Shown: positions 1 through 62,896 of the stretch, piece after piece | Position numbering within the stretch: the first letter of the stretch is position 1 | Layout: each line of letters starts with the position of its first letter | Origin: an uncultured Mycoplasmatota bacterium | Lineage (GTDB): Bacteria > Bacillota_I > Bacilli_A > RF39 > UBA660 | Length of the DNA stretch: 62,896 bases | Assembly (NCBI GenBank): GCA_948466315.1 | Contig: CAOJZZ010000003.1 | Span: forward strand, 1-62,896 | Direction: 5' to 3' | Notes under the pieces: model-generated | Databases searched by the model: none | What the model saw: the letters and a program-made list of their open reading frames with translations, nothing else | What the model was told of the DNA's origin: nothing | Program-made: the position numbers and the translations under genes

Positions 1-514
1 AATAATTGGTCATATTACCTGTACTTAAATTATTAATAGTATTAACTAATCCATCTTTATCACTAGTTAATCCTGATACCAAAGTAGATTTAGTCTCAAA
101 AGTAATTAAAGCTGCCCTATTCTGACTATTCTCTAATAAACTGTTAACTAACTCAATAGTATCATTCTTTACTCTATTTAATTTATCTCCATTCATTGAA
201 CCAGATACATCTAAGACTAAAATTACATCCGTTGCTTCATTATTAGTCTTCATAACTGTGTCTACATCAAAAGTTATCTCTGCTTCTCCCTTCTTCTTCC
301 ATACAGCACTCTTCTTAACTTGCCAAGAACCAGCCTCTTTTGTTTCATAATTAGTATGTTCTGACGTAATAGTAATACTTTTTATTGGAGTAAGTGAAGC
401 AAAAGAAAAAGGAATAAACAAAATCAAAGCCACCATAAATATAAAACCAATAGACATTATTATTCTTTTATATTTACTCTGCTTCCTTAAATACTTAACA
501 ACTCTATCCTTCAT
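1..514 (-). CDS. Secreted/membrane-anchored von Willebrand factor A domain protein (3' end runs off the window)
   Basis: Manual translation from ATG at 514 (RBS GGAGG upstream): basic N-terminus, hydrophobic segment, then DVILVLDVSGSM (MIDAS DxSxS) and RAALITF. Missing from the ORF track because it is truncated. Confidence 0.85.
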   Translation of the reverse strand, partial: MKDRVVKYLRKQSKYKRIIMSIGFIFMVALILFIPFSFASLTPIKSITITSEHTNYETKEAGSWQVKKSAVWKKKGEAEITFDVDTVMKTNNEATDVILVLDVSGSMNGDKLNRVKNDTIELVNSLLENSQNRAALITFETKSTLVSGLTSDKDGLVNTINNLSTGNMTNY

Positions 515-730
515 CTTACTACTACTCCCTCCATATAAAAAACTAAACTTATTACAATCAATAATCAACAAGTACTATTTATAAATTACAATTATATAAA
601 CTTAAAAATACTTTATGATGAATTAATAATTAATCATTCCATTATTTACCATTAATCAAAATAATCATAATATAATATTGGTCAACTTAGCAATAAAAAA
701 TTTATATTTATAATAGCTATTTATTTAAAA

Positions 731-1159
731 CTAACTATTTTCACTATCAATCAAATATTCATCTAATAAATCATTCAATCTCTCATAACTCTCAGGATAA
801 TATTCAATAACTTTTTTTACTTTTTCAAGCAATTCTTGACCCATAGTCTCTTTCTGATAACCCCTAGTAGCCAAAGAAACATAAGAACGATAACTATCTT
901 TATTTTCAAAAGAAAACAAAATCTCCTTATCATTATCAATGATTACATAACCAATATCCAATTTATTCAAACGCGATAAAACCATAACATAAGAAGACTC
1001 ACTAAAAAAAACAGAATCATTAATACACTTATAATCAAATAAATACCACATTACTTTAGCATCTTCATAAAAAGTTCTATAAAAAATATCATCTTTAATA
1101 AATACTATAGTATCTGAATATTTTTTCTTATAAAACGCATACTTATCAATTATTTCCAT
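731..1159 (-). CDS. Stand-alone MutS domain I-like protein
   Basis: KYAFYKKKYSDTIVFIKDDIFYRTFYEDAKVM resembles the MutS N-terminal mismatch-binding motif (YxxxKxxYPDxxxxFxxGDFYExFxxDA); no ATPase domain. Confidence 0.6.
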   Translation of the reverse strand: MEIIDKYAFYKKKYSDTIVFIKDDIFYRTFYEDAKVMWYLFDYKCINDSVFFSESSYVMVLSRLNKLDIGYVIIDNDKEILFSFENKDSYRSYVSLATRGYQKETMGQELLEKVKKVIEYYPESYERLNDLLDEYLIDSENS

Positions 1160-1372
1160 TCTAAATCAACACCTTTTGATACTCTAATAAAATTATATAT
1201 ATTTAACATATCATAATTACACAAATAATCAAACACTTTTATTTAACAACAAAGTAAATTTAAAAATAATTTATCAATAATCAAAATTAATAAAACAAAA
1301 ATACTACCCAAAAATAAAAAGATTGCTAATGCCTCCAAAATAATTAACAATCTTTCTTATTATAATTTTTAA

Positions 1373-1924
1373 TTATACAAATAAATAACTAGGTTTTTCA
1401 TAATCATTAGAACAAGTCTTTTCTTCTACGTATTTAGAAACTAAAACTATTCTTTGTTCAGATAAACTTTTTTGTACATCAATAATTCTTTGATTTTTAG
1501 AGCCTTTAAAGTAAAGATCATAACTCTTCTCTTGTAAAACAAATTTTCCATCAACTAAAACATCTATTTCCTTAAGAAGATTATAATGTTTAGGATTACG
1601 AAGCATCGCTTCATACGTATATCCTGTATAACACCATACATTAAGTCCCATCTCATGAGCTGCCTTACAAATAGGTAAACAAGCCTCACTCTGACATACC
1701 GGATCTCCACCTGATAATGTAATTCCATCCTGATTTTTTAATGCTTTTAATTCTTCTATAACATCATCAACAGAAACTAATTCTCCACCATCAAAATCAT
1801 GTGTACCTGGATTATGACAACCTAAACAATTATGAGGACATCCTTGTGTCCAAATAACAGTACGGATACCCTCTCCATCAACAATAGAATCAGATTGTAA
1901 ATCTGCAGCTAAACGGATTTTCAT
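1373..1924 (-). CDS. nrdG: Anaerobic ribonucleotide reductase activating enzyme (radical SAM)
   Basis: DSIVDGEGIRTVIWTQGCPHNCLGCHNP (CxxxCxxC), TLSGGDP, KGSKNQR; downstream of nrdD. Confidence 0.96.
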   Translation of the reverse strand: MKIRLAADLQSDSIVDGEGIRTVIWTQGCPHNCLGCHNPGTHDFDGGELVSVDDVIEELKALKNQDGITLSGGDPVCQSEACLPICKAAHEMGLNVWCYTGYTYEAMLRNPKHYNLLKEIDVLVDGKFVLQEKSYDLYFKGSKNQRIIDVQKSLSEQRIVLVSKYVEEKTCSNDYEKPSYLFV

Positions 1925-1925
1925 A

Positions 1926-2096
1926 CTAAGCAGCTTCTTCTTCTGATTTTAAAAGTTCTTTAACACCACTATGTTTAACACGATCTCTCTCCTCTGCTCT
2001 TTTACCATTGTTAAAACGAGATACATCACCAGCTAAATAACCAGTAACTCTTCTTATTCTTTCAAAACCTCTTCCTTCTCCTACAATTTTTTCCAT
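1926..2096 (-). CDS. 56-aa separately encoded glycyl-radical segment of class III RNR (MEKIVGEGRGFERIRRVTGYLAGDVSRFNNGKRAEERDRVKHSGVKELLKSEEEAA)
   Basis: Manual translation. AGGAGG RBS upstream of the ATG; RVTGYL radical motif and RFNNGKRAEERDRVKH NrdD C-terminal signature. Not in the ORF track. Confidence 0.92.
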   Translation of the reverse strand: MEKIVGEGRGFERIRRVTGYLAGDVSRFNNGKRAEERDRVKHSGVKELLKSEEEAA

Positions 2097-2135
2097 AATA
2101 TTATTCCTCCTTATTTCTTTATCTTTTATCTATAA

Positions 2136-4451
2136 TTATCTGCCACAGCACTCTGGAGCAGTAATTTGTTCAATAGGAACCCCCTCAAACTCATGTCGTC
2201 CACAACCAGGACAAACATCATTAATAACTCCTACATAACCACAAACTGGATCTCGATCAACAGGATGATTAACAGCACCATATCCCATTCCAGATTCCTT
2301 CATAATACGAACTATTTTCTCAAATGCATCTACATTAGAAGCAACATCACCATCTACTTCAATATAAGAAATATGTCCACCATTAGTAATGGTATGATAT
2401 GGAGCTTCTAATTCTACCTTCTTAGTAATACTAATATGATAATGAACTGGAACATGGAAAGAATTTGTATAATATTCTCTATCTGTTACTCCTTTAATTT
2501 TTCCATAAATTGCTCGATCCATACTTGTAAATCTACCTGCCAAACCTTCAGCTGGAGTAGCTAAACAAGGGAAATTCAATCTATATTTCTGAGTATACTC
2601 ATCACATTTCTTTCTCATAAAACCAATGATTTCTAATCCTAGCTTTTGACACTCTTCACTTTCTCCATGATGTTTACCTGTTAGAGCTTTCAAACATTCT
2701 GCAAGACCAATAAACCCAATAGACAAAGTACCATGTTTCCATACCTTTCTTAAACGATCAGTTGGTTTTAACTTTTCGCCATTTGTCCAAACCCCTTGAC
2801 CTAACAAGAATGGAAAGTTATAGCACCTCTTATTACATTGAACTTCAAATCTTTCTAATAACTGATCCCTAACTTTATCCATAATTTCCTCAAGTTCAGC
2901 ATAAAAAGCTTTCATATCTGCTTTATCTCTTTCCTTAAGAGCAATACCATGTTTAATTCCCAATCTAGGCAAATTAATAGTTGTCCAAGAAAGATTACCA
3001 CGACCAGTAACAGCCTCATGATCTGGTGAAGTAATATCTGCCATAACTCTAGTACGACATCCCATGTAAGCCACTTCTCTATCTGGATTACGTTCCTCAT
3101 AATAAGGAAGATTAATAGGAGCATCTAAAAATGAGAAATTAGGGAAAAGTCTCTTAGCAGATACCTGACAAGCTAATCTAAATAAATCATAATTAGGATC
3201 TTCTTTATTATAATTAACCCCTTCTTTTATTTTAAAAATAGACACTGGAAATATTGGTGTTTCACCTTTTCCTAATCCCCTGTCAACTGAATATAAGAAA
3301 TTTTTAATAACCATTCGCCCTTCTGGAGAAGTATCAGTTCCAAAATTAACAGAAGAAAAAGGAACTTGAGCTCCTGCTCTAGAATGCATAGTATTCAAAT
3401 TATGAATAAAAGCTTCCATAGCCTGTTGTGTAGCTCGATCAGTTTTTTGCATTGCCTTATCATATCCTAAAGAAAATATCTCTCTTATTCTAGAAGAACC
3501 TTTTTGATAATCTGTCAAATTAGAAAGTTCAAAAGCTATACTATCTAACTTATCAATTTCTCTAATTATCCTATCTATATTAATAATTTGCAAAAAGCCT
3601 TCTAAATCTAAGAAATCATAAAGTGTCTGTTTAAACTGTCTTTTAAAAGTTTTCAATACTCCTGGAGCCAAATAATAATCAAGTGCTGGTATAGCCTGAC
3701 CACCATGTTGATCATTTTGATTAGCTTGAATAACAATAGCCGCAAGTGAAGCATAAGTACTAATATCTTGAGGTGTTCTTACAAAACCATGCCCTGTATC
3801 AAACCCATTCTTAAACAATTTAGATAAATCAATCTGACAACAAGTAGTAGTTCCCATTGCCAAGAAATCCATATCATGAATATGAATAATTCCATCATCA
3901 TGCATACTAGCATACTCATGCTTCATTAAATAAGACTTAGCAAACTCTTTTGAAACAGTAGCACCATATTGTAACATTGTTCCCATTGAACTATTACCAT
4001 CAATATTAGCATTTTCTCTTTTTGCATCCTCTTCATTTGCTGACTTTAAACCCAAATTTTCAAGAGACTTTAAAAACTTATGAGTCTTTTTATCATCAAA
4101 GAAAGACTTTCTCGATTGATTCCTTCTTTCTCTATATTCTGAAAATGATGCATATACATCACTATAACCCTTTTTAGAAAGTTCATCTTCAATAAAATCT
4201 TGAATATCATCTATTTTAAACTTATCAACATCTACAGATTCCTTCTCAATTCTCTTTAATACTGCTTGATAAACTTTTTGTACATCTTTTGTAGTATATT
4301 TACGCATCTTTTCATCTTCATCAATATCTACCTCAACACTATCAAACCCCTTCTTTATAGCTAAAGCCACTTTAGTTTCATCAAAAGCAACCTTTTTTCC
4401 ATTTCTTTTAACAACTATCAAATTATCTAATTTATCACTTACTTCTACCAT
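2136..4451 (-). CDS. nrdD: Anaerobic ribonucleoside-triphosphate reductase large chain lacking the C-terminal glycyl-radical loop
   Basis: ATP cone (VVKRNGKKVAFD), IHIHDMDF, TTTCCQID, MGCRT, GRGNLS, YYTNSFHVPV, DRDPVCG..CPGCG. Start moved to ATG 4451 on the basis of a GGAGG RBS. Confidence 0.95.
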   Translation of the reverse strand: MVEVSDKLDNLIVVKRNGKKVAFDETKVALAIKKGFDSVEVDIDEDEKMRKYTTKDVQKVYQAVLKRIEKESVDVDKFKIDDIQDFIEDELSKKGYSDVYASFSEYRERRNQSRKSFFDDKKTHKFLKSLENLGLKSANEEDAKRENANIDGNSSMGTMLQYGATVSKEFAKSYLMKHEYASMHDDGIIHIHDMDFLAMGTTTCCQIDLSKLFKNGFDTGHGFVRTPQDISTYASLAAIVIQANQNDQHGGQAIPALDYYLAPGVLKTFKRQFKQTLYDFLDLEGFLQIINIDRIIREIDKLDSIAFELSNLTDYQKGSSRIREIFSLGYDKAMQKTDRATQQAMEAFIHNLNTMHSRAGAQVPFSSVNFGTDTSPEGRMVIKNFLYSVDRGLGKGETPIFPVSIFKIKEGVNYNKEDPNYDLFRLACQVSAKRLFPNFSFLDAPINLPYYEERNPDREVAYMGCRTRVMADITSPDHEAVTGRGNLSWTTINLPRLGIKHGIALKERDKADMKAFYAELEEIMDKVRDQLLERFEVQCNKRCYNFPFLLGQGVWTNGEKLKPTDRLRKVWKHGTLSIGFIGLAECLKALTGKHHGESEECQKLGLEIIGFMRKKCDEYTQKYRLNFPCLATPAEGLAGRFTSMDRAIYGKIKGVTDREYYTNSFHVPVHYHISITKKVELEAPYHTITNGGHISYIEVDGDVASNVDAFEKIVRIMKESGMGYGAVNHPVDRDPVCGYVGVINDVCPGCGRHEFEGVPIEQITAPECCGR

Positions 4452-4899
4452 CCGTTTACCTCCACTTTCTAAATCCATTTTAAGATGAAATATTTCAAAA
4501 ATCAATACTACTAAAGTGGTTTTTTTTGGCAATAATTTCAACTCCATTGATACACAAAGAAATACTAAAAAAATTTTTTTGTTCGATTTACGACAATTTA
4601 CATTTTTTAACAAAATAGCAAAATGATTTTTTTAATTTTTTATTTTTTAACACAACAAAATATATAAAAAACATTATATATCAACAAACTAATAAAATTT
4701 AAATATCAAAAAATCGTTTTTTTATAAAAAACCATTTCTATCATTTTTTTATTTTTTATCAATAATATATTACTTACATTAATCAAATAATATAACATTT
4801 TTAATAAACTATTTTAAACCTATAATACGACATCAAAAAACATTACTAATTACAATAAACAGAATAAACCATAACAAAATAAAACATAAGCATTACAAC

Positions 4900-5403
4900 C
4901 TAAAAAGTTCCCAAGGTATGATCATAATCAAAAATATAAAATATTTCTTGTTTTTTAGCTAAACTTTTTTTAACATCAATAATACAATGACTACTACCAC
5001 CTACATAATTTGACACAAAAGAAGAATTAAAACTAAAATCACCACCAATTAACACATCTAAAGAATCTAAAATAACACTAAATTTATTATTAATACTATA
5101 ATACTTAATAAGTTCTTCCCAATTATATTTTGTATAACACCAAATAGTTTTACTAGGAAATTTTTCTTTTACTTCTAAAAACAACTCAGCTACATAATTA
5201 CTATTTTCTAAAGAAAAAGGCTCTCCTCCTACTAAAGTTAATCCACTACATAAATCATTTTTTAGCAATGAAAACAACTCTTTTCTAACAGAATCATCAA
5301 ATAAAAAATCATTAACATAACTTTTCAAATCACTTAACCAAAGAACCACTCTAAGTCCATCACCATTAATCATATACTTCATATTTATACTACAATACTT
5401 CAT
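4900..5403 (-). CDS. Degenerate NrdG paralogue lacking the CxxxCxxC radical-SAM motif
   Basis: NGDGLRVVLWLS, GLTLVGGEPF, KTIWCYTKY, LDVLIGG and IIDVKKSL align with NrdG, but the Cys triad region is missing. Confidence 0.8.
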   Translation of the reverse strand: MKYCSINMKYMINGDGLRVVLWLSDLKSYVNDFLFDDSVRKELFSLLKNDLCSGLTLVGGEPFSLENSNYVAELFLEVKEKFPSKTIWCYTKYNWEELIKYYSINNKFSVILDSLDVLIGGDFSFNSSFVSNYVGGSSHCIIDVKKSLAKKQEIFYIFDYDHTLGTF

Positions 5404-5494
5404 AATTTCACCACCACTTAAAATTATAATATCTAAAAATCAAACCTATTTTTAAATACATTAAAAATATTCTATATGAAATGCCAAAAAATCA

Positions 5495-5532
5495 GTGTTG
5501 CATTTGCAACACAAATTAAAAGTTGCTATAAT
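5495..5532 (+). promoter_or_regulatory. Palindromic Crp-family-like operator GTGTTGCA-TT-TGCAACAC (5495-5512) overlapping a sigA-type promoter TTGCAA-17-TATAAT (5504-5532)
   Basis: Perfect 8-bp arms with TGTTG-N6-CAACA geometry; the promoter lies 22 bp before the Crp/Fnr start codon. Confidence 0.65.
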
Positions 5533-5554
5533 TTAATAATAAAGGAGTTAAAAA

Positions 5555-6181
5555 ATGACAAACATCATAAAAAAAGAAGAGCTTATTCTCTTCAAAAAAA
5601 ATCTATCAAAATGTAAAAATATCAAACAAGATACCTTTTATAATAAAGAATTAATTCTAAACTACACTAACAGTACAAAACAAATAGGCTTTATAATATA
5701 TGGTAAAGCAAATATCATAAAAACTGATATAAATGGTAATACAACAATCATTCGCGAACTAAAAGAAAATGATGTTTTTTCTAATTTATTTTTCCAAGGA
5801 TCAGAAGATGAAGTTTTTATAATCAGTAATATAATAACAAAGGTAAGTTTCATTGATTATAATTCAATACTAAAAAACTGCAAAAAAGAGTGTTCTTTTC
5901 ACAACAATTTAGTACTTACATTATTTAATCTATTAATAGAAGATAACCATCAACAAAATGAAAAAATAACTCTTCTTTCAAAAAGAACTGTTCGCGAAAA
6001 AATAACTATTTTCTTAAACAAACGAAAAAATAAGGAAAATATCTTCAAAGTAACCACATCTTACAAAGCAATAGCCGAATACATTGCTGTAGATAGAAGT
6101 AATTTTATGCGTGAACTAAAAAAGATGGAACAAGATGGCTTAATAGAAAAAAACAAAGAAACAATAAAAATTTTAAAATAA
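5555..6181 (+). CDS. Crp/Fnr family transcriptional regulator
   Basis: cNMP-binding-like N-domain, CxxxCxFH segment, LSKRTVREKI and a C-terminal HTH (IAEYIAVDRSNFMRELKKM). Confidence 0.9.
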   Translation: MTNIIKKEELILFKKNLSKCKNIKQDTFYNKELILNYTNSTKQIGFIIYGKANIIKTDINGNTTIIRELKENDVFSNLFFQGSEDEVFIISNIITKVSFIDYNSILKNCKKECSFHNNLVLTLFNLLIEDNHQQNEKITLLSKRTVREKITIFLNKRKNKENIFKVTTSYKAIAEYIAVDRSNFMRELKKMEQDGLIEKNKETIKILK

Positions 6182-6185
6182 TCTC

Positions 6186-7607
6186 TTATTTCCTTTTATA
6201 AAAAACAACATCTAAAGATCGATAAACCTCTTCGTAAGATGAACTATATTTCAAATAAGTATAAATAGAATAATTTTTAGAAACTAAAAAGTAATCGAAA
6301 TCATATTTATTAATCAATTTAATATAATCTTTATCTAATCTTGAAATATTATAAGCATCCTCCAAATTATACTTAGAATAAAAATCAGCCCGCCCATCTA
6401 CAAAAACATCTATTCCATTATAAATTAATTCTCCACCATAATTATACAGATTATATAATCTTTTAGGATTTTCACGTTTTATAACAGAAATCATTTTTTT
6501 ACTAATCATTTCTTTTTCTAAATTTTTAACTATATTCTCTCTATTAAGTAAAAATACAGAGAAAAAAATCACTCCTAATAAACACACTAACATACAACTA
6601 CCTTTATCTGTTTTATAAGGTGAAATATAATTAAAAACAACATAGTTCATAGCAATATACATATAAGACCAAAAACGAATACTTTTAAGACCCAAAAAGC
6701 AAACTACTAAAAATAACATAAAATCCACTAATTGAATTCGTCTCTTACTAAATAAAAAAATACCAATTATAATAAGTAACAACAAAAAATATGGATAATG
6801 ACTAAACTCACTAAGTACTGTTGGTTGCCATTCAGAAATATTAGAAATCATTAAATCATCTAACATATTTGTATAAGGATATATAAGCATTTTTACACCA
6901 TGAGGATTTAAACAAATACAAAAAATACAGGCAAGAGCTATCAGACCATATTTAAGAAATTGACACTTTTTTATCCTTCTAGCCTCAATTTTACTAAAAC
7001 TAAATTGAAATAATCCTACTACCATAAACAACAAACAAAATAAATAACTTAAATTACTAGATCCTCCATGAAAATTAGTCCACAATAAAGCTATTAATGG
7101 TAAAAAATATATTTTCTTGGATTCTTCATGTAAATATAAATCATATCCAAAATAAATTGTACAAGCAAGAAAAATAAAACTAATCATATGAGGTCTAGCC
7201 TGAATAAACACAAAAAATATTAAGCCTAAAGCAATCCAAAATAAAGAAAAAGGTATATTCTTTAAATAATTCTTTTTATTACTAAAAAACAATAAACAAA
7301 ACAAACTAAAAATAGTCAAAAAAGCATAAACTATTACATGATAATTACCAAAAATAACCTTAAATTTATAAATCAAAACTTCAAATAACCATTCATGAGA
7401 CATCCAAGCTTTATTAGAAAGATACCAAGAAAAAATATCCTCTTTTAAAATAGTTCGATTAGAAACCATATATTTCCCCGCTGTTATGTGCCAAAAATAA
7501 TCACTTTCTTTAATGAAAAAAGACATCATAAAAAAAGAAAAACCTATCAATAATAATAAAAACGATAAAGAAAGCCTATGATTTTTTATAAATTTCTTAA
7601 TTTTCAT
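6186..7607 (-). CDS. Polytopic membrane protein, possible GT-C fold glycosyltransferase
   Basis: Many TM segments; DYFWHITAG, HEWL, RP, LWTNFHGG, NPHG, ISEWQP and FVDGRAD motifs. Confidence 0.5.
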   Translation of the reverse strand: MKIKKFIKNHRLSLSFLLLLIGFSFFMMSFFIKESDYFWHITAGKYMVSNRTILKEDIFSWYLSNKAWMSHEWLFEVLIYKFKVIFGNYHVIVYAFLTIFSLFCLLFFSNKKNYLKNIPFSLFWIALGLIFFVFIQARPHMISFIFLACTIYFGYDLYLHEESKKIYFLPLIALLWTNFHGGSSNLSYLFCLLFMVVGLFQFSFSKIEARRIKKCQFLKYGLIALACIFCICLNPHGVKMLIYPYTNMLDDLMISNISEWQPTVLSEFSHYPYFLLLLIIIGIFLFSKRRIQLVDFMLFLVVCFLGLKSIRFWSYMYIAMNYVVFNYISPYKTDKGSCMLVCLLGVIFFSVFLLNRENIVKNLEKEMISKKMISVIKRENPKRLYNLYNYGGELIYNGIDVFVDGRADFYSKYNLEDAYNISRLDKDYIKLINKYDFDYFLVSKNYSIYTYLKYSSSYEEVYRSLDVVFYKRK

Positions 7608-8343
7608 AAGATAATCCTTTCTGATACAACTTTTCTTTTATCTTTCGTTCTAACTCTGCCCCTTCATACCTTCTTTCCAATCTTTTCCGTAATTTCTCAT
7701 ACTCTAAAGAAGCAATCAAAGAACAGTCTGGAATATCTACATCCAAAAAAACTTCTTCTACCAACAAAGAATCATACCCCAATTTAACTAAATCATTTGT
7801 AATTTTTTTCTTTAACACAGCTCCCCCTAACTTCCGATTACATTTAAGAGATTTTTGAATAACTTTATCTATCCTTTCTCTCTGTAACTCTTGATCATAT
7901 GACTGTATTTCTTCTTTTATAATAGCCCTATCAACATGATGCCTCTCAAGTTCTCTCTCTATTTTTTTAGGTCCTTTCATAGTAGTTACAATCTGATTAT
8001 TAATATAGCTTCTAGCAAACAAAGAATCATTTAGATACCCTTGACTAACTAACTTCAAAATTACTTTATCAATAAGTTCTTCTTCAAACATCTTTTTTAA
8101 TAACAATTCCTTAATATCATAAGAACTTTTAAATCTACTTTTCAAACTACTCAAAGAAGCATAATAAACATCCCACTCTTTATTATCAGAGGCAATCAAA
8201 GACATATCACATTCATTGATATAACCTCTTAACAATAACTCATATTTTAAAATAACTTCCTCATATAAAAATAATTCCTGACCATTTGCAAGTTCTAATT
8301 TATACTGCCCTTTCCTACCCTTTTTATACTTCATAATCTTCAT
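7597..8343 (-). CDS. recX: Regulatory protein RecX
   Basis: YELLLRG, GYLNDSLFARSY, GPKKIERELE, KLYQKG repeats typical of long Firmicute RecX. Confidence 0.85.
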   Translation of the reverse strand: MKIMKYKKGRKGQYKLELANGQELFLYEEVILKYELLLRGYINECDMSLIASDNKEWDVYYASLSSLKSRFKSSYDIKELLLKKMFEEELIDKVILKLVSQGYLNDSLFARSYINNQIVTTMKGPKKIERELERHHVDRAIIKEEIQSYDQELQRERIDKVIQKSLKCNRKLGGAVLKKKITNDLVKLGYDSLLVEEVFLDVDIPDCSLIASLEYEKLRKRLERRYEGAELERKIKEKLYQKGLSYEN

Positions 8344-8401
8344 ACGATCACCTACTTATACATTAAGTATAACAAAAAAAAATATAAAAAAAAAGAAACT
8401 A

Positions 8402-8608
8402 TTAAGCCTCATTTTTCTCAACTTTAATTAACCCCTCTGAAACTTCTTCAAGAGCCCTTCCTATATTTTTTTGGCTCTTATACGAGGCATCAGGCATTTG
8501 TAAATATCCATCTTTAGCAATCTCTTTACTTCTTCTAGCTGAAATATGAACCAACTCATATTTAGAATCAACTATATTAAGCAATTTATCAATAGAAGGA
8601 TAAATCAT
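8402..8608 (-). CDS. rpoZ: RNA polymerase omega subunit
   Basis: MIYPSIDKLLNIVDSKYELVHISARRSKEI...ALEEV. Confidence 0.93.
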   Translation of the reverse strand: MIYPSIDKLLNIVDSKYELVHISARRSKEIAKDGYLQMPDASYKSQKNIGRALEEVSEGLIKVEKNEA

Positions 8609-8691
8609 TCATATCACACTCCCCACTATTAGAATAAAACACGATTCTATATTAATCAATGTATTATACAAAATTATACACATTTATTTAC

Positions 8692-8728
8692 AAAATAAAA
8701 ATACTTACTCATAAAAGTAAATATTTTT
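8692..8728 (-). terminator. Probable intrinsic terminator after the cotD-like 3' half
   Basis: AAAATATTTAC/GTAAGTATTTT stem followed by a U-rich tract on the minus strand; AT-rich, so weak. Confidence 0.45.
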
Positions 8729-8749
8729 ACTGACTATTAGTCAAGAAAA

Positions 8750-8881
8750 TTATCTAAATTGGCAACAAGAACCACATTGAACATTACTTACAGTATTTTC
8801 CTCAGAACAAGAATATTCAGGTCTATATGTATGTTTATAAATATGATGATTAATTATTCTTGTATGAATAGGACAAACATG
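8750..8881 (-). CDS. cotD: 3' half of interrupted CotD-like spore coat gene (HVCPIHTRIINHHIYKHTYRPEYSCSEENTVSNVQCGSCCQFR*)
   Basis: No start codon or RBS of its own; His/Cys-rich; continues the 17868-18074 ORF in frame when joined at CA; resembles B. subtilis CotD (VPHIHPQHTTNVNHQHFQHVHYFP). Confidence 0.85.
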   Translation of the reverse strand, partial: HVCPIHTRIINHHIYKHTYRPEYSCSEENTVSNVQCGSCCQFR

Positions 8882-8904
8882 TGTGTGCCCTTTTTTGATA
8901 GACT
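8857..8904 (-). repeat. attR-like junction (element arm AGTCTATCAAAAAAGGGCACACA, core CA at 8880-8881, cotD 3' arm)
   Basis: The 19-bp sequence tgcccttttttgatagact (8886-8904) recurs at 13739-13757; it starts 2 bp past the recombinase stop codon. Confidence 0.85.
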
Positions 8905-8906
8905 TT

Positions 8907-10469
8907 TTATTTACTAAAAGAAATCTTTATATTTATAGTTTTATCTTCAAATATTTCAATTCTATCAATTAAATTGATTATTAACTCTCTACTAGGTTCT
9001 TTCATGGATAAAAATTTATTAATATACTCGTTAATCATTTTATTTTTAGATTCTTCATTAATGTTATCATTAATACTATTATTTAACTCACTATATCTTT
9101 TTTGTTTTATATTTAGTTCATTTTCTAATTTTACTCTTACTCTTTCAAATTGTTCTTCAGTTATTTTCTTATTTAACTTATCAATATAAATAATATCTAA
9201 ATTATCATTTATTTGCTTAATGTCGTTAGTTAGTCTTTCTAACTCTTTTTTATTATTTAATTTATTATCTTCAGTTAAATTATTTAATACATTATTTTTA
9301 ATTTTATCTTTATTAATATAATTTAAGCAGATATTAGTTAATGAATTGATTATAACTTTCTCTAATTCATCATAGTTATTAGAATGAGTTGTACAAAGTT
9401 TTTGTTTCATATAAGTCCTATAATAATTGCAAATTGTATAACATCTATTATCTTTTTTTCTTCTGGATTGTATGGATATTCGATGTCCACAATTACCACA
9501 ATATAATAACCCATCTAATAAATGAATCTCTTTTTTTTCATTTCGCCCCTTATTTTTAGGCATTCTTTTTTGAACTTCATAAAATATTCCTTTATCTATA
9601 ATTGCTTCATGAGTATTTTCTACAACTATATAATCATTGGGATTATTTTTAATCACTTTTTTCACTTTATAATTAACTTTACTTCTTCTATTTTGTACCA
9701 TATCACCAATATACATTCTATTAGTTAAAATATCTCTTATGGTTTTTGAATGCCACTCTCCATATTTTAAATTGTAGTTATTTTTCCATTCAAAGTTATA
9801 GTATTGTGCTGGGGTTTTTATTCCTTCATTTGTAAGTTGTTTGGCTATTTTAAAGAATGATAAACCTTCTAAACACATATCAAATATTCTTTTAACAACA
9901 ATTGCTTGTTCTGGATTTATTACTAAATGATTTTTATTATCTTTATCTTGATCATATCCAAACGGAGTTCTTCCTCCAACCCATTTTCCTTCTTTCATTT
10001 TTGCTTTTAAACTAGATTTTATTTTTTTAGATATATCTTTAGCATACATATCATTCATAATAGCTTTAAATGGTGCAATGTCATTATTAGAATTATCTAA
10101 AAATGTATCTATATTATCAGTAACAGCTATATATCTAACATTATGTTCTGGAAAATACTTTTCGATTAAATTACCAGTACCAATATAATCTCTTCCAAGT
10201 CTTGACATATCCTTAGTAATAACCATATTTATTTTACCTAATTCAATATCAGTTAATAATCTATTAAAATCAGGTCTTTCAAAATTTGTTCCACTATATC
10301 CATCATCAATATAAATATCATATACTCTTAAATTATTTTCTTTAACATATTGAAGTAATAAGCTCTTTTGATTTGTAATACTCTCACTTTCTAAAGTTTT
10401 ATCATCATCTTCCCTAGATAATCTTATATAAAGTCCAACATTATATATCTTATTTAAACTCTCTAACAA
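8907..10469 (-). CDS. Large serine recombinase (module A)
   Basis: YIRLSRED catalytic Ser motif, DDGYSGTNFERP, KDMSRLGR, recombinase domain, LLYCGNCG zinc ribbon, coiled coil. Confidence 0.97.
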   Translation of the reverse strand: MLESLNKIYNVGLYIRLSREDDDKTLESESITNQKSLLLQYVKENNLRVYDIYIDDGYSGTNFERPDFNRLLTDIELGKINMVITKDMSRLGRDYIGTGNLIEKYFPEHNVRYIAVTDNIDTFLDNSNNDIAPFKAIMNDMYAKDISKKIKSSLKAKMKEGKWVGGRTPFGYDQDKDNKNHLVINPEQAIVVKRIFDMCLEGLSFFKIAKQLTNEGIKTPAQYYNFEWKNNYNLKYGEWHSKTIRDILTNRMYIGDMVQNRRSKVNYKVKKVIKNNPNDYIVVENTHEAIIDKGIFYEVQKRMPKNKGRNEKKEIHLLDGLLYCGNCGHRISIQSRRKKDNRCYTICNYYRTYMKQKLCTTHSNNYDELEKVIINSLTNICLNYINKDKIKNNVLNNLTEDNKLNNKKELERLTNDIKQINDNLDIIYIDKLNKKITEEQFERVRVKLENELNIKQKRYSELNNSINDNINEESKNKMINEYINKFLSMKEPSRELIINLIDRIEIFEDKTINIKISFSK

Positions 10470-10639
10470 TTCTTACCTCCTTCTAGAGATAAATAAGCAC
10501 ATGATGATGGTACCTCAAATTTTTTATTCTTACAAATTATTTGGATATATTTTTTAAGTTCCTTACTTAAAACTTTTATAAAAATATCATTTATATCATT
10601 ATTTTCATTATAGATATAATTAATTCTGTAATTATCCAT
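10463..10639 (-). CDS. Small protein coupled to recombinase A (MDNYRINYIY...), candidate directionality factor
   Basis: RBS GAGGTG; overlaps the recombinase start; homologous ORF at 15943-16107. Confidence 0.7.
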   Translation of the reverse strand: MDNYRINYIYNENNDINDIFIKVLSKELKKYIQIICKNKKFEVPSSCAYLSLEGGKNC

Positions 10640-10673
10640 AAATTTTGTACACCTCATTTAAACTTATGGATAA
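10632..10673. repeat. 10-bp inverted repeat TTATCCATAA/TTATGGATAA spanning the RBS and start codon of the small ORF
   Basis: Arms at 10632-10641 and 10664-10673; same arms at 16100-16140. Confidence 0.8.
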
Positions 10674-11096
10674 ATCACTAGTTTTAGTAATACTAAATCG
10701 TATAATATTTAAATTACACACATATTTAGTATTACTTATAAGCATTCGCTCTCTTTCTAATTATCATAAACATCATCTCCTTTTTGCATGATGCATGATA
10801 CCTCCACTAAGAAATTGAGTCAAGTCATAAAGTATAGAAAGTTTTATCTATCATCCTAAAAATATTCATAATTTAATAAATTATAAAACAGCAGGATAAG
10901 AAAATTGTGTATCAATACATAGTTTTCCTTTTAAAATAAAGAAAACTATATACACAATTCTTATTTCGTACTTACAAAATTCATCCTACTATGTAGGATG
11001 GTATTAAGGAAATACCCTTATTTTATAATAATTTATGCCATAAAAAAACATCCTAAAATTCTTAAATTAATAAAATTTATAGGATGATTAAATTTT

Positions 11097-12005
11097 TTAC
11101 TTAATATTTTTAACACTATCAAATGATGATATATAATCACTTACCCAATTATCAACAACAGACTCATCAATATGCAAATTACCTTGTCCAGTACCTAAGT
11201 TATGATTTATTTTTCTAGTTCCATGAAAATCACTACCTCCACTCATATACAGTTTTCTATCGTTACAAACACTTACTAAATAATCAGATTGTTCTTTTGT
11301 AAAAGTTGTATAAAAACACTCCAATCCATCTAATTCATAATTATTTATTATATTTAATAACTCATTTGCTATATTAGGAGAATAAGCAAAAGTATGTGCT
11401 AAAAAGGCAAGTCCTCCTGAATTATGTATCATTTGTATTGCTGTTTCTAAGCTAGGAAACAATGATGATTCATCAACATATAATGGACTTTTAGGATTAT
11501 ATACTTCATTCCTAGTAAATCCACTAGCTGTATTTATCGATTCTTGATTTAAGAAAAATTTATAATTTTCAGGATGTTTTTTTATTTCAATAGCAAATGC
11601 TGGTCTACAAGATTCAACTTTTGGATCAAATTTAATATTATTTTCATCAAATATTACTCCTATGGCATTATACCTATTTTTTATTAGATCATATTCTTTT
11701 ATTTGTTTTTGTTCAAATGAAAGTACATTAGCATCTAAAAATTTCTGCATAGTTTCTAAATCAAAACCATAACCTAATACCTCTATTGTTTCTCCCTTGT
11801 AAGTTGTAGTTATTTCAATTCCTGATATTATTTCTCCTTTAAACCTATATCTTATATTAGAATTTTGTAATTCAAAATGAGCTTGTATTGTATTATGATC
11901 AGTTATTGAAAGCAAACTCAAATTTAATTTTTGTGCTTCACTTAAAAGTTCATCTACACTAGAACTTCCATCAGAATATGTAGTATGTGAATGAATATCT
12001 ACCAT
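11097..12005 (-). CDS. PHP-domain phosphoesterase
   Basis: DIHSHTTYSDG, TDHN, GIEI, LAH, GGSDFHG metal-binding motifs. Confidence 0.92.
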   Translation of the reverse strand: MVDIHSHTTYSDGSSSVDELLSEAQKLNLSLLSITDHNTIQAHFELQNSNIRYRFKGEIISGIEITTTYKGETIEVLGYGFDLETMQKFLDANVLSFEQKQIKEYDLIKNRYNAIGVIFDENNIKFDPKVESCRPAFAIEIKKHPENYKFFLNQESINTASGFTRNEVYNPKSPLYVDESSLFPSLETAIQMIHNSGGLAFLAHTFAYSPNIANELLNIINNYELDGLECFYTTFTKEQSDYLVSVCNDRKLYMSGGSDFHGTRKINHNLGTGQGNLHIDESVVDNWVSDYISSFDSVKNIK

Positions 12006-12032
12006 GTATAAAACCTCCTTAAAATTAATATC

Positions 12033-12776
12033 TTATTGTATTTCAAAATTTAATAATTCCTCACAAATCTTTTCATATAAGTCTTGTTCATGTTTAATAG
12101 TATCAATTAAAAACATTTTATCATTTTCATATTCTTTTAAACCTCTCATATAATAAGGTTTATCATCATCTAATACAATAAATGGCATAATATTATTTCT
12201 TAAGCATTCTTTAAACATAATAATTCTTCCAACCCTGCCATTTCCATCTCCAAAGGGATGAATTTTCTCAAATTTATAATGAAAATCAATAATATCTTCT
12301 AAAGTAATATTAGTTTTTGCATTATATTCAAAAACTAATTTATCAATTTCTTTTTCTACATCTTCTGGTGCAGTTGTATTAATAACATTAACAAGACCTA
12401 TCATATTAGGAACTATTTTAAATCCTCCAACATTATATCTAGGATTTTCTTCATCACTAGTATTTCTTTTTAATATCTTATTCATTTTGATAATCATTTC
12501 TTTAGATAACTTATTATCAACATTATCTAACATATAATCAAATAATTTAAAATGATTCTTAGATTCAGTTAAATCATCTAATTTTATCAAATCATCACTC
12601 TTAGGAATAAAAGATGAAGTATCAAATATGGCTTCAGTCTGATCACTGGTTAACCTGCTACCTTCTATCTTATTTGAATTATAGGAAAAATTAACTTGTG
12701 AATAATGATATATATTTCCTTTAAACTTTGATTCTTTTTGGCTAATTAATTCTCCTTTTATTTTAGTTATATTCAT
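12033..12776 (-). CDS. Fic-domain protein
   Basis: HPFGDGNGRVGR active-site motif; N-terminal SNKIEG inhibitory motif (class II Fic). Confidence 0.93.
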   Translation of the reverse strand: MNITKIKGELISQKESKFKGNIYHYSQVNFSYNSNKIEGSRLTSDQTEAIFDTSSFIPKSDDLIKLDDLTESKNHFKLFDYMLDNVDNKLSKEMIIKMNKILKRNTSDEENPRYNVGGFKIVPNMIGLVNVINTTAPEDVEKEIDKLVFEYNAKTNITLEDIIDFHYKFEKIHPFGDGNGRVGRIIMFKECLRNNIMPFIVLDDDKPYYMRGLKEYENDKMFLIDTIKHEQDLYEKICEELLNFEIQ

Positions 12777-12801
12777 TAATCTTACATCCTTTCATTATTT
12801 A

Positions 12802-13626
12802 CTAATCATTATTTATATTTTTCATATACTCATATACCATATTTTTATAATCCAAAATAAATTTATTTTTTATTCTTTCTTCAACACAATCTAAATCTAA
12901 ATAGGGAGCTATATCTTCAATCTCTGTCAAAAGAAGTGTTCCATCCTTAAGTTTAATAAAGTCAATTCTTTGAATACCATAATAATTTTCATTTAATTTA
13001 GAAAATTCATCTGCTAATTTCATTTCATTTTCATTTGGTTCATATTTTATTGCATCGGGATAAATTGGAACTTTACTTGGAATAAACTCTAGTGCATATT
13101 CGAATTTATCTTTTATATAATAAAATTGTACCTCAGATTGAAATTCCATATATGGTTGAATTACATATGAATCAGTAAAGTTTTTTTCTAATTGTTGTTT
13201 GTCTACTACCATTTGTCCTATTCCATCATAACTATCTTTAAGCTTTAATAAAATTTTATTACATTTATCTAGTATTTGTAAATCTTCAATATTATCGACA
13301 GTTGGAATGACGGGATAGCCATTTTTATATAAACGAACAAGATATTCTTTGCTCTTTCCATCATATTTACCATCAAAATTAATACGTGGGAGATTTTTAT
13401 TAATGATTCTTAGTCGAAAATTAGATTTCTCTTTAATGGTTTCTATATTCGCATCAGTATCCCAAGTATTCCTTAACAAAAAAACATCAAATAAAGATTC
13501 AAGTTTTTCATCATAATTCTTATCAACTATCGCTACCTTATGACCATCTTTTTGAAAAGCTCTAGCAAGCCATATATCTTCTAATTTTTCATCTGCATCT
13601 ATATTACTAATCATTAAAATATTCAT
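12802..13626 (-). CDS. ATP-grasp fold (RimK/glutathione synthase-like) protein
   Basis: KEYLVRL..GYPVIPT, LKLKDSYDGIG, YVIQPYM, RIDFI, LLTEIEDIAPYL. Start refined to ATG 13626. Confidence 0.7.
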   Translation of the reverse strand: MNILMISNIDADEKLEDIWLARAFQKDGHKVAIVDKNYDEKLESLFDVFLLRNTWDTDANIETIKEKSNFRLRIINKNLPRINFDGKYDGKSKEYLVRLYKNGYPVIPTVDNIEDLQILDKCNKILLKLKDSYDGIGQMVVDKQQLEKNFTDSYVIQPYMEFQSEVQFYYIKDKFEYALEFIPSKVPIYPDAIKYEPNENEMKLADEFSKLNENYYGIQRIDFIKLKDGTLLLTEIEDIAPYLDLDCVEERIKNKFILDYKNMVYEYMKNINND

Positions 13627-13709
13627 AAGTATCACCTTCTATTTCATTATATCACACAAAAAGACATTTAAATGCCTTTAAATTTGTACTTATTCTCTCT
13701 TTAAAACTT

Positions 13710-13757
13710 AGTCTGTCATAAATTATCACACTTGTCCTTGCCCTTTTTTGATAGACT
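13710..13757 (-). repeat. Internal attP-like junction between modules A and B (AGTCTATCAAAAAAGGGCAAGGA-CA-AGTGTGATAATTTATGACAGACT)
   Basis: 48 bp with 23-bp arms around CA at 13733-13734; 4 mismatches to the attP reconstructed from the outer ends. Confidence 0.85.
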
Positions 13758-14077
13758 AAATTTCTATTATTCCATTTACTATATCAATAATTTCTTCTAA
13801 TTCATCTTCACATAGTTTTTCAACAAACGATAATTTTCTTACTTTAAAATCTACACTTCTAACATATTCACATAAAAATGAACCTTTTATTTTTTTAGTA
13901 TTTAAAAATTAAGAATTTTTTTGTATTTGTAGTTATAGGACATATTACAACTAGTCCTGTGTATTTGTTATAATTATCTTTACTAATAACTACTGCTGGT
14001 CTTAGTCCTGTTTGTTCATAACCAATTGTTGGTGCAAAATTCATATAACAAATATCTTATTGTTTTGGTAGATACAT
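13756..14077 (-). pseudogene. mazF: MazF/PemK toxin pseudogene
   Basis: MYLPKQ*DICYMNFAPTIGYEQTGLRPAVVIS...VVICPITT, then a frame break before GSFLCEYVRSVDFKVRK; premature TAA at codon 7. Confidence 0.88.
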
Positions 14078-14336
14078 TAATAAAACTTTTCCTTTCCTAA
14101 GTCTTCTCCCCAATCAAAAGCCTCAATACTACCTTTTTCTTCATCAGGTAATTTATTAAATTCTTCAAATCTTTCTTCTAATGTTTTATGTTTTATAGTT
14201 TGTTTTGATATTATAATTTTATCATTCTCTTGTATTAAATCTACTTTATCATTTGTCTTTAAATTAAGCGATTTTAAAATGCTACTTGGATTCTAATTCC
14301 ATCAGAATTTCCCCATTTTTGAAGTCTTGCTTCCAC
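14077..14336 (-). pseudogene. mazE: AbrB/MazE antitoxin pseudogene
   Basis: MEARLQKWGNSDGIRI followed by a 1-nt deletion; the shifted frame continues SSILKSLNLKTNDKV...FDWGEDLGKE; its stop overlaps the mazF ATG. Confidence 0.85.
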
Positions 14337-14402
14337 AATATCATATCAATTCATTCATAGTATATACAAAGTTTATACATTCGCCCTATTATTATATCCA
14401 AC

Positions 14403-15956
14403 TTAACCAAAACTTACTTTAATATTAACAGTTTTATCTTCAAATATTTCTATTCTATCAATTAAGTTAATTATTAATTCTCTACTAGGTTCTTTCATAG
14501 ACAAGAATTTATCAATATACTCTATTATAATTTTATTTTTTGATTGCTCACTTATAGTATCATTAATGTTATTATTTAACTCATTATATCTTTTTTGTTT
14601 TATGCTTAGTTCCCGCTCTAATTTTAATTTCACTCTCTCAAATTGGTCTTCGGTTATCCTTTTATTTAATTTATCAATGTAAATAGCATCTAAATTATCA
14701 CTTATTTGTTTAATATCAGTAATTAATATTTCTAACTCTTTTTTATCATTAACCTTATTAACTTCATCTAAATTATTTAATACATTATTTTCGATTTTAT
14801 CTTTATCAATATATTTAAGGCACATCTCAACTAAAGAATTAATTATAGATTTCTCTAACTTATCATAATTATTAGAATGAGTACTACACTTTTTTTCTTT
14901 CATATAAGTTCTATAATAATTACAAATTGTATAGCACCTATTATCTTTTTTCCTTCTCGCAAGAACAGATATTCTATGTCCACAGTCACCACAATATAAC
15001 AGTCCATCTAATAAATGATTCTCTTTTTTAGTACTTCTTCCTACATTTTTAGGTATTCGCTTCTGTACTTGATAAAATGTATCTTTATCAATAATAGCCT
15101 CATGTGTATTTGAAACTATTATATAATCACTTTCTTTATTTTTAACAACTTTTTTTACCTTATAATTTACTTTACTCCTCTTATTTTGAACCATATCTCC
15201 TATATATATTCTATTAGTTAAAATATCTCTTATCGTTTTAGCATTCCATTCTCCATATTTTAAATTATATTTTTTCTTCCATAAAAAACTATAATATTGA
15301 GCTGGTGTTTTAACACCTTCATTAGTTAGAATTCTTGCTATTTTAAAAAATGACAAACCCTTCAAACACATATCAAATATTCTTTTAACAACAATAGCTT
15401 GATTCTTATTTATAACTAAATAATTCTTATCATTCTTATCTTGTCTATATCCAAACGGTGCTCTACCCCCTACCCATTTTCCACACTTTTGTTTTGCTCT
15501 CAAACTAGATTTAATCTTTTTTGATATATCCTTAGCATACATATCATTCATTATTGCCTTAAAAGGTGCTATATCGTTATTAGAACTATCCAAAAACGTA
15601 TCAATATTATCAGTAACCGCTATATATCTAACATTATTCTCTGGAAAATACCTTTCAATTAAATTACCTGTGCCAATATAATCTCTACCAAGCCTAGACA
15701 TATCTTTAGTAATAACCATATTAACTCTACCTAATTCTATATCTTTTAATAGTTTATTAAAACCAGGTCTATCAAAATTAGTTCCTGAATAGCCATCATC
15801 TATATAAATATCATAAACATCTAAATTATTCTCTTTTACATACTGTAGTAATAAACTCTTCTGATTAATAATACTCTCACTCATAGACCCTTTATCATCA
15901 TCCTCACGAGATAATCTTATATAAACACCAACACTATATTTTTTATTTAAAAACAC
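14403..15956 (-). CDS. Large serine recombinase (module B), close paralogue of 8907-10469
   Basis: YIRLSRED, DDGYSGTNFDRP, LLYCGDCG; long identical stretches shared with recombinase A. Confidence 0.97.
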   Translation of the reverse strand: MFLNKKYSVGVYIRLSREDDDKGSMSESIINQKSLLLQYVKENNLDVYDIYIDDGYSGTNFDRPGFNKLLKDIELGRVNMVITKDMSRLGRDYIGTGNLIERYFPENNVRYIAVTDNIDTFLDSSNNDIAPFKAIMNDMYAKDISKKIKSSLRAKQKCGKWVGGRAPFGYRQDKNDKNYLVINKNQAIVVKRIFDMCLKGLSFFKIARILTNEGVKTPAQYYSFLWKKKYNLKYGEWNAKTIRDILTNRIYIGDMVQNKRSKVNYKVKKVVKNKESDYIIVSNTHEAIIDKDTFYQVQKRIPKNVGRSTKKENHLLDGLLYCGDCGHRISVLARRKKDNRCYTICNYYRTYMKEKKCSTHSNNYDKLEKSIINSLVEMCLKYIDKDKIENNVLNNLDEVNKVNDKKELEILITDIKQISDNLDAIYIDKLNKRITEDQFERVKLKLERELSIKQKRYNELNNNINDTISEQSKNKIIIEYIDKFLSMKEPSRELIINLIDRIEIFEDKTVNIKVSFG

Positions 15957-16107
15957 GTTTATCTCCTTCTAAAGATAACAAAAATCTATTCTTTTCCTTA
16001 CTAATCATATCAATATATACACTAATTTCTTTTTTTAAAACCTTAATAAAAATATCATTTATATCCTCCTTACCATTAAATATATAAGTAATTTTATAAT
16101 TATCCAT
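15943..16107 (-). CDS. 54-aa protein coupled to recombinase B (MDNYKITYIFNGKEDINDIFIKVLKKEI...), candidate directionality factor
   Basis: Manual translation; AGGAG RBS; homologous to 10463-10639; absent from the ORF track. Confidence 0.7.
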   Translation of the reverse strand: MDNYKITYIFNGKEDINDIFIKVLKKEISVYIDMISKEKNRFLLSLEGDKRVFK

Positions 16108-16140
16108 AAATTCAAACTCCTTATTTAACTTTATGGATAA
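16100..16140. repeat. Inverted repeat TTATCCATAAA/TTTATGGATAA over the RBS and start codon of small ORF B
   Basis: 11-bp arms; the loop sequence differs from the module A copy. Confidence 0.8.
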
Positions 16141-16230
16141 AATCCCAGTTTTATAATTTAAATTACTAAAAAATAATAAATATTTATATTAATCATTCTC
16201 ATATAATTCACATACTCATTAAAAATAATA

Positions 16231-16752
16231 CTACTTCCTAGTATGTCCTATTTTACCCTCTAAAAGATAATTATCCAAACTAAAGTTATCATCTACTCTT
16301 CCAAATGAATTTAAATAATTCTTAAAAGAATCATTATTAACTTCTACTACACCACTAGTAAGTAAATTAGATAAAAGATTCCTATCTATTTTATCCCCAG
16401 GCCATTCCACTAATTTTACAAGATTACTATTATCTTTCCTCACAAACTGGGAAAAACTCGGATTAATTAATAATCTCTTCATATTAGAATTAGTCATATA
16501 CTCAGCTATCAAAATAGTATGATCAACATACACTAAATCATTCAAATCTATTTTATAAGTATGAACCCCAGAAATATCTTGAACTATTCTATATTCTATT
16601 TGATTAGCCAAATATTTACAAAAGCCATCAAATTCCAAAACCTTATCAGCTAACTTTTCCCTCTCATCAAAAACTATTGCTTTTATATCTGCTTCTTTGT
16701 CCTTGCCTTCAATATTTAATATAGAATTATAAAAATCATATAAACTATTCAT
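16231..16752 (-). CDS. Hypothetical protein with a possible Cys-His-Asn/Asp (papain/transglutaminase-like) arrangement
   Basis: GFCKY ... DHTILI ... LINPSFSQF spacing. Confidence 0.4.
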   Translation of the reverse strand: MNSLYDFYNSILNIEGKDKEADIKAIVFDEREKLADKVLEFDGFCKYLANQIEYRIVQDISGVHTYKIDLNDLVYVDHTILIAEYMTNSNMKRLLINPSFSQFVRKDNSNLVKLVEWPGDKIDRNLLSNLLTSGVVEVNNDSFKNYLNSFGRVDDNFSLDNYLLEGKIGHTRK

Positions 16753-16880
16753 ATAATCACCATAATTATTATATCTTAAAAATACATTTTTTATCTATAT
16801 ATAAAATTTATTCTTATTTATCTTAATTTAGTTTACAAATAATTATCGTTTAACTAATTATTATAATTACTAAAAACCAC

Positions 16881-16909
16881 TTGAATTAATAAAAAAATAA
16901 AGTTATAAT
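16881..16909 (+). promoter_or_regulatory. sigA-type promoter of gmk
   Basis: TTGAAT-17-TATAAT, 22 bp upstream of the ATG; AAGGAG RBS. Confidence 0.65.
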
Positions 16910-16931
16910 TATCAACACAAAGGAGAATATT

Positions 16932-17624
16932 ATGGGAAATATTAAACAAAAAACTAGAGGAGACTTAATTATCATTTCAGGTACCACTTGTGCAGGTAAA
17001 GGTACCATCATTAGAAAACTTTTAAAAAAACATAATAATATTAAATTATCAATCTCTTATACTTCAAGGGCTATGCGTGAAGGAGATATTGATGGAGTAG
17101 ATTATTATTTTATTTCCAGAGAAGAGTTTGAAGAAAAAATCAAAAATAAAGATTTTTTAGAATATGCTACTGTACATGGTGAATATTATGGTACACCAAA
17201 AAAAGAAATTGAAAACATATTAGAAACTGGTACTGATGTCATACTAGAAATCGAAGTACAAGGGGCTAAACAAATCAAGGAAATGTTTCCTGAAACAATT
17301 TTAATCTTTATATTGGCACCTTCATTTGAAGAAGTAAAAAGAAGAATAAAAGCTCGTGGTGTAGAAAACAACGAACAAATAATCAAAAGATTTAAATCAG
17401 CCTATCAAGAAATAAATGAAATACCAAAGTATAACTATGTAGTCGTTAATGATGAAATTGATAATGCTTTATTAAAAATCGAATCTATTCTAATAGCTCA
17501 AAAATGCCGAGTAGACAGAATTGAGGAGATTGCTGTTGAAAATGAAGAAGAACTATTACATGAGTTTATTATGGATAAAGAATTTGATAATACTCCGATA
17601 AATTATAATAAGGATACCAATTAG
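16932..17624 (+). CDS. gmk: Guanylate kinase
   Basis: SGTTCAGKGT P-loop variant, SISYTSRAMREGDIDGVDYYF, YYGTP, ILEIEVQGA, YNYVVVND. Confidence 0.95.
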   Translation: MGNIKQKTRGDLIIISGTTCAGKGTIIRKLLKKHNNIKLSISYTSRAMREGDIDGVDYYFISREEFEEKIKNKDFLEYATVHGEYYGTPKKEIENILETGTDVILEIEVQGAKQIKEMFPETILIFILAPSFEEVKRRIKARGVENNEQIIKRFKSAYQEINEIPKYNYVVVNDEIDNALLKIESILIAQKCRVDRIEEIAVENEEELLHEFIMDKEFDNTPINYNKDTN

Positions 17625-17842
17625 TACCCTTATTTTTATTAGTCAAGTATGTCCTAAATCTATATAAATGATAGCCTATCATAATTTTAAGACTCATCAT
17701 TTTTTTAATATTATTCATTAATTTCAAAACTTAATAGTTTTTTACAAGTTAATTCAAACCAATCATGTTCATTCTTTATAATTTAAAAAATCTAATACTT
17801 CTTATCAAAATGACTTTAGTTTGATTTTCTCTTTCTATATTT

Positions 17843-17890
17843 AGTCTATCATAAATTATCACACTTGTGGAACTTCATGTACGAAAGTTC
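17843..17890 (-). repeat. attL-like junction (cotD 5' arm, core CA at 17866-17867, element arm AGTGTGATAATTTATGATAGACT)
   Basis: The arm matches 13710-13732 with 1 mismatch and ends in TGATAGACT, the inverse of AGTCTATCA at the other end. Confidence 0.85.
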
Positions 17891-18074
17891 TGTGAATACA
17901 TTTTTCTTGAACACCTTCATTTATTGAGTTAGAAAAATTCCCACCTTGCATCATCTGTTCCCCACTATAATTCATCATATTAATATCAACATTCATATCA
18001 TTTTCTACAACATTATTGTTACCCATAACAGAAGAATCAAAATCAAAATTTTGAGCCATATTTTGATCAAACAT
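17859..18074 (-). CDS. cotD: 5' half of interrupted CotD-like spore coat gene (ends ...CIHRTFVHEVP, then element-derived QV*)
   Basis: AGGAGG RBS; EKCIHRTFVHEVP aligns with CotD CEHHTFSKTIVP; the element arm supplies TGA TAA. Confidence 0.85.
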   Translation of the reverse strand: MFDQNMAQNFDFDSSVMGNNNVVENDMNVDINMMNYSGEQMMQGGNFSNSINEGVQEKCIHRTFVHEVPQV

Positions 18075-18096
18075 AATCTAATTACCTCCTCTATTC

Positions 18097-18105
18097 TATA
18101 GTATG
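18097..18105 (-). promoter_or_regulatory. Putative mother-cell (sigE/sigK-type) -10 element CATACTATA upstream of cotD
   Basis: Matches CATA-NNN-TA; no convincing -35 found. Confidence 0.4.
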
Positions 18106-18148
18106 TAAAAACTAATTTTTAGCTACTATGAAGGCCCAAATAAACCAA

Positions 18149-19456
18149 TTAGAAAGGTAATTTCATATTACCATTAGATACCTGCTTCATCATCTTTTTC
18201 ATCTGATCAAATTGTTGCAGTAACTTATTAACCTCTTGTACAGAAGTACCACTACCAAGAGCAATTCTTGTCTTTCTACTTGCTTTAATAATATCAGGAT
18301 TTCTTCTCTCTTTAGGTGTCATAGATAAAACAATAGCCTCAATATGTGCCATCTGCTTTGGATCTATTTTTACATTAGTAAGTCCCATCTTTTTAGCTCC
18401 AGGAATCATTTTAATCAAATTCTCAAGTGGTCCTAACTTTTTCATTTGCTTTAAAGTAGATAAAAAATCTTCTAAATCAAACTTACCCTGTTGCATTTTC
18501 TTAGCCGACTTCATAGCCTCTTTTTCATCAATTACCTCAGTTGCCTTTTCAACAAGTGATACAATATCACCCATTCCCAAAATTCTTCCAGCCATTCTTT
18601 CAGGATCAAACAAATCAAGTCCATCCATTTTTTCAGAAGTTCCCATAAACTTAATTGGAACATTAGTTAAATGTCTAACAGATAAAGCCACTCCACCTCT
18701 AGTATCGCCATCTAATTTAGTAAGAACTACACCAGTAAGCGGTAATTTATCATTAAAACCTGTAATAACATTGATGGCATCCTGACCCATCATAGAATCA
18801 ATTACTAATAATATTTCCATAGGATTAATAGTATCTTTAATTGATACTAATTCATCCATTAGCTCCTCATCAATATGTAATCTACCAGCTGTATCAATTA
18901 AAACATAATCATATTTATTTTCTTTAGCATACGAAATAGCATGTACAACTATATCTACAGGATTAGCCTTACCTTCTTCATAAACTTCAATATTTAGCTG
19001 TTTACCAAGTTGTTTTAACTGATCTATTGCCGCTGGACGATAAACATCACAAGCTACTAACAAAGGCTTTTTATTGTGTTTTTTTCTCAAAAAACTAGCC
19101 AATTTAGCAATAGTCGTAGTTTTTCCAGAACCTTGTAAACCAACAAGCATTAAAGTAGCAGGACTACCACTAATATTCAAAGGAGCACTCTCTCCACCCA
19201 ACAGATTGGTAAGTTCATCATGAACTATTTTAACAAATAAATCTCCTGGATTAATGCTACTAGCAACTTCTTCTCCTAAAGCTTTCTCCTTAACTATAGT
19301 AGTAAATTCCTTAACCACTTTATAATTAACATCAGCCTCCAACAAAGCCAAACGAATCTCACGCATCATCTCAGAAATATTATCTTCTGTAATTTTTCCA
19401 TAACCTTTAATTTTGTGAAGCGCATTTTGTAAACGATCTCCCAAATTTTCAAACAT
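18149..19456 (-). CDS. ffh: Signal recognition particle protein
   Basis: GLQGSGKTT, DTAGR, TKLDGD, M domain. Start refined to ATG 19456. Confidence 0.98.
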   Translation of the reverse strand: MFENLGDRLQNALHKIKGYGKITEDNISEMMREIRLALLEADVNYKVVKEFTTIVKEKALGEEVASSINPGDLFVKIVHDELTNLLGGESAPLNISGSPATLMLVGLQGSGKTTTIAKLASFLRKKHNKKPLLVACDVYRPAAIDQLKQLGKQLNIEVYEEGKANPVDIVVHAISYAKENKYDYVLIDTAGRLHIDEELMDELVSIKDTINPMEILLVIDSMMGQDAINVITGFNDKLPLTGVVLTKLDGDTRGGVALSVRHLTNVPIKFMGTSEKMDGLDLFDPERMAGRILGMGDIVSLVEKATEVIDEKEAMKSAKKMQQGKFDLEDFLSTLKQMKKLGPLENLIKMIPGAKKMGLTNVKIDPKQMAHIEAIVLSMTPKERRNPDIIKASRKTRIALGSGTSVQEVNKLLQQFDQMKKMMKQVSNGNMKLPF

Positions 19457-19544
19457 TAATATCACTCCTAAACCAATTATAACGAAAAAAAAATAACAAG
19501 TAAATAAAAAACAGCACCTAAAAGATGCTATAATTTATAAAATA

Positions 19545-21779
19545 TTAACTAGTAACATCATCCAAAGATAAAGATGGAATAGAAGAAGACTCATTACTAT
19601 CACCTAATGGAACCATCTCAGGAATTCCTTGTCCTGCTACAGCATTAGTCTCAACTCCAACATTACTTACAACTTGCTGAGGCACTACTGGCTCAGGAGA
19701 AGTAGTCAAAGGAGCTGAACTGCTTATAGAAGATAAAGTAGCACTTGATGAATCCACTACATCCACTAACTTACTTTCTGTACTAGAAACAGAAGCTGAC
19801 GTATCTACACTAGAAGATTCTTCTTTCAAAGAAACATCACTAGGTATAACAAAAGAAGAATCAAAACTTTCAGACTTTTCATCACCAAACGCCATACTAG
19901 GCTCAATATTCATCTCTGGAATAGCATTTTGCGGCATTACCATATCAGCAGATGAATTAACTGAAGCAGTAGTAACCATACTATTATTATTAATTTCTGG
20001 AGAAACTCCATTATTATTAGACATAGTATTACCATTCCAAATAGTAACAACATCACAGTTACTACTCCAAGGAGCCGGATCAGGCATTTGCATCTTAACA
20101 ATTATTGGTATTCTAAATCCCATTCCAAAGCCTAAACAAGTTCCTGCTTGTAAGGTTTTCTGCTTCTCAACAATTTCATCACTAATATTTGGAACCATTT
20201 TTCGAATATATTCAACATCAACAGGGTGATTCATTTTAAATATCAAAAAATTAGAACATTGAGAGATAACTGTATCAGAAAGCTCAACAGGCCTTTGCGA
20301 AATAAGTCCTAATATAACTCCATATTTACGACCTTCCTTCGCTATTCTTTCAAATATATTATAACCAATTAAAAATCTATCTGTATCATTTTGAATATAT
20401 CTATGTGCCTCCTCAACAATTATATGAAAAGGAATACTCGCCCTATCTTTTAAGGCTTTAGCAAATTCAAAAACAAGTCTCGAGAAAATCTTCGTAATAA
20501 CTTTAGCAAAATCATCATCAACATCATCCAAATTAATATTAACAATTTGATATTTTTGCCCATTATTAATTAACATAGAAGACAAATAACTCTCCAAAGA
20601 AACATAATCTGGAACATCAAAAAATTTTGCATTGTTACCAACAATTAAAGCATGCAATCTAACACGAATAGTAACTGCATCACCATAAGTGTTCTCATTA
20701 CGTAACCATCCCTCACTAATTAAAGTAAAGTTCAAAGCTTTTTCCAATGTATCTAAAGTATAATAAACTCCACCTTGAGGCTCATAATCATCATACTCAC
20801 TATTAATAAATGAAGAAACATACTCAGTAAGTAAAACACTCTCTGCAAATTGTCCATCATTATTAATTAAGAATAATTCTCTAAACTTTCTAGTATAACC
20901 AATACCCTGTACAGGCGCTTCTAAATTAAACTCCGCTGTAGAACAACTAGCTAAAATAGAAAACACTTCATTTCTCTTATTAGGAGATGTTTCATTAGTA
21001 TAAAGAATTGTCATAATAGCTTTAGCAATCAAATGATTTTTATAATTATTAGCGTCCATATCATCCTGAGAAAAAATAAGTGCTAATTTTAACATTCTCT
21101 CAATAATAGGTAACTGTGAATGGTTAGTTGCTTGCAACAGTAATGCTAAATCTGTATAATTCAATAAAAATATAGGTAAACGTAACTTTTCTCCAATACC
21201 ATCAGCTTCATTAGTACTATAAAAACGATAATGATAATTTGGATTAATAGAATTAAGATTTTTAAAAGCATTGTAATATTCACCAGAAGAGTCAAAAAGC
21301 AAAATATTAGCTTTATAAGGAAACAATCTCTGATCATTAAACATATTTTGGAACAATCTAGAAATACCACAACTTTTACCAGAACCACTATTACCAAATA
21401 TAGCAAAATGATTACTAAAGAAACTATTAACGTCTAAAAAAACAGGATGATCATTATAGAAAGGACTAACACCTAACTGCATAAATCCTCTCTCATTTCT
21501 ACCAGTAACCATTGGTATTTCTTCTTTTTCAATAACTCTAATATGAGCATCTAAAGATGGCTTACGAATTGTTCCACCAATTAATCTACCATTAACTATT
21601 TCTCCTAAAAATCTAGCCTTAACAATATTACCATCTAAATCATCAACTTCACCCAAAACCTTTTTAGTATCATCCTCAAATATCAAATGTAAATTCATCA
21701 AATTAATAACAACATCCGTATCATCTTTTAATTTTATACTAGCAGAATGATCACTAATATAAGTAATTCTATCAAACAT
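19545..21779 (-). CDS. HerA/DUF87-type ATPase with long Ser/Val/Pro-rich C-terminal tail
   Basis: HAS-barrel-like N-terminus, GNSGSGKS Walker A, IVEEAHRY Walker B, KEGRKYG, SQRP. Confidence 0.85.
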   Translation of the reverse strand: MFDRITYISDHSASIKLKDDTDVVINLMNLHLIFEDDTKKVLGEVDDLDGNIVKARFLGEIVNGRLIGGTIRKPSLDAHIRVIEKEEIPMVTGRNERGFMQLGVSPFYNDHPVFLDVNSFFSNHFAIFGNSGSGKSCGISRLFQNMFNDQRLFPYKANILLFDSSGEYYNAFKNLNSINPNYHYRFYSTNEADGIGEKLRLPIFLLNYTDLALLLQATNHSQLPIIERMLKLALIFSQDDMDANNYKNHLIAKAIMTILYTNETSPNKRNEVFSILASCSTAEFNLEAPVQGIGYTRKFRELFLINNDGQFAESVLLTEYVSSFINSEYDDYEPQGGVYYTLDTLEKALNFTLISEGWLRNENTYGDAVTIRVRLHALIVGNNAKFFDVPDYVSLESYLSSMLINNGQKYQIVNINLDDVDDDFAKVITKIFSRLVFEFAKALKDRASIPFHIIVEEAHRYIQNDTDRFLIGYNIFERIAKEGRKYGVILGLISQRPVELSDTVISQCSNFLIFKMNHPVDVEYIRKMVPNISDEIVEKQKTLQAGTCLGFGMGFRIPIIVKMQMPDPAPWSSNCDVVTIWNGNTMSNNNGVSPEINNNSMVTTASVNSSADMVMPQNAIPEMNIEPSMAFGDEKSESFDSSFVIPSDVSLKEESSSVDTSASVSSTESKLVDVVDSSSATLSSISSSAPLTTSPEPVVPQQVVSNVGVETNAVAGQGIPEMVPLGDSNESSSIPSLSLDDVTS

Positions 21780-21985
21780 ATTACTATCCCCTCAATTCTT
21801 TCCTATCCTCATAATATACTAAAATTATATCTTATTTTAAAATGATTGACAAGAAATTTTAAAAATAACAAAAAAGATGTCATCATTCAAATAAAAACAA
21901 TAACACCAAAACCTTATAAAATAAATCAAATTCAAAGCTATTATCCTTATATATCATTTAGTTATAAACATCACAATTTCAATTA

Positions 21986-22279
21986 TCAAATCAATTCTTC
22001 TAGCTGTTTTTTTATAAAATCATTATCTAGCTCTTTTATAATATCCTTCAATTTCTGTTTCTTTTTATATAATTGTAATTTATCTTCATATTCCTGTAAT
22101 TTTTGAATAACAATATGTAATTGTTTAAAAACAGCATTTCTGCTAACTAAATAATTAGAAGAAATCTCCGAATAACTTAAATTATTAAAATAATAATCTT
22201 CAAAATAATTTTTTTGTTTCTCAGTAAGTAATTCCCCATATAAATCATATAACTCATTGTAATAAAATAACTCTTCCAA
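21986..22279 (-). CDS. ylxM: YlxM/UPF0122 DNA-binding protein
   Basis: LYDLYGELLTEKQ..YY..NLSYSEI...VSRNAV; lies between ftsY and ffh. Confidence 0.9.
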   Translation of the reverse strand: MEELFYYNELYDLYGELLTEKQKNYFEDYYFNNLSYSEISSNYLVSRNAVFKQLHIVIQKLQEYEDKLQLYKKKQKLKDIIKELDNDFIKKQLEELI

Positions 22280-22282
22280 ACA

Positions 22283-22579
22283 CTACACTCCCAACAAACC
22301 AAGAAAAAGAAAAATTAATAACATAAAACCAATAATTCCATATAAAATAGTAGCTCCTACCCTTTTATAAATAATTTGATTATTATATGCCATTACTAAT
22401 AAGGTTACTCCTAGTGATAATTGCAAATAGTTAAATAACCTTGTATTAAATATAAACAAAACAAATACAATTAACGTAAGAATTGTCATCACTATCTGAA
22501 AATCTACAAATAAAATATTAAATCTATTAATTATAGAGGCACTTTTATTACTTTCTTTCTTATCATTATTTTTACTCAT
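22283..22579 (-). CDS. Small membrane protein of unknown function
   Basis: Three hydrophobic segments; operonic with ftsY-ylxM. Confidence 0.6.
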   Translation of the reverse strand: MSKNNDKKESNKSASIINRFNILFVDFQIVMTILTLIVFVLFIFNTRLFNYLQLSLGVTLLVMAYNNQIIYKRVGATILYGIIGFMLLIFLFLGLLGV

Positions 22580-22586
22580 AATACAC

Positions 22587-23672
22587 CTACATCATATCTT
22601 TGAATAATCCATAAATATATTTTTCAATATCAAATACTTGTAAATCTTCTTTTGCCTCACCAAGTCCTATATATTTTACTGGTAAGCCAACACTCCCTTT
22701 AATAGCCAAAACTATTCCTCCCTTAGCAGTTCCATCTAACTTAGTAAGGACAATACCTGTAATGTTTGTAATAGATTTAAACGATTTTGCTTGACTAATT
22801 CCATTCTGACCAGTAGTAGCATCCAAAACTAACAATGTTTCACTGGCCCCACCTTCAATCAAACCATCTATTACCTTATTCATCTTTTCTAGTTCTTTCA
22901 TTAAATTAACTTTATTTTGAAGTCTTCCAGCAGTATCAATTAATACTACATCATACTCATCCTTAATAGCCATCTCGATTCCATCATAAACAACACTTGC
23001 TGGATCACTTCCTTCTTCTTTACCAAAAAATGAAACATCTACTTTAGTACTCCATTCCCTTAATTGTTCAATCGCTCCAGCACGAAAAGTATCAGCAGCA
23101 ACCAATAAAACTTTCTTTCCTTCTTTTTTTAAAGAATAAGCAATTTTACCTATAGTTGTAGTTTTTCCTACCCCATTTACTCCAACAAATAATATTGCAG
23201 TAGGACCATTCTCATTATAGTTTATTTTGCTACTTAACACTGAATCATTAACATAAATAATAAACAACTCATCAACTATAATTTCTTTTAACATTTCAGG
23301 ATCCGTTAAATTTTCAGACTTCACCCTAGATCTCATCCGATCAATAAAGTCCATAACTGTCTCAACACCAATATCAGCCATAATAAGAATTTCTTCCAAT
23401 TCCTCAAAATATTCTTCAGTAACTTTACTATATTTATTGGTAAGATTTGCTAATTTAGAAATAAATCCCTGTCGTGACTTAGTTAATCCTTTCTCATATA
23501 TTTTAACAGATTCTTTTTCTTCTTTTTCCTTTGGCTCTTTTAAGTCAATAGTTTCCTCAGATATACCTATCCCATCTGATAAAGATTCATATGTATTACC
23601 CAAAAGCTCTTCTTCTACTTTATCAGTCTCATTACCCTTAAACATATTCTTTATCTTATTAAATAATCCCAT
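22587..23672 (-). CDS. ftsY: SRP receptor
   Basis: GVNGVGKTT, DTFRAGA, DTAGRL, TKLDGTAKGG. Confidence 0.98.
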   Translation of the reverse strand: MGLFNKIKNMFKGNETDKVEEELLGNTYESLSDGIGISEETIDLKEPKEKEEKESVKIYEKGLTKSRQGFISKLANLTNKYSKVTEEYFEELEEILIMADIGVETVMDFIDRMRSRVKSENLTDPEMLKEIIVDELFIIYVNDSVLSSKINYNENGPTAILFVGVNGVGKTTTIGKIAYSLKKEGKKVLLVAADTFRAGAIEQLREWSTKVDVSFFGKEEGSDPASVVYDGIEMAIKDEYDVVLIDTAGRLQNKVNLMKELEKMNKVIDGLIEGGASETLLVLDATTGQNGISQAKSFKSITNITGIVLTKLDGTAKGGIVLAIKGSVGLPVKYIGLGEAKEDLQVFDIEKYIYGLFKDMM

Positions 23673-23963
23673 TTATATCACCTACTAATAGTATAACATG
23701 CAAATACTATGCCTACAACCAAACAAACAAAAAAACCAAGAAGATATCTTGGAATTAAAATCATTATTTTTATCTAAAATATTAATTTACCAAATATTTT
23801 ACTCAATACATCTACACATTTCATAGTAAATTCAATATGATTAAAAATAAATAAAACATTTGATAATTAAATCAGCATTAAATCACTTAAAACTATTTTT
23901 TATCTTTTTTGACATAAAGATTCTTTTCTTCACGAAATATAGAATTGTTTTGAATACTACCCA

Positions 23964-24344
23964 TCATTTTCTTTTAACATTAGAACAATAACGTTCTTCA
24001 ACAATTCTATTAATATCAGAATCATTAAGTAATACCCCATAATCTTGCATTCCCAAAGAACACATCTGTAAAGCCCTACTAGCCTCATTTGAAGATAAAT
24101 CTTCTGGTAAGCATTCAATAACTGCAAAAACATTCATATGTACAACAGAACTATACAATTTAAAATAATCCTCGAACTCATCATAATAACCAGCTGGAAG
24201 ACAAATACCATTTAAAGTTATACTAGCCTCCCTATCAGCTATACCTAATTCTTGACACTTCTTCATAGATGCAAAAGTATCTTTAACAGAACCAGATGTT
24301 ACACGAAAATCTAAAGAATAATTAATCTGACTATTCTCTTTCAT
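23964..24344 (-). CDS. Hypothetical protein
   Basis: ORF with strong GGAGGTGAGG RBS; no recognised motif. Confidence 0.55.
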   Translation of the reverse strand: MKENSQINYSLDFRVTSGSVKDTFASMKKCQELGIADREASITLNGICLPAGYYDEFEDYFKLYSSVVHMNVFAVIECLPEDLSSNEASRALQMCSLGMQDYGVLLNDSDINRIVEERYCSNVKRK

Positions 24345-24490
24345 ATAAACCTCACCTCCTAAATTTAAAAACTATAATAGCATAAAAGAAAAATATTTAC
24401 AAGGAATAGACAAAAACAAAAAAATGTAGTATACTTTCATCGTTAGTTCTTTATAAAACTTATAAAAAGAAAGGAGAAAAAATAATATAT

Positions 24491-26167
24491 ATGAACAAAA
24501 AACAAACCAATGAAACAAACATAATCGTTTTAGGTGGTTTAGGAGAAGTCGGAAAAAATATGTATTGTATAATGCATAAAGATGCAATTGTTATTATTGA
24601 TGCCGGAGTCAGTTTTCCAGAAAGTGAACTTATGGGAATTGACTATGTTTTACCAGATTTTACTTTTTTGAAAGAAAATGAAGATAAAATAAAAGCCTTA
24701 TTAATTACTCATGGTCATGAAGATCACATCGGTGGAATACCTTTTTTACTACAAAGTATTAATATTCCAGCAATATATGCTCCAAACCATGCTAAAGAAT
24801 TAATTGCTGTTAAACTACAAGACAAAAACATAAGATATGATAACCTTTTTGTCTATACCGAAGATACTAAGCTAAAATTTAAAGATATTGAAATTGAATT
24901 TTTTAGAACAACACATTCAATTCCAGATTCTCATGGTATAAGTATCAAAACTCCTGATGGACGAATTGTAACAACAGGAGATTACAAATTCGATTTAACA
25001 CCAATTGGCCCAATGGCTGATTTATACAAAATGGCAAAATTAGGAGAAGAAGGAGTAGATATTTTAATCGGAGACTCTACAAATGCCTTAAATGAAGGAT
25101 TCTCTAACAGCGAATCAGTTGTTGATGAAACCCTAAATGAAATGTTTGATAAATGTAAAACAAATCGTATAATTATTGCAACTTTTGCCTCAAACATCTA
25201 TCGTGTTAAACACATCTTTGAAACTTGCTACAAACATAATAGAAAAATATGTGTTTTTGGAAGAAGTATGGAAAATAACATCAATATTTCTATGAAGGGA
25301 GGTTACCTTGAACATAAAGAACTACTAATTTCACCAGAAGAGGCAAACAATCTAAAACCAAATGAGGTAACAATTCTTTGTACTGGTAGTCAAGGTGAAC
25401 CCTTAGCGGCTCTATCAAGAATATCAAATGGTACCCATAAACAAATAAAACTACGACCTGACGATGTTGTAATATTCTCATCAAGTGCTATCCCAGGAAA
25501 CGCTCTAAGTATTTCAAAAACAATAAATAAACTATGTTTAAAAGGCGTAAAAGTATATACAAATAATGTTTTAGCTGACTTACATACTTCTGGACATGCC
25601 AACGAAGAAGAAATTAAATTAATGATTCGCTTATTTAAACCAAAATATCTAATGCCATTTCATGGAGACTATCGTATGTTAAAAAAACAGGCTAATATTG
25701 GTATAAACTGTGGTATTCCAAAGGAAAATACTTTCATTTTAAAAAATGGGGATACACTTAGTTTAAAAAATCATATAATCACTAAAGGAAAAAATATGTC
25801 AGGAGCTGACATTTATGTAGATGGAAATAGAATTGGTGAAATTGGTGGAGCAGTACTTAAAGATCGTAAAATAATGGCTAACGATGGAATACTAGTTGTT
25901 ATTATCAATATTGATATGAAAAAACATGAACTATTAATAAAGCCAAATATAACAACAAGAGGATTTATTCTAGTTAATGAAAATGAAGAGCTAATTCATA
26001 AAATTGAGAAAAAAGCAGAAATCACAATCAAAACAGCACTTCAAGATCCAAGAACTACTTTTGCTAGCCTAAAAACAGATATTACAGAAACACTATATCC
26101 ATTTATTAACAATATAACAGGAAGAAAGCCTATTATTTTACCAATCATTTTAGATATAAAGAGATGA
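24491..26167 (+). CDS. rnj: Ribonuclease J
   Basis: LGGLGEVGKN, THGHEDHIG, GSQGEP, HTSGHA. Confidence 0.97.
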   Translation: MNKKQTNETNIIVLGGLGEVGKNMYCIMHKDAIVIIDAGVSFPESELMGIDYVLPDFTFLKENEDKIKALLITHGHEDHIGGIPFLLQSINIPAIYAPNHAKELIAVKLQDKNIRYDNLFVYTEDTKLKFKDIEIEFFRTTHSIPDSHGISIKTPDGRIVTTGDYKFDLTPIGPMADLYKMAKLGEEGVDILIGDSTNALNEGFSNSESVVDETLNEMFDKCKTNRIIIATFASNIYRVKHIFETCYKHNRKICVFGRSMENNINISMKGGYLEHKELLISPEEANNLKPNEVTILCTGSQGEPLAALSRISNGTHKQIKLRPDDVVIFSSSAIPGNALSISKTINKLCLKGVKVYTNNVLADLHTSGHANEEEIKLMIRLFKPKYLMPFHGDYRMLKKQANIGINCGIPKENTFILKNGDTLSLKNHIITKGKNMSGADIYVDGNRIGEIGGAVLKDRKIMANDGILVVIINIDMKKHELLIKPNITTRGFILVNENEELIHKIEKKAEITIKTALQDPRTTFASLKTDITETLYPFINNITGRKPIILPIILDIKR

Positions 26168-26187
26168 CCATTAACTATCATCTCTTT
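26158..26187. terminator. Bidirectional terminator between rnj and the convergent ORF
   Basis: AAAGAGATGA/TCATCTCTTT 10-bp stem. Confidence 0.65.
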
Positions 26188-26536
26188 ATATTTTGTCATA
26201 AAAGTCATTATAAATCATATCCCTTAAATCTAAAATACTACCATTACAAAAGATAGCTGTTTTAAAATAAAAATATCTCTTTTTTGTATCACTAACCTTT
26301 AATAGTTCAAGGTAATGCTCCCACTTTAATTTCTTCATTGTAGGAAAAAACAAAGGAAAACATAAATAAAACATTCTCATCATTTTAACATTTTCTACAG
26401 AGAATGCATCACTCATTCCGTAATGATATGAACACAATGTAGAATATTTATATACTGCATTTTCACAAAAATTCTGTTTTTGAAAAACATATTTACCTAC
26501 TTGCCAAAACAAATATAGTCGATTATTGAAAAACAT
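26186..26536 (-). CDS. DUF1016 (YhcG) N-terminal-like protein, no nuclease domain
   Basis: LFWQVGKYV and LKWEHYLELLKV...KRYFY resemble DUF1016_N. Confidence 0.5.
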   Translation of the reverse strand: MFFNNRLYLFWQVGKYVFQKQNFCENAVYKYSTLCSYHYGMSDAFSVENVKMMRMFYLCFPLFFPTMKKLKWEHYLELLKVSDTKKRYFYFKTAIFCNGSILDLRDMIYNDFYDKI

Positions 26537-26581
26537 AATATCACTCCCAATATATTATTCGAAAAAAAAAGAAAGAAACAA

Positions 26582-28135
26582 CTATTTTGCTTCCTCTTGT
26601 GCTCTAGTTTCACGAACAACTGTAATCTTAATAGTACCAGGATATTTCATTTTATCCTCTATTTTTTCTTTAATTTCACGAGCTATTTTATGTGCTCCTA
26701 AGTCATCAACTTCTTCTGGCTTAACAATAACCCTAAGTTCTCTTCCAGCCTGAACAGCAAAAGTCTTCTCAACTCCCTCAATATCATTTCCTAAATCCTC
26801 AAGCTGAGAAAGTCTATTAATATAATTTTCTAATGAATCATTACGAGCTCCTGGACGAGAAGCAGACAAAGTATCTGCAATAGCAACAATAGTTGAAGTA
26901 ACGCTAGTAGCAGCACTATCACCATGATGAGAAGCAATTGCATTAATAACAACTGGATCTTCATGATACTTCTTAGCAATATCAACACCAATATCTACAT
27001 GACTACCTTCAATTTCGTGATCTATAGCCTTACCAATATCATGTAAAAGACCTGCCCTTTTTGCTAAAGAAACATTCTCACCTAATTCTGCTGCTAACAA
27101 TCCTGATAAATTAGAAACCTCTATAGAATGCTGTAAAGCATTTTGACCATAACTAGTACGAAAATGAAGTTTACCAATAATTTCCACCAATTCTGGATCA
27201 AACTTAGTAAGTCCAAGTTCAAAAGTTGCCTCCTGCCCATACTCAATAATTTTTTGCTTCATATCCTTACATACTTTATCATATAGTTCCTCTATACGAG
27301 TTGGATGAATACGACCATCCTTAATTAAATTTTCTAAGGTAACTCGAGCAATTTCCCTTCGTAAAGGATCAAAGCTAGATAAAACTACAGCTTCAGGTGT
27401 ATCATCAATAATCAAATCAACACCAGTAATAGCTTCTATTGTTCTAATATTACGCCCCTCTCGGCCGATAATTCTACCTTTCATCTCATCATTTGGTAAA
27501 CAAACCACCGTAACAGTTTGATCATTAGCAATATCAGCAGCATAACGTTGCATAGAACTTACTATAAATTCTCTAGCCGTTTTATCAGCTGTAAGCTTAG
27601 CCTCATTTTCACTTTCACGAATATATTCAGCAATCTCAAGACTCATATCCTCTTTAACCTTACTCATAACAAGATCACGAGCCTCAGTCTTATTAAATCC
27701 TGAAATTTTCTCTAATAATTCTAATTGTTCCTTCTTTATTTCCTCCACTTTACTTTTCTCTTCTTGAATCTCAACCTGTCGCAAAGAAAGTTTTTCTTCA
27801 CGATCATCCAAAGATAATTCACGTTTTTGATACATTTCATCTCTTTTATCAAGACTAGACTCACGCTGAAGTAACCTTTTCTCTGAATCTTTTAACTCTT
27901 CTTTCTTTTCGCGAACCTCTTTATCTAACTCAATTTTTAATTTATGAGCTTCTTCCTTTTGTTCAATAGCTGCATCCCTTTTTGCCTTATCTATATCCTT
28001 CTTTGCTTGAATAATCATAGCTTCAGCTCTCTTAGACGCTCTATTAATTTTTAAACTATTTATAATAAATGCTATTATAAAACCGGCTAATAAACCAATA
28101 GCAACAAGTAAAATGGGGAATAATAAATCATTCAT
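26582..28135 (-). CDS. rny: Ribonuclease Y
   Basis: N-terminal TM, coiled coil, [15 protein letters not shown] domain, LLHDIGK HD domain. Start refined to ATG 28135. Confidence 0.98.
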
Positions 28136-28306
28136 AAATTCCTCCATTTCTAGATTTAGGTCCAATACCCAATCTACTTATATTGTAGATTCATTTTTAT
28201 ACCTTGTCAAGAAAAAGAAAAAGGCAAAAAATGCCATAATACTAATAAATTATAAAAACAAATTAGATAAAAGATTAAAATTATTAACTTAAAAACTTTA
28301 TCAATA

Positions 28307-29704
28307 CTACTTATCTTCAAAATAATTTTTAATTACATCATAATCACAATATTCTACTCTTTTATCCTCAATAGCCATATAATTATCCCGGCCCTTACCT
28401 AAAATAAGAACAACAGAATCCTTTGTAGCAATATCCAAAGCCCTCTTAATAGCCTCACTTCTATCAATAATTCTAATATAATCTTTATGACTACCAGCCA
28501 TTTGATCAATAATTTCATCCACACTTTCATATCTTGGATCATCCATAGTAAAAATTACAACATCTGACTTTGCTAAAACAACCTCCCCTATACTACTACG
28601 TTTTTCCCTTTCTCTACCACCTGCTGCACCAGTAACTGTAATAATATTTTTATAATCCTTCACACTATCCAAAATATTACAAATCCCATTAAACGTATGT
28701 GCATAGTCCAATATAATTGTATAATCCTGTCCAAAATCAAGATATTCTCCTCTTCCAAGTACTGGACCAAGATTTTTGATACTATCAATCAAAAACTCAC
28801 TATCAATTCCCTTTAACAAACAAACTATAAATGCTAACGTAACATTATAAACATTATACATTCCCTTAAATGGACTAGTTATCTTATATTCTTTTCCACA
28901 ATTACAAATAACAAATTCAACATTTTTAGACATTTGTTTTACATCACTTATAACATAATCGTTATTACTATCAAAACCATAACTATACATATTTTTACAT
29001 GAAATAGATTTACAATTTTTATCATCGCCATTAAAAACAACTATTCCGTCATCTTTTAATAAATTTAAAAGAGATAACTTACAACCAATATAATTTTCAA
29101 TAGTACCATGAATATTTAGATGATCTGAAGTAATATTAGTATACCCTATAATATCATACTTAAAACTATCAAGTCTTTTATGAAGCAACGCTTCGCTTGA
29201 CACTTCCATTACAACGTTTTTACAGTCACTGTCTTTTACCTTATTTAAAGAATTATATAATTCTAAAGTACAAGGTGTAGTATTATGAAGAGATTCATAT
29301 TTACCATCTATTAAAAGACCATTTGTACCAATTAATGCCGTTTTGCTATAATTATCTAATAAATTCTGAATAATGGTTGTAGAGGTTGTTTTACCATCAG
29401 TTCCTGTAATACCAATCAAAGAAAATTCATCTAAAGTAACATCATAAAATTTTTGACAAATTCTATCATATACTAAATTAACATCATCAACTAAAATAAC
29501 TGGAATAGAAAGTTCTATTTTCTTATCTGTAACAACACCTACAGCTCCTTTTTCTACTGCATCAAAAATAAAATCAGAATGATCTACAAAAAAGCCATGT
29601 GTAGCAACAAATAAAAATCCCTTCTTTATTTCACGAGAATCGTCACTAACACCACTAACAAAAAAATCATAAGAACAATCTACTAATTGATTAATTCTCT
29701 TCAT
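28307..29704 (-). CDS. murE: MurE-type Mur ligase
   Basis: GITGTDGKTT, MEVSS, DHLN, DYAHT, DDPR, GKG. Confidence 0.85.
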   Translation of the reverse strand: MKRINQLVDCSYDFFVSGVSDDSREIKKGFLFVATHGFFVDHSDFIFDAVEKGAVGVVTDKKIELSIPVILVDDVNLVYDRICQKFYDVTLDEFSLIGITGTDGKTTSTTIIQNLLDNYSKTALIGTNGLLIDGKYESLHNTTPCTLELYNSLNKVKDSDCKNVVMEVSSEALLHKRLDSFKYDIIGYTNITSDHLNIHGTIENYIGCKLSLLNLLKDDGIVVFNGDDKNCKSISCKNMYSYGFDSNNDYVISDVKQMSKNVEFVICNCGKEYKITSPFKGMYNVYNVTLAFIVCLLKGIDSEFLIDSIKNLGPVLGRGEYLDFGQDYTIILDYAHTFNGICNILDSVKDYKNIITVTGAAGGREREKRSSIGEVVLAKSDVVIFTMDDPRYESVDEIIDQMAGSHKDYIRIIDRSEAIKRALDIATKDSVVLILGKGRDNYMAIEDKRVEYCDYDVIKNYFEDK

Positions 29705-29806
29705 CTTCTCACCTCTTATTACTAATATATACTATGCAATCATTAAAAAATGGAAATAAAATAATAACATTAAAAAGGAAAAACAAAGTTTTTCTCATAA
29801 ATACAT

Positions 29807-30850
29807 CTACTTTTCAGATTCCTTTTTCTTAGCATCAGTCTTATCTAAGGCTATATCATAATATTCTCTAACCTTAGCCTCAATTTCATTTCTAAGTTCA
29901 ATATTATCTTTAAGTAACAATTTAACATTTTCCTTTCCTTGACCAAGCTTCTCACCTCGATAAGAATACCAAGCTCCTGTTTTATCAACAATAGAAGCAT
30001 CAGCTGCTAAATCTAAAATCTCTCCTTCACGCGAAACGCCTTCACCATACATAATATCAACAACAGCACTCTTAAAAGGTGGAGCAACTTTATTTTTAAC
30101 AACTTTAATAGTAGTCTTATTTCCAACAACTCCATCACCCATCTTAAGTTGTTCATTTCGTCTAATATCCAAACGAATTGTTGAATAAAATTTCAAAGCT
30201 CGTCCGCCAGGTGTAGTTTCAGGATTACCAAACATAACTCCCACCTTTTCACGCAATTGATTAATAAAAATACATGTAGTTTTAGTCTTATTAATTGTTC
30301 CAGATAATTTTCTAAGTGCTTGAGACATAAGTCTAGCTTGCAAACCAACATGCGAATCTCCCATTTCACCATCAATTTCGGCCTGTGGGACCAAAGCCGC
30401 AACAGAATCAATAACAATAATACTAACTGCTTCGCTACGAACTAAAGCTTCGCAAATTTCCAAAGCTTGCTCTCCTGTATCGGGTTGTGATAACAACAAC
30501 TCATCGATATTAACTCCTAATCTTTCTGCATAAACTGGATCAAGAGCATGCTCAGCATCAATAAATGCTGCCCTACCACCAGCCTTCTGATTCTCTGCAA
30601 TAGCCTGCAAAGCAAAAGTTGTCTTACCACTAGATTCTGGACCATAAATTTCAATAATACGTCCTCTAGGATAACCACCGACACCCAAAGCGATATCTAA
30701 CGATAAACACCCACTAGAACAAACATCTACTTTCATATGCTTATTATCTCCAAGCTTCATAATAGATCCTTTTCCAAATTGTTTTTCAATCTCACTTAAC
30801 ACTTGATCTAAAGTTTTATCTTTAGAATCATTCTTACTTACTGTTTTCAT
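29807..30850 (-). CDS. recA: Recombinase A
   Basis: [28 protein letters not shown]. Confidence 0.99.
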
Positions 30851-30879
30851 ATTCCCTCCTAGTTCATATTGATAATATC

Positions 30880-30930
30880 ATTGTATACTATATTTTTTTA
30901 AATTGCAACATCTTTTCGAACAATTGTTTT
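30880..30930 (-). promoter_or_regulatory. recA promoter (TTGCAA-17-TACAAT) with upstream LexA/Cheo box CGAACAATTGTTTT (30917-30930)
   Basis: Near-consensus CGAAC-N4-GTTY; same placement as in Bacillus recA. Confidence 0.75.
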
Positions 30931-31012
30931 ATAAAATTTAATTGTAATATAACACAAAAAAATAAAAACCTCTTCTGAAAAAAGAAGTTTTATTATAAAA
31001 ATCCCACTCAAA

Positions 31013-31615
31013 TTAAACAATTTCGATTTTATTAAACATAATATCTTTATTATAATGATAATACTGAAAAGCCGAAATAATAGACATAATACAAGCAAAA
31101 TATAACAAAAAATCAGATACTCGTATATTAATAAACTCAAAAGGTAAATTATAAAAAAATGTCAATATAGTTCCTACCATCAAAGAAGCAGTCTTTAATT
31201 TACCAGAACCAATAGCAGCAACTACTTTTCCTTTACTAGCAGTCTCCATCTTTATAGCATCTACAACAATATCTCTAAGAATAATAACAACTGGTACAAT
31301 TTCACTAATAAAACCATGAGTAGCTAAAAGAATTAATGAAGAGTTAACAAGAACTTTATCAGCAATAGCATCTAACATCTTTCCAGTATCAGTAATTTGA
31401 TTATTACGTCGTGCCAAATAACCATCAAGAAAATCCGTAAAACTAGCAACAATAAATATAGCACCCGCAATAATGTATTGCAATTCTACAACTACTCCTG
31501 AAACATCATACTTAGGAAACTGCACCCCCACAGCATAAAAAGGAAAAGAAAGAAGTCCAATTACAAACAAAGTAAGAATTAAACGCAATACGGTCAATTT
31601 AGTAGGTAAATTCAT
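31013..31615 (-). CDS. pgsA: CDP-diacylglycerol--glycerol-3-phosphate phosphatidyltransferase
   Basis: NLPTKLTVLR, DFLDGYLARR...GKMLDAIADK. Confidence 0.96.
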   Translation of the reverse strand: MNLPTKLTVLRLILTLFVIGLLSFPFYAVGVQFPKYDVSGVVVELQYIIAGAIFIVASFTDFLDGYLARRNNQITDTGKMLDAIADKVLVNSSLILLATHGFISEIVPVVIILRDIVVDAIKMETASKGKVVAAIGSGKLKTASLMVGTILTFFYNLPFEFINIRVSDFLLYFACIMSIISAFQYYHYNKDIMFNKIEIV

Positions 31616-32106
31616 ATAATCTCCTTCCGATAAATACTAAAAGACAATTCATCAGTTCTAACTGGTGTCTTATCAATATGAACAATTATAAAGGTAACAA
31701 TTAAAGAAACAAGAGCAACTACTACAATAATTATAATAAAAGGCCAAATCTTAATCTTTTCTCTATATTCCATTGTATATGGTGATTTAACCTTCTTCTC
31801 TTTCTGTCTTTCCTCTTCTTCTAGTTTTCTTTGTGCTTCTTTAATATCTGCTAGAGAAATTTTAGAAGTATGTTCAAACAAAAAACCATTAAACTCATCA
31901 ACTACACGCTCTGGATCAAGCCCCAAATACTTTGCATACTGTCTAATATATTGTTTCAAAGAATAAACATCCTTAAACGCTCTAACATTACCACTTTCTA
32001 TATTTTCAAGTTGAGATGTTGCCAGGTCTAAATCATCGGCAGCTTCAGTAATAGTAACCCCATTACTAACTCTAGTCTGCTTCAAATACTCTCCTAACTC
32101 CTTCAT
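31612..32106 (-). CDS. RodZ-like HTH plus TM protein
   Basis: LGEYLKQTR, LENIESG, YAKYLGLD, C-terminal TM; upstream of pgsA. Confidence 0.8.
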   Translation of the reverse strand: MKELGEYLKQTRVSNGVTITEAADDLDLATSQLENIESGNVRAFKDVYSLKQYIRQYAKYLGLDPERVVDEFNGFLFEHTSKISLADIKEAQRKLEEEERQKEKKVKSPYTMEYREKIKIWPFIIIIVVVALVSLIVTFIIVHIDKTPVRTDELSFSIYRKEII

Positions 32107-32136
32107 AAAACACCTCACTTAAATAAACAATAATAT

Positions 32137-32477
32137 AAATAAGCCATGTTCTGTTCCTATTACTAGGTGACAAACATCTATCTACCAATAAATAATTGGT
32201 CCCCAACTCCATTCAATTCTGTTGTTGGAACTCCCCTACCAAATTTGGGTTTCTCGCTCGTGGGGTTTACCACGTTTCACTCTTTTGTTTCCAAAAGCAT
32301 CGTCACTGCGGCACTTTACAAAAAAAACCATATTATAAAAACTTAGGTTTTCACTTCGCCGTTAGCCTAAACTACCCTAGGTTATTTTTTCCCTAGGCAC
32401 GAACACTACAACCATCGCAGATTGTGCGAGCATGGACTTTCCTCAAGGATCTTAAAAATCCCAGCGTTTGTCTATAT
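32137..32477 (-). ncRNA. rnpB: RNase P RNA, type B (ends approximate)
   Basis: GAGGAAAGTCCATGCTCGC, AAAGTGCCGCAGTGACG, GTGAAACGTGGTAAACCCCACGAG, ACAGAACATGGCTTAT; directly after gpsB as in Bacillus. Confidence 0.97.
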
Positions 32478-32478
32478 A

Positions 32479-32823
32479 TTAATTGTCATTTCTAGATTTC
32501 AAATCATATACCATCTTCTCTAGTTGAGATAACCTTCGCATAATATCAACATTAGTAACCTCAGGATTATCAACAACAGTACTACGAGCAACCTCAACAC
32601 TAAGTTTAGAATTACGTAATTCCTGTTTAAGGGTCATAATTTCTCCTAATAAATCAGCTTTCTCCTTTTCCAAGTTATTGATAATATTCAAAAACTGCTC
32701 ATAATCACCAATAATAATATCTAAAAACTGATCAACTTCCTTCAAACGATATCCTCGAGTATCTATCTTAAACTCCTTTTCGAGAATATCTTGTGGCATA
32801 AGTGTAATCTTATTTTGATACAT
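32479..32823 (-). CDS. gpsB: Cell division regulator GpsB (DivIVA domain)
   Basis: DILEKEFKIDTRGYRLKEVDQFLD; DIMRRLSQLEKMV. Confidence 0.92.
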   Translation of the reverse strand: MYQNKITLMPQDILEKEFKIDTRGYRLKEVDQFLDIIIGDYEQFLNIINNLEKEKADLLGEIMTLKQELRNSKLSVEVARSTVVDNPEVTNVDIMRRLSQLEKMVYDLKSRNDN

Positions 32824-32849
32824 TTTATCACCAATCCCTTACATTTAAT

Positions 32850-32878
32850 ATTATGTCATTAATGTTCTAGTTTGTCAA
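32850..32878 (-). promoter_or_regulatory. sigA promoter of gpsB-rnpB
   Basis: TTGACA-17-CATAAT. Confidence 0.7.
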
Positions 32879-33512
32879 ATATTAACCCATCAAATAAATA
32901 ATACAAATTCATTCCAATAGAAACCTCTCTAGTATTATCAACAATTCGATTAATTACCCTAATAATTTCAAAATTATTCATACATATCACCCATCATTAT
33001 AATAATATAAAATAACAAAAAAAACATAATTCCGACAAAAAAAGCTAAAAATATACATTTAAAAACACATGCTTTACATCCTAAAAAAAATAATAAAATT
33101 AAAGACTAATATTACAAAATTATATACTTAAAATTTTAATATAATGTATATTGCATAAGATGCTTTTTTTATTTATAAATATCTTAGAAAATAATCATTA
33201 ATAAAACGTATCTATAAATTTTAATCTTAACAAGACAAAGTCTCGGATAATTAGACCATAATAAATTAAATTAACTAATATAATATATTATAATAACCAA
33301 ATATAAAAACTATTTAGTTTATTAACTTTTATATTATTATCTTAGATATTATAAAAATTCAAACTAAAAAACCAAAATTAATTAACAAATTCATAGCAAT
33401 CTACTTTATTATACTATTTTTATTATTTCAGCCTTCATAAATTTATTCTGAATCAAACCCAAATTTCTATGGAAAAAATATACATATTATAGTATAATAA
33501 AAAATAGGTGAT

Positions 33513-34082
33513 GTGATGAACTATCCTAACGGTTTAAAAAAATTAACCTCACATAAAATAAACTATAAAAATAGAGGTATGACATTAGAATGTGAAATAA
33601 ATGACTCAAATGAATACTACCGTGAAATAGATAAAGCATATATATATAAAAAACCAACACCAATAAAAATAACAAAGGTTGATTATCCGTCTAGAGACAA
33701 AACTATAATCAAAGAAGCATTTTTCACAATTCCATCAACTACAGATTATAACGGTTTATACAAAGGCAAGTATATAGACTTTGAAGCAAAAGAAACAAAA
33801 AGTAAAACATCATTTGCCCTAAACAATATTCATCCCCACCAAATAAAACATATTGAAAATATTTATAATCATCAAGGAATTGTATTCTTAATAATTAGAT
33901 TTACAACACTTAATGAAACATATCTTTTAACAGCAGAAAAATTTTTAAACTTTATAAATATAAATAAAAGAAAATCAATTCCAATAAACTATTTTAAGGA
34001 AAACGCATACTTAATAAAAGACGGTTATAAACCAAGAATTGACTATTTAAAAATAGTAGATTATTTAATTGGAGGTATATAA
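33513..34082 (+). CDS. recU: Holliday junction resolvase RecU
   Basis: NRGMTLE, YKKPTP, STTDYNG, DFEAKET, HPHQI. Confidence 0.97.
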   Translation: MMNYPNGLKKLTSHKINYKNRGMTLECEINDSNEYYREIDKAYIYKKPTPIKITKVDYPSRDKTIIKEAFFTIPSTTDYNGLYKGKYIDFEAKETKSKTSFALNNIHPHQIKHIENIYNHQGIVFLIIRFTTLNETYLLTAEKFLNFININKRKSIPINYFKENAYLIKDGYKPRIDYLKIVDYLIGGI

Positions 34083-36724
34083 TGCAAAAAAAAGATATAA
34101 AAAGTAAAAAACCTAATAGTACAAAAAACAAAACAAACAATGGAAAACAAGCACAAAAAAGAATAACACCAAAAAGAAATACCAAAACAGATCAAAGTGC
34201 TAAAATAGCATGTATTCTTGCTTGTATTGCTATACTAGGAATTTGTTATGTAATCTTAGGACTAGTATTCACTTTAATAGCAGCAACAGGACTTGCTATA
34301 ATAATAGGAACTTCCATGCTATTAAATAAAACTAAAAATCAAAAAAAGAAAAGAAAAATAATCAATATTATTTTAATCGTTTTCTTAACTTTAGGTATAC
34401 TAGCATTACTCGCCTTTAGTGTATTTTGTATATACATAAAAATAAAAGCAGACCCTAAATTTAAAGTAAACAATCTAAATACAGCCGAAATTTCTAGAAT
34501 GTATGATAAAGATGGTAATGAATTTGCTAAATTAGGCTCAGAAAAAAGAGAAAAAATATCTTATGAGGAATTACCAGAAGTATTAATAGATGCTATTATT
34601 TCAACAGAAGACTCAAGATTCTTTCAACATAATGGTTTTGATGCCCCACGATTTTTTAAAGCAACAGCGGGTCAATTATTAGGAAATTCAGGAGCAGGTG
34701 GAGCCTCAACACTATCAATGCAAGTCGTAAAAAATAGTTTCACCTCAACAGAAGCTTCAGGTATTGAAGGTATAATCCGTAAATTCGAAGATATTTATTT
34801 ATCAATTTTTAAACTAGAAAAAAATTATACCAAACAACAAATTATTGAATATTATGTCAATAATCACTTCTTAGGTGGTAATATTTATGGAGTTGAAGAA
34901 GCCTCTAAAGCTTATTTCGGAAAAAGTGTTACTGAACTTAATTTAAGTGAAGCAGCCATCCTAGCTGGAATGTTCAAATCTCCTAATTATTATCGTCCTA
35001 CTGCAAACCCTAAAAATGCTACTGCTAGAAGAGCCACAGTACTAAAACTTATGAAAAAACATGGATATATCACTAAAGAAGAACAAGACTTAGCTAATTC
35101 AATACCTGTAGAATCCCTAACAGCTGAAGGTGTTGCCGAAGATAATAGTGAATTCCAAGGATATATTGATACAGTAGTAAGTGAATTAAATGAAAAATAC
35201 AAAGTAAACCCATATACAACACCATTACTTATCTATACAAACCTAGATAGATCAAAACAAAATGCTGTAAATACTGTTTTACGAGGAGAAAATTATAATT
35301 GGATTAATGACAAAATCCAAACAGGAGTTTCGGTGTTAGATTCAGAAACAGGGAAAATACTAGCAATAGGTAATGGACGTAATCGTAGTGGGGCCAGACA
35401 ATTTAATTATGCAACAGATATTAAAAGACAACCTGGATCTACTGCAAAACCATTATTTGACTATGGACCAGGAATTGAATATAACAATTGGTCAACTTAC
35501 ACACCATTCACAGATGCTCCATATTCTTATTCAAATGGTCGTTCAATTAAAAACTGGGATGGAGGATACTTTGGTACAATTACCTTAAGAAGAGCATTAT
35601 CAACTTCTCGTAATATTCCTGCTCTAAAAGCTTTCCAACAAGTAGATAACAAAAAAATAATTGACTTCGTTACTAATTTAGGAATAGAGCCTGAAATAGA
35701 AAATGGAAAAATACATGAAGCACACTCTATCGGAGCCTTTACTGGTGTTAGTCCTCTGCAAATGAGTGCAGCATATGCTGCCTTCTCCAATGGAGGTTAT
35801 TACAATGAACCATATAGTGTAAGCAAAATAACTTTTAGAGCAACTGGAGAAAGTAAAGAACATAAATCAAATAAAAAACAAGTTATGTCAGATGCTACTG
35901 CTTTCATGATTTCAAGCGTTCTACAGGATGTTGCCTTAACTGGTGGAACGCCTTCAAATGTAGCTTGCAAAACAGGAACTACAAACTATGATAGTTCTAC
36001 AATGAGTAAGCATAACTTACCATCAGATGCTATTAGAGATTCGTGGGTAGTTGGTTATTCAACCAAAACAGTAATTGGTATGTGGTATGGATATGATTTT
36101 ATTGATAAAGAATATTGTTTAAGAAATATACCAGCCACTGTTCAAAAAGATAGATTATTCAATGCCCTAGTTAGTGCTGGAGCCATAGAAGCACATAGAG
36201 AAGCATTTAAGCAACCATCAAGTGTTGTTAAAAAAGCAGTATCAACAAGTAATGGAAATGTTTTATATGAATATTTCAAAAAGGGTCATGAACCAGATGA
36301 TAATATTGATGATGAAAATGAAAATAATAAAATAAGTAAACCAGGAAACTTTAAGGTAAGTTATAATAGTAGCACCAAAAAAGTTAATATGAGTTGGAAT
36401 GCCGTATCTCCAAATAATAACAACAATTATGGGGAATTTGGTTATAATATATATAAAGATGGAACACTAATAGGTTGGACCGACAAAACAAGCTATAGTT
36501 TTGATACTAATTCACCTTATGGAACCTATAAAGTAATAGCAACTTACAAAGGATATAGTGGAGTTCAAAGTGAAGCAGCAACATACACTCTAAAAGAATC
36601 TCACTCAACACCATCCCCTTCACCTTCTCCATCGCCATCTCCTACACCAACACCAACTCCATCGCCATCTCCTACACCATCGCCAACTCCATCATCTTCG
36701 CCAGACCACCCAACAAATCAATAA
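34082..36724 (+). CDS. ponA: Class A PBP (PBP1A) with Fn3 domain and Pro/Ser/Thr tail
   Basis: EDSRFFQH, GASTLSMQ, RKFED, GSTAKP (SxxK), SRN, KTGT. Confidence 0.95.
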   Translation: MQKKDIKSKKPNSTKNKTNNGKQAQKRITPKRNTKTDQSAKIACILACIAILGICYVILGLVFTLIAATGLAIIIGTSMLLNKTKNQKKKRKIINIILIVFLTLGILALLAFSVFCIYIKIKADPKFKVNNLNTAEISRMYDKDGNEFAKLGSEKREKISYEELPEVLIDAIISTEDSRFFQHNGFDAPRFFKATAGQLLGNSGAGGASTLSMQVVKNSFTSTEASGIEGIIRKFEDIYLSIFKLEKNYTKQQIIEYYVNNHFLGGNIYGVEEASKAYFGKSVTELNLSEAAILAGMFKSPNYYRPTANPKNATARRATVLKLMKKHGYITKEEQDLANSIPVESLTAEGVAEDNSEFQGYIDTVVSELNEKYKVNPYTTPLLIYTNLDRSKQNAVNTVLRGENYNWINDKIQTGVSVLDSETGKILAIGNGRNRSGARQFNYATDIKRQPGSTAKPLFDYGPGIEYNNWSTYTPFTDAPYSYSNGRSIKNWDGGYFGTITLRRALSTSRNIPALKAFQQVDNKKIIDFVTNLGIEPEIENGKIHEAHSIGAFTGVSPLQMSAAYAAFSNGGYYNEPYSVSKITFRATGESKEHKSNKKQVMSDATAFMISSVLQDVALTGGTPSNVACKTGTTNYDSSTMSKHNLPSDAIRDSWVVGYSTKTVIGMWYGYDFIDKEYCLRNIPATVQKDRLFNALVSAGAIEAHREAFKQPSSVVKKAVSTSNGNVLYEYFKKGHEPDDNIDDENENNKISKPGNFKVSYNSSTKKVNMSWNAVSPNNNNNYGEFGYNIYKDGTLIGWTDKTSYSFDTNSPYGTYKVIATYKGYSGVQSEAATYTLKESHSTPSPSPSPSPSPTPTPTPSPSPTPSPTPSSSPDHPTNQ
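36608..36703 (+). repeat. Coding (PS/PT)n low-complexity repeat in the PBP1A tail
   Basis: ctccatcgccatctcctacacca occurs twice within a run of 6-nt units. Confidence 0.85.
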
Positions 36725-36834
36725 AAATAGCAAAAAAACATGAAGCTGAGTAAAAATAAATAATTTTTATTCAGCTCTTTCTTTCTACAAAAAAAGATAG
36801 AAAACCCTATCTTTTTAATTATTCAAAATATTTC

Positions 36835-37470
36835 CTACCCTACAGATTTTTCCTTTATTTCTCTACAATAACACCTTAATTTACAAGATGAACATTCTGG
36901 TTTCATAGCCTTACAATGATATCTCCCAAACAAAACTAACTGCAAGTGGAGCCGTGCCCAATGCTCTTTTGGAAATTTTTTCATAAGTTTATTTTCTATC
37001 TTTAAAACGTCATCCTTCATATAAGCGAGCCTCAATCGTTTAGATACTCTTTCCACATGAGTATCAACCGCAATAAAAGGCATATGATAAAACTCACTTA
37101 AAAATACATTTACTGTCTTCCTACCAACTCCTGGAAAACTTTCCAAAATTTCTCGCTCTCTTGGGACGATACCATTATAATTCTCGTCTATTCTTCTTGC
37201 TATCTCTTTAACATATACTGATTTCCTTCTAAAAGAACCAACTGGTCTAATAATATTCTCTAAATCAGTTAATGAAGCTTTTTTTAAATCCTTTAAAGAA
37301 AGATATTTAGAAAAAATAATAGGAGTAACTGTATTTACCCTCTTATCAGTTGACTGAGCACTTAAAACTATCGCAATTAATAACTCATAATCCGTATGAT
37401 AAACAAGTTCGCATTTAGGCTCTGGAAATAATTCATTTAAATAATTTTCAATCTCAATCGTCTTCATCAA
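36835..37470 (-). CDS. nth: Endonuclease III
   Basis: LSAQSTD, HhH PGVGRKT, VDTHV, C-x6-C-x2-C-x5-C. Confidence 0.97.
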   Translation of the reverse strand: MMKTIEIENYLNELFPEPKCELVYHTDYELLIAIVLSAQSTDKRVNTVTPIIFSKYLSLKDLKKASLTDLENIIRPVGSFRRKSVYVKEIARRIDENYNGIVPREREILESFPGVGRKTVNVFLSEFYHMPFIAVDTHVERVSKRLRLAYMKDDVLKIENKLMKKFPKEHWARLHLQLVLFGRYHCKAMKPECSSCKLRCYCREIKEKSVG

Positions 37471-38125
37471 ACCAATTCCAATCTACTATATCTATATCAA
37501 TATCCTCATTTTGCTCCTTTCGAGCATTTCTCTTCTTTCTATTATTAGAAACATCATCTACTGTTTTTATTCCAAGTTTTCCCCACTCATATAAAATTTT
37601 ATCAATATATCTCAAATTAGAAACTCCATTAAATGTTGCCTCCCGAATTGCCTCTCGAATCAACTCTTCACTCATATTATTATCAAGCCAAGCCTTAATA
37701 ATTTCATATTCCATTGGACTGAGAGTTCTCCCAAATTCCTTTTCAATAACCTCAAAGATATTAGAATTAACATTACCAGTATTACTATTAGCCTCCTCCA
37801 TAGTAATTATTGATAGCTTATTATAAAATTCTTCTAATAAAACCACTTCCTCCATTAATCCCTTATCATTTTTCAAAACCTCTACCCTAATAAAATTTTT
37901 ATCTGTTAAAACACTAATAAATCCCATAACCTCTTTGAGTTCCAAATGCAAATCCTTACCAAACCTACCTGGATCAAATAAAAACTTATCTCCAAGATTA
38001 TACAAATACATCAAAAATATAAACTCCTCCATTTCTAACTTAAAAGATTTATAATGTTGCAACAAAAAAATAGGAATAACCATATTTCCCTGTTTAAAGA
38101 TATCTATGAATACTGAATTTTTCAT
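37454..38125 (-). CDS. dnaD: Replication protein DnaD
   Basis: FEVIEKEFGRTLSPME, YIDKILYEW; upstream of nth. Confidence 0.93.
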   Translation of the reverse strand: MKNSVFIDIFKQGNMVIPIFLLQHYKSFKLEMEEFIFLMYLYNLGDKFLFDPGRFGKDLHLELKEVMGFISVLTDKNFIRVEVLKNDKGLMEEVVLLEEFYNKLSIITMEEANSNTGNVNSNIFEVIEKEFGRTLSPMEYEIIKAWLDNNMSEELIREAIREATFNGVSNLRYIDKILYEWGKLGIKTVDDVSNNRKKRNARKEQNEDIDIDIVDWNWFDEDD

Positions 38126-38626
38126 ATCATCATCTCCACTCATATCATATCAAAATAAAACAATAAAATAAAGTAATGTTGATTTTTTATAATAATCTCA
38201 AAGTAGAAGAAAAATACTTAGAAAAAGGACATTATTACATATCCTTTGTATAATAGACTTTTACATTGTATCTATTAAAAACTACATCTAACAATCAACA
38301 TAATTCTTTTAATATTTAAAAATCAACATAATAAATATCTAATACCAATAAATTTACTATTCTAAAAACTACACTCATAACTAATTTCACCTCATCAACA
38401 AAACAAACTTTAAATATTAATTTACATTAATTACAACTATGTATTAGCTCATAAAAAGTAAGTCGATAAATTTTAGGTTTGTACGTATTACCTTGTTTGA
38501 TTTTGAATACACCCATTACACTATAGAACAGAGCATTAACTATTATAAAACTAACAAAAGATAATCTAATAACAATCTAAAAATAGCACTATTATTTATT
38601 AAAGTGCTATTAATAAAACACATCAA

Positions 38627-39739
38627 CTATAAAAATTGACCTAAATCATCATCATTATCATCATCTTCCTGTTGGTTCCAATTAAAAGGTGAGGTTTTAA
38701 AATCATCTTTTTTATCATCATCATCCAAAACTTCCCTTTTAGCAATATTTTTCATAAAATCAACTAAAGGATTACTCGTTTCTACTTTTTGACTAGGATT
38801 ATTTTTATTTGTAGAAAAATCTTTATTATAAGAAGATAATTTAATATTAGAACCACCTATTACAAATAAATCGTACTTTTTAGTAATTATTTTTATAATA
38901 ACTACTACACTTGCTATAGCAACACCAATTAATAAAACACTCTTCATAAGACTAAAACCTATCAAACCACAAACCAATACAATAATTAAATATGTTAAAG
39001 AAACAATTCCACCAAAACTAAACTTTATACCTAAATAAACATTAAGAAGTGGAATCCATGATAATAAATTACCTTTACGATACATTTGAAAACTCAAAGT
39101 ATTTACTAATGTAGAAAAGATAAAATAAATGAAAAATAATACTACCCAAGAAACTATCGTCGAAAGATCAATCTTTCCTAAAACCTTATCAAGCATATTA
39201 TCGATAACAGTATTATTTTCCTTCAAATCAGAATTTGTAACCATATCTTTAGGCTTAATTTCTTCAATTGTCTTTCCTAGATAGTTACTTGCACCACCTA
39301 CTTTACAATAAGCATTATCACCTATAACAGATATATATTTAACATCATTTAACCCCTTCTTCTTACCAAAATACTTATCCTTAACAACTATTGAATAATA
39401 TATCCAATCATTAGCAGCCAATTTAGTATTAGCAAAAGAACTATCATAATCTTTAGTAGAACAATAATTAACCATACCAACATTTTTCTTATTTTCATCA
39501 AATAAAGCTACTGAAATACTAACTGGTGCTTTAACACTTCCAAAATTAACTGCCTCAAACTCTAACAAATTACCATTAAGTCTCACAGAGTTATAAACAA
39601 AATGTTCTGTCACAACATCAAGCGTAGAACCAACAGGAATAAGTTCATAAACTGAAGACTCTATAGCTACAGAATCACCAATAAAAAATAAAAAAGCAAA
39701 AACACTTACAAAAAAATATTTAAAAACCTTTCTCATCAA
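38627..39739 (-). CDS. Hypothetical membrane protein with extracellular N-domain
   Basis: Signal-like N-terminus, two Cys, TM bundle, acidic tail. Confidence 0.6.
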   Translation of the reverse strand: MMRKVFKYFFVSVFAFLFFIGDSVAIESSVYELIPVGSTLDVVTEHFVYNSVRLNGNLLEFEAVNFGSVKAPVSISVALFDENKKNVGMVNYCSTKDYDSSFANTKLAANDWIYYSIVVKDKYFGKKKGLNDVKYISVIGDNAYCKVGGASNYLGKTIEEIKPKDMVTNSDLKENNTVIDNMLDKVLGKIDLSTIVSWVVLFFIYFIFSTLVNTLSFQMYRKGNLLSWIPLLNVYLGIKFSFGGIVSLTYLIIVLVCGLIGFSLMKSVLLIGVAIASVVVIIKIITKKYDLFVIGGSNIKLSSYNKDFSTNKNNPSQKVETSNPLVDFMKNIAKREVLDDDDKKDDFKTSPFNWNQQEDDDNDDDLGQFL

Positions 39740-40857
39740 ACCAACCTCTCTCCATTATAATGACTTATAATATAATCGCTTAAAACATCTTTTTCATTAC
39801 GTACACGTCTATACAAAACAGCCCCTTCAATATCTTCATATATATCTGTTAAATAAGCTCCTGGCTCCTTATCTAAAAGTCCCATAATCTCCTCACTAGT
39901 AATCAACAAATCTTTTCTACTTTGAATTACCAAATTATTATAAGCCTCTGTAATTTCACGAATATCCATTCCTTTGATTTCACCAGCTACACTATTAACA
40001 TATAACCCATACTTATACAAAGTCATAGGATCTAAATTATTCAAATTCATTACCTCATTAATTGACTTAATCAACTCCTTTTCATTATTAGTAAAAGGAT
40101 ACTTATCTAAAACATTCAAAACACTCCAGATACCTATCAAACTATTAGTAGATTTAACATCCTTAAGTCTAGAAAGTTCTAATTGTTTATCAAGACCTAA
40201 TCGTAAAAGAAGCTCAATTCCTTCAAAAGCATGAGAACTAGCAAAAATTTTATCTAACTCCTGCTTTTTTCTATAATAAGACAATTCTAAAATCAAATCC
40301 TTACACTCTGAAATAGCTTCTAAAACATCATCATCAAATTCAAAAGAAAATATAGTAGCAAACCTAATAGCCCGCAAAATTCTAAGAGCATCCTCACTAA
40401 ATCTCTCCTTTGCAGATCCTACAGTTCGTATAATCCTCTTTGAAAGATCATCTTGACCACCTAAATAATCAATAATTTCTCCCTTATCATTCATACAAAT
40501 AGTATTAATAGTAAAATCCCTTCTTAATAAATCCTGATATAAATCATCAATATACTTAACCTCACTAGGTTTACGATGATCAACATATAAACTCTCCACT
40601 CGAAAAGTAGTAATTTCAAAACGAATATTCTTAAAAACAACAGTAACAGACCCATAATCCTCTGATGGAAGACAATTATCCTTAAAAATTTCTTTAATCT
40701 CCTTAGGTGTTGCATTAGTTGTAATATCAATATCATTTGATTCAATTCCTAAAAGATAATCCCGAACAAAACCGCCCACAAGATAAGCCTTATATTGAGC
40801 TTTAGTCAACTGACTAATAAATTGTAATGCTACTTCTAACACAAATTTCACCACCAA
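39736..40857 (-). CDS. cca: CCA tRNA nucleotidyltransferase
   Basis: VGGFVRD, DIDITT, RRDFTIN, EDALRILRA. Confidence 0.95.
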   Translation of the reverse strand: MVVKFVLEVALQFISQLTKAQYKAYLVGGFVRDYLLGIESNDIDITTNATPKEIKEIFKDNCLPSEDYGSVTVVFKNIRFEITTFRVESLYVDHRKPSEVKYIDDLYQDLLRRDFTINTICMNDKGEIIDYLGGQDDLSKRIIRTVGSAKERFSEDALRILRAIRFATIFSFEFDDDVLEAISECKDLILELSYYRKKQELDKIFASSHAFEGIELLLRLGLDKQLELSRLKDVKSTNSLIGIWSVLNVLDKYPFTNNEKELIKSINEVMNLNNLDPMTLYKYGLYVNSVAGEIKGMDIREITEAYNNLVIQSRKDLLITSEEIMGLLDKEPGAYLTDIYEDIEGAVLYRRVRNEKDVLSDYIISHYNGERLV

Positions 40858-40942
40858 TAATTAACCTACTCTATTTATATTATACCACTAATAAACAAAA
40901 ACACAAAAAAAAAGAACCAAAATAAGGCTCTATTTTACTAAA

Positions 40943-41221
40943 TTAATTATTATTTACAGCATCTTTTAAAGCAGTACCTGGTTTAAATGTAACTGCATTT
41001 CTAGCCGCAATTTGAACAGTTTCTCCAGTTCTAGGATTACGTCCTTCACGAGCAGCTCTCTCTGATACAGCAAATGTTCCAAATCCAACTAATGGAACTT
41101 TATCACCATTTACTAAAGCCTTTGTAATAGCAGAAAATACAGCATCAATAGCTTTAGTAGCATCAGATTTAGTAAATCCTGTAGCTTCAACAACTGATTC
41201 AACTAATTCAACTTTCTTCAT
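40943..41221 (-). CDS. hup: DNA-binding protein HU
   Basis: GFGTFAV, GRNPRTGE, FKPG. Confidence 0.98.
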   Translation of the reverse strand: MKKVELVESVVEATGFTKSDATKAIDAVFSAITKALVNGDKVPLVGFGTFAVSERAAREGRNPRTGETVQIAARNAVTFKPGTALKDAVNNN

Positions 41222-42093
41222 ATTAATATACCTCCCATAAATTGATTAAGCATATGTTATGCTTACATATCAAACTTACCATGTTTTATTATAAATTGCA
41301 AGAAATATACAAGAAATTTACGTTATTTTACCATCAATTTATATAGATAGACTTTTTTGTAAACTAGTACACCTCAATGAGAAATTCTAATAATCTTAAT
41401 ATTATTTATATTTACTAATATAGCTTACTTACTATATTAAAAAAATTAATACAACCAAAAAAGTCTATTACGCAAAAATCCAAACTATTTTAAACTTAAC
41501 AAGTATAATAAATTTATATCTAAATAAACATATCCACTACAATTAAAACTTTAATAAAAAAAATTATAATACTTCAAATTAATAAATATCTTAAAATAAA
41601 TAAAAAATACTATACTAATAAATCAATGATTTATGACTTTTTCAATTTAATAATTAGTATTATACATGTTATAATAACCTAAAAATAATTAGAGAAATAC
41701 TATGAAATTCCAATATTAAAACACTTTATGTGGTTAAATATTAATAACAAAAGAACAATCAACTAAAATAAATACATATAAAAAACAATACTAAAAATAT
41801 TTATAATTTTGAATTTTTTCTATTTTTGACAAATTTCCTTATAATATCTGATATAACCACTATCAAAAATTAACAAATTGGAATAAATAAGCTATTCTTT
41901 TTATCTATAATTTTTTAAATTTATAATCTAACTTTTTAATTACTCATTCCAAAAAATAAATAATATACTTATTTAAATAATCATTTACTAATATGTCAAA
42001 AAATAATTACTATCCAATTAAATAATCTATAGTTATTTTAGGAAGTTACTACTTATAATCTCACTATAATTTTCTCTATTATAAATATTTAAC

Positions 42094-42447
42094 TTATTTC
42101 AAATCTTTTGATATTTTACAAAAACTTTCATTAATAGAAGTAAGCAGTAAAATAATATGTCCAAGAGCAAAGAAAAATAAACAAATAAGTAAACTAACAA
42201 ACCAGATAAAAATCATTAAAGAAAAGTTAAATTCTGTAGTAACACAAGTACCTGCATATAAAGATGATCCACTACCACAAGCAGGAAATAAATTACCAAA
42301 AACAATTCCTAAAAAGAAACAAATAATATAAATAACTATAGCAAATCTTTGATACCCATTAAATTTATAATTACCAACTTCTTTTGTAATAGTCCTAATT
42401 TTAGGTAAATCTTTTTTAGCCCGTTCAATTTCTTCAAACATATCCAT
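42094..42447 (-). CDS. Hypothetical membrane protein
   Basis: Two TM segments with a Cys-containing loop. Confidence 0.55.
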   Translation of the reverse strand: MDMFEEIERAKKDLPKIRTITKEVGNYKFNGYQRFAIVIYIICFFLGIVFGNLFPACGSGSSLYAGTCVTTEFNFSLMIFIWFVSLLICLFFFALGHIILLLTSINESFCKISKDLK

Positions 42448-42449
42448 AA

Positions 42450-43283
42450 TTAATTATCTCCTTTCTCATCATGTCCTTTATTCTCTTTTTTTCTTTTTCT
42501 ATGATGTTTTTTATTACTAATTTCATCCTCCTTATCTTTTGTAACAAAATCTAATTCATCTAAAGAGCCACCATTCTCTTTATTATCAACCTTAACTATA
42601 TCATTTAAAGAATTATCCTCTACCCTATTAGTATCCATTTTCAAATCAACATTATCCTTAGATTTTTTTTTCTTGCTATCTAAAAATGAAAAATACAAAT
42701 AAACATATCTTGCAAATAAAATAGTATAAATACAATCAAATAAAGTAAGTACAGTTCCATCAAAACTAGTAGCCGAAATCAAATTAACTGAAAGTAAAAT
42801 AACAGCAAATACCATTATACTATAAAAATATCCCTCATTAGTAATTTCATTAAAAGGAGATTTAACAAGTCTAAACTCCTTCCAAAGTCTTGTTCCTCTT
42901 AAAAAAGTATGAATCAAATAAATAAGAAAAATAACATGTAATACTAAAGATAATAATGTATAAAAAGAAAATGATTGAAAAATCGTAAATACTGAAGCAA
43001 ATCCTATTAAAAAATAAAGTAAAATCAAAAATACATTTAAAAAATCAAAATACTTCTTACCTATATCAAACTTTAAAGCACAAAAATACACCAATGTAAG
43101 TAAATATGTACTATTATGATTCATAATACTTCTTAATATGTATATAGCACTCATATTACTATTAACCGCAAATGACTGACTAAATATAATGATTAAAGCA
43201 ATCACCAAAATCAATAAATTAGTAACAATACTGGGATTATCATACCATTCTAACTCAACTTTTTTCTCATCTAAATCCATCAT
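42450..43283 (-). CDS. Hypothetical multi-TM protein
   Basis: About 6 TM segments and a charged tail; start refined using the AAGGTG RBS. Confidence 0.55.
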   Translation of the reverse strand: MMDLDEKKVELEWYDNPSIVTNLLILVIALIIIFSQSFAVNSNMSAIYILRSIMNHNSTYLLTLVYFCALKFDIGKKYFDFLNVFLILLYFLIGFASVFTIFQSFSFYTLLSLVLHVIFLIYLIHTFLRGTRLWKEFRLVKSPFNEITNEGYFYSIMVFAVILLSVNLISATSFDGTVLTLFDCIYTILFARYVYLYFSFLDSKKKKSKDNVDLKMDTNRVEDNSLNDIVKVDNKENGGSLDELDFVTKDKEDEISNKKHHRKRKKENKGHDEKGDN

Positions 43284-43403
43284 ATCACCTTCCATGATAC
43301 AAGTATACCATAAATCATAAAAGCTAGTTAACGAAAAATACATTATTTTATTGGAAGGTTTACAATAATTATGTTATAATAAAACAAAATTGGAGGGGAT
43401 AAT

Positions 43404-44711
43404 ATGTCTATACCAACTATTGCCTTAGTAGGAAGACCAAATGTTGGAAAATCTACTTTATTTAACAAAATTATTGGTAAAAAAATCTCAATTATTGAGG
43501 ACACTCCAGGTGTAACAAGAGACCGCATATACCAAGAGGCTATATATAACAAAAAAAAGTTCTATGTAGTAGATACAGGTGGAATTGATACAACAAAAAT
43601 GACTTTTAATGATGAAATAAAAATGCAAGCTGAAATAGCTATCAAAGATGCTGATATTATTGTCTTTTTAGTAGATGGAAAAGAAGGTTTAACTACTAAT
43701 GATTTAACAGTAAGAGATATATTAAGAAAAAGTAAAAAGAAAGTTATTGTCGCTATTAATAAAATAGACGCTAAAGATGCCAAAAATAATATATATGAAT
43801 TTTACGAATTAGGTTTTGATACATATATACCTATTAGTAGTATTCATAATACTGGATATATAGAATTAATGGATACAATTACCATGGATTTTAAAGAACA
43901 AGATGAACAAACTGATAATAGACTGAAATTTTCAATATTAGGACGCCCAAATGTAGGTAAAAGTAGTCTTATGAATGCTCTTTTAAATGAAGAAAGAGTT
44001 GTTGTATCAGACATAGCTGGAACAACCCGTGATTCTATTGATTCTATTTTAAAATATAATAATGAAGAATATGTTTTAATAGATACTGCTGGAATGCGCA
44101 AAAAAGGAAAAATATTTGAATCAATAGAAAAGTATAGTCTATTTAGATCATTAAAAGCTATTGATCGCAGTGATATCTGCCTAGTAGTCATAAACGCTGA
44201 AGAAGGAATTACAGAACATGACAAACATATTGCAGGATATGCTATAGATCGTGGAAAAGGCCTAATTTTAGTAGTCAACAAATGGGATACTGTAAAAGAT
44301 ACAACCATCCAAGAATACGAAAAATTAATAAGAGCTGAATTTCAATTTGCAACATATGCTCCTGTAGTGTTTTTATCTGCAAAAACAAAAAAGAGAATAC
44401 ACACTCTAATGCCAGAAGTATTAAAAGTATCAGAAAGTATCAAAAAAGAAATCAAAACAAGCCTAATAAATGAAGTAATCATGGATGCCTATCAGTTAAA
44501 CCTCCCTCCCTCTTATAAGGGAAAAAGACTAAAAATATATTTTACGGCCCAAACAGGTATAAAACCACCTAAATTCACTTTCCGTGTTAATAACAAAGGA
44601 TTAGTTCATTTTTCTTATGAAAGATATCTAGAAAATAAAATTAGAGAAAATTTTGACTTTACAGGCACCCCCATTACTTTACAATTTAAAAATAAGAATG
44701 GTGATGAATAA
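43404..44711 (+). CDS. der: Ribosome biogenesis GTPase Der
   Basis: Two GRPNVGKS G domains, DTGG/DTAG, KH-like C-terminus. Confidence 0.98.
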   Translation: MSIPTIALVGRPNVGKSTLFNKIIGKKISIIEDTPGVTRDRIYQEAIYNKKKFYVVDTGGIDTTKMTFNDEIKMQAEIAIKDADIIVFLVDGKEGLTTNDLTVRDILRKSKKKVIVAINKIDAKDAKNNIYEFYELGFDTYIPISSIHNTGYIELMDTITMDFKEQDEQTDNRLKFSILGRPNVGKSSLMNALLNEERVVVSDIAGTTRDSIDSILKYNNEEYVLIDTAGMRKKGKIFESIEKYSLFRSLKAIDRSDICLVVINAEEGITEHDKHIAGYAIDRGKGLILVVNKWDTVKDTTIQEYEKLIRAEFQFATYAPVVFLSAKTKKRIHTLMPEVLKVSESIKKEIKTSLINEVIMDAYQLNLPPSYKGKRLKIYFTAQTGIKPPKFTFRVNNKGLVHFSYERYLENKIRENFDFTGTPITLQFKNKNGDE

Positions 44712-44998
44712 TGATTATAGGAGACAATAATAACAATAATTTTAATAATATAAACAACCAAAACAATAATTTTAATCAACGATTAACTAGATTAAAAGAA
44801 GACAATAAAATTAGCAACCTAAGAAAAAACATGTTCGTAGAAGATAATACTATAAATAAACATACAGATCCTACTAATCAAAATGATATGTATGATAAAA
44901 CACTAGCTATGTTAAATGAGCGCCTTCAAAAAGGTGCAATAACACTAGAAGAATTTAATAAAAAATGCTCTATTTTAGGACAGAAAAGACAAAAATAA
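44711..44998 (+). CDS. Asn-rich small protein with a SHOCT-like C-terminus
   Basis: LNERLQKGAITLEEFNKK; overlaps the der stop. Confidence 0.5.
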   Translation: MIIGDNNNNNFNNINNQNNNFNQRLTRLKEDNKISNLRKNMFVEDNTINKHTDPTNQNDMYDKTLAMLNERLQKGAITLEEFNKKCSILGQKRQK

Positions 44999-45044
44999 TA
45001 AACAAATAAAACCTCTTACATATAATTTAATAGGAGGTTTTTTT

Positions 45045-45284
45045 ATGTTTGGAGATAACTTTTTCAAAAAAGTAGAAAATAAAACAAATGTTGATAAAGA
45101 CACTATACTATCACTAGCCAAAAAGTTACAAAATAATAATTTAAAGGATGAATCAACAATCAGAGAAGTAATAAAAGACATAAGTAATATGACAGGCAAA
45201 GAAGTATCACAAGAAAAAGAAGATAAAATTGTAAATGCCATTATCAAAGATAATGTTCCTACTAATATAGATAAAATGTTTTAA
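45045..45284 (+). CDS. spoVIF: Stage VI sporulation protein F-like
   Basis: FFKKVENKTNV...LKDESTIREVIKDIS...VSQEKEDKIVNAI; CATATAAT element upstream. Confidence 0.8.
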   Translation: MFGDNFFKKVENKTNVDKDTILSLAKKLQNNNLKDESTIREVIKDISNMTGKEVSQEKEDKIVNAIIKDNVPTNIDKMF

Positions 45285-45795
45285 AAATCCCTATACTTTG
45301 TAATTTGACAAATAATAACATTTGTCTTTTTCTATATGCCAAAGTAAAATAATCAAAAATTAAAAATATATATAAAAGTATAAAAAAACATTATAGAGAT
45401 TAAAGACCCAATATTTTTCTTATTTAAACATTGTTTACCAACCTTAAATTTATTAAAAATTAAATTTTTCCAAAATAGGTAATTTATCAACACTCTGAAT
45501 TTATTCTTTACCATTGACTATTTATAATTGTATTAAACTAACGACTGTACTAGTTAAAATTTAAAAAATATTATAAACAAATAAATTACTCATAATATTA
45601 TATTTTAATTCATTTAAGGTCTTAAATTTATACATAAATCAAACAACTAGCAGAACACAAATATTACTTAATTACTATAAAACATATAATTATAACCACA
45701 TAAATAACCAATATTATACAAATGTATATATCCTAAAAATTGTTCTTTTTTGAAGATAAATAACATAACTTTTATTGTATAAGGAGAATGAGTAT

Positions 45796-47271
45796 ATGGA
45801 TAAACAAGAAATTATTAAAAATATCGCCAAAAGAAGTGGCGGAGACATTTATCTAGGTGTCGTTGGAGCAGTAAGAACAGGTAAATCGACTTTTATTAAA
45901 CGTGTTGTTGAAACATTGATTGTTCCTAATATAGAGGACGAGTATGAAAGAAAAAGGGCCTTAGACGAAATCCCTCAAAGTGCTGCTGGAAAAACTATCA
46001 TGACAACTGAACCCAAATTTGTACCAAACAACGCAGCCAAAATAAAAATAGATGACTTTTCATGTAACATACGTCTAATTGATTGTGTTGGTTATATGAT
46101 TGATAAAGCCATGGGCGCAACCGATGAAAACGGACCTAGAATGGTAAAAACACCTTGGTATAGCGAGGAAATACCATTTATTGAAGCAGCTGAAATTGGT
46201 ACTGAAAAAGTAATTACTGATCATTCGACTATTGGTATAGTAATTACGACTGATGGCTCAATTGGTGAATTCGATCGAAGTGACTATCTAGAAGCTGAAA
46301 ACAGAGTAATAGAAGAACTTAAAAGCTTAGGAAAACCATTTATAGTAATACTAAATTCTACTCACCCTACACTACCAGATACTGAAAAGCTAGCTGAAAG
46401 TCTAAGATCAGAACACAATGTTCCAGTATTACCAATCAGTATAGAGGCTATGAACGAAAAAGATATGTACGAAATACTAAGAGAAGCATTATATGAATTC
46501 CCAGTACTAGAAATAAAAGTAAATATGCCAGAATGGATTGCCATTCTAAATCCAGATCACCCAGTCAAAAAAAGCTATATTAACTCAATAAAAGAAAGTA
46601 TTGTTCAAATAGATAAATTAAAAGATATAGAAAATATTACCAAACATTTTTTAGAAAATGAAATGATCGAAAAAAGTTATCTATCAGAAGTTGATCCAGC
46701 AACAGGAATAATTACTGTAACCATAACAGCACCTGCCGATTTATACAACAAAACCCTAACAGATATCATCAAAATAGATGTTAAAAATAAAGCTGATTTA
46801 CTGGCCTTATTCCAAGAATTTAACATTGCCAAAAAAGAATATGATCAAATTAAATACGCCCTAAAAATGGTTAAACAAACAGGCTATGGAGTAGCTACCC
46901 CATCCATTGAAGATATGAAACTAGATAAACCAGAAATAATAAAACAAGGACCACGCTATGGAGTAAAACTAAAAGCAGTAGCACCATCAATTCACATGAT
47001 AAGAGTAGATGTAGAATCAACATTTGAACCTATAATCGGTAGCGAAGTTCAAAGTAAAGAATTAATCGATTATCTCATGAAAGATCAAGAAACAAAGCCA
47101 AACGAGATATGGAAAAGCGAAATATTTGGACGCAGTCTAGATTCTATAGTTCAAGAAGGGATACAATCAAAAATTAATTTAATGCCAGATAACATTCGTT
47201 TCAAACTTCAAACAACATTATCAAAAGTTGTCAATAAAGGATCTAATAATATGATTGCTATAGTAATATAA
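45796..47271 (+). CDS. spoIVA: Stage IV sporulation protein A
   Basis: GVVGAVRTGKSTF, IMTTEPKF, DCVGY, TDGSI, IWKSEIFG. Start refined to ATG 45796. Confidence 0.98.
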   Translation: MDKQEIIKNIAKRSGGDIYLGVVGAVRTGKSTFIKRVVETLIVPNIEDEYERKRALDEIPQSAAGKTIMTTEPKFVPNNAAKIKIDDFSCNIRLIDCVGYMIDKAMGATDENGPRMVKTPWYSEEIPFIEAAEIGTEKVITDHSTIGIVITTDGSIGEFDRSDYLEAENRVIEELKSLGKPFIVILNSTHPTLPDTEKLAESLRSEHNVPVLPISIEAMNEKDMYEILREALYEFPVLEIKVNMPEWIAILNPDHPVKKSYINSIKESIVQIDKLKDIENITKHFLENEMIEKSYLSEVDPATGIITVTITAPADLYNKTLTDIIKIDVKNKADLLALFQEFNIAKKEYDQIKYALKMVKQTGYGVATPSIEDMKLDKPEIIKQGPRYGVKLKAVAPSIHMIRVDVESTFEPIIGSEVQSKELIDYLMKDQETKPNEIWKSEIFGRSLDSIVQEGIQSKINLMPDNIRFKLQTTLSKVVNKGSNNMIAIVI

Positions 47272-47764
47272 AAAATAAAATATTATTCCACTAATATACA
47301 GTCAGAAAAACATTAAAAATTACTAACTAAGAATGAACACAAAACAAAAAATCAAACAATTTATAAATAATCTAATTAGAGGATTGTAATCTATAACTAA
47401 CAAGAAACAATCCTTTTAATTTTACCTTAATTTCAAAAATATTCAAGAATCTTTAAAATTAGACAATCAAAATGAATAAAATACTAATTACCATCAAAAC
47501 TTATAAATAACAAAAAAGAAGCAAAATACTATCACTTCTAACATTATAAACTTGCTATTTATAAAAAGCTTACATCATTTCTATTAAGAATAAAACATCT
47601 ATATTCTTTTATTTTTCCCTAAAAATTTTAGTCATACAATTCTATAATTATTCATTGTATACTAATTCATAAAAGATAAACCAACAAAATATAGCTTTTA
47701 AATAAAAGTATGCCCTTTATTTTGAATTCTATCCTCTATAAGCTAATACAAAAATCAACAGATT

Positions 47765-48223
47765 TTATTTTTTCAGTAAATTTTTACTAGTTCCTTTCAA
47801 ATTACACTTTTCATGGATTGTTGCTTCATCAATAGAATCAATAAAAGGATCTGGACTATAACAAGAATCCACTATAGAATTATACAAAGGAAAATTGTTA
47901 CCTATAAATTCCCTTATACCAGGAAATTGCTTATTCATTTCTCCCATTGTATACAAAAGTAATACTTTATTTCTTGGATGTGACACAATATTAAATGCTA
48001 CCAAATCAAATTGATCTTTAGTTAATCCATCACGTATTTTTTTATTATCTAAGGTTACACGTGTATCAACATATAAAAAATGCCCTTTTGTAAACCATTC
48101 ATCTTCAATCATAGCTAAAAATTGGCTATTATCATTATAAACTAAAGCTCTTTTTTCTCCATCATCGTAATTACCATAAGGTCCAAACTGATTATTCAAT
48201 TCTATAACTACAAGATTTATCAC
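47765..48223 (-). CDS. Hypothetical protein
   Basis: Overlapping ORF in a three-gene cluster; no recognised motif. Confidence 0.5.
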   Translation of the reverse strand: MINLVVIELNNQFGPYGNYDDGEKRALVYNDNSQFLAMIEDEWFTKGHFLYVDTRVTLDNKKIRDGLTKDQFDLVAFNIVSHPRNKVLLLYTMGEMNKQFPGIREFIGNNFPLYNSIVDSCYSPDPFIDSIDEATIHEKCNLKGTSKNLLKK

Positions 48224-48527
48224 TATGAGAATTTAACACAAATATATGTCTATTATCATCAGCCATATGGGTTATATCATTAAAAGAATTATCTTTAAAT
48301 TGACAATCTAATCCAAAACCAAATACAGCAGCAAAACCTACAATTCCATCAGTATCTTCAAACCTTTTACTAGATAAATGATTATCATCTTTATCATAAA
48401 AATCTAATTGATTTTCTACAGTTTCACTAATAACAGCACGAACTCCAAAAAAACCTAAACCAATATTTATAACCTCATTATTTTCTTCTAATTCTTGTGT
48501 TATTCTTCTTCTATTCTCTGCTATCAA
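48192..48527 (-). CDS. Hypothetical protein
   Basis: Overlaps both neighbouring ORFs. Confidence 0.5.
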   Translation of the reverse strand: MIAENRRRITQELEENNEVINIGLGFFGVRAVISETVENQLDFYDKDDNHLSSKRFEDTDGIVGFAAVFGFGLDCQFKDNSFNDITHMADDNRHIFVLNSHSDKSCSYRIE

Positions 48528-48967
48528 TTTTTTGCTTCCTCAGTATAACCTTTAGATAACTGATTGTCTTTAACATAAGGTAATACCTCTGGATTTGTAC
48601 CTATAACCTTTAAACTATCATTTTCCCTAGTTCTATTAACTATTATTGTACTTTCTTTTCCCCTCTCCTTTGTTTCAATTGTTGACACTGATACTAACTG
48701 ACAAGCCAAAGCCAACATAATTAACTGATCCATTGTTTTTATACCATCACACCAATTATTTCCATCTTTATCAAAATATAAATTATCTAAACTATTTCCC
48801 TCTTCTATTGGTAAAGAATCTATATATTTAATAATAATATCTTTATTTACATTTAATTTTTCTGTACTAAATGCTACTGTAACGTTTCCTTCTGGATTAA
48901 TAGATGAAACAGAAGTAAATTCACTAATAGACCTTCCATTTACTATCTCATCATCCTCAAAAAACAA
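48524..48967 (-). CDS. Hypothetical protein
   Basis: Acidic ORF; first of the cluster. Confidence 0.5.
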   Translation of the reverse strand: MFFEDDEIVNGRSISEFTSVSSINPEGNVTVAFSTEKLNVNKDIIIKYIDSLPIEEGNSLDNLYFDKDGNNWCDGIKTMDQLIMLALACQLVSVSTIETKERGKESTIIVNRTRENDSLKVIGTNPEVLPYVKDNQLSKGYTEEAKN

Positions 48968-49080
48968 CTTTCAAATAATTTATTAACCTTTTCACTATCT
49001 AATATTTGCATATCTTTTATTCCGCTCCTTTAAGTAGTACTTATAATAACACAATCATAATAATAAAACAACTTTTTAAC

Positions 49081-49129
49081 GAACTACCTCGGAGCAGAGC
49101 CTAGGAGAATTAAACCCTAAAAGATTAAA
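49081..49129 (+). repeat. Dispersed 49-bp element copy 1 (possible IS200/IS605 end remnant)
   Basis: 36/49 identical to 60111-60159 without gaps. Confidence 0.55.
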
Positions 49130-49249
49130 CCAAGATTATAAATAAGGCTTACTAAATAATATTAATTAAAATAATAATTAAGTATCCATTTCTATTTTTA
49201 ATTTCATAATAAAAGCATTTAATTTCTAAAATGCTTAAATATTTAAAAA

Positions 49250-49963
49250 TTACTTAATTTTATTAACTAAATTATTATATTGATCAACTAAAGCTGTTGT
49301 ACGTAATTTAATTTGTCCATCTGAAATTTCCCAATCATTATTACTATTCTTCAAGAATTGAAATGTCTCTCTACTAGTATCAAAAATAAGATTAATTTTT
49401 TTCTTTTGATCCTCTAATATTTGTTTAGAAACAACAAAATCTTTTGACATATCTTTATCAAGCATCAAATCCTGATATAATTTCACATAATAATGATTAT
49501 CAATTACCTCATCAATATACTTCTTTATTTTATCCTCATCACAATTTTCAATTAATTGATCAATATCTTCATTAAATTGTTTTTGCTTCTCATCAATATA
49601 TTGTAAAGATGCAACAAACTCTGGACCATCATTCGAATAATTATCAACAGACAATAATTCTATAAATTGTGAATCAGACGTAACTGCTAAAACTCTTTGA
49701 AACCTAACAGCATAATTATCTAAATATTTTTTTATTGTTTTTTCAATCAAGGCATAATTACCCTTAGTCTTAATAGGTCTATCATATCTATCCTTAGTAA
49801 TATCAAGCTCTATTAAACTACGAACTTCCTTTTTCAATTTATTTTCCTCAGTAGCATTTCTAATAACAATAAACCCATATAATAAAAACAAATCAATAAA
49901 CACAAAAAATACAACAAATAATATTTTTTTTCTTTTACTCATATCGATCACCAACTTTTCCAT
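49250..49963 (-). CDS. Hypothetical membrane-anchored helical protein
   Basis: N-terminal TM followed by a coiled-coil-like region. Confidence 0.6.
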   Translation of the reverse strand: MEKLVIDMSKRKKILFVVFFVFIDLFLLYGFIVIRNATEENKLKKEVRSLIELDITKDRYDRPIKTKGNYALIEKTIKKYLDNYAVRFQRVLAVTSDSQFIELLSVDNYSNDGPEFVASLQYIDEKQKQFNEDIDQLIENCDEDKIKKYIDEVIDNHYYVKLYQDLMLDKDMSKDFVVSKQILEDQKKKINLIFDTSRETFQFLKNSNNDWEISDGQIKLRTTALVDQYNNLVNKIK

Positions 49964-49969
49964 ATTTTA

Positions 49970-50425
49970 TTATAAAGTCAAGCTTCTATTTAATAAACGA
50001 ACAACCTCATTACCATAAATAAACCTTCCAAACTCAACGATTTTTAGTATATCACTACAAGAATCATTAAGCAAACAATAAAATTTTCCATCTAGATACC
50101 GAATATCAGTATAATCTTTAATTATAAAATAATCATCTGTTTCAAAAAAGAATTTCTCATCAGGATAGACAATAATACGCAAATCAAGGCTGTTAGAAAA
50201 ATCTAACTCTTCTAACTGATTAATCTCTAAAAAAAATCCGATATCTTTATTTGGAAAAACCTTTACTTTATAAAAACCACATAAATTCAGACGACTCTTT
50301 AGCTTTAAAATAAACTCTTTCACAATACGATTAACATCATCACGATTTTCCAAATTAATATTATTTAAATATAATATATTAACAAATATTCTATAAGAAT
50401 TTTTACCAATAACCTCAATCTTCAT
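49970..50425 (-). CDS. MecA-like adaptor candidate
   Basis: MKIE..GKNSYRIFV N-terminus and FFETDD..DGKFY..EFG C-terminus loosely match MecA/YpbH. Confidence 0.45.
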   Translation of the reverse strand: MKIEVIGKNSYRIFVNILYLNNINLENRDDVNRIVKEFILKLKSRLNLCGFYKVKVFPNKDIGFFLEINQLEELDFSNSLDLRIIVYPDEKFFFETDDYFIIKDYTDIRYLDGKFYCLLNDSCSDILKIVEFGRFIYGNEVVRLLNRSLTL

Positions 50426-50456
50426 ATATTCACCTATACTAATATATGAAAAAAAT

Positions 50457-51053
50457 TTAGATAGTTTCCATGAATACTAAGTCTTCGATTCTTTTCAACA
50501 CATCTTTTATCCCCAACTTAGTCACACTAGAAAAAACTACTAAATCATCACCAACCACTAAATCAAGTGTATCCAAAATAATTTGAAGATTCTTTTGTTT
50601 CTTACTACCTCCAACTTTATCTGCCTTAGTCGCAATAATTGTAACTGGCAAATTATAATATTTTAAAAAGTTATACATCAACAAATCATCTTCAGTAGGC
50701 TTATGTCTAAAATCAATTAACATAAAAACCCTCTTCAATTGTTCACGCTTTTCCAAATATTCCTCTATCATCATTCCAAACTTAGCCTGCGTTTTCTTAT
50801 CCGTTGCCGCATAACCATATCCAGGAACATCAATCAAATAAAATGTATTATTAATATTATAAAAATTAAGTGTTTGTGTCTTACCAGGCTTAGAAGAAGT
50901 ATAAGCTAAATTTTTTCTAGAAAGTAAAGCATTAATAAAACTACTCTTTCCTACATTACTTCTTCCTACCAATAAAAACTCTGGCTTATTATCACTCGGA
51001 TATTGACTACGTCTAGTAGCAATAATATCTAAATTAGCATCTTTTATTACCAT
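50457..51053 (-). CDS. engB: Ribosome biogenesis GTP-binding protein YsxC/EngB
   Basis: GRSNVGKSS, KPGKTQ, DVPGYG, TKADK. Start refined to ATG 51053. Confidence 0.97.
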   Translation of the reverse strand: MVIKDANLDIIATRRSQYPSDNKPEFLLVGRSNVGKSSFINALLSRKNLAYTSSKPGKTQTLNFYNINNTFYLIDVPGYGYAATDKKTQAKFGMMIEEYLEKREQLKRVFMLIDFRHKPTEDDLLMYNFLKYYNLPVTIIATKADKVGGSKKQKNLQIILDTLDLVVGDDLVVFSSVTKLGIKDVLKRIEDLVFMETI

Positions 51054-51057
51054 AAAA

Positions 51058-52014
51058 TCATACCACCTCTTCGTGAGTATTTTTATACTCAAATAACACC
51101 TTATCTAAATCATTCATCAAAAACATTGCCTCTTCAAAAGATTTAAGTCTAGCACCAGAAGCATATTTATGACCTCCACCATTATACGCCTCAGCTACTT
51201 GATTGATAGCAGGTCCTCTAGAGCGTATAGAAACTCTAATTAACTCATTCTTAACATCTTCCGTAATAGTAGCCCATACCAACACTCCCTGAATAAAGTT
51301 AAAATTATTAATCATATTACCAGCTGATGCACTATCCGCTCCAAATTCACGGATAACCTCATCACTAATTTTTACATAGCCTAAACCATTATCTGTAACA
51401 ACCATATTCAAAGCAATATATCCTTCCAGCCTAACTTCATTAATAGGCCTTAAATATAATTTCTGATATAAATTACCAATATCGAGTGCATAATCTCTTA
51501 TAAAACTAGAAACCAAAGAAAAAGTTTCTGCAGTACAACTATTAAATAAAAACCTATTAGAATCAGAAGCAAGCCCCATAAATAAAAGTCCTGCAATATC
51601 CTGATTACATTTCAATTGAGTACTTAAAATAAGTTTCATAATAATCTCACAAGCAGAACTTGCCTCATCATCTATATACTCTAAATCACAAAACTTTTCC
51701 ACAAAAGGATGATGATCAATTTTTATTGAATAAGAAAACTGAGAAAAATCAACAGAATCAACTCTTTTCTTATCTGGCGTATCAGTAACAATTAATAAAG
51801 CATCACTTACATTCTCTACTTTATCAAGTTTACCAAATGAAATAAATTTTATACTTCCAGAGCCAATTGCAAAAACTTTCTTATCTGGAAAAGTAAGTCG
51901 TATAGAATCTCTTAAAGCAAGTTGACTAGACAAAGCATCTGGATCAACTCCTATATGTCTAGCAATAACAATAGTATCATATTGTAAAATTTTAGTTATT
52001 ATTTCAGTAAACAT
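51058..52014 (-). CDS. nrnA: DHH family oligoribonuclease/pAp phosphatase
   Basis: HIGVDPDA, IDHHP, SIRSRG, GGGHKYASG. Confidence 0.93.
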   Translation of the reverse strand: MFTEIITKILQYDTIVIARHIGVDPDALSSQLALRDSIRLTFPDKKVFAIGSGSIKFISFGKLDKVENVSDALLIVTDTPDKKRVDSVDFSQFSYSIKIDHHPFVEKFCDLEYIDDEASSACEIIMKLILSTQLKCNQDIAGLLFMGLASDSNRFLFNSCTAETFSLVSSFIRDYALDIGNLYQKLYLRPINEVRLEGYIALNMVVTDNGLGYVKISDEVIREFGADSASAGNMINNFNFIQGVLVWATITEDVKNELIRVSIRSRGPAINQVAEAYNGGGHKYASGARLKSFEEAMFLMNDLDKVLFEYKNTHEEVV

Positions 52015-52024
52015 TTATCATTTC

Positions 52025-53206
52025 CTATCCACCAATTAACCGCAAAGTATCTCTAGCAATCATTAATTCTTCATCTGTTGGAACTACATATACAGAAATT
52101 AAAGAGTCATCTGTACTAATCTTAGTAACCTCACCACGCTTGTTATTAAGATCCAAATCTATCTTAATTCCTAAGCAAGCAAGCTTCTCACACACTTCTC
52201 TTCTAAATGGTGCACTATTTTCACCTACTCCAGCAGTAAAACATATAGCATCAACACCACCTAAAAGAACATAATATTGTGCAATATAATCAACAACACG
52301 ACGAACATACTTTACTTTAGCAAGTAAACATCTCTCATTTTGTTTCTCACATTCCTCAAGTATATCTCTCATATCATTACTATAACTACTCATCCCAAGA
52401 AGTCCGCTCTTTTTATTTAAATCATCAACAACCTCACTAGCATTTTTACCTTCTTTCTCCATTACATAAGGAATAATAGAAGGATCAATATCCCCAGAAC
52501 GTGTTCCCATCATAATTCCAGAAAGAGGAGTAAATCCCATAGTTGTATCTACACATTTACCATCTTTAATAGCCGTTATAGAACCACCATTACCAATATG
52601 ACAACTAATTAATCGAAAATTATCTTTACCCAAAATACCTTTCATAACTTCAGTAATATATCTATGACTAGTACCATGAAAACCATACTTACGTACACCA
52701 TAATCACTATACCATGAATAAGGAACTGGATACATATAAGCCTCTTCATTCATTGTCTGATGAAAAGCAGTATCAAACACTCCAACCATTTTAACAGAAG
52801 GTAACACTTTTCTAAAAGCTTCTATTCCTAAAATATTAGCTGGATTATGTAATGGAGCAAACTCCCTAAAATTATCTAAATCATGAATAACTTCATCTGT
52901 AATTACAACTGATTCCTTATATTTATCTTTACCATGTACTAAACGATGTCCAACACCATCAATTTCATTCAAAGATCTAATAATACGTAATTCAACTAAT
53001 TTATCTAATAAAATCTCAACAGCATCTGTATGAGTATCTAAATTAACCTCACACTGAAGCTTTTCGCCATTATATTTAATAGAGTATTTACCACCCTCTA
53101 TACCAATTCGTTCAAATACACCACTAGCAATAACACTCTCATTTCTCATATCAAAAAGACTAAATTTTAAAGAGCTACTACCAGCATTAATAGAAATTAT
53201 TTTCAT
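52025..53206 (-). CDS. ackA: Acetate kinase (copy 1)
   Basis: INAGSSSLK, GHRLVHG, APLHNP, FDTAFH, YGFHGTSH, TDEELMIA. Confidence 0.96.
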   Translation of the reverse strand: MKIISINAGSSSLKFSLFDMRNESVIASGVFERIGIEGGKYSIKYNGEKLQCEVNLDTHTDAVEILLDKLVELRIIRSLNEIDGVGHRLVHGKDKYKESVVITDEVIHDLDNFREFAPLHNPANILGIEAFRKVLPSVKMVGVFDTAFHQTMNEEAYMYPVPYSWYSDYGVRKYGFHGTSHRYITEVMKGILGKDNFRLISCHIGNGGSITAIKDGKCVDTTMGFTPLSGIMMGTRSGDIDPSIIPYVMEKEGKNASEVVDDLNKKSGLLGMSSYSNDMRDILEECEKQNERCLLAKVKYVRRVVDYIAQYYVLLGGVDAICFTAGVGENSAPFRREVCEKLACLGIKIDLDLNNKRGEVTKISTDDSLISVYVVPTDEELMIARDTLRLIGG

Positions 53207-53494
53207 TCATATCCCTCTTTCTAATAACCTAATAGTATTATACTACAATTCAAAAGAATAAAACAAGGTCTATTAAATCTATATATCATTTAAAACTTCT
53301 CACAACAAACAACAAAATCAACTCTATATTAATAATCATAACTCATTAATTATAGAAATAAATATAATTAAAATTTAAATAATTCTTCCAATAATATAAC
53401 TATAATCTAAAAATAATTCTTATAATATCTTATTTCAATAACAATTATTAGTTACTAAAATATATAAAAAATAGTACTACATAATAAAAAGGAC

Positions 53495-54688
53495 TTAACG
53501 CCCTTCACAAATCCTATAAGTATCTCTAGCAATCATTAACTCCTCATCAGTTGCTACAACATATGCAGGAATAGCAGATTCATCAGTAGTTATAATACCC
53601 TCAACACCTTTACGTACAATAGTTCTTTTATTTCTCTCATCATCTAATATAATACCAAGTGGATAGAGTTTTTTAATTATCTCTTTACGAATAATATCAT
53701 CATTTTCACCACCACCTGCTGTAAAGCAAATAGCATCTATCATTCCACCTAATTTTACGTAATATTTCGCAATATAATCAACAATTCTATTTACATACAT
53801 CTCTATAGCAAGCATTGCCTTTGATTCATTAGCTTCATACGCACGATCAACATCACGTAAATCACTCATTCCAGCAATTCCCTCTAAACCACTAGAATTA
53901 TTTAATTCATCATCTAATAATTCTAAATACTTTCCTTCTTTTTGAGCAATATATTTTAAAATAGAATAATCAATATCCCCAGAACGTGTTCCCATCATAA
54001 CACCTGCATTAGGAGTAAATCCCATAGAAGTATCAATTGATTTGCCACCTTTAACAGCCGTTATAGAAACACCACTCCCAATATGACAAATAATTAAGTT
54101 AGGTCTTTTACCAAGAATATCTGTCATTTTTTCTGTAATAAACTTATGACTAAGCCCATGAAAACCATATTTACGAACATGATGTTTCACATACCATTCA
54201 TAAGGCACAGAATACAAATAAGTTGCCTCATCCATTGTCTGATGAAAAGCCGTATCAAAACAAGCTACCATTCTAGCATTTGGAATATTCTCTAAAAATG
54301 AGTAAATTCCTTTCAATGCTGCAGGATTATGTAAAGGAGCCAAAGGAGACATCGCATCTATCTCTGTCAACACCCTTCTTGTAATTTCTACACTTTTAGA
54401 ATATTTATTCCCACCATGAACAACTCTATGACCAACGGCCTCAATTTCAGATAAAGAATTTACAATTCCTCTTTCTATAAATAATTGAAGTAAAATTTTT
54501 ACAGCCACATCATGATCTTTTAATGGTATCAAAGAACTAATTTTCTCATTACCAATACGAATACTATATCCCGAATCATCCAAACCAATACGCTCAAATG
54601 CACCTTTAACAATAAGAGTTTCTTCTGGCATCTCATACAATCTAAACTTCAATGTACTACTACCAGCATTAACAGATAACAATTTCAT
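53495..54688 (-). CDS. ackA: Acetate/short-chain acyl kinase (copy 2)
   Basis: VNAGSSTLK, GHRVVHGG, APLHNP, YGFHGLSH, TDEELMIA. Confidence 0.93.
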   Translation of the reverse strand: MKLLSVNAGSSTLKFRLYEMPEETLIVKGAFERIGLDDSGYSIRIGNEKISSLIPLKDHDVAVKILLQLFIERGIVNSLSEIEAVGHRVVHGGNKYSKSVEITRRVLTEIDAMSPLAPLHNPAALKGIYSFLENIPNARMVACFDTAFHQTMDEATYLYSVPYEWYVKHHVRKYGFHGLSHKFITEKMTDILGKRPNLIICHIGSGVSITAVKGGKSIDTSMGFTPNAGVMMGTRSGDIDYSILKYIAQKEGKYLELLDDELNNSSGLEGIAGMSDLRDVDRAYEANESKAMLAIEMYVNRIVDYIAKYYVKLGGMIDAICFTAGGGENDDIIRKEIIKKLYPLGIILDDERNKRTIVRKGVEGIITTDESAIPAYVVATDEELMIARDTYRICEGR

Positions 54689-54930
54689 ATAAATATCTCT
54701 CCCTTTTTATATTCTATAACCTATATTATACACTAATAAGAACAAAATTCAAAACAAATTTTAAATACTTTATAAACAAATAATTTTTTGCTTCCTAAAT
54801 ATAAACTTTAACTCACACATACTTCAATCACAATAAAATATTTTTTACTGCTACTGATTTTCAACTAGCAAAATAATAATTATTACATTATAATTAACTT
54901 AGTATATTTAAAAATAGAAGGTGAATAAAA

Positions 54931-55806
54931 TTGGACATAAAAGAAATAGAAATTTTAAGAAAAAGGGCTATGAATACTGTGTTAATCACATTTTTAACAA
55001 CCATTATACTTACACTTATAATTTTTTCAATATTTTCCACTTTACCATCAGTTATCACTTTAAGTATTGGATTACAGCTGGTAGCAGTCATTATTGAAAA
55101 CTCAAGAAAAAAATTCGATAGAGAATTTAAAACTACTTTTGTTATTCCTAATCTTAAAACTATACTTAGTGATTTAATTTATGAACCCGAAAAAGGAATA
55201 GAAGAATCAATAATAAGAGAAACTGGAATAATGAATAAAAATTCTCGCTACTCATCTAATGATTTTATTTCTGGCAAATATAAAAATAAAAAGGTAATTA
55301 AAGCAGATTTTTTAATAGAAGAGAAAAAAAGAACATATAATAGCGAATATGGCTATAGTAAACAATGGTTACCTACTTTACATGGATAATGGTTAATCTT
55401 TGATTTTAAGAGAAATTTCAAAAGTACTATAATAATATATCAAAATTTTTTTACAAATTCAGAGTTAAATTATCCTAACAATCAGTATAAAAATATAAAA
55501 ACAAAAGATGAAGAATTTGATAAAAATTTTATTATATATGCTCAAAATGAAAATGAGGCACTATTCACTATAACACCTGAATTAATAAAAAAAATAAAAA
55601 AAAATACATAAAAAAAATATGGAGCCATGATATTTTATTTTAGCAATGATAAATTACACATAGGTATCCACAATGCTACAGATTCTTTAGAATGGGATAT
55701 ATTCACTAAAATTAATAAAAAGAAAGTGGAAAAAAGCATCTCAAAAGATACACAACTTATTAAAACTATTATGGATGAATTAATAATAGATAAAAATTAT
55801 AAATAA
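54931..55806 (+). pseudogene. DUF3137-like membrane protein pseudogene
   Basis: In-frame TAA at 55387-55389; coding-like sequence continues (WLIFDFKRNF...EEFDKNFIIYAQ...ITPELI), shifts frame in an A-tract and ends DKLHIGI...IDKNYK*. Confidence 0.7.
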
Positions 55807-55816
55807 AGTTCTAACA

Positions 55817-55845
55817 AAAAGATAGGTAATCATCACCTATCTTTT
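55817..55845. terminator. Bidirectional terminator downstream of the SASP gene
   Basis: AAAAGATAGGT/ACCTATCTTTT perfect 11-bp stem. Confidence 0.8.
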
Positions 55846-55854
55846 AAGCTATAC

Positions 55855-56076
55855 TTATTTATTTGTATTGTTATAGCTTCCGCTAACTTGGTTTAATCCA
55901 TTTTGTACTAAACGTCTTGTAATTTCACCACCAACTGTACCGTTTGCACGGCTAGTAGCATCTGGTCCTAAATTTACACCGAACTCATTAGCTATTTCAT
56001 ATTTCATTTTATCAATAGCTTGTTTAGCACCTGGAACTCTCATCTTCATTGAAGAATTGTTATTTGAGTTACTCAT
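55855..56076 (-). CDS. Alpha/beta-type small acid-soluble spore protein
   Basis: [36 protein letters not shown]. Confidence 0.97.
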
Positions 56077-56099
56077 TTATTTCACCTCCTGTACATTAC

Positions 56100-56128
56100 T
56101 AGAATGTGAAATAATTCTTTTCTTATAC
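56100..56128 (-). promoter_or_regulatory. sigG-type promoter of the SASP gene
   Basis: GTATA-17-CATTCTA matches the forespore sigG consensus. Confidence 0.8.
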
Positions 56129-56146
56129 ATAATTTTTTTTGGTAAT

Positions 56147-57331
56147 TTATAGCAATTCACTAAACTCAGAATTATCATTATCAATTATCTTTATAGTATT
56201 AATAGAAGTTACTGCTTCATTAATCATTTTCTTATAATCAAACTTCTCTTCCTCAACACTAGCAACCTCTATTTTAGGATTAATAACAGGATGCTTTGGT
56301 ACAAATACAGTACAACAATCTTCATATGGTAAAATACTAGTTTCATAAGTAGAAATTTTTTTGGCTAAAGAAATAATTTCCAACTTATCTAAACAAGCAA
56401 CAGGTCGAATGACTGGAACTGAAGTAACTTCATTAATAACAGCCATACTAGTTAACGTTTGACTAGCAACCTGTCCAATTGATTCACCATTAATAATAAC
56501 ATAACCATTATTGATTTTTACTAATTTTTCCATAATACGATACATCATACGACGCATAATAGTAATACAGTAGTCACTACGACAATTTTTATAAATTGCC
56601 TCTTGAATAGGTGTAAAATCAACTACATGCAAATTAATATGACTACAATATACTGCTAATTTTTTACTAAGTTCTATAACTTTTTCCCTAGCTTCCAAAC
56701 TAGTATGTGGTATTGCTTCAAAATAAACAGCATCAACCAAAACTCCACGCTTCATAGCTAAATATCCAGCAACAGGAGAATCAATACCACCAGATAACAT
56801 AAGCATTCCCCTAGGTTGACTACCAACAGGATATCCACCAAGACCTTTATAACTATTAAGATAAATATAACTTTTATTTTCTCTAACTTCTACATTTAAA
56901 AATATATCTGGAGAATGAACATCCACCTTAACATTATCCATATTTTTTAAAACTAAACTGCCCAAAACATGATTAAGTTCTTGACTATGAATTGGAAAAG
57001 ATTTATCACTTCTTTTAGAAATTACTTTAAAAGTTTTAAAATCTTCTAAATTTAAAAGTTCTAAAACTCCACTTTTTATCTTTTCAATATTAGTATCAAC
57101 AATCAATGCTATATGATACATATGTATACCAAAAATTTTATCAATAATTTTTTTTATTTGTTCCAAATCTTCATCTAAAAATTCAATATACATTCTAGCT
57201 CGATCTTTAAAAATTTTTACTGAATATTTAGATAATTTTTCTTTTACATTATTATATAAAGTATTTATAAAAAAATTACGATTACCCTTTTTAGTACTAA
57301 GTTCCCCATACTTAATTAATATAACTCGCAA
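56147..57331 (-). CDS. thiI: tRNA 4-thiouridine synthase
   Basis: KYGELSTKKGNR, THUMP domain, LSGGIDSPVA, GESIGQVASQT, EDCC. Confidence 0.96.
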   Translation of the reverse strand: MRVILIKYGELSTKKGNRNFFINTLYNNVKEKLSKYSVKIFKDRARMYIEFLDEDLEQIKKIIDKIFGIHMYHIALIVDTNIEKIKSGVLELLNLEDFKTFKVISKRSDKSFPIHSQELNHVLGSLVLKNMDNVKVDVHSPDIFLNVEVRENKSYIYLNSYKGLGGYPVGSQPRGMLMLSGGIDSPVAGYLAMKRGVLVDAVYFEAIPHTSLEAREKVIELSKKLAVYCSHINLHVVDFTPIQEAIYKNCRSDYCITIMRRMMYRIMEKLVKINNGYVIINGESIGQVASQTLTSMAVINEVTSVPVIRPVACLDKLEIISLAKKISTYETSILPYEDCCTVFVPKHPVINPKIEVASVEEEKFDYKKMINEAVTSINTIKIIDNDNSEFSELL

Positions 57332-57475
57332 AAATTCATCACCACCAGGCGTATTTTATCATATAAAAATAAAAAAGTATAGTTATCACAACAGGTAACT
57401 ATACCAAGAAAAATGAATTTTAACTAATTTTTTTATATATTATAAGCCAAAACTTAATTAATAAAACTAAAATCT

Positions 57476-59194
57476 CTAGTTATCATAAATACTCAACAAT
57501 TTTTTATAAATATTCTCATCAACTATTGAAGTAGCCTTAATAGAAACATCTAAAGAATCTTTATAATCACCCTTATAAAATTTAGCCTCAGCATCACTTA
57601 ATCCCCGATCAACTTCTGCATAATAAGCACGATATCTATTACCATAAACAATAGACATTTCAGCTAACTGAGCTGTTTTAATCATTTCATTAGTAGTATT
57701 ATAAAGTTTTAATACTAAATCTCTTGCTGTATCAACTCTTGTATTTAAAGTCTTTATAACAATTGGTTTTTTCTCTAATTCATTAATCACCTCAATAATA
57801 GCTTCATTCGCCTCTGATAACTGAACAAAATAATTATCAGTAATAACAGGAAGTTTATAACTACGCATTCTATTCTTACACTGTTTTAAAAACTCTTGTA
57901 TCTCATCAAGCTGCTCTCTTGCCCTTACCTCATCATCATACATATTACCAAGAGATTTTAAAGCCTTATCAAAATCATCTTCCATTCTCTTTAAACGCAT
58001 GGTCAAATCTTCTATCTCTTCACTTAATAAAGAATAAGGAGAAGAAGAGGCCTCAACTTTAGCCAACATTTTTTTATAATCATCATTAATAACAACGAGT
58101 ATTTTATTAACTTCATGAATAATCGAAATATCCTCATCACTCAAATCATACATACTTTTAATATCATCAAGTTGCTCATAAACATCATTAACTAATTCAT
58201 TAGTTTTTTCAATCTTTTTTTGAAAATCTTTCTCAATCTCTTCATAAACTTTACGGGACAATCTCTCTTTCTCAAAATCGAAAAACAAAGAATCATAGTA
58301 TTCCAACATAACTTTTAAATCAAACATACACCCTTCAAGATTTAACACTTGAACCTTATCTAATATTGTCTCTATATTTTTCTTAGATTCTTCTAAATTA
58401 TACTCAATATTTAAATACTCTAAAGGATAATCGTGTTCAATCATATCATTATAAGTAAGTTCAACCTCCCTCATACGATTTGGAATAACTTGCTTTGCCA
58501 TAAGCAAAACATCAGGAACTTCTTTAACTATAATACTCATATGTTCAATCATAGCATCAAGTGCCTTAACAATATGAACAACTTCACTATACTCATTAGC
58601 TTCCATGACCTTTTCAAAGTCTAAAAAACGCTTCTCAATATTCTCAAGTTGCATTTCAACAGCATCCTGCATATCATCATATAACTGTTTATGATCATGA
58701 AATTCCTTATTAAGCTCACGATACTTTGTTTTAAGTTTAATAACTATTGCCCTATACTTCTCTTCACTCAAAGTAATGTCTTTTATTTCTTCAAGCAAAT
58801 GGTTAGCAGCTTCTCTAACCTTATAAATCTCTATCTCAATCTTTGCTATTCTATAATTACAAGATTTATAATCTCTTCGTTCAACATACATATCCAAATC
58901 TAGTAACATATCATCAATAAGAGCCAATTTATTTTCTTTCAAATAAGTAAAACGATCTTGCCACTTATTATATTTCTCTTCCATTTTATCGTTTTTTATA
59001 ATAGGTTCAACCTTAGAAAGCTCAAGTAAAACTGGTGTACTAGCAACCAAATTTCTTTGTACTTCCAAATCTTTAACACGATTACGATAATATTTACGTC
59101 TACATCTTCTAATAACAAAAAGGATAACAAGGACAATAATAATTGCCAAAATGACTATAGAACCAATAACTAAAAATTGCTCATGCATATCCAC
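57476..59194 (-). CDS. ezrA: Septation ring formation regulator
   Basis: N-terminal TM, long coiled coil, YGNRYR QNR-patch; synteny with thiI and rpsD. Confidence 0.92.
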   Translation of the reverse strand: MDMHEQFLVIGSIVILAIIIVLVILFVIRRCRRKYYRNRVKDLEVQRNLVASTPVLLELSKVEPIIKNDKMEEKYNKWQDRFTYLKENKLALIDDMLLDLDMYVERRDYKSCNYRIAKIEIEIYKVREAANHLLEEIKDITLSEEKYRAIVIKLKTKYRELNKEFHDHKQLYDDMQDAVEMQLENIEKRFLDFEKVMEANEYSEVVHIVKALDAMIEHMSIIVKEVPDVLLMAKQVIPNRMREVELTYNDMIEHDYPLEYLNIEYNLEESKKNIETILDKVQVLNLEGCMFDLKVMLEYYDSLFFDFEKERLSRKVYEEIEKDFQKKIEKTNELVNDVYEQLDDIKSMYDLSDEDISIIHEVNKILVVINDDYKKMLAKVEASSSPYSLLSEEIEDLTMRLKRMEDDFDKALKSLGNMYDDEVRAREQLDEIQEFLKQCKNRMRSYKLPVITDNYFVQLSEANEAIIEVINELEKKPIVIKTLNTRVDTARDLVLKLYNTTNEMIKTAQLAEMSIVYGNRYRAYYAEVDRGLSDAEAKFYKGDYKDSLDVSIKATSIVDENIYKKLLSIYDN

Positions 59195-59296
59195 ACCTCT
59201 ATTATATATCTACACATATTCTACCACAAATTTGAAACGTTTTTCTACTATTTTAAATAATTTAACTACTATTTTAAATTAAGACTTTCTAAAACC

Positions 59297-59325
59297 TTGA
59301 CATACCAACAAATTTACCATATAAT
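59297..59325 (+). promoter_or_regulatory. Consensus sigA promoter of rpsD
   Basis: TTGACA-17-TATAAT, followed by a ~150-nt leader. Confidence 0.85.
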
Positions 59326-59477
59326 AAAAACTGCAAATTCCTTGAAACAGCAGATTTAGAGTATTTTAATGTGTTTTATAAAAAATTAGTAACTATTGCT
59401 GTTTATGTGAAAACATTAAAAACTCCCTAAAATACGACTAAATCATTTTCAAAGATTTGTAAAAGAAGGGAGAAAAT

Positions 59478-60080
59478 ATGTCAAGATATACTGGAGCAAG
59501 TTATAAAAAAGCTCGTCGTGTAGGATTTTCTATTAGCGAAACTGGAAAAGAATTAGCTCGTCGTCCTTATGGCCCTGGGCAACATGGACAAGATCGCAAA
59601 GGAAAATTATCAAATTATGGAATCCAACTAAAAGAAAAACAAAAACTACGTTTCATGTATGGTTTAAATGAAAGACAATTCAAAAAAACCTTTAATGAAG
59701 CACAAAAAATGAAAGGTATTCATGGTACTAATTTCTTAAAATTATTAGAATCTAGATTAGATAATTTAGTTTATCGTATAGGTTTTTCAACAACTCGCCG
59801 TGGAGCAAGACAACTTGTAAACCATGGTCATGTAACAGTAAATGGTAAAAAAGTAGATATTCCATCTTATCGTGTAAAAGTTGGAGATGTAATTTCATTA
59901 AAAGAAGACGATAAAAACTTAAAAATAGTTACAGAATCACTTTCAAAAACAACAAAACGTGTAGATTTTATAACCTATGATGAAAACAAAATGGAAGGTA
60001 CTTTCGTAAGACTTCCTGAAAGAAATGAATTAAATGCTGACATCAATGAAGCATTAATAGTTGAATTCTATAACAAATAA
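59478..60080 (+). CDS. rpsD: 30S ribosomal protein S4
   Basis: [33 protein letters not shown]. Confidence 0.99.
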
Positions 60081-60107
60081 AAGAGCACCTAGCTCTTTTA
60101 TTTTTTT
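60079..60107 (+). terminator. rpsD terminator
   Basis: AAAAGAGC/GCTCTTTT stem plus T tract. Confidence 0.8.
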
Positions 60108-60110
60108 GAT

Positions 60111-60159
60111 GAACTACCCCACAGTCAAGCAGCGGGAAATTAAACCATAAGAGATTAAA
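60111..60159 (+). repeat. Dispersed 49-bp element copy 2
   Basis: gaactacccc...aattaaaccataagagattaaa; matches 49081-49129. Confidence 0.55.
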
Positions 60160-60689
60160 TTCTATAATAAATGATAAAGAACTATTCACTCAATTATTTA
60201 TAAGAATAGAAGATAATTTTTTGATTAAAGACAAAACTAAACACACAATTCTTTATAATATCCAAAATACACTAATAAATTATTATGAAGAAAAAACAAC
60301 CAAATTAATCCAAGAAAACAAATTAACTCCTGATCAACTAAAACAATCAATTGCCAATTTTGAAGCTACATTAATTACACCAGAAAAACTAAAAATCACA
60401 GCAACAAATACAGAAAATTACCTTGATATAAATCAAAATATAAAAAAATTCAATAAAATAAAAACTAAACCTATATCAAATAAATAACAACAATCACAAA
60501 TAAATAGATACTTCTAACAATACTATTAGTCTACACTCAACTTCTATTTAACTATTTAAACTAATTCAAAATTTCTATTAACAATTACATATTAACTAAA
60601 ATAAGAGTATGTAAATAAATCTACTTTATTTACAAATTATCAGTGTATAGATTAACTAACCCAATGTATTTATTAAATATATTTTATAA

Positions 60690-61922
60690 CTACTCATAAA
60701 TACCTATATAATATTTTTTCTTACCACGACGTATAACAAGATATTTTGAAGCCAAGCAATCACTTTTAGCAATAATAAAATCTAACTCATCAATTTTTTT
60801 ACCATTCAAAGTAATAGAACCATTACCAATAAATTCCCTTGCCTCCCTCTTACTAGAGCAAACGCCTGTTACTACCAATAAATCAACCAAAGACATATCA
60901 CTAGAAATATTAAAAGGTTCCAATCCTTTAAAAGCCATCTGTATTTCCTTCTCTGTAAAAGACTGAATATCTCCACTAAACAAAGATTCACTAATTTTCA
61001 CAGCTTCTTCATAAGATTTACTACCATGTAAATCTGTTATAATTTCTCTAGCTAAAGTCTTATGTGCCTCTCTTAAATGAGGATTTTCCTTATTTCTACT
61101 TTCCAAATCTTCTATTTCTTCTTTTGTTAAAAAAGTAAAAATCTTCAAATAATCAATTACCATGCTATCATCAACATTTATCAAATATTGATATAACTCA
61201 TAACTAGAAGTCTTGCTCTCATCTAACCATAAAGCATTACCCTCACTCTTACCAAACTTATGTCCATATTTATCTACAACTAATGGAGTTGTAAAAGCAT
61301 AAGCATCCTTTCCTAATTTCTTTTTAATAAGATCTAACCCTGTCGTAATATTCCCCCACTGATCAGAACCTTCAACTTGCATAATACAATTTTTATTCTT
61401 ATATAACCATAAAAAATCATATCCTTGTATTAATGTATAAGAAAATTCAGCAAAAGTAATTCCTGTATCTAATCTTCTTCTAATGATATCCTTATCCAAT
61501 AAATAATTAACATTTATATACTTACCAACATCACGTAAAAAATCTGTCAATTCATATCCTCTAAACCAATCATAATTATTTACAACTTCAGCCTTACCAT
61601 CTAAAATTTTAGCAATTTGTACACTAATACCCTCCAAATTTTTACTTAATTGCTCTTTAGAAATAATTTCACGCTCCGAAGTAGGCCTAGGATCACCTAT
61701 AAGACCAGTAGCCCCTCCACAAAGTAAAATAGGATGATGTCCTACCTTAGCTAACCTTTTAGCTGTTACCAAAGAACCATAATGTCCTAAATGTAAACTA
61801 TCAGCTGTAGGATCTGTTCCCCAATAAAATGTAATATGCTCATTATTCAACTTATCAGCAATATCATCACCAGCAACATCCTTAATAACCCCTCTCCATT
61901 GTAATTCCTCAAAAAATGTCAT
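60690..61922 (-). CDS. tyrS: Tyrosine--tRNA ligase
   Basis: GTDPTADSLHLGH, GSDQWGN, KFGKS, S4 domain ending RRGKKKY. Confidence 0.98.
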   Translation of the reverse strand: MTFFEELQWRGVIKDVAGDDIADKLNNEHITFYWGTDPTADSLHLGHYGSLVTAKRLAKVGHHPILLCGGATGLIGDPRPTSEREIISKEQLSKNLEGISVQIAKILDGKAEVVNNYDWFRGYELTDFLRDVGKYINVNYLLDKDIIRRRLDTGITFAEFSYTLIQGYDFLWLYKNKNCIMQVEGSDQWGNITTGLDLIKKKLGKDAYAFTTPLVVDKYGHKFGKSEGNALWLDESKTSSYELYQYLINVDDSMVIDYLKIFTFLTKEEIEDLESRNKENPHLREAHKTLAREIITDLHGSKSYEEAVKISESLFSGDIQSFTEKEIQMAFKGLEPFNISSDMSLVDLLVVTGVCSSKREAREFIGNGSITLNGKKIDELDFIIAKSDCLASKYLVIRRGKKKYYIGIYE

Positions 61923-62464
61923 TTTCTTTCCTCCTCTAACTTAAGTTCAAAAATATCTCCCAATACATACCCATAATCTAAATATATGCTATCAACATCT
62001 TTACTAATAACATCATTCTTCTCATAACCCAAAACAGACAGAACATGATAAACAGAGTCTTCACTAGGTCCCTCTATTTCCATATAAGTAGGAATTAAAG
62101 GCCAAAAATCAATATCAATTTCTACACCATTAAATAAATACTGAATTCTTCTATTTTCTTGATAACTTCTAGGTACAAATCCCAATTCTTTTAAAAGCAA
62201 ATTACACCTTTCAAAATTATCAACTTCGATTTCTAACTCTTGTGTTCCATCAATAGAAGAAGAAACTATATTTTTAACAGTAAGTGTAGTCCTATCCCCA
62301 TTTGTACGAAGTCGTATCCACTTTTTTGAATTATTCGACAAAACATCGTAAACATAACGTCTCTGAATAAAATCCCCTTGTAATAAAGCTCCAAGCTCCT
62401 CTAACTTTTTAATAACTTTTTCTACATCAATCTCTAATATTCTAACCTCATACTCAGTATGCAA
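61919..62464 (-). CDS. CYTH-domain (class IV adenylate cyclase/CyaB-like) protein
   Basis: EYEVR, WIRLR, LTVK, ELEIEV, YMEIEG; TTG start after a GAGGAG RBS; 4-nt overlap with tyrS. Confidence 0.9.
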   Translation of the reverse strand: MHTEYEVRILEIDVEKVIKKLEELGALLQGDFIQRRYVYDVLSNNSKKWIRLRTNGDRTTLTVKNIVSSSIDGTQELEIEVDNFERCNLLLKELGFVPRSYQENRRIQYLFNGVEIDIDFWPLIPTYMEIEGPSEDSVYHVLSVLGYEKNDVISKDVDSIYLDYGYVLGDIFELKLEEERK

Positions 62465-62489
62465 AAAATCACTCCTCTTCTTATAAAAT

Positions 62490-62675
62490 ACAAAAAAACT
62501 ATCATCCACTTAAGGACGAATAGTTCGCGGTACCACCTTAATTCACATAATTGTGCACTCTAAAATCTTAACGCGATAAACGACTTTTCTCATAGTAACG
62601 TACTTCACTTTTATATCAATCTTAATTTTCACCTACCATTAAGTCTCTAAAAAATAATATAAAAACTACTAAATA
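62490..62675 (-). promoter_or_regulatory. T-box riboswitch, Tyr specifier (ends approximate)
   Basis: AGAGA and GGTGAAA stem I motifs, GAAG-TAC specifier, AAGGTGGTACCGCG T-box (62526-62539), terminator AACTATTCGTCC/GGATGATAGTT plus U-tract. Confidence 0.92.
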
Positions 62676-62896
62676 CTAATCATAGAAAATATAATATTAT
62701 ATTATCATACTACTTTAACTTTTTCAAACAAAATTTGCAAATCATTATAAAAAGCTTTTCTGTTCTAAATTGTAAGTAATATATTAATAAAAAATAAAAC
62801 TAATATATAATATTTAAAAAAAATAAAAGTGCCAAATTATTTCGGTTCTATAATAAATAGTGTTGGTGAGTAAAATCACTTGACACTATTTTTAGT

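Follow-up and report, generated by a model that had tools for sequence, protein, structure and literature searches.

A class III ribonucleotide reductase (RNR) whose glycyl-radical loop is encoded as a separate protein of 56 residues has been identified in the window, the stretch of 62,896 nucleotides from an uncultured Mycoplasmatota bacterium that is considered in the current analysis. The first-pass annotation had proposed that this RNR is constitutively made of two parts, and the proposal is strongly supported by the conservation of the layout, purifying selection on both chains, the independent reading frames of the two genes, the lack of a match to any other RNR and the presence of homologues in phages. 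The two-chain enzyme is very probably functional. On balance, the sequence comparisons favour a true class III RNR of two polypeptides, in which the radical subunit would act in trans.

Organisation of the split nrdD locus

On the minus strand, to which the coordinates of this locus refer, nrdD (4451..2136) is followed by the 56-residue ORF (2096..1926) and then by nrdG. The large chain encoded by nrdD comprises 771 amino acids plus stop, starts with MVEVSD and ends in ...DRDPVCGYVGVINDVCPGCGRHEFEGVPIEQITAPECCGR. It matches positions 1-533 of the Pfam family NRDD (PF13597; profile length 562; E 1e-185) and scores 981 bits against NCBIfam NF005497 (cut-off 764), and its closest solved structure is the NrdD of P. 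copri (8P23; E 1e-174). An ATP-cone, which is the allosteric activity domain, has been assigned to residues 12-111 (4119..4418; PF03477, E 4.5e-11). The finger-loop cysteine, Cys465, lies in the motif MGCRTRV (codon 3057..3059) and is the predicted radical acceptor by homology with NrdD structures (PMC11226230). In alignment A2, which consists of 47 sequences of split and fused NrdDs, C465, C204, N147 and N149 are invariant, and so are the three cysteines C737, C747 and C750 of the putative zinc-ribbon segment (2202..2243). The position of the first predicted zinc ligand is occupied by Asp (DRDPVCG) in split and fused relatives, and the pattern DRDPVCG...CPxCG is common to the split NrdD and the fused ones. 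The catalytic invariants that are kept are N147, N149, C204, C465, the three predicted zinc cysteines, R801, G804, Y805, E820 and R824. The large chain ends after the putative zinc ribbon and, as had been noticed earlier from the sequence, without the radical motif; RxxGY is absent from the 771-residue chain and is present only on the 56-residue ORF.

Direct reading of the junction (2097..2138) reveals the nrdD stop codon TAA (2138-2136), followed by TTA and by a second in-frame stop, TAG (2132-2130), an A-rich spacer and a ribosome binding site (RBS), AGGAGG (2111-2106), situated 9 nt upstream of the ATG of the small ORF (2096-2094). The TTA, TAG, A-rich stretch and RBS lie within the 39 nt that separate the nrdD stop codon from this ATG. 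The small ORF ends with TAG (1928-1926), and a single base precedes the ATG of nrdG at 1924. The series of two stops, RBS, ATG and a 56-residue ORF with RIRRVTGYL that ends 1 nt before nrdG, as described in the first-pass annotation, is therefore found in full.

The nrdG gene (1373..1924) encodes a radical SAM activase of 183 residues with the CxxxCxxC motif (CPHNCLGC), and its score against TIGR02491 is 157.6 bits, the cut-off being 126.1. The three genes are presumably co-transcribed, and the translation of nrdG is presumably coupled to the stop of the small ORF. Scans for promoters and terminators and a search for NrdR boxes gave nothing above chance. A cluster-less paralogue of NrdG (4900-5403) was considered as a general partner of the split enzyme and was rejected, as a second NrdG-like gene is confined to a subclade and occurs in no more than about 21 of the 120 related loci.

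The small chain, 56 residues plus stop, has the sequence MEKIVGEGRGFERIRRVTGYLAGDVSRFNNGKRAEERDRVKHSGVKELLKSEEEAA and carries the glycyl-radical loop RIRRVTGYL and a C-terminal NNGKRAEERDRVKH helix. It matches positions 533-562 of Pfam NRDD (E 1.8e-7; 30.6 bits, above the cut-off of 26.2), so that the profile is tiled by the two ORFs with nothing missing, and NCBIfam gives the same picture. Such a fit far exceeds what chance would produce. The PFL-type Gly_radical family (PF01228) is not matched, PF13597 being the only family returned for the small ORF by a Pfam scan at E values up to 0.1. The small chain aligns to residues 708-740 of P. copri NrdD. Its Gly19 (codon 2040..2042), which corresponds to the invariant column G804 of A2 in fusion numbering, is predicted to carry the radical, as its counterpart in the P. 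copri enzyme is the radical residue Gly711 (PMC11226230). The 56-residue query retrieves 1805 small-protein clusters at 90% identity, the best 120 of which are 53-79 residues long; the best 150 clusters at 50% identity are all of 45-206 residues. The core of the small chain has a dN/dS of about 0.15 at a dS of about 1.1.

An AF2 model of the read-through fusion has a mean pLDDT of 86, with values of about 70-80 in the core of the small chain and below 50 over residues 761-790, a stretch that runs from within the tail of the large chain, most of which it covers, through the linker into the first residues of the small chain. The best Foldseek match of the model is P. copri NrdD (8p2s_B; TM 0.90).

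Distribution of the split among relatives and phages

Mapping of the break point across genomes has revealed the same split in 76 of the 80 best-matching species-level loci, and nrdG lies directly downstream in 72 of these 76. In the family of uncultured gut Bacilli to which the organism belongs, about 114 of the roughly 150 listed genomes that bear the Gly loop have it in a small frame and about 36 have it fused; at the level of the order, genomes that are at least 85% complete comprise 62 split and 15 fused cases. The source genome is a metagenome-assembled genome (MAG) of 71% completeness, and the sole NrdD found in it lacks the Gly loop. No match to the class I/II RNR family (PF02867) was obtained in this 71%-complete genome, nor in 10 high-quality genomes with the split, two of which are single-contig. 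Fused and split forms of the same family interleave on the NrdD tree. The split state is not cleanly monophyletic and needs 2-4 changes on the tree, and the fused gene L054 groups with a split gene at a support of 96/95. A single origin of the split was considered and is not borne out by this tree.

The large chain ends in a tail, HEFEGVPIEQITAPECCGR (2139..2195), which contains a Cys pair and has been aligned with fused NrdDs and with the small chain. It aligns with the segment ...RTEADGVKFERI... of the fused proteins and with VGEGRGFERI of the small chain. Judged by this alignment, the large chain ends in a decayed second copy of the segment with which the small chain starts. It is kept in 25 genera with a dN/dS of about 0.40. 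The AF2 model gives a pLDDT of about 70 at residues 751-760 and no confident placement of the relic tail from residue 761 onwards, where the pLDDT is below 50. NrdDs with two tandem glycyl-radical domains (GRDs) have also been identified (P0122-P0124 and P0391-P0393); they are rare, and in P0124 the two GRD copies have identical core sequences and a nucleotide identity of 86%. By their sequences, these proteins look like a precursor state of the split. The radical segment would thus have been duplicated in tandem, the upstream copy would have decayed into the tail of the large chain, and the two copies would have become separated by a newly arisen stop, RBS and start. A Cys clasp that would link the two chains, from the tail of the large one to the C-terminus of the small one, was considered and rejected: no coupling was found, and at least two cysteines occur in the large tail in 77 of 92 unique pairs and in the small tail in only 12 of 92.

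The split recurs in many phage NrdDs, and in all the 12 phage nrdD loci that were checked it lies at the same site as in the bacterial gene. At least 21 viral records, 8 of them with a completeness of 90% or more, have the small piece as their sole NRDD match and no large chain; no NrdG was found in the 21 records. Orphan small ORFs have been identified in prophages of four genomes, all of which also encode the split operon. Among the phage records of GenBank, the stand-alone piece occurs only in unannotated faecal contigs. Some small chains of phages are long, and their N-terminal domain has no match in Pfam. The occurrence of orphan small chains in phages and prophages is hard to account for unless the small chain can act on a large chain encoded elsewhere.

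A real alternative, because the bacteria concerned are strict gut anaerobes with reduced genomes, is a neutral gene fission, by which an obligate and permanently assembled heterodimer would have been fixed by drift in small-genome gut bacteria with no benefit in repair, exchange or activation. Although the two pieces together amount to a normal NrdD, fused and split forms coexist in one family and are interleaved on its tree, and the tight operon coupling with nrdG suits a 1:1 assembly, such an origin is argued against by phages and prophages that carry the small chain without large chain or NrdG, by the recurrence of the same break point in bacteria and diverse phages and by the conservation of the relic tail and its Cys pair. 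Other functional fissions of RNRs do exist, as exemplified by NrdJa/NrdJb (PMC9669993), and we regard a fission without benefit as a less likely explanation that nevertheless deserves to be kept in view.

The production of a single chain by recoding or protein splicing, whether through stop read-through, frameshifting, ribosomal bypass or a split intein, is highly improbable. In the window, nrdD and the small ORF share one frame, but across the 76 species-level loci it is spread almost equally over frames 0, +1 and +2 (21/26/29 across the three frames), the gap varies from -13 to 51 nt with occasional overlaps, the gaps hold one to four stops, and the small ORF begins with an ATG that is nearly always preceded by an RBS. 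Read-through, frameshift and bypass were rejected on the use of all three relative frames together with the RBS and ATG of the small ORF. A split intein was rejected because the non-homologous extra segments, a tail of about 15 residues and 10-25 residues at the N-terminus of the small chain, are too short, and an intron because the 39-nt spacer is too small to hold one. No mobile element is present in this 39-nt gap between the two fragments. Still more remote is the idea of a pseudogene or of an assembly or sequencing error, in which a nonsense mutation would have broken an nrdD now decaying in the source MAG: the small ORF is indeed in frame with only two stops in between and the genome is incomplete, but this reading is in practice refuted by more than 100 near-identical 771-residue large chains in mutually independent assemblies of ENA, Logan, NCBI and JGI (contigs of more than 1 Mb being the source of some), the split in nearly all the best-matching loci, the low dN/dS of the small chain, the lack of a match to another RNR and the retention of all the catalytic invariants.

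Comparison with known systems

One-piece NrdD/NrdG systems, such as those of P. copri (8P23) and phage T4 (NrdD 1H79), share with the split enzyme the ATP-cone, barrel, finger-loop cysteine, putative zinc ribbon, RxxGYL loop, C-terminal helix and adjoining nrdG, and P. copri NrdD has an identity of about 40% to the split enzyme at a TM of 0.90. The split enzyme differs from them in a chain cut inside the GRD, past the zinc ribbon but short of the Gly loop, in the extra relic tail with a Cys pair on the large chain, and in the short extra N-terminus and separate translation start of the small chain. In one-piece NrdD, the GRD is known to be highly mobile (PMC11226230).

GrcA/YfiD of E. coli and Y06I of phage T4 are autonomous glycyl-radical cofactors ('spare parts') of pyruvate formate-lyase (PFL) (PMC8683613). 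They resemble the small chain in that each is a short protein of its own, limited to the radical-Gly segment, and in having phage-encoded versions, and both GrcA/YfiD and the small chain are presumably activated by the activase of the parent enzyme. The GrcA domain overlaps a strand that is retained in cleaved PFL, which is reminiscent of the duplicated segment in the split NrdD. Unlike GrcA/YfiD, the small chain belongs to Pfam NRDD and not to PF01228, has only 56 residues where YfiD is a protein of 14.3 kDa (PMC8683613), and serves a parent large chain that has no radical loop of its own. As the parent lacks the loop, the small chain would be an obligatory constitutive subunit rather than a repair part. 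Against a spare-part reading it also counts that the operon form, in contrast to GrcA, lacks an intact parent enzyme that could be repaired.

The class II RNR NrdJa/NrdJb of Pseudomonas aeruginosa (Crona et al. 2015, as cited in PMC9669993) likewise has its catalytic subunit encoded as two consecutive ORFs, whose products are known to assemble into an active enzyme. The class II enzyme differs in that it uses B12 and no glycyl radical, and NrdJb is a large folded C-terminal domain and not a 56-residue radical carrier; the PF02867 domain is moreover not found in the source genome.

The nrdD gene also occurs in pieces in phages, as exemplified by the T4 group I intron with I-TevII, Aeromonas phage phiAS4 and the Jug phages. 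The Jug phages have a 91-residue nrdD fragment that is not spliced to its neighbour (PMC12880540), and the fragmentation in phiAS4 was left unexplained (PMC3653736). Such cases have been ascribed to introns, inteins or homing endonucleases and treated as interrupted genes. The locus described here differs from them in its short spacer devoid of a mobile element, in a break point fixed just before the Gly loop, and in a split layout that a bacterial lineage has conserved as its sole recognisable RNR.

Proposed role of the separate radical chain

Glycyl radical enzymes are destroyed by O2 through cleavage of the chain at the radical glycine, and to our knowledge PFL is the only such enzyme with a known spare part, GrcA/YfiD. 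In the two-chain enzyme, the large chain would contribute the ATP-cone, the zinc ribbon and a catalytic barrel in which C465 is the thiyl cysteine, and the small chain the glycyl-radical loop with G19 and the C-terminal helix. NrdG would place the radical on G19 of a small chain that is either free or docked, and the loop would then plug into the barrel beside C465 as it does in one-piece NrdD. Because it is untethered, the small chain could leave and be replaced; once O2 has cut the chain at its radical glycine, only the 56-residue peptide would have to be made anew, and not an enzyme of about 800 residues. Phages would exploit this exchangeability by supplying a small chain of their own to the large chain and NrdG of the host. 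By analogy with GrcA and PFL, it is plausible that the small chain serves as a part that is cheap to replace and aids recovery from O2, as the first-pass annotation had suggested; the idea fits both the GrcA/YfiD precedent and the orphan small chains of phages. That exchange or replacement is the advantage for which the split was selected is a tentative proposal, with the odds slightly on the other side.

An extension of this proposal, which we advance with similar reserve, is that NrdD-type small proteins form a general, exchangeable 'radical cartridge' of class III RNR. NrdG would arm a protein of about 50-130 residues, which would plug into any compatible loop-less large chain and be discarded and replaced after O2 cleavage. 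Phages that carry only the cartridge would keep the large chain of the host making dNTPs, the cartridge would have originated by tandem duplication, and the NrdDs with two loops may be 'two-shot' enzymes. If true, this would be the first GrcA-like system outside the formate lyases.

Recent reviews refer to spare parts for other glycyl radical enzymes as an open question (PMC13450708, PMC8683613). A detachable radical protein of 56 residues and phages that carry it alone make this question directly testable with three small genes. The small chain may also serve as a minimal substrate for the study of radical installation by NrdG and of the entry and exit of the loop at the barrel. The suspicion in the first-pass annotation that short NrdD-tail ORFs are already annotated holds for public MAG annotations, where they appear as 'hypothetical protein' or 'anaerobic ribonucleoside-triphosphate reductase'; in our literature search no paper that describes these ORFs, or a two-piece NrdD with a separate radical-Gly protein, was found. 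The small gene is thus given a wrong label or overlooked by annotation pipelines. Together with the tandem-domain NrdDs, the relic duplicate offers a concrete route by which an enzyme may shed its cofactor-bearing segment as a subunit, and the enzyme concerned is the only recognisable RNR of a large group of uncultured gut bacteria.

Organisation and occurrence of the two-chain reductase

The nrdD gene of the window (4451..2136, minus strand) encodes a large chain of 771 residues, comprised of an ATP-cone, an NRDD barrel and a zinc-ribbon segment and ending in ...DRDPVCGYVGVINDVCPGCGRHEFEGVPIEQITAPECCGR. Downstream on the same strand are TAA, TTA and TAG and then a run rich in A; AGGAGG (2111-2106) is placed nine bases before the ATG (2096) of a 56-codon ORF, the product of which, MEKIVGEGRGFERIRRVTGYLAGDVSRFNNGKRAEERDRVKHSGVKELLKSEEEAA, carries the glycyl-radical loop (G19). 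The ATG of nrdG (1924..1373, minus strand), which encodes the radical-SAM activase, lies one base beyond the TAG of this small ORF. Positions 1-533 of the 562 positions of the Pfam family NRDD are assigned to the large chain and 533-562 to the small ORF, exceeding the gathering score; the NCBIfam search is concordant and NrdG exceeds the equivalog cut-off. The layout of the three genes described in the first-pass annotation is exact, as confirmed by the coordinates and the tiling of the Pfam and NCBIfam matches. A NrdG paralogue of 167 residues, without the CxxxCxxC cluster motif, is encoded ~450 nt upstream of nrdD (4900-5403, minus strand). Of 120 related loci, only about 21 have a second NrdG-like gene, which rules out the paralogue as a general component of the split system.

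A search of 5.8 billion proteins with the 56-residue query (E up to 1e-3) matched 1805 clusters of small proteins, the best 120 of which are 53-79 residues long; the few with a name derive from MAGs of 'Bacilli bacterium', where they are annotated as hypothetical or as 'anaerobic ribonucleoside-triphosphate reductase'. When representatives at 50% identity were searched exhaustively with HMMER, 1881 matched, the best 150 of which are all of 45-206 residues. More than 100 near-identical large chains of 771 residues are found in independent assemblies, contigs over 1 Mb among them. The loop has been identified in 153 of the 301 genomes of the window's own family, the other 148 having no match to the NrdD Gly loop; of the ~150 matches listed for this family, roughly 114 have it, by our count, in a small open frame and about 36 in a frame of ~790-820 residues. 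The small-chain search and mapping of the break point, which had been proposed from the window alone, reveal that the split recurs in 76 species-level loci, and that among genomes of the order at least 85% complete 62 are split versus 15 with a fused, one-piece NrdD. The genomes bearing the split belong to uncultured gut bacteria, are about 1-1.5 Mb in size and are labelled in databases as Bacilli, Tenericutes, Mycoplasma sp. CAG:877, Ca. Faecimonas and Ca. Onthousia; we take them to be probably of the RF39 group.

In the 76 split loci the ATG of the small ORF lies -13 to 51 nt from the nrdD stop (median 26 nt). The loci divide 21, 26 and 29 among the three relative frames, an RBS-like motif precedes nearly all the small-ORF starts, and nrdG directly follows the small ORF in 72. 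A recoding event joining the two ORFs is ruled out by the use of all three relative frames and by the RBS and start of the small ORF's own. Purifying selection acts on the small-chain core of 37 codons (dN/dS of ~0.15 at dS ~1.1 over 25 genera). An alignment of 47 split and fused NrdDs has all the invariant residues of the large chain (the NxN flap asparagines, C204, the finger-loop C465 and three zinc cysteines) as well as R16, G19, Y20, E35 and R39 of the small chain.

The genome containing the window encodes a single NrdD, and no class I or class II RNR domain has been found in this 71% complete genome. PF02867 likewise has no match in ten high-quality split genomes, two of which are single contigs. 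Because of these observations the split enzyme is the only recognisable RNR of these bacteria, and it is necessary to them. The two-chain class III RNR is a genuine and conserved variant; the earlier claim of a two-part enzyme is borne out by the conserved layout, the selection, the separate frames and RBS and the lack of any other RNR match. No report of a class III RNR whose Gly loop is on a chain of its own was found in full-text literature searches, the known split RNR being the class II NrdJa/b (PMC9669993).

Position of the cut and origin of the small chain

The closest solved structure is that of Prevotella copri NrdD (8P23), residues 9-708 of which align with large-chain residues 13-756, and 708-740 with small-chain residues 12-44. 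The glycyl-radical domain of the P. copri enzyme (residues 676-739) includes a zinc site, the Gly711 loop and a tail, is highly mobile and is invisible with dATP bound (PMC11226230). This alignment places the cut inside the glycyl-radical domain, leaving the zinc ribbon on the large chain and only the loop and tail on the small chain. An AF2 model of the read-through fusion, in which the stops are read as Gly, was built from the 47-sequence alignment; it has a mean pLDDT of 86 and pTM of 0.82, and Foldseek matches it to P. copri NrdD with a TM of 0.90. The small-chain core has pLDDT of about 70-80, and residues 761-790, which span the greater part of the large-chain tail, the linker and the first residues of the small chain, are below 50.

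Fused relatives read ...CPGCGRTEADGVKFERIRRITGYL... across this region, the split large chains end in ...CPGCGR[KH]E[GF]EGV.[LMI]E[KR]I...C.C and the stop, and in the small chains VGEGVGFERIRRITGYL is preceded by an N-terminal stretch that is variable and rich in Lys/Glu. Side by side, these sequences show the large-chain tail to be a copy, now diverged, of the ~10 residues with which the conserved core of the small chain begins. The tail is itself conserved (dN/dS ~0.40). At least two Cys (CC or CxC) are present in it in 77 of 92 distinct split pairs, as in the window (ECCGR, 2139-2153) and in the homologous tails of loci L021-L045 and L093-L172, and none is seen at the tail position in fused relatives. 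These Cys possibly bind a metal, or act as a redox pair resembling those of class I/II tails.

Two complete tandem radical segments have been identified in six rare clusters of full-length NrdDs of other lineages (P0122, P0123, P0124, P0391, P0392 and P0393; L252 4001-6484). The P0124 gene is situated on a 49-kb contig with nrdG downstream. Its first copy starts RKEGEGAPVERI, resembling the split tail, and its second starts TGEGVGFERIRR, resembling the small chain. Since the core protein sequence is identical in the two copies despite a DNA identity of 86%, both copies are under selection. The tandem-domain NrdDs may be the state from which the split arose, and may act as 'two-shot' enzymes. 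The anatomy of the split is accounted for by a tandem duplication after which the upstream loop would have decayed and a stop, an RBS and a start would have been gained between the copies. No single clean origin is found on the NrdD tree, where 2-4 changes are needed and a fused NrdD (L054) nests with a split one (L043).

Small chains of phages and prophages

Small chains are also encoded away from the large chain. One genome (G211) contains, in a region that resembles a prophage and encodes RusA and a DNA invertase, a second small ORF that is an orphan. Orphans are present in three more genomes, in regions where the genes are in the same order; all four genomes also contain the split operon. 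The order shared by these (pro)phage orphans (L031 4001-4168; L165 3992-4171; L166 3980-4153; L167 3980-4228; L062 and L069) is a small conserved 'YISKYDTKF' ORF, an ORF of ~210-235 residues, the small NrdD ORF and a divergent serine recombinase. The ORF of ~210-235 residues, which has no PHROG family match, is presumed to be a small terminase.

A scan of IMG/VR revealed 32 loci, 28 of which encode a stand-alone Gly-loop protein of 44-205 residues with no large chain within 6 kb; the neighbours in sampled loci include terminase, portal, major head protein, protease and RusA. In 21 viral records searched over their whole length (eight at least 90% complete, one with terminal repeats and three proviruses) NRDD matches nothing but the small piece, and no NrdG is found. 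From the phage orphans it is likely that the small chain acts in trans.

In other phages the nrdD large chain is cut at this position too and ends in a similar relic tail (e.g. CGRHDGEAVSEEKLRQIKKNIL before the stop), and a small ORF of 49-129 residues lies directly after the cut large chain or behind an inserted gene (12 loci checked; 17 of 80 counting near-duplicates). A long form of the small chain (87-129 residues), found in phages at L085 2199-2489, L200 4082-4345, L203 3309-3578, L204 4446-4835 and L076 5842-6126, occurs both as an orphan and adjoining truncated NrdDs. Its N-terminal part (e.g. ...ITPDGDFVDLKYEF...), which has no match in Pfam, might replace the zinc ribbon. Further phage nrdD loci (L221, L234 and L236, with ORFs of 1153 residues; L222 and L229; L216, L217, L227, L245, L247 and L248) are enlarged or broken at other positions, probably by inteins, introns or endonuclease insertions of the kind known to break phage nrdD genes. 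The fragmentation of nrdD in phage phiAS4 was left unexplained (PMC3653736), and a 91-residue fragment of Jug-phage has no evidence of splicing (PMC12880540).

Potential role of the separate radical chain

In the proposed mechanism, G19 of the small chain would receive the radical from NrdG and the loop would enter the barrel beside C465. Neutral gene fission is a serious rival explanation of the two-gene arrangement, and faster activation of the free peptide by NrdG is a further possibility. According to a 2026 review, spare-part proteins are confined, among glycyl radical enzymes, to the formate lyases, and no NrdD-type spare part was found described in full-text literature searches. The case for an exchangeable radical subunit is strong but unproven: the small chain, being untethered, could be exchanged, and the benefit, as the first-pass annotation proposed, would be its cheap replacement after cleavage by oxygen at the glycine, a suggestion based on the established chemistry of glycyl radical enzymes and on the precedent of GrcA/YfiD of E. 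coli and Y06I of phage T4, the spare-part proteins of pyruvate formate-lyase (PMC8683613, PMC13450708).

Follow-up and report, generated by a model that had tools for sequence, protein, structure and literature searches.

A split cotD-like gene

The window, that is, the whole 62,896-nucleotide stretch of DNA analysed, contains a small His/Cys-rich, cotD-like gene, the two halves of which lie on the minus strand on either side of an 8,986-bp insert. The halves and the upstream promoter-like element were located as follows:

8750..8879, minus strand: cotD-like 3' half, from T of codon 70 to the stop (HVCPIHTRIINHH...CGSCCQFR-stop)
17866..18074, minus strand: cotD-like 5' half, codons 1-69 plus CA of codon 70
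18097..18126, minus strand: sigma-K-type promoter-like element, GTAGC, 16 nt, then CATACTATA; -10 box at 18097-18105

The 5' half ends ...GAA GTT CCA CA/A GTG TGA TAA (core 17866-17867), and in the unexcised state its reading frame continues into the element and stops there (Q-V-TGA-TAA, at 17859); a Q(V/E)-stop-stop ending after the 5' half is supplied by all elements of the family. The 3' half has no start codon of its own and begins CA/T GTT TGT CCT... (core 8880-8881). We joined 18074..17866 to 8879..8750 in silico at the CA dinucleotide, which removed 8,986 bp and restored a 339-bp ORF encoding 112 aa, with the attB junction GAAGTTCCACATGTTTGTCC. The sequence-only reading had described both junctions, this ORF and the 8,986-bp release, and had attributed the split to a large-serine-recombinase element; the CA join proved exact, CA crossover restores the frame exactly, and two large serine recombinase genes were found inside the insert.

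The joined protein matched 904 homologues (101-133 aa) end to end, with 100% coverage and E values down to 1.5e-61. These homologues are uninterrupted, and the residues at the join (HEVP/HVCPIH) are invariant or nearly so among them. At the DNA level, alignment of the joined flanks with the uninterrupted locus of a relative was gap-free at the join, and the two loci have the ffh ... rpoZ-recX synteny in common. The proposed check for relatives with an uninterrupted gene was thus borne out by full-length homologues and by a colinear empty-site locus, and the agreement of the joined ORF with its homologues is far beyond chance.

The claimed resemblance to CotD held in part. Against the Pfam profile Spore-coat_CotD (PF11122) the joined protein scored 17.6 bits (E 0.0058), below the gathering threshold of 22 bits, and more distant relatives scored 19-21 bits, so that all matches seen were sub-threshold. 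The profile was nevertheless the sole recurring match, found in 14 of 15 family members with E no better than 5e-4. We therefore use the name CotD-like and make no assignment to CotD.

The insert consists of two stacked units

The sequence-only reading had taken the insert for a single element of about 9 kb. The results revealed instead two units placed head to tail and separated by an internal P-CA-P' site. Unit B spans 4,133 bp and unit A 4,853 bp, and the att sites are as follows:

8880..8904, minus strand: attR, P arm of unit A (AGTCTATCAAAAAAGGGCACACA, 8882-8904) plus core CA (8880-8881)
13710..13757, minus strand: internal attP-like junction, P arm of unit B (13735-13757), core CA (13733-13734) and P' arm of unit A (13710-13732)
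17843..17867, minus strand: attL, core CA (17866-17867) plus P' arm of unit B (AGTGTGATAATTTATGATAGACT)

CA is the sole sequence common to attL, the internal site and attR. The unit-B attL arm also occurs at attL of six other loci, and unit-A-type elements of other hosts have the P' arm of unit A (..ATGACAGACTAAGTT) at their attL; the arm sequences place P'_A and P_A with unit A. Among 401 family genomes, the internal P-CA-P' junction was the only true site of this kind. As the earlier reading had noted, the arms of the reconstructed circle junction are attP-like, being symmetric at 17/23 positions with a 9-bp perfect terminal repeat (counted by hand). The central dinucleotide and the imperfectly palindromic att sites of roughly 40-50 bp are those of a large-serine-recombinase crossover, and the boundaries of the B-only allele described below and of unit A in other hosts coincide exactly with CA.

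Each unit comprises its own large serine recombinase, located at the edge toward the 3' gene half, a conserved small ORF upstream of it and a variable cargo slot. The two recombinases are 82% identical, and all three Pfam domains (Resolvase, Recombinase and zinc ribbon) scored above cut-off in both of these proteins of about 500 aa. Unit B contains the following features:

13895..14292, minus strand: decayed mazE-mazF toxin-antitoxin remnants (mazE-like 14080-14292, mazF-like 13895-14044)
14403..15956, minus strand: large serine recombinase B, 517 aa (Resolvase + Recombinase + Zn_ribbon_recom)
15943..16107, minus strand: small ORF B, 54 aa, overlapping the recombinase B start; candidate recombination directionality factor
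16231..16752, minus strand: cargo protein of unknown function, 173 aa, without Pfam, PHROG or PADLOC match
16932..17624, plus strand: guanylate kinase gene (gmk) in the cargo slot, Pfam Guanylate_kin E 4e-51

The gmk of unit B was the only gmk match in this 71%-complete metagenome-assembled genome and had an omega of 0.017 against a sister species, compared with 0.17 for recombinase B. Homologues of the 173-aa protein lie in host context in other lineages. The maz remnants matched MazE_antitoxin (E 1e-4) and PemK_toxin (E 2e-12), each with partial profile coverage. The features of unit A were as follows:

8907..10469, minus strand: large serine recombinase A, 520 aa, stopping 25 bp short of the attR core
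10463..10657, minus strand: small ORF A, 64 aa (58 aa in other gene calls), overlapping the recombinase A start; candidate directionality factor
11097..12005, minus strand: PHP-domain cargo protein, Pfam PHP E 2e-9
12033..12776, minus strand: Fic-domain cargo protein, Pfam Fic E 3e-14
12802..13635, minus strand: cargo protein of unknown function, 277 aa, no family match; 99% identical at two other loci

Recombinase A matched the PHROG integrase family (E 5e-115), among solved chains the catalytic domain of TnpX comes closest to it, and it is 96-99.8% identical in other hosts. The Fic protein matched PDC-S04 in PADLOC (E 2.7e-99), and also SoFic, which makes its gene a candidate anti-phage defence gene; an identical protein is present in 134 blocks of the collection, with at least three host contexts among the places shown. 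The small ORFs belong to a conserved M(D/N)KYKINYIY..DINDIFIKVL family. Of 15 elements inspected, 13 have such an ORF (34-64 aa) immediately 5' of the recombinase and overlapping its start. No family match was obtained for them in Pfam or PHROG, and their position makes them candidate directionality factors.

A prophage or prophage-like identity of the insert was rejected, since the PHROG search detected no phage structural, packaging or replication genes in it; apart from integrase and guanylate kinase, the only matches were to Fic families without known function and, weakly, to PHP. By gene content, the elements are non-phage and integrative.

Natural alleles and mobility of the units

In two other samples of the same species, we found a B-only allele at 99.8-99.9% identity, in which unit B meets the 3' half exactly at CA (...GGGCAAGGA-CA-TGTTTGTCC). 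The stack itself was present in a second assembly at 99.3% identity. The presence of unit A is thus polymorphic within the species, with B-only and B+A alleles, and the locus shows the features of SCC-type stacking: complete units, an internal att copy, and independent gain and loss.

Unit A was 95.7-98.6% identical at the nucleotide level to elements in other hosts, in which unit-A-type elements are single, and the homology starts exactly at the internal core. The flanks of these other hosts are only 68-76% identical at the nucleotide level, and RecX is 40% identical at the amino acid level; such near-identity amid diverged flanks points to a recent arrival of unit A. Unit B is common to the sister species. 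Both horizontal mobility and natural crossover products at CA are therefore observed. Unit B would be the old resident, and unit A would have come recently by horizontal transfer and recombined with the P-CA-B' junction (attR) of unit B, thereby leaving the P_B-CA-P'_A site between the units.

Recurrence in the family and selection on the split gene

A recombinase element was detected at the same codon in at least 19 of 166 genera of the family, probably RF39 (about 11% or more). The recurrent recombinases are 44-91% identical and lie directly 5' of a 3' half starting at residue 68-70, and the att arms are conserved. The recombinase was at the 3'-fragment edge in 14 of the 18 related elements with a 3' junction read; three of the four exceptions end at a contig edge just upstream. 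The smallest elements in relatives measure 3.7 kb, and units with a single recombinase stand alone in other genomes.

Compared with the sister species, the 5' half carries 10 synonymous and 2 conservative non-synonymous changes (omega 0.03, binomial P about 8e-7), a test that covers 71 codons of one species pair and presumes an orthologous insertion in both. For the same pair, dS was 0.53-0.63 for unit B genes and 0.38-0.63 for host genes. All 19 interrupted 3' halves examined were open and conserved, with an omega of about 0.26; this exceeds the 0.12 of sampled intact genes, the two sets being unmatched. Of 201 family genomes, 35 lack the gene and a few have it as a pseudogene, which shows that it is not indispensable. 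The substitution patterns indicate purifying selection on both the split gene and the recombinase.

Promoter and sporulation context

Of 94 family members, 81 have a CATAnnnTA box 25-33 nt 5' of their ATG (shuffle mean 3, maximum 9). Between the split gene and its counterpart in the sister species the -10 box is unchanged, and the promoter region differs at 5 of 75 positions overall, with a single difference in the conserved 62-nt core from GGGCC to ATG. No sporulation-type promoter was recognised 5' of the small ORF and recombinase.

SpoIVA is encoded within the window, Spo0A was found in 18/18 family relatives, and there are two sigma genes of SigE/SigK type. The cotD-like gene is not the only one affected in this genome: a recombinase element also splits the late sporulation gene yabG. 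The host is most likely a member of the order RF39, an uncultured small-genome lineage of gut Bacilli, and the cotD-like gene is probably a late spore-coat-type gene that depends on sigma K, as its promoter-like box suggests. Purifying selection, together with the conserved sigma-K-type box, argues for reconstitution of the gene; since the broken gene evolves like a working one, the elements are probably excised from it precisely at spore formation.

Possible mechanism and alternative explanations

We consider it probable that the split gene is still needed, and that the recombinase or recombinases and a small protein restore it in the mother cell while the elements are kept in the spore. One or both recombinases, with the small protein, would recombine attL with attR at the CA core, either directly or in two steps through the internal site, releasing one or two circles. 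On the model of skin, gin, SPbeta and yin, excision would occur in the terminal mother cell and the spore chromosome would keep the elements; we infer the mother-cell timing from these systems, and any pairing of a recombinase with particular sites is likewise presumptive. Mature spores carry the unrearranged forespore chromosome. The restored junction would therefore be expected only in sporulating mother cells, and the ethanol-resistant or spore fractions, which had been proposed for the search, would be the wrong place to look.

A plain mobile-element insertion, in which the HEVPHVCPIH-coding stretch is an attachment site, a dispensable coat gene has been inactivated and sporadic excision serves transfer without any link to sporulation, appears unlikely. 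It would fit the active mobility of unit A (96-99% identity between hosts whose flanks differ strongly), the loss or decay of the gene in some genomes, the recombinase operon without a recognisable sporulation promoter, and the absence of the restored junction from all assemblies; the protein collection likewise held no intact allele of this species (best match 84% identical), and no attP-type junctions turned up when metagenome contigs from JGI and viral contigs were scanned. An inactivated gene is hard to reconcile with the 10 synonymous against 2 non-synonymous changes in the 5' half of two unit-B species, with the conserved promoter, or with 19/19 intact 3' halves. The splitting of yabG, a second late sporulation gene, in the same genome also speaks against it, as does the occupation of about 11% or more of the genera despite strong constraint (omega 0.12), which suggests a low cost of insertion.

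Less likely again is a reversible on/off switch, not bound to the mother cell, that operates in a fraction of growing cells and yields coat heterogeneity in the manner of phase-variation-like "active lysogeny". B-only and B+A alleles do coexist in nature, one contig stops exactly at the att core as a branch in an assembly graph would give, and excised yin circles of Clostridium botulinum were present at all time points (PMC10747680). Against such a switch, no intact allele appeared in about 20 contigs from many samples, the sigma-K-type promoter would keep the target silent in growing cells anyway, and loss of unit B, which holds the only gmk detected, would be costly for dividing cells. A misjoining of gene halves or units during assembly or binning could be suspected in a 71%-complete genome of 79 contigs, the more so as 82%-identical recombinase genes break many assemblies. 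This explanation has practically no probability left: among the contigs listed, about 20 independent ones, which come from at least 12 other samples, repeat the junctions, attL, the internal site and attR each being crossed at 99.3-100% identity, which excludes an artefact; the B-only junction and its alternative have only 3 nt in common at the switch point, so k-mer assembly cannot have made it.

Mother-cell restoration of the cotD-like gene may form part of something wider. The cotD-like gene and yabG are both split in this genome, and two LysM-repeat genes may be split as well. We tentatively raise the possibility, which we hold with some doubt, of a small germline/soma rearrangement programme in RF39-type gut bacteria, in which several late sporulation genes would be kept split by miniature serine-recombinase cassettes and restored only in the mother cell, stacking would arise by a normally forbidden attP x attR reaction, and the captured gmk would act as an addiction device through a housekeeping gene. 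If so, gmk capture would make germline loss of the cassette costly.

Comparison with known systems

So far, intervening elements in sporulation genes have been known in only a few strains of Bacillus and Clostridium, all of them cultured. The same principle is now seen in an uncultured gut lineage, for which sporulation is predicted only from gene content, and the selection that acts on the split gene speaks indirectly for sporulation in these bacteria. The target gene is new, and the elements are small and are present at the same codon in more than one-tenth of the sampled genera; no report of a cotD-like target or of such a system in this lineage was found in the literature searched, in line with the earlier reading. 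The stack and the B-only allele preserve an event seldom documented in nature, the action of a serine integrase on a site already filled (attP x attR, or the opposite reaction), and bear on the directionality rules behind the use of serine integrases in genome engineering. The recombinases, small ORFs and att sites of roughly 50 bp, available in diverged versions with their natural substrates, may also serve as a source of orthogonal integrase-plus-directionality-factor pairs.

In staphylococci, tandem and composite SCC cassettes stack at orfX through the CcrAB large serine recombinases and leave internal att copies. The present units likewise stack at one chromosomal site with an internal att copy and come and go independently. 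SCC cassettes depend on CcrA and CcrB together, and the gene at whose 3' end they insert is not inactivated, whereas here each unit has one recombinase, with no CcrA/CcrB-type pair, and the stack splits a coding sequence.

As is typical of skin, SPbeta, vfbin, vrin, gin and yin, the insert carries its own recombinase at the 3'-fragment edge and its removal restores the frame exactly. The skin element interrupts sigK, with SpoIVCA as recombinase, in B. subtilis, C. difficile and 12 further species (bioRxiv 10.1101/2022.02.25.481979). Elements of both families have nothing but the recombinase in common and carry variable cargo. Skin, however, is prophage-derived, measures 14.6-48 kb and gates the whole late programme through the regulator sigma K, whereas the elements described here are smaller, non-phage and interrupt a structural coat-type gene. 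The yin prophage was found in yabG of a single strain, Clostridium botulinum V73 (PMC10747680); it resembles our elements as a serine-recombinase element in a coat-related gene (yabG acts in coat maturation in the SigK regulon and is split here too) and differs from this non-phage family, which occupies the same codon in many genera. A further parallel is gin, a 28.6-kb element with three recombinases in gerE of Bacillus cereus ATCC 10987, for which excision during sporulation by the recombinase GirC plus the 42-aa GirX has been demonstrated (PMC5595907). Like our insert, gin is a non-phage element with more than one serine recombinase gene in a small late mother-cell gene, its short-core crossover restores the frame, and its excision needs a very small accessory protein, for which the small ORFs are the candidates here. 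Unlike gin, which is one element, the present insert, known from its sequence, comprises two complete 4-5 kb elements joined by an attP-like site, in a cotD-like target gene of an uncultured RF39-type Bacilli host.

Joined at CA, the halves of the cotD-like gene give a conserved frame

The cotD-like gene consists of two pieces that share the dinucleotide CA (17866-17867 and 8880-8881).

Pieces of the split gene (window coordinates)
18074..17859, minus strand: 5' ORF, 71 codons, ending ...GAA GTT CCA CAA GTG TGA TAA
8881 (start of CAT GTT TGT CCT) to TAA at 8752-8750, minus strand: 3' piece, an orphan open frame without a start codon
Predicted restored junction (attB): GAAGTTCCACATGTTTGTCC

Joining the pieces in silico at the common CA deleted 8,986 bp and yielded a 112-aa protein. 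When the metagenome-assembled genome (MAG) holding the window was searched with this protein, just two pieces matched, covering residues 1-73 and 69-112. The joined protein had 904 homologues of about 101-133 aa (coverage 100%, identity up to 84%), among which the residues flanking the join (HEVP|HVCPIH) were invariant or nearly so. On a 273-kb contig of one relative, the intact gene has ffh and one extra ORF on one side and rpoZ-recX on the other, surroundings that match those of the window, and the joined window flanks aligned to this locus at 77% nucleotide identity with the join ungapped. These results confirm the split gene and the 112-aa frame that the sequence-only reading had proposed. 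The protein-collection search returned no intact allele of this species among assembled sequences.

The proposed resemblance to CotD stood in part: Pfam CotD was the sole recurring family, but the matches seen fell under its threshold. The "CotD" of C. difficile is a catalase and is unrelated. The AlphaFold model of the joined protein (87 sequences) had a mean pLDDT of 54 and a pTM of 0.14 and was devoid of secondary structure; residues 51-100, which span the join, alone reached about 70 pLDDT, and the model was too weak for a fold search.

Two stacked elements occupy the gene

The insert had been read as a single ~9-kb element. It instead comprises two elements, with two recombinases and a complete attP-like site between them: unit B, next to the 5' half (attL), and unit A, next to the 3' half (attR). 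The arms on either side of a CA core are called P and P', and the small ORF before each recombinase is a candidate directionality factor gene.

Features of the two units (window coordinates)
Unit B, 4,133 bp: attL, gmk, 173-aa ORF, small ORF B, recombinase B and decayed mazEF
14403-15956: recombinase B, large serine recombinase with Resolvase, Recombinase and Zn_ribbon_recom in full
13710-13757: complete internal attP-like site, in gene orientation AGTCTATCAAAAAAGGGCAAGGA-CA-AGTGTGATAATTTATGACAGACT
Unit A, 4,853 bp: 277-aa ORF, Fic, PHP, small ORF A, recombinase A and attR
8907-10469: recombinase A, large serine recombinase with Resolvase, Recombinase and Zn_ribbon_recom in full
Predicted circle junctions: whole stack, GGGCACACACAAGTGTGATAATTTATGATAGAC; unit B, GGGCAAGGACAAGTGTGATAATTTATGATAGAC; unit A, GGGCACACACAAGTGTGATAATTTATGACAGAC

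The two recombinases were 82% identical, and the Fic protein of unit A matched the candidate defence family PDC-S04 (E 2.7e-99). A prophage identity was rejected because phage genes were absent from both units. Equating the 173-aa gene of unit B with the 183-aa gene between ffh and cotD in relatives was likewise rejected, since they had no similarity. An Rfam scan detected no known RNA families in the element.

Apart from the gmk gene inside unit B (16932-17624), no guanylate kinase gene was detected in the MAG, which is 71% complete. This gmk was 53-57% identical to the gmk genes of relatives, which sit in varied host contexts, and a gmk match was missing from 5 of 12 family genomes. On the minus strand at 10690-10740, small ORF A is preceded by a long hairpin (GUAAUACUAAAU ... 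AUUUAGUAUUAC), within a 161-nt region with a folding z-score of -4.6. This hairpin, which had no Rfam match, also occurred in the related elements L099, L105 and L115, and could be an operator, attenuator or terminator.

Samples of the species are polymorphic for unit A

The species was present in SRR36555103, SRR36555131, SRR36555135, SRR36555136, SRR16832009, SRR35841363 and SRR22050017, in the runs behind ERZ15143663 and in JGI 3300006217. An exact-protein look-up placed the 71-aa 5'-half protein on 21 contigs. In all ten places listed, from ten different samples, it was followed by gmk and, where the contig was long enough, by the 173-aa ORF, small ORF B and recombinase B. Seven aligned contigs carrying the 5' half were 99.9% identical to the window. 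The stack itself is real: recombinase B, the internal site and unit A all lie on one contig of another assembly, which matches the window at 99.3% identity.

An exact RpoZ look-up revealed contigs of this species (99.8-99.9% identity) from two further samples that carry unit B alone. In their junction, ...AGTCTATCAAAAAAGGGCAAGGA-CA-TGTTTGTCCTATTC, the 3' gene half follows the unit-B P arm, with CA as the exact point of fusion. An assembly artefact would have had to switch between alternatives that are common over only 3 nt at the switch point, so the assembler could not have made this junction. The species is thus polymorphic for unit A, with the crossover at CA as predicted.

Two further sample differences were observed. 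In two other samples (L131 and L132), the gmk-to-173-aa-ORF sequence departed from the window at 16852 and continued as a repeat with two copies elsewhere in the MAG (C27:18992 and C61:9661), probably an insertion-sequence polymorphism inside unit B. In SRR22050017, a contig of this species (L151) stopped exactly at the attR core (window 8883), as an assembly-graph branch would make it do if more than one junction form were present in that sample.

Selection on the split gene

A sister species (L167; sample SRR27304200) carries the same order of ffh, 5' half, gmk, 173-aa ORF, small ORF, recombinase and mazE. Synonymous divergence between the two species was 0.53-0.63 for unit-B genes and 0.38-0.63 for flanking host genes. 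This similarity indicates that the element most likely predates the split of the two species.

The usable selection test was this sister-species comparison, as a family-wide dN/dS comparison of split and intact genes is confounded by unequal sampling. The 5' half differed by 10 synonymous changes and by 2 non-synonymous ones, both conservative (V to I, E to D), giving an omega of 0.03 (binomial P 8e-7 against neutrality; one species pair, 71 codons). Omega was 0.17 for recombinase B and 0.017 for the strongly constrained gmk. The promoter region had 1 difference in its conserved 62-nt core (GGGCC to ATG) and 5 in 75 nt overall. Across the family, all 19 interrupted 3' halves examined were open and ended at the normal stop. 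Their pairwise omega was about 0.26, compared to 0.12 for the intact genes sampled; the two sets were unmatched for divergence and unequally sampled, so little weight is placed on this difference. Among the computational arguments for a reconstituted rather than a dead gene, this selection pattern (71 codons, a single species pair) is the strongest.

Unit A is mobile and probably joined a resident element

Unit A was traced in other hosts by its exact Fic protein, in place of the 277-aa cargo protein; 134 blocks of the collection list a Fic protein identical to it. Single elements in other hosts were 95.7-98.6% identical to unit A at the nucleotide level, whereas their flanks were only 68-76% identical to the window, and the flank proteins had amino-acid identities of 67-83% (Ffh), 52-71% (RpoZ) and 40% (RecX). 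Homology to unit A started exactly at the internal core of the window. The attL arm of these unit-A-type elements equals the P' arm on the unit-A side of the internal site, and their attR arm (GGGCACACA) equals the attR arm of the window. Unit A is clearly horizontally mobile.

Unit B is old, and unit A has near-identical counterparts elsewhere. In the simplest history, unit A entered the attR of a resident unit B. Such an integration would be a non-canonical attP x attR reaction. In the reverse history, a stack would lose unit A precisely, using the same site pair. Among 401 family genomes, no other true internal attP-like site was found. Three 2-mismatch matches in these genomes were rejected as chance, being inside unrelated coding sequence with no recombinase nearby.

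In another host (L142-L145 and L147, about 11900-12720), a unit-A-type element with the other type of P arm (CAAGGA) was observed to carry a NERD/Zn-ribbon gene between its recombinase and attR. This element may be a recombinant, or the remnant of a second stacked unit without a recombinase.

Related elements interrupt the gene at one codon

We surveyed 201 genomes of the family, one per genus, and the cotD-like gene was present in 166. In many of these it appeared as a lone 3' piece starting at residue 68-70 or as two pieces a few kb apart. Twenty such regions were fetched, and the 3' junction was readable in 18. In 14 of the 18, the 3' half was immediately preceded by a co-oriented recombinase (44-91% identical to recombinase A); in the other four, the contig ended just upstream (three) or the recombinase lay about 6 kb upstream (L115). 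The small ORF, M(D/N)KYKINYIY..DINDIFIKVL.., overlapped the recombinase start in 13 of 15 elements examined.

Conserved attachment arms of the family
attL arm: ...CCA-CA-AGTGTGATAATTTATGATAGAC
attR arm: GTCTATCAAAAAAGGGCAAGGA-CA-TGT

All 5' halves read ended in Q(V/E)-stop-stop, an ending supplied by the P' arm. Elements ranged from 3.7 kb to about 9 kb with variable cargo, and at least 19 of the 166 genera were occupied, the window included. Among 50%-identity representatives of 15 billion proteins, many truncated forms were found, ending at residue 69-74 or starting at 68-70.

Sporulation context and promoters

In 81 of 94 members of the cotD-like gene family, CATAnnnTA precedes the ATG by 25-33 nt (shuffles: mean 3, maximum 9), with a GT..C element 16 nt ahead of it. 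CATAnnnTA matches the sigma-K -10 consensus of B. subtilis. An alignment of 12 elements revealed no convincing sigma-E or sigma-K box before the small ORF; all that could be recognised there was a hairpin and ATAAGTTTAAGTGAGG, a partly conserved stretch that takes in the ribosome-binding site.

Besides the split coat gene, the window contains an intact spoIVA (45775-47271, 365 bits). The SigK model matched two SigE/SigK-type sigma genes at 281 and 253 bits, scores under the equivalog cut-off. Spo0A was missing from the 71%-complete MAG and present in all 18 relatives of the family. A published gene-content survey predicted RF39 to be spore-forming (PMC10868615). By analogy with known gene-intervening elements, excision would take place in the mother cell, and spores would keep the chromosome unrearranged. 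Pattern scans of JGI metagenome contigs (two) and viral contigs (one) found no attP-type junctions; the P' arm of unit A would have escaped the overly strict first pattern, and a second, looser pattern also had no match.

A second split gene, further candidates and recombinases in the genome

The sporulation protease gene yabG (Peptidase_U57) was also split in this MAG, on contig C1, into pieces at 19881-20396 and 29935-30234. Between these pieces, which are separated by about 9.5 kb, lie two large serine recombinase genes (20648-23711). In B. subtilis, yabG belongs to the SigK regulon (PMC10747680). With yabG, interruption in this genome extends to a second late sporulation gene.

On contigs C22 (14033-15583) and C52 (2703-4244), recombinases 55% identical to recombinase A were followed, 2 nt past the stop codon, by a start-less open frame encoding LysM repeats (..VSGDTLW..). 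These frames may be further split genes with the attachment site inside the LysM motif. Overall, the 1.5-Mb MAG held at least 15 large-serine-recombinase genes or fragments, on contigs C1, C2, C3, C4, C9, C22, C32, C38, C41, C43, C51, C52 and C59.

Comparison with known systems

The literature searched held no paper on B. subtilis-type cotD as a target or on serine-recombinase elements in RF39, in agreement with the earlier impression that neither had been reported. The finding holds up and turns out richer than its first description; it represents a new target gene and a new host lineage for a known class, the sporulation gene-intervening elements. It adds a natural two-element stack, a polymorphism within the species by which CA is fixed as the crossover point, a clearly mobile unit and a split gene that, on evolutionary evidence, appears to be still in use. 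The stacking resembles composite SCC cassettes. A recombinase at the edge adjoining the 3' fragment is common to this family and the skin elements. Of the systems described so far, gin, within the B. cereus gene gerE, comes closest: it is a non-phage element with several serine recombinases and requires a 42-aa directionality factor (PMC5595907).

Follow-up and report, generated by a model that had tools for sequence, protein, structure and literature searches.

In the 62,896-nt stretch of DNA analysed here (the window), a cotD-like spore-coat gene of an uncultured gut spore-former is interrupted by two elements, each with its own large serine recombinase, and a further attachment site of the attP type lies between them. 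Serine integrases choose their sites at synapsis according to half-site type and are regarded as recombining strictly attP with attB. The locus raises the question of how two elements came to share one insertion point, and how the interrupted gene could be restored. We propose, with a probability of roughly 0.8, that the insert is a two-element array in which one element (module A) was added at the junction between the 3' part of cotD and the P' arm of a resident element (module B). By analogy with known elements, the array may be released whole in sporulation. Below, the P and P' arms are marked A or B after their module and joints are written with a slash, as in cotD-3'/P'B.

Anatomy of the interrupted gene

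When the flanks of the insert are joined in silico at the TG core (8881 to 17868, minus strand), an uninterrupted CotD-like ORF of 112 aa results; the coding sequence is interrupted by the insert, and precise excision would restore it. That only recombination between the outer attL and attR restores cotD, as stated in a preliminary description of the locus, is correct as sequence logic. An exact look-up of the reconstituted product returned no gene on record. The CotD orthologues of relatives are intact (that of G021, for example, has 112 aa and is 65% identical), and 8 of 11 orthologues match the Pfam family Spore-coat_CotD, with a best E-value of 1.6e-6; the window's own protein, at 17.6 bits, stays below the Pfam gathering score of 22. 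The insertion point falls in the most conserved motif of CotD, HEVPHVCPI, and judged by their sequences both modules are members of one family of small elements that insert at a single CA/TG in the stretch coding for this motif. On contig L084 (G290 C8) the cotD 3' piece occurs twice with equal score, at 1916-2044 and 16871-16999, inverted and 15 kb apart, with a distant recombinase gene between the two pieces.

The host genome is a metagenome-derived bin of 1.5 Mb, 71% complete and with 3.5% contamination. Since the ATPase domain of SpoIVA is encoded in the window (45796-46503, E 7e-110), we take the host to be an endospore former; the hit confirms an endospore programme in a small genome of 27% G+C. 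Spo0A_C had no match in the 71%-complete genome.

The coordinates of all features are collected in Table 1. Modules A and B have the same orientation and the same gene order at the recombinase end. Both recombinases match PF00239 (Resolvase), PF07508 (Recombinase) and PF13408 (Zn_ribbon_recom) above the gathering scores, and in both the RLSRED (serine) and SRLGRD motifs are conserved. Exact matches between the modules reach 32 nt at most, within the recombinase genes. A small ORF (53-64 aa) overlapping the recombinase start has a counterpart in the G025 element and in all stand-alone copies of module A; profile searches with Pfam, PADLOC and NCBIfam gave no family match. By analogy with GirX (PMC5595907) and SprB (PMC5499854), it is a candidate directionality factor. 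Inspection by eye of the sequence upstream of the small ORF gave no convincing match to a sigma-E or sigma-K promoter.

Table 1. Features of the interrupted cotD-like gene and its two modules (window coordinates).
Feature	Coordinates	Strand	Basis or remark
cotD-like 3' fragment, residues ~69-112	8753..8884	-	98% match to reconstituted CotD
Outer junction cotD-3'/P'A (attL, window orientation)	8857..8904	.	TG core 8880-8881
Module A, 4.85 kb	8882..13733	-	95.7-98.6% nucleotide identity to L108-L114
Large serine recombinase A, 520 aa	8907..10469	-	Pfam domains; 92% identical to that of the G292 element
Small ORF, 64 aa, overlaps start of recombinase A	10463..10657	-	53% identical to module-B copy
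PHP-domain phosphoesterase, cargo	11097..12005	-	Pfam PHP, E 2e-9; NCBIfam matches all below cut-offs
Fic-domain protein, candidate anti-phage defence cargo	12033..12776	-	Pfam Fic; PADLOC PDC-S04, E 2.7e-99
277-aa cargo protein, no significant family match	12802..13635	-	274-aa gene in stand-alone A copies
Internal hybrid attP-type site PA/P'B	13710..13757	.	TG core 13733-13734; left arm from A, right arm from B
Module B, 4.13 kb, resident element	13734..17867	-	At cotD-5' in 10/10 same-species contexts shown
Decayed mazE/mazF-type pair (AbrB-type antitoxin / PemK toxin)	13760..14350	-	tblastn with intact G025 pair
Large serine recombinase B, 517 aa	14403..15956	-	Pfam domains; 82% identical to A
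Small ORF, 54 aa, overlaps start of recombinase B	15943..16107	-	53% identical to module-A copy
173-aa cargo protein, no family match	16231..16752	-	Module B
Guanylate kinase (gmk), cargo	16932..17624	+	TIGR03263, 232.6 bits, cut-off 160.45
Outer junction PB/cotD-5' (attR, window orientation)	17843..17890	.	TG core 17866-17867
cotD-like 5' fragment, 71-aa truncated product	17859..18074	-	17868-18074 joins the 3' fragment into the 112-aa ORF

The cargo differs between the modules. In the mazEF pair of module B, each gene is disrupted by one stop codon and one frameshift (tblastn), so both are pseudogenes; the G025 element carries the same pair intact at the same position. Many cotD elements of other genera share the Fic gene of module A (PDC-S04), conserved at 86-91% nucleotide identity; in further copies of the element the cargo includes a NERD-domain gene or a mazEF pair that is intact. 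The family may mainly carry defence-type cargo. The gmk gene of module B is the single above-cut-off match in the 71%-complete bin; in 10 relatives gmk lies elsewhere on the chromosome. The place next to fpg is taken by gmk in G021 and by a pyruvate kinase gene in this genome, and the synteny is too variable to decide. If the gmk of module B is the sole copy, the module could not be lost from the germ line, which would explain its fixation.

A hybrid site inside the insert

The 48 bp at 13710-13757, AGTCTGTCATAAATTATCACACTTGTCCTTGCCCTTTTTTGATAGACT, make up a full site of the attP type. The left arm (13708-13735) recurs at 17841-17868 with 27/28 identity and a spacing of 4133, and its right arm (13727-13757) recurs at 8874-8904 with a spacing of 4853; the repeat families D20 and D17 are these arm repeats. 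A 26-nt pattern of the P arm, allowing up to 3 mismatches, occurs in just two places in the window, the sites at 13710 and 17843, against an expectation of 0.00 from 100 shuffles, and across the whole 1.5-Mb genome the arms are found solely at the three junctions. The arms have at most 20 exact bases in common. The preliminary description had reported a P-P' site of 48 bp with a CA core at 13733-13734, dividing the insert into module A (4,853 bp) and module B (4,133 bp), each with a recombinase of its own. The present analysis confirms both points.

We rebuilt the outer attP in silico from the P arm at 17843-17867 and the P' arm at 8882-8904. It is self-complementary at 34 of 48 positions, compared with 14 of 48 for attB. 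The sites are those of a serine-recombinase element, with an imperfect inverted-repeat attP of ~40-50 bp, hybrid attL and attR junctions and a 2-bp core. Because TG alone is common to all sites, it is supported as the crossover dinucleotide (CA on the gene strand); TGA replaces TGT in 3 of 16 attR-type sites of relatives and in 5 of 7 stand-alone copies of module A.

The rebuilt outer attP and the internal site differ at 4 of 48 positions, exactly as the preliminary description had noted. One is an A/G difference in the P arm; the other three, beside the core, are GTG in the outer attP and CCT in the internal site (on the gene strand, CAC and AGG). At every position the internal site's P' arm agrees with the family consensus, as judged from 16 attR-type and 22 attL-type junctions of relatives. 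CCT is the commonest variant beside the core, present in 10 of 24 sites including the window's two. GTG was seen at three sites, in the window and in G264 and G292, whose recombinases are nearest to A, and otherwise also in the stand-alone copies L108 and L113; this variant of P' accompanies A-type recombinases only. Conservation within the P' arm is lowest at the three bases next to the core, so the AGG/CAC difference is ordinary lineage variation and no sign of altered specificity.

The two arms of the internal site can be traced to different modules. The left arm carries a G that marks module A (AGTCTGTCAT); this base is rare, and it is the same in the stand-alone copies L108-L114. Since the stand-alone copies have it too, the left arm is module A's own P arm. 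The right arm is the one that is joined to cotD-3' in strains containing only module B. On these markers the internal site is a hybrid, made of the P arm of A and the P' arm of B joined at TG.

Strain polymorphism and the origin of the array

To place the modules among their relatives, 301 genomes of the family were surveyed with a threshold of at least 60% identity for the recombinase clade. About 30 of them carry a recombinase of the clade, in one copy each except for the window's genome. Among the 28 clade-bearing genomes whose surroundings were examined, the recombinase sits between cotD halves wherever the contig allowed. Some 26 related genomes have a single element in cotD, with one P' at cotD-3' and one P at cotD-5'; these elements measure 2.8 to ~8 kb and have no phage genes, and none of the ~26 contains an internal P/P' site. 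A degenerate pattern of the P/P' junction, which covers ~80% of the known arm variants, had 0 matches in genome_contigs, metagenome_contigs and viral_contigs, and the same scans found neither another array nor an assembled circle. Stacking is rare, since neither the relatives nor the contig scans show another P/P' junction.

In a maximum-likelihood tree, recombinase A has a short branch and groups with those of G292 and G264 (92% identity). No other recombinase is more than 83% identical to B, which is placed, on a long terminal branch, with those of G025, G241, G126 and G304 (the starred five-row group). The AU test rejects A and B as sisters (p 0.03), and by these sequence comparisons the two modules are of independent origin. 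Stand-alone copies of module A were identified as contigs encoding exactly the same Fic protein (L108-L114). They sit in the cotD genes of other species and match the whole of module A at 95.7-98.6% nucleotide identity; the host flanks are 68-75% identical to the window or not alignable, and the alignments stop at window 13734/13735, the TG core. Because near-identical copies that end at the core sit in divergent flanks, module A must have moved between species recently.

The load of large serine recombinases in the 1.5-Mb bin, at least 9 full-length genes, is unusually high for the genome size. A second recombinase clade, widespread across the family, has two copies in the same assembly (G000, C22:14033-15574, minus strand, and C52:2703-4244, plus strand). 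Their identity to recombinase A is 57%, and the two copies share 87% of their nucleotides. Each adjoins the C-terminal piece of a different LysM-repeat ORF (KCYIK[ST]VSGDTL...), and this clade seems to target LysM-coding sequence.

Contexts from the same species were located through the neighbouring rpoZ gene and have flanks 99.9-100% identical to the window. Module A adjoins cotD-3' in four samples (L116, L120, L124 and L125) and in one variant (L122). In L117 (SRR36555131) and L121 (SRR36555103), with flanks 100% identical to the window, cotD-3' is joined directly to module B; three further rpoZ-context contigs end before or at the junction. On the other side, the truncated cotD-5' product has the gmk end of module B alongside in all 10 contexts shown, and module A in none. 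Neither an empty site nor module A alone was found among the same-species contexts examined. With B at every cotD-5' shown and A absent from L117 and L121, we take B as the fixed resident and A as a variable add-on. Strains with a single module, a point on which the preliminary description had made its proposal depend, exist beside array strains, and each unit is found alone elsewhere with the same boundaries (A in L108-L114, B in L117 and L121).

The junction in the B-only strains reads GGACAAACA-TG-TCCTTGCCCTTTTTTGATAGACT-AAATTTC, as predicted for cotD-3'/P'B. It is not an assembly join, because its k-mers are absent from any array strain. The three junction types differ only in which arm flanks TGT on each side. 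The P' arms have a 19-bp stretch in common, and a deletion through it would leave TGTG. Observed is TCCT, which places the exchange within TGT, as expected of a serine recombinase. Loss of A by recombination in this shared stretch was rejected accordingly, since TCCT is retained on its left side in the B-only junction. The array itself is real, since an independently assembled contig (L115, ERZ15143663) crosses from B over the internal site into A at 99.3% identity.

Several contigs of the species deviate locally. In L122 (SRR29686424), whose flanks are identical, identity to A falls to ~90% after the first 330 nt, and L115 has a patch of differences at window 10392-10749. The variant bases are mostly those of neither A nor B. 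These stretches are either further element variants in the slot or related elements mixed at contig ends; as both come from the ends of contigs in assemblies with low coverage or k=31, they were not counted as repeated integration. The L119 contig (SRR22050017) ends exactly at ...ACAAACATGTG, where the A-type junction and an empty attB part ways (T follows in the former, G in the latter), and may reflect a mixed population that includes reconstituted cotD. Two same-species contigs (99.9% identical) from two samples, L098 (1-71) and L099 (1-30), differ in sequence from window 16780-16851, a stretch immediately before the gmk promoter, and stop at that point; they may represent a variant of module B that lacks the 173-aa gene.

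We propose that a circular module A, carrying the attP PA/P'A, met a module B flanked by the hybrid junction cotD-3'/P'B. One precise site-specific exchange between this attP and the attL-type junction would produce the outer cotD-3'/P'A and the internal PA/P'B. A is favoured as the newcomer by the decayed mazEF pair of B, the long branch of recombinase B and the near-identity of A to copies in distant hosts; the fixation of B and the recent spread of A give the event the same direction. The preliminary description had likewise placed the integration of A at the flanking junction of resident B, and the stand-alone copies of A, the B-only strains and the position of B at 10 of 10 cotD-5' ends support it, with the qualification that a loss of A would give the same sequences.

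Such a loss is the core of a reversed polarity, in which the array is ancestral and the B-only strains lost A through recombination of the outer cotD-3'/P'A with the internal site. It would generate the junction sequences of L117 and L121 just as well, and would directly show the internal site to be active. We regard it as rather unlikely: A is 96-99% identical to the copies in distant hosts, suggesting a recent arrival, and B contains decayed genes and a recombinase on a long branch. Identity of the flanks to the window is 99.9-100% in B-only and array strains alike, so they hold no phylogenetic signal either way.

The observed arrangement would also follow exactly, by sequence logic, if circle A had fused with an excised circle B (attP × attP) and the resulting 9-kb circle had entered an empty attB through PB/P'A. 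The last step of this route is a canonical attP × attB reaction; its first step, however, uses a likewise non-canonical pair, and B would have to be excised in a cell that keeps dividing. Neither an empty-site nor an A-alone context was seen in the species, and a B-free intermediate would be costly if the gmk of B is the sole copy. Fusion of circles is in our view improbable. Gain, loss and circle fusion all need one exchange between site types that model integrases hardly use.

Two other explanations deserve very little credence. A tandem duplication in place, followed by divergence and cargo replacement, would account for the shared orientation and recombinase-end gene order, but recombinase A is 92% identical to those of other genera and only 82% to B, the whole of A occurs alone elsewhere at 96-99% identity and B-only strains exist, so that the tree, the AU test (p 0.03) and the stand-alone copies reject it. 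A chimeric assembly, built from two strains or from a chromosome plus an excised circle, might be expected in an incomplete, slightly contaminated metagenome bin with related elements in many co-resident species, but PA/P'B would exist in no single-element strain or circle, the exact matches between arms (at most 20 bases) and between modules (32 nt) are short, and k-mer logic and the independent contig L115 reject it.

If A was added to resident B as proposed, the parallel of skin, SPbeta and gin suggests that one or both recombinases, together with the small ORF, would in the mother cell recombine the outer junctions with each other. This would release the 8,986-bp array as one circle and restore cotD; the internal site would be a bystander, or would let the modules leave singly. 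The developmental excision and the enzyme responsible, like the direction of the event, are what we infer from these parallels and from the history of the modules. The products can be predicted base by base: ...GGACAAACA-TG-TGGAACTTCATG for reconstituted attB, ...TCTATCATAAATTATCACACT-TG-TGTGTGCCC for the circle of the whole array, ...TCTGTCATAAATTATCACACT-TG-TGTGTGCCC for circle A, ...TCTATCATAAATTATCACACT-TG-TCCTTGCCC for circle B, and ...TCTGTCATAAATTATCACACT-TG-TGGAAC for a chromosome with A only. Tentatively, and with somewhat less than even confidence, we speculate that an occupied cotD is an open landing pad. Related elements would join, and perhaps leave, the hybrid junction on the cotD-3' side of the resident by attP × attL-type exchange, which model serine integrases refuse, and so build up a cargo array, defence candidates included, of which the mother cell would rid itself in a single step.

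Comparison with known systems

Inserts in sporulation genes that are excised by a large serine recombinase include skin in sigK, SPbeta in spsM, vfbin in spoVFB, vrin in spoVR and gin in gerE (PMC4191935, PMC5499854, PMC5595907, PMC5025042). Like skin, SPbeta and gin, the insert described here lies inside a mother-cell-type sporulation gene whose frame is restored by joining at a short core; its modules pair a large serine recombinase with an adjacent small ORF, as in GirC/GirX and SprA/SprB, and like gin they have no phage genes. Unlike in skin-type elements, two complete elements are present in tandem, with an internal attP-type site, and the target is a cotD-like gene. Term searches of the gin and SPbeta papers found no mention of a tandem case or of a cotD target. 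Excision in the mother cell is a property of skin, SPbeta and gin, and for the modules here it is a prediction. The locus indicates that skin-like elements in sporulation genes can stack. A sporulation gene may be a low-cost harbour for growing cargo arrays, because it is repaired only in the terminal mother cell.

Composite SCC islands at rlmH in staphylococci, mobilised by the large serine recombinases Ccr, also form tandem arrays with internal att sites (PMC13739063). As in the array here, the internal sites separate cassettes that each have a recombinase of their own; excision in alternative units is possible, and the array records the order of integration. SCC inserts at the 3' end of rlmH and the gene is kept; each insertion regenerates a target-like repeat, and stacking is expected. 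At cotD, by contrast, the sites have only 2-3 bases in common, each junction is a true B/P hybrid, and the gene remains disrupted for as long as any part of the array is in place. Insertion is into a cotD-like gene and not into rlmH, and recombinases A and B are not Ccr orthologues (CcrA/B or CcrC), since they score ~110 bits with the NCBIfam Ccr models, for which the cut-offs are 900.

Tandem accretion has also been described for ICEs and genomic islands, as in ICESt1/CIME and in phage-ICE tandems (PMC13651849 and its refs 24 and 25). There too, an incoming element recombines with an att site flanking a related resident, and the resulting composite has an internal att site and moves whole or in parts. 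The composite at cotD fits this pattern, with two complete elements in direct orientation and an internal att site that has one arm from each. ICE accretion systems use tyrosine integrases, and their attL and attR keep the full core. In SCC and ICE tandems alike, the junctions keep a full target-like core.

Serine integrases are prized for genome engineering because they are held to recombine attP with attB only. Recombinases A and B resemble the phiC31, phiBT1 and Bxb1 enzymes in domain architecture and in an imperfect inverted-repeat attP of ~48 bp (PMC3836970, PMC1470463), and likewise in a crossover at an asymmetric dinucleotide. In vitro, integrases of the phiBT1 type give ~90% product for attP × attB or attL × attR, and phiBT1 gives at most a few percent for other site pairs (PMC3836970). 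Unlike this preference, the sequences at cotD record the product of an exchange between an attP-type and a hybrid site. As model integrases yield only a few percent with non-canonical pairs, the proposed reaction is either rare or this family is laxer. The substrates and products are all recorded in nature, in B-only strains, stand-alone copies of A and array strains, and they offer a ready-made set of sites, with two enzymes 82% identical to each other, for testing the strictness of the attP × attB rule. Tandem accretion and elements in sporulation genes are both already known; here they are combined, in that a B/P hybrid junction within a broken gene has itself been used as a target.

Follow-up and report, generated by a model that had tools for sequence, protein, structure and literature searches.

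Why does a guanylate kinase gene (gmk) lie inside a recombinase-bounded element that splits another gene in a putative spore-former? The window, by which we mean the whole stretch of DNA that we analyzed (62,896 nucleotides), is the complete contig C3 of a MAG of an uncultured Mycoplasmatota bacterium. The MAG comprises 1.5 Mb in 79 contigs, is 71% complete with 3.5% contamination, and has no contig below 4.9 kb. A first-pass annotation of the window had described an intact gmk within such an element, which interrupts a CotD-like gene, and had argued that, if this gmk is the only copy, vegetative and forespore chromosomes cannot lose the element. The arrangement was borne out by profile searches and by the restoration of the split gene across the junction (the likeness to CotD is weak), and the interpretation as a whole is partly supported.

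The host and its sporulation genes

The window encodes SpoIVA, with all three of its domains, and an alpha/beta-type SASP. Among the 41 genomes that we searched, which include the window's own, Spo0A_C was found in 40 and SpoIVA in 36; no Spo0A_C was found in the window's own 71%-complete MAG. Judged by its gene content, the host is an endospore former. Named relatives, Ca. Faecisoma and Ca. Coprovivens, have been placed in the order RF39 (PMC8035907), for which sporulation has been predicted (PMC10868615). Given the gene content of a spore-former, excision of the insert in the mother cell, by analogy with skin, SPbeta, and gin, is plausible.

Recombinase elements that split sporulation genes are numerous in RF39-type genomes of about 1 Mb. 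The CotD-like gene, which we call X, is split in about 27 of the 201 genomes that we sampled from the family, and spoIVA is split in 5/41 genomes. An ftsW/spoVE-like gene is split in the window's own genome.

The insert and the gene that it splits

The insert is 8,986 bp long and consists of two stacked serine-recombinase modules, which together split the 112-amino-acid gene X between ffh and rpoZ. In relatives, the uninterrupted locus reads ffh-X-rpoZ-recX, with no insert. The features of the locus, by position in the window, are:

8402–8608, minus strand: rpoZ, outside the element (TIGR00690, 49.6 bits)
8750–8881, minus strand: 3' part of X, including its stop codon; the attR core is at 8880–8881
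8907–10469, minus strand: rec1, the large serine recombinase of module A, 520 amino acids (domain search)
11097–12005, minus strand: PHP-domain protein, cargo of module A
12033–12776, minus strand: Fic protein, cargo of module A (PADLOC candidate-defence family PDC-S04, 329 bits)
12802–13635, minus strand: 277-amino-acid protein, cargo of module A
13733–13734: internal attP-like core (P/P') between the modules; the variants L056 and L060, which have module B only, are joined exactly there
13895–14044, minus strand: truncated PemK/MazF-like fragment, 49 amino acids (identical ORFs of L056 and L060 are annotated with PF02452)
14403–15956, minus strand: rec2, the large serine recombinase of module B, 517 amino acids (Resolvase, Recombinase, and Zn_ribbon_recom domains)
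15943–16107, minus strand: 54-amino-acid ORF overlapping the start of rec2, a candidate directionality factor (homologs lie beside other recombinases)
16231–16752, minus strand: 173-amino-acid ORF of module B (not in L230 or L231, which are minimal elements)
16881–16909, plus strand: promoter-like site of sigma-A type in front of gmk (TTGAAT, 17 nt, TATAAT); an AAGGAG ribosome binding site comes after it (conserved in homologs)
16932–17624, plus strand: gmk, guanylate kinase, 230 amino acids (PF00625 and TIGR03263 profiles; alignment to PDB entries 4QRH and 2J41)
17607–17634: terminator-like hairpin that encloses the stop codon of gmk (kept in all gmk loci compared)
17866–17867: attL crossover core (TG on the plus strand, CA on the minus strand), with the P arm of the element to its left, at about 17840–17865
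17866–18074, minus strand: 5' part of X; the standing ORF has 71 amino acids (17859–18074) and ends in VHEVPQV and a stop codon
18149–19465, minus strand: ffh, outside the element (domain search)

Module A (8882–13734) contains rec1, a small ORF, and the genes for the PHP, Fic, and 277-amino-acid proteins. Module B (13735–17865) contains, in order, the PemK-like fragment, rec2, the small ORF, the 173-amino-acid ORF, and gmk. Module B alone is an element of 4.1 kb; A and B together make 9 kb. Neither rec1 nor rec2 is truncated; each has the three domains, all above their cut-offs, and the two proteins are 82% identical. Homologs of the 54-amino-acid ORF lie before rec1 (10463–10657) and in L045, L230, L231, L233, and L234, and a conserved ORF of 44–64 amino acids precedes every recombinase of this element family that we examined. 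These candidate directionality factors matched no known family. The 173-amino-acid ORF had no match in Pfam, NCBIfam, or PADLOC searches. The element contains no intact toxin-antitoxin pair: the PemK-like fragment has no partner gene.

If the two halves of X are joined in silico at the CA cores (17866–17867 and 8880–8881), the result is an ORF of 112 amino acids that contains VHEVPHVCPIHTR. The orphan frame at about 8750–8890 on the minus strand carries on X with HVCPIHTRIINHH and ends in CCQFR and a stop codon. The restored junction, CCACATGTTTGTCC, matches the intact genes of relatives exactly (the same 14-mer) and gives the family consensus VPHVCP. The restored protein aligns end to end with the intact proteins of relatives, which have 105–116 amino acids and are up to 83% identical to it. 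Every invariant column is satisfied, and both halves have kept all of their invariant residues. The predicted attB, formed by joining the flanks, reads GAAGTTCCACA up to the point of joining and TGTTTGTCC after it. Contigs L230 and L231 show the same P arm and core as the attL of the window. A collection of 15 billion proteins contained no intact X of the window's species and no intact X above 83% identity.

Matches to PF11122 (CotD) were obtained for 18 of 20 homologs of X, all of them sub-threshold (the best E value is 0.002, under the gathering score). X is thus only weakly assigned as a CotD-like spore-coat gene.

The arrangement is present in other samples

Because the window comes from a MAG with some contamination (3.5%), there is a general risk that gmk and the element were joined to ffh and rpoZ by mis-assembly only. 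Identical Gmk proteins are encoded on at least 21 contigs from other samples, and all of the places shown (6/6) have gmk, the 5' part of X, and ffh. Identical RpoZ proteins are found on at least 22 contigs, with the junction of the element at 7/10 places. Both sides of the element, rec2-orf173-gmk-X5'-ffh and rpoZ-X3'-attR-PemK'-rec2, are spanned at 99.8–100% identity by independent contigs from JGI, ENA, and Logan assemblies. Since independent assemblies carry identical junctions, we exclude mis-assembly for practical purposes.

These contigs also differ from each other in an informative way. Every contig of the window's species that we examined has module B if it extends to the junction; module A is confined to some populations. 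Two contigs from other samples (L056 and L060) have the form with module B alone, joined to X exactly at the core. Because module A is present or absent exactly at the core, site-specific recombination has acted in the window's species.

gmk is intact and under strong purifying selection

The gmk ORF is intact, and its product scores as a true guanylate kinase in profile searches: 173.6 bits against PF00625 (cut-off 25.2) and 232.6 bits against TIGR03263 (cut-off 160.45). The profile match spans profile positions 2–180. The alignment to the structures of Gmk from Staphylococcus aureus (4QRH and 2J41) covers the full catalytic length of the protein. The GMP-binding block, the EIEVQGA motif, and the lid arginines (RRIKARG) are all kept, and the two parts of the GMP-binding block, S..T.R..R.GE..G..Y.F and E.A...G..YGT, are present as SISYTSRAMREGDIDGVDYYF and EYATVHGEYYGTP. 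From these residues, the Gmk of the element presumably converts GMP and ATP to GDP and ADP.

Along with its full-length alignment to canonical bacterial Gmk (the S. aureus structures and TIGR03263) and its GMP-binding and lid motifs, the protein has three differences from the canonical type: its Walker A motif is GTTCAGKGT instead of GPSGxGKGT, it has an acidic tail, and its gene does not have rpoZ as a neighbor. The first-pass annotation read the P-loop correctly and considered it atypical. However, GTTCAGKGT fits the Walker A pattern GxxxxGK[ST] and is present in 104 of the 120 closest homologs, so it is a trait of the lineage, one under selection, and not a peculiarity of this copy. Similarly, the acidic C-terminal extension, of about 35 amino acids, is a trait of the whole RF39-type clade.

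Inside the right junction of the insert, 242 bp separate the stop codon of gmk from the attL core; the distance was originally given as about 220 bp, and the placement inside the junction stands. gmk had also been credited with its own sigma-A promoter. The TTGAAT-17-TATAAT site is there, and the TTG of its -35 box, its -10 box, and the ribosome binding site are conserved across homologous gmk loci, both chromosomal and element-borne. On the other hand, such promoter-like sites are no commoner than chance in the AT-rich DNA of the window (25% GC). In two samples, an IS-like repeat is present at 16852, which is 80 nt 5' of the gmk start; it spares the promoter.

Between the window's gmk and other element-borne copies, dN/dS is 0.05–0.09, with dS around 1, and selection is no weaker than it is among chromosomal copies. 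These substitution patterns indicate that the element-borne gmk is old and under strong purifying selection, which is the pattern expected of a gene that is retained and needed. We considered a role in defense and rejected it, as PADLOC gave no more than a weak match of the P-loop to that of VakA (E = 1.8e-5).

gmk is a recurrent cargo of related elements

The three Gmk proteins that are closest to the window's are all encoded on short contigs from other samples (L045, L230, and L231; the contigs with these other three element-borne copies are at most 1.8 kb). L045, whose Gmk is 91% identical, has a recombinase, a small ORF, gmk, PHP, and Fic. L230, whose Gmk is 83% identical, has a recombinase, a 44-amino-acid ORF, gmk, the P arm and core, and the 5' fragment of X. 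L231 has the same order as L230 from the small ORF on; this contig of 1,093 bp ends inside the small ORF, with the recombinase out of view. In L230 and L231, gmk lies directly against the same junction as in the window and is the only cargo. From the gene content of these contigs, related elements in other species also have gmk as cargo, which is new. In the literature, we found no description of gmk, or of an essential gene of any kind, within a sporulation intervening element.

In a maximum-likelihood tree of Gmk, the window's protein groups with that of L045 (support 100/99) and then with P0002 and P0003 (99/96). The clade of element-borne gmk is nested (98/97) among the gmk genes that a more distant lineage has on its chromosome, at a recombinase-free locus, YuzI-237aa-gmk-DUF8436 (this context was verified for P0004, P0005, and P0008). 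The tree suggests that, most likely, a gmk native to the family was captured once by the element and was inherited or spread thereafter. Because the promoter and the hairpin are conserved in homologous loci, both would have been captured together with gmk. We also considered whether YuzI-gmk-DUF8436 could be the ancestral site in the window's own genome, and rejected this: the orthologs of the flanking genes are on contigs C9 and C2, without gmk, and closer relatives have gmk with tmcAL between murG and pyk.

The genera that are closest by MraY (84–90% identity) and MurG (61–73%), and also by X, have Gmk proteins that are only 51–67% identical to the window's. The Gmk of G109, a genome that is more distant by these markers (MraY 70%, MurG 54%), is 78% identical, and that of the L044 host (MraY 72%) is 80% identical. 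This discordance is read from a few proteins rather than from a species tree. Between native gene and xenolog, the alternatives that had been posed for a Gmk phylogeny, the tree and the markers give a divided answer: the window's gmk is native to the family but is probably foreign to its lineage, which it would have reached by horizontal transfer.

Members of the same element family also occupy this site of X in other genera, where their cargo differs and gmk is elsewhere in the genome. For instance, the inserts that we read in G171, G041, and G080 have a recombinase that is 74–92% identical to rec1 and no gmk, and gmk is elsewhere. In several genomes with two separate matches to X, the split is at residue ~70.

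The native gmk locus

Eight of the 10 closest genera have gmk about 1.3–2.5 kb away from murG. We read this locus in four genomes (G108, G021, G141, and G171), and in each, murG is followed by tmcAL (PF05636), gmk, and a gene of about 110 amino acids; in the first three, pyk comes next. By this conserved gene order, the native gmk operon of the family is tmcAL-gmk-113aa, between murG and pyk. G108, the closest sequenced genus, has an intact X along with gmk at the native murG locus. So gmk has a chromosomal home in a relative whose CotD-like gene is intact, which is where the first-pass annotation had suggested looking for it.

rpoZ does lie just outside the other end of the element, as originally noticed: its start (8608) is 272 bp beyond the attR core. 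But rpoZ is not the operon partner of gmk in the window's family. A displacement of gmk from rpoZ by the insertion can be rejected, as gmk and rpoZ are adjacent only in other families of the class and relatives have ffh-X-rpoZ. The nearness of rpoZ reflects the insertion site and not a disrupted operon.

The window's own assembly has one match to PF00625 (in a 71%-complete MAG with a minimum contig of 4.9 kb). A single copy was thus confirmed as far as the assembly goes, but the native locus falls in a gap. Contig C31 ends 77 nt 5' of murG, and contig C18 begins 65 nt 3' of pyk, within a repeat that is common to six contig ends. The native gmk block would fall exactly between the two, and tmcAL, the native gmk, and the gene for the 113-amino-acid protein are all missing from the 71%-complete MAG. 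The end of C31 is non-repetitive, so unique sequence runs on past it. Looking up the Fpg protein yielded 10 contigs, and three of these (L240, L242, and L244) pass pyk and end at the same repeat boundary. We found no exact MurG record on contigs of other samples with which to bridge the gap. Because three other assemblies stop at the repeat by pyk, we infer that the murG-pyk locus is rearranged in the window's species. It seems unlikely that a native gmk survives in the gap. Of the 201 sampled genomes, just two (G085 and G096) have two full-length copies of gmk, so redundancy of gmk is rare in the family. The element's gmk may be the only copy in the cell.

Many genera of the family lack gmk

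The proposal that the element cannot be lost also assumed that Gmk is generally essential. This premise is weak here: just 112 of the 201 genera of the family have a match to PF00625 above the cut-off, and 89 (~44%) have no match. Several of the assemblies without gmk have just 3–10 contigs. With so many genera lacking the gene, Gmk seems not to be generally indispensable in the family, and from its distribution, it is doubtful that it is essential in the window's lineage.

Could MAGs appear to lack gmk because element-borne copies were left out of the bins? We rejected this as a general reason. Among genomes with a split X, roughly 15 have gmk and 12 do not, so absence of gmk is not enriched, and the elements in X in G171, G041, and G080 do not carry it.

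How gmk may have come to be in the element

Our preferred account, with a probability of about 0.6 as a whole, is that a working gmk of housekeeping type has turned into cargo of a small, non-phage, gene-intervening element. Elements of this family, which are driven by large serine recombinases, are found at a single position, codon ~70 of the CotD-like gene X, in many RF39-type genera. One lineage of the element would have acquired gmk as a free-standing cassette, with its promoter and the hairpin at its stop codon, from the chromosome of a member of the family, and the cassette would then have been inherited or spread with the element, beside its right arm. Only some populations have the related module A, with its recombinase, PHP, and Fic, stacked beside module B. 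As with skin, SPbeta, and gin, we think it most likely that sporulating mother cells remove the insert as a whole, at its CA cores; for the timing and the cell type, we rely on those systems. Excision would restore the coat-like gene, and the germ line would keep the element. Because the germ line keeps it, a housekeeping gene could live there safely.

A stronger version, proposed in the first-pass annotation, is that the element holds the only gmk, that Gmk is indispensable, and that vegetative or forespore cells that excise the element die, so that gmk replaces toxin-antitoxin addiction. The lone gmk in the assembly would fit, as would the scarcity of two-copy genomes (2/201) and the constraint on element-borne gmk, which over a dS of about 1 has been as strong as on chromosomal copies. 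So would gmk's place as the sole cargo of the minimal elements L230 and L231, the constancy of module B in contigs that reach the junction while module A varies, and the state of the element's only toxin-like gene, the truncated 49-amino-acid PemK fragment. Nevertheless, we consider this version unlikely. About 44% of the genera in the family lack gmk, including some with assemblies of 3–10 contigs, and an assembly gap lies right at the native locus, where a second copy may be hidden. Also, related elements persist at the same site in other genera without gmk, so no such lock is needed: excision that is restricted to the mother cell would explain persistence by itself, as it does for skin. If there is a lock, we hypothesize that it is a consequence of the loss of the native copy and not a demonstrated adaptation. 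An extension of our account that we offer tentatively is that the native tmcAL-gmk was lost when murG-pyk was rearranged, that the element now has the sole gmk, that excision is survivable only in the mother cell, and that this dependence could spread.

It is also conceivable that the native tmcAL-gmk-113aa operon is still in the gap, and that the element's gmk is a horizontally acquired second copy, either a passenger or a modifier of the GTP pool. We doubt this, given that a unique block of 2.3 kb would normally assemble onto C31, that three further independent assemblies stop at the same repeat by pyk (which implies an insertion or a rearrangement), that just 2/201 genomes have two full-length copies, and that long and strong purifying selection on the element's gmk opposes long-term redundancy. 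Still, 8 of the 10 closest genera have gmk within ~2.5 kb of murG, unique sequence continues beyond the non-repetitive end of C31, and a 2.3-kb block between two breaks would fall under the MAG's minimum of 4.9 kb. Finally, the element might no longer excise, in which case X would be a pseudogene and gmk a chromosomal gene in a fossil island. This would fit with the lack of any observed excision product or circle junction and with the absence of an intact X of the window's species from 15 billion proteins. But rec1 and rec2 are complete in length and in domains, the halves of X keep their invariant residues and join to give the consensus VPHVCP, and module A comes and goes by recombination exactly at the core. 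A weaker indication is that contig L058 ends at 8883, which is the last base that attR and the predicted attB have in common, as would fit a minor attB branch. We think that a dead insertion is quite improbable.

Comparison to known systems

The described element with the closest anatomy is gin, a small non-viral intervening element in gerE, a short mother-cell sporulation gene of Bacillus cereus ATCC10987, with the serine recombinase GirC and with GirX (PMC5595907). Both gin and the window's element are small non-phage elements, which can be composite with several recombinase genes, that split a short gene and pair a large serine recombinase with a small protein, and in both, the ORF is rebuilt by excision at a short core (in silico only for the window). 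Unlike gin, whose described contents include no housekeeping gene and whose excision was shown experimentally, the window's element carries gmk, its target is a CotD-like gene, and its excision is predicted.

The skin element (in sigK; SpoIVCA) and SPbeta (in spsM; SprA/SprB) of B. subtilis, and skinCd of C. difficile, are serine-recombinase elements that the germ line retains and that are removed in the terminal mother cell, where a sporulation gene is thereby rebuilt, and for SPbeta and skinCd, a small factor under the control of sporulation sigma factors sets the directionality (PMC4191935, PMC5499854, PMC5025042). The window's element is like them in that a serine-recombinase element interrupts a gene that excision would putatively rebuild. 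In contrast, those elements are prophage-derived and 14–134 kb long, and the window's is 4.1 kb (B) or 9 kb (A+B).

The two related modules in tandem, with an internal P/P' site, also resemble stacked SCC elements. At orfX in staphylococci, related serine-recombinase elements (CcrAB/CcrC) form tandem arrays that share a single attachment site and contain a hybrid site internally (PMC5595907). Unlike SCC, the window's target lies inside a coding sequence, which is predicted to be restored upon excision. The best NCBIfam matches of rec2 are CcrC, XisF, and CcrB, all far below their cut-offs, so rec2 is not a Ccr.

In concept, the element may be compared to the chromids, which are plasmids that have been stabilized by a relocated core gene, as in Paracoccus aminophilus (PMC3925955). 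In either case, a dispensable replicon or element becomes impossible to lose once it has the sole copy of a needed gene, although for the window this is hypothetical. Also, chromids are replicons without developmental excision, whereas the window has an integrated element that is predicted to be excisable.

Intervening elements in sporulation genes are usually viewed as tolerated parasites or as timing switches, with dispensable cargo. We know of no essential or housekeeping metabolic gene that is carried by skin, SPbeta, or skinCd. Here, a core gene of nucleotide metabolism is a stable and selected cargo of an intervening element in several lineages. If the element's gmk is the only copy, then the relocation of a gene would have made an integrated element impossible to lose, an example from nature of a route to persistence other than toxin-antitoxin addiction. 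And if it has truly replaced the native gene, then a mobile element would have been stabilized by a captured housekeeping gene, with a dependence that could spread to new hosts. The case also makes it testable how housekeeping genes travel between the genomes of reduced gut Bacilli. gmk is strikingly fluid there: within the family, we found it in about 10 different neighborhoods and in at least two deep sequence types.

Intervening elements across the family

Of the 201 sampled genomes, about 27 show two distinct matches to the CotD-like gene X, which lies between ffh and rpoZ; in several of them the break is at residue ~70. We read the inserts in X in three genera (G171:C12, G041:C1, and G080:C35; loci L232-L234). 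These are 3.7-6 kb elements whose recombinase is 74-92% identical to rec1, the recombinase of module A; their cargo varies, examples being Fic and the 277-aa protein known from module A.

The sporulation gene spoIVA is also found in two pieces, in five relatives (G005, G009, G010, G011, and G043). Because the break recurs at residue ~120-124 of the ATPase domain, these relatives suggest a further recurrent intervening element of the RF39-type family, here in a mother-cell gene. The breaks fall mostly at contig ends.

Serine recombinases in the genome

Beyond rec1 and rec2, both on contig C3, this small genome encodes at least eight clear serine-recombinase paralogues, which are scattered across it. 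These clear paralogues are 40-66% identical to the N-terminal domain; weaker ones were found on C4 and C32 as well. The contigs with further paralogues are C1, C4, C9, C22, C32, C41, C43, C51, and C52.

An ftsW/rodA/spoVE-like gene is apparently split in the same genome, and its C9 piece, along with the adjoining recombinase, occupies the position of the intact gene in relatives:

C4:53772-54764, N-terminal piece of the ftsW/rodA/spoVE-like gene (first ~331 residues)
C9:17578-19332, C-terminal piece (last ~30 residues), with the adjoining large serine recombinase gene
C9:17755-19332, that recombinase gene, another large one, next to the 3' piece

Matches to defence models

Among the PADLOC models, the candidate defence family PDC-S04 is matched at 329 bits by the Fic-domain protein of module A (window 12033-12776). 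Judging by this similarity, module A resembles an element with defence cargo that is stacked on the one bearing gmk.

The window also encodes the following:

Window 19545-21779, HerA-like ATPase (744 aa, including a long Ser-rich tail), encoded between ylxM and ffh

This ATPase strongly matches anti-phage HerA models. Despite these matches, its gene is not an island gene, because relatives keep it at the same position between ylxM and ffh.

Distribution of gmk and nearby repeats

Within this family of ~1-Mb genomes, gmk is missing from ~44% of genera. Where present, it occurs in about 10 different neighbourhoods, and its sequences form at least two deep types.

In two samples (variants L049 and L050), an IS-like repeat is inserted at window 16852, which places it 80 nt ahead of the gmk start codon; contigs C27 and C61 from the genome itself terminate in that same repeat end. 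A second repeat family, with the terminus …CTTGACAAAGAACC, closes six of the genome's contigs (C18:1-54 and the ends of C6, C8, C13, C24, and C71) and also occurs as short solo copies in C69 and C21. At the rearranged native gmk locus, pyk lies directly against one of the copies, a point where three other assemblies also break.

A possible trace of excision

Contig L058, from SRR22050017, stops at window 8883, which is exactly the last base common to attR and the predicted attB. This end would be compatible with excision of the element from a minority of the chromosomes in that sample.
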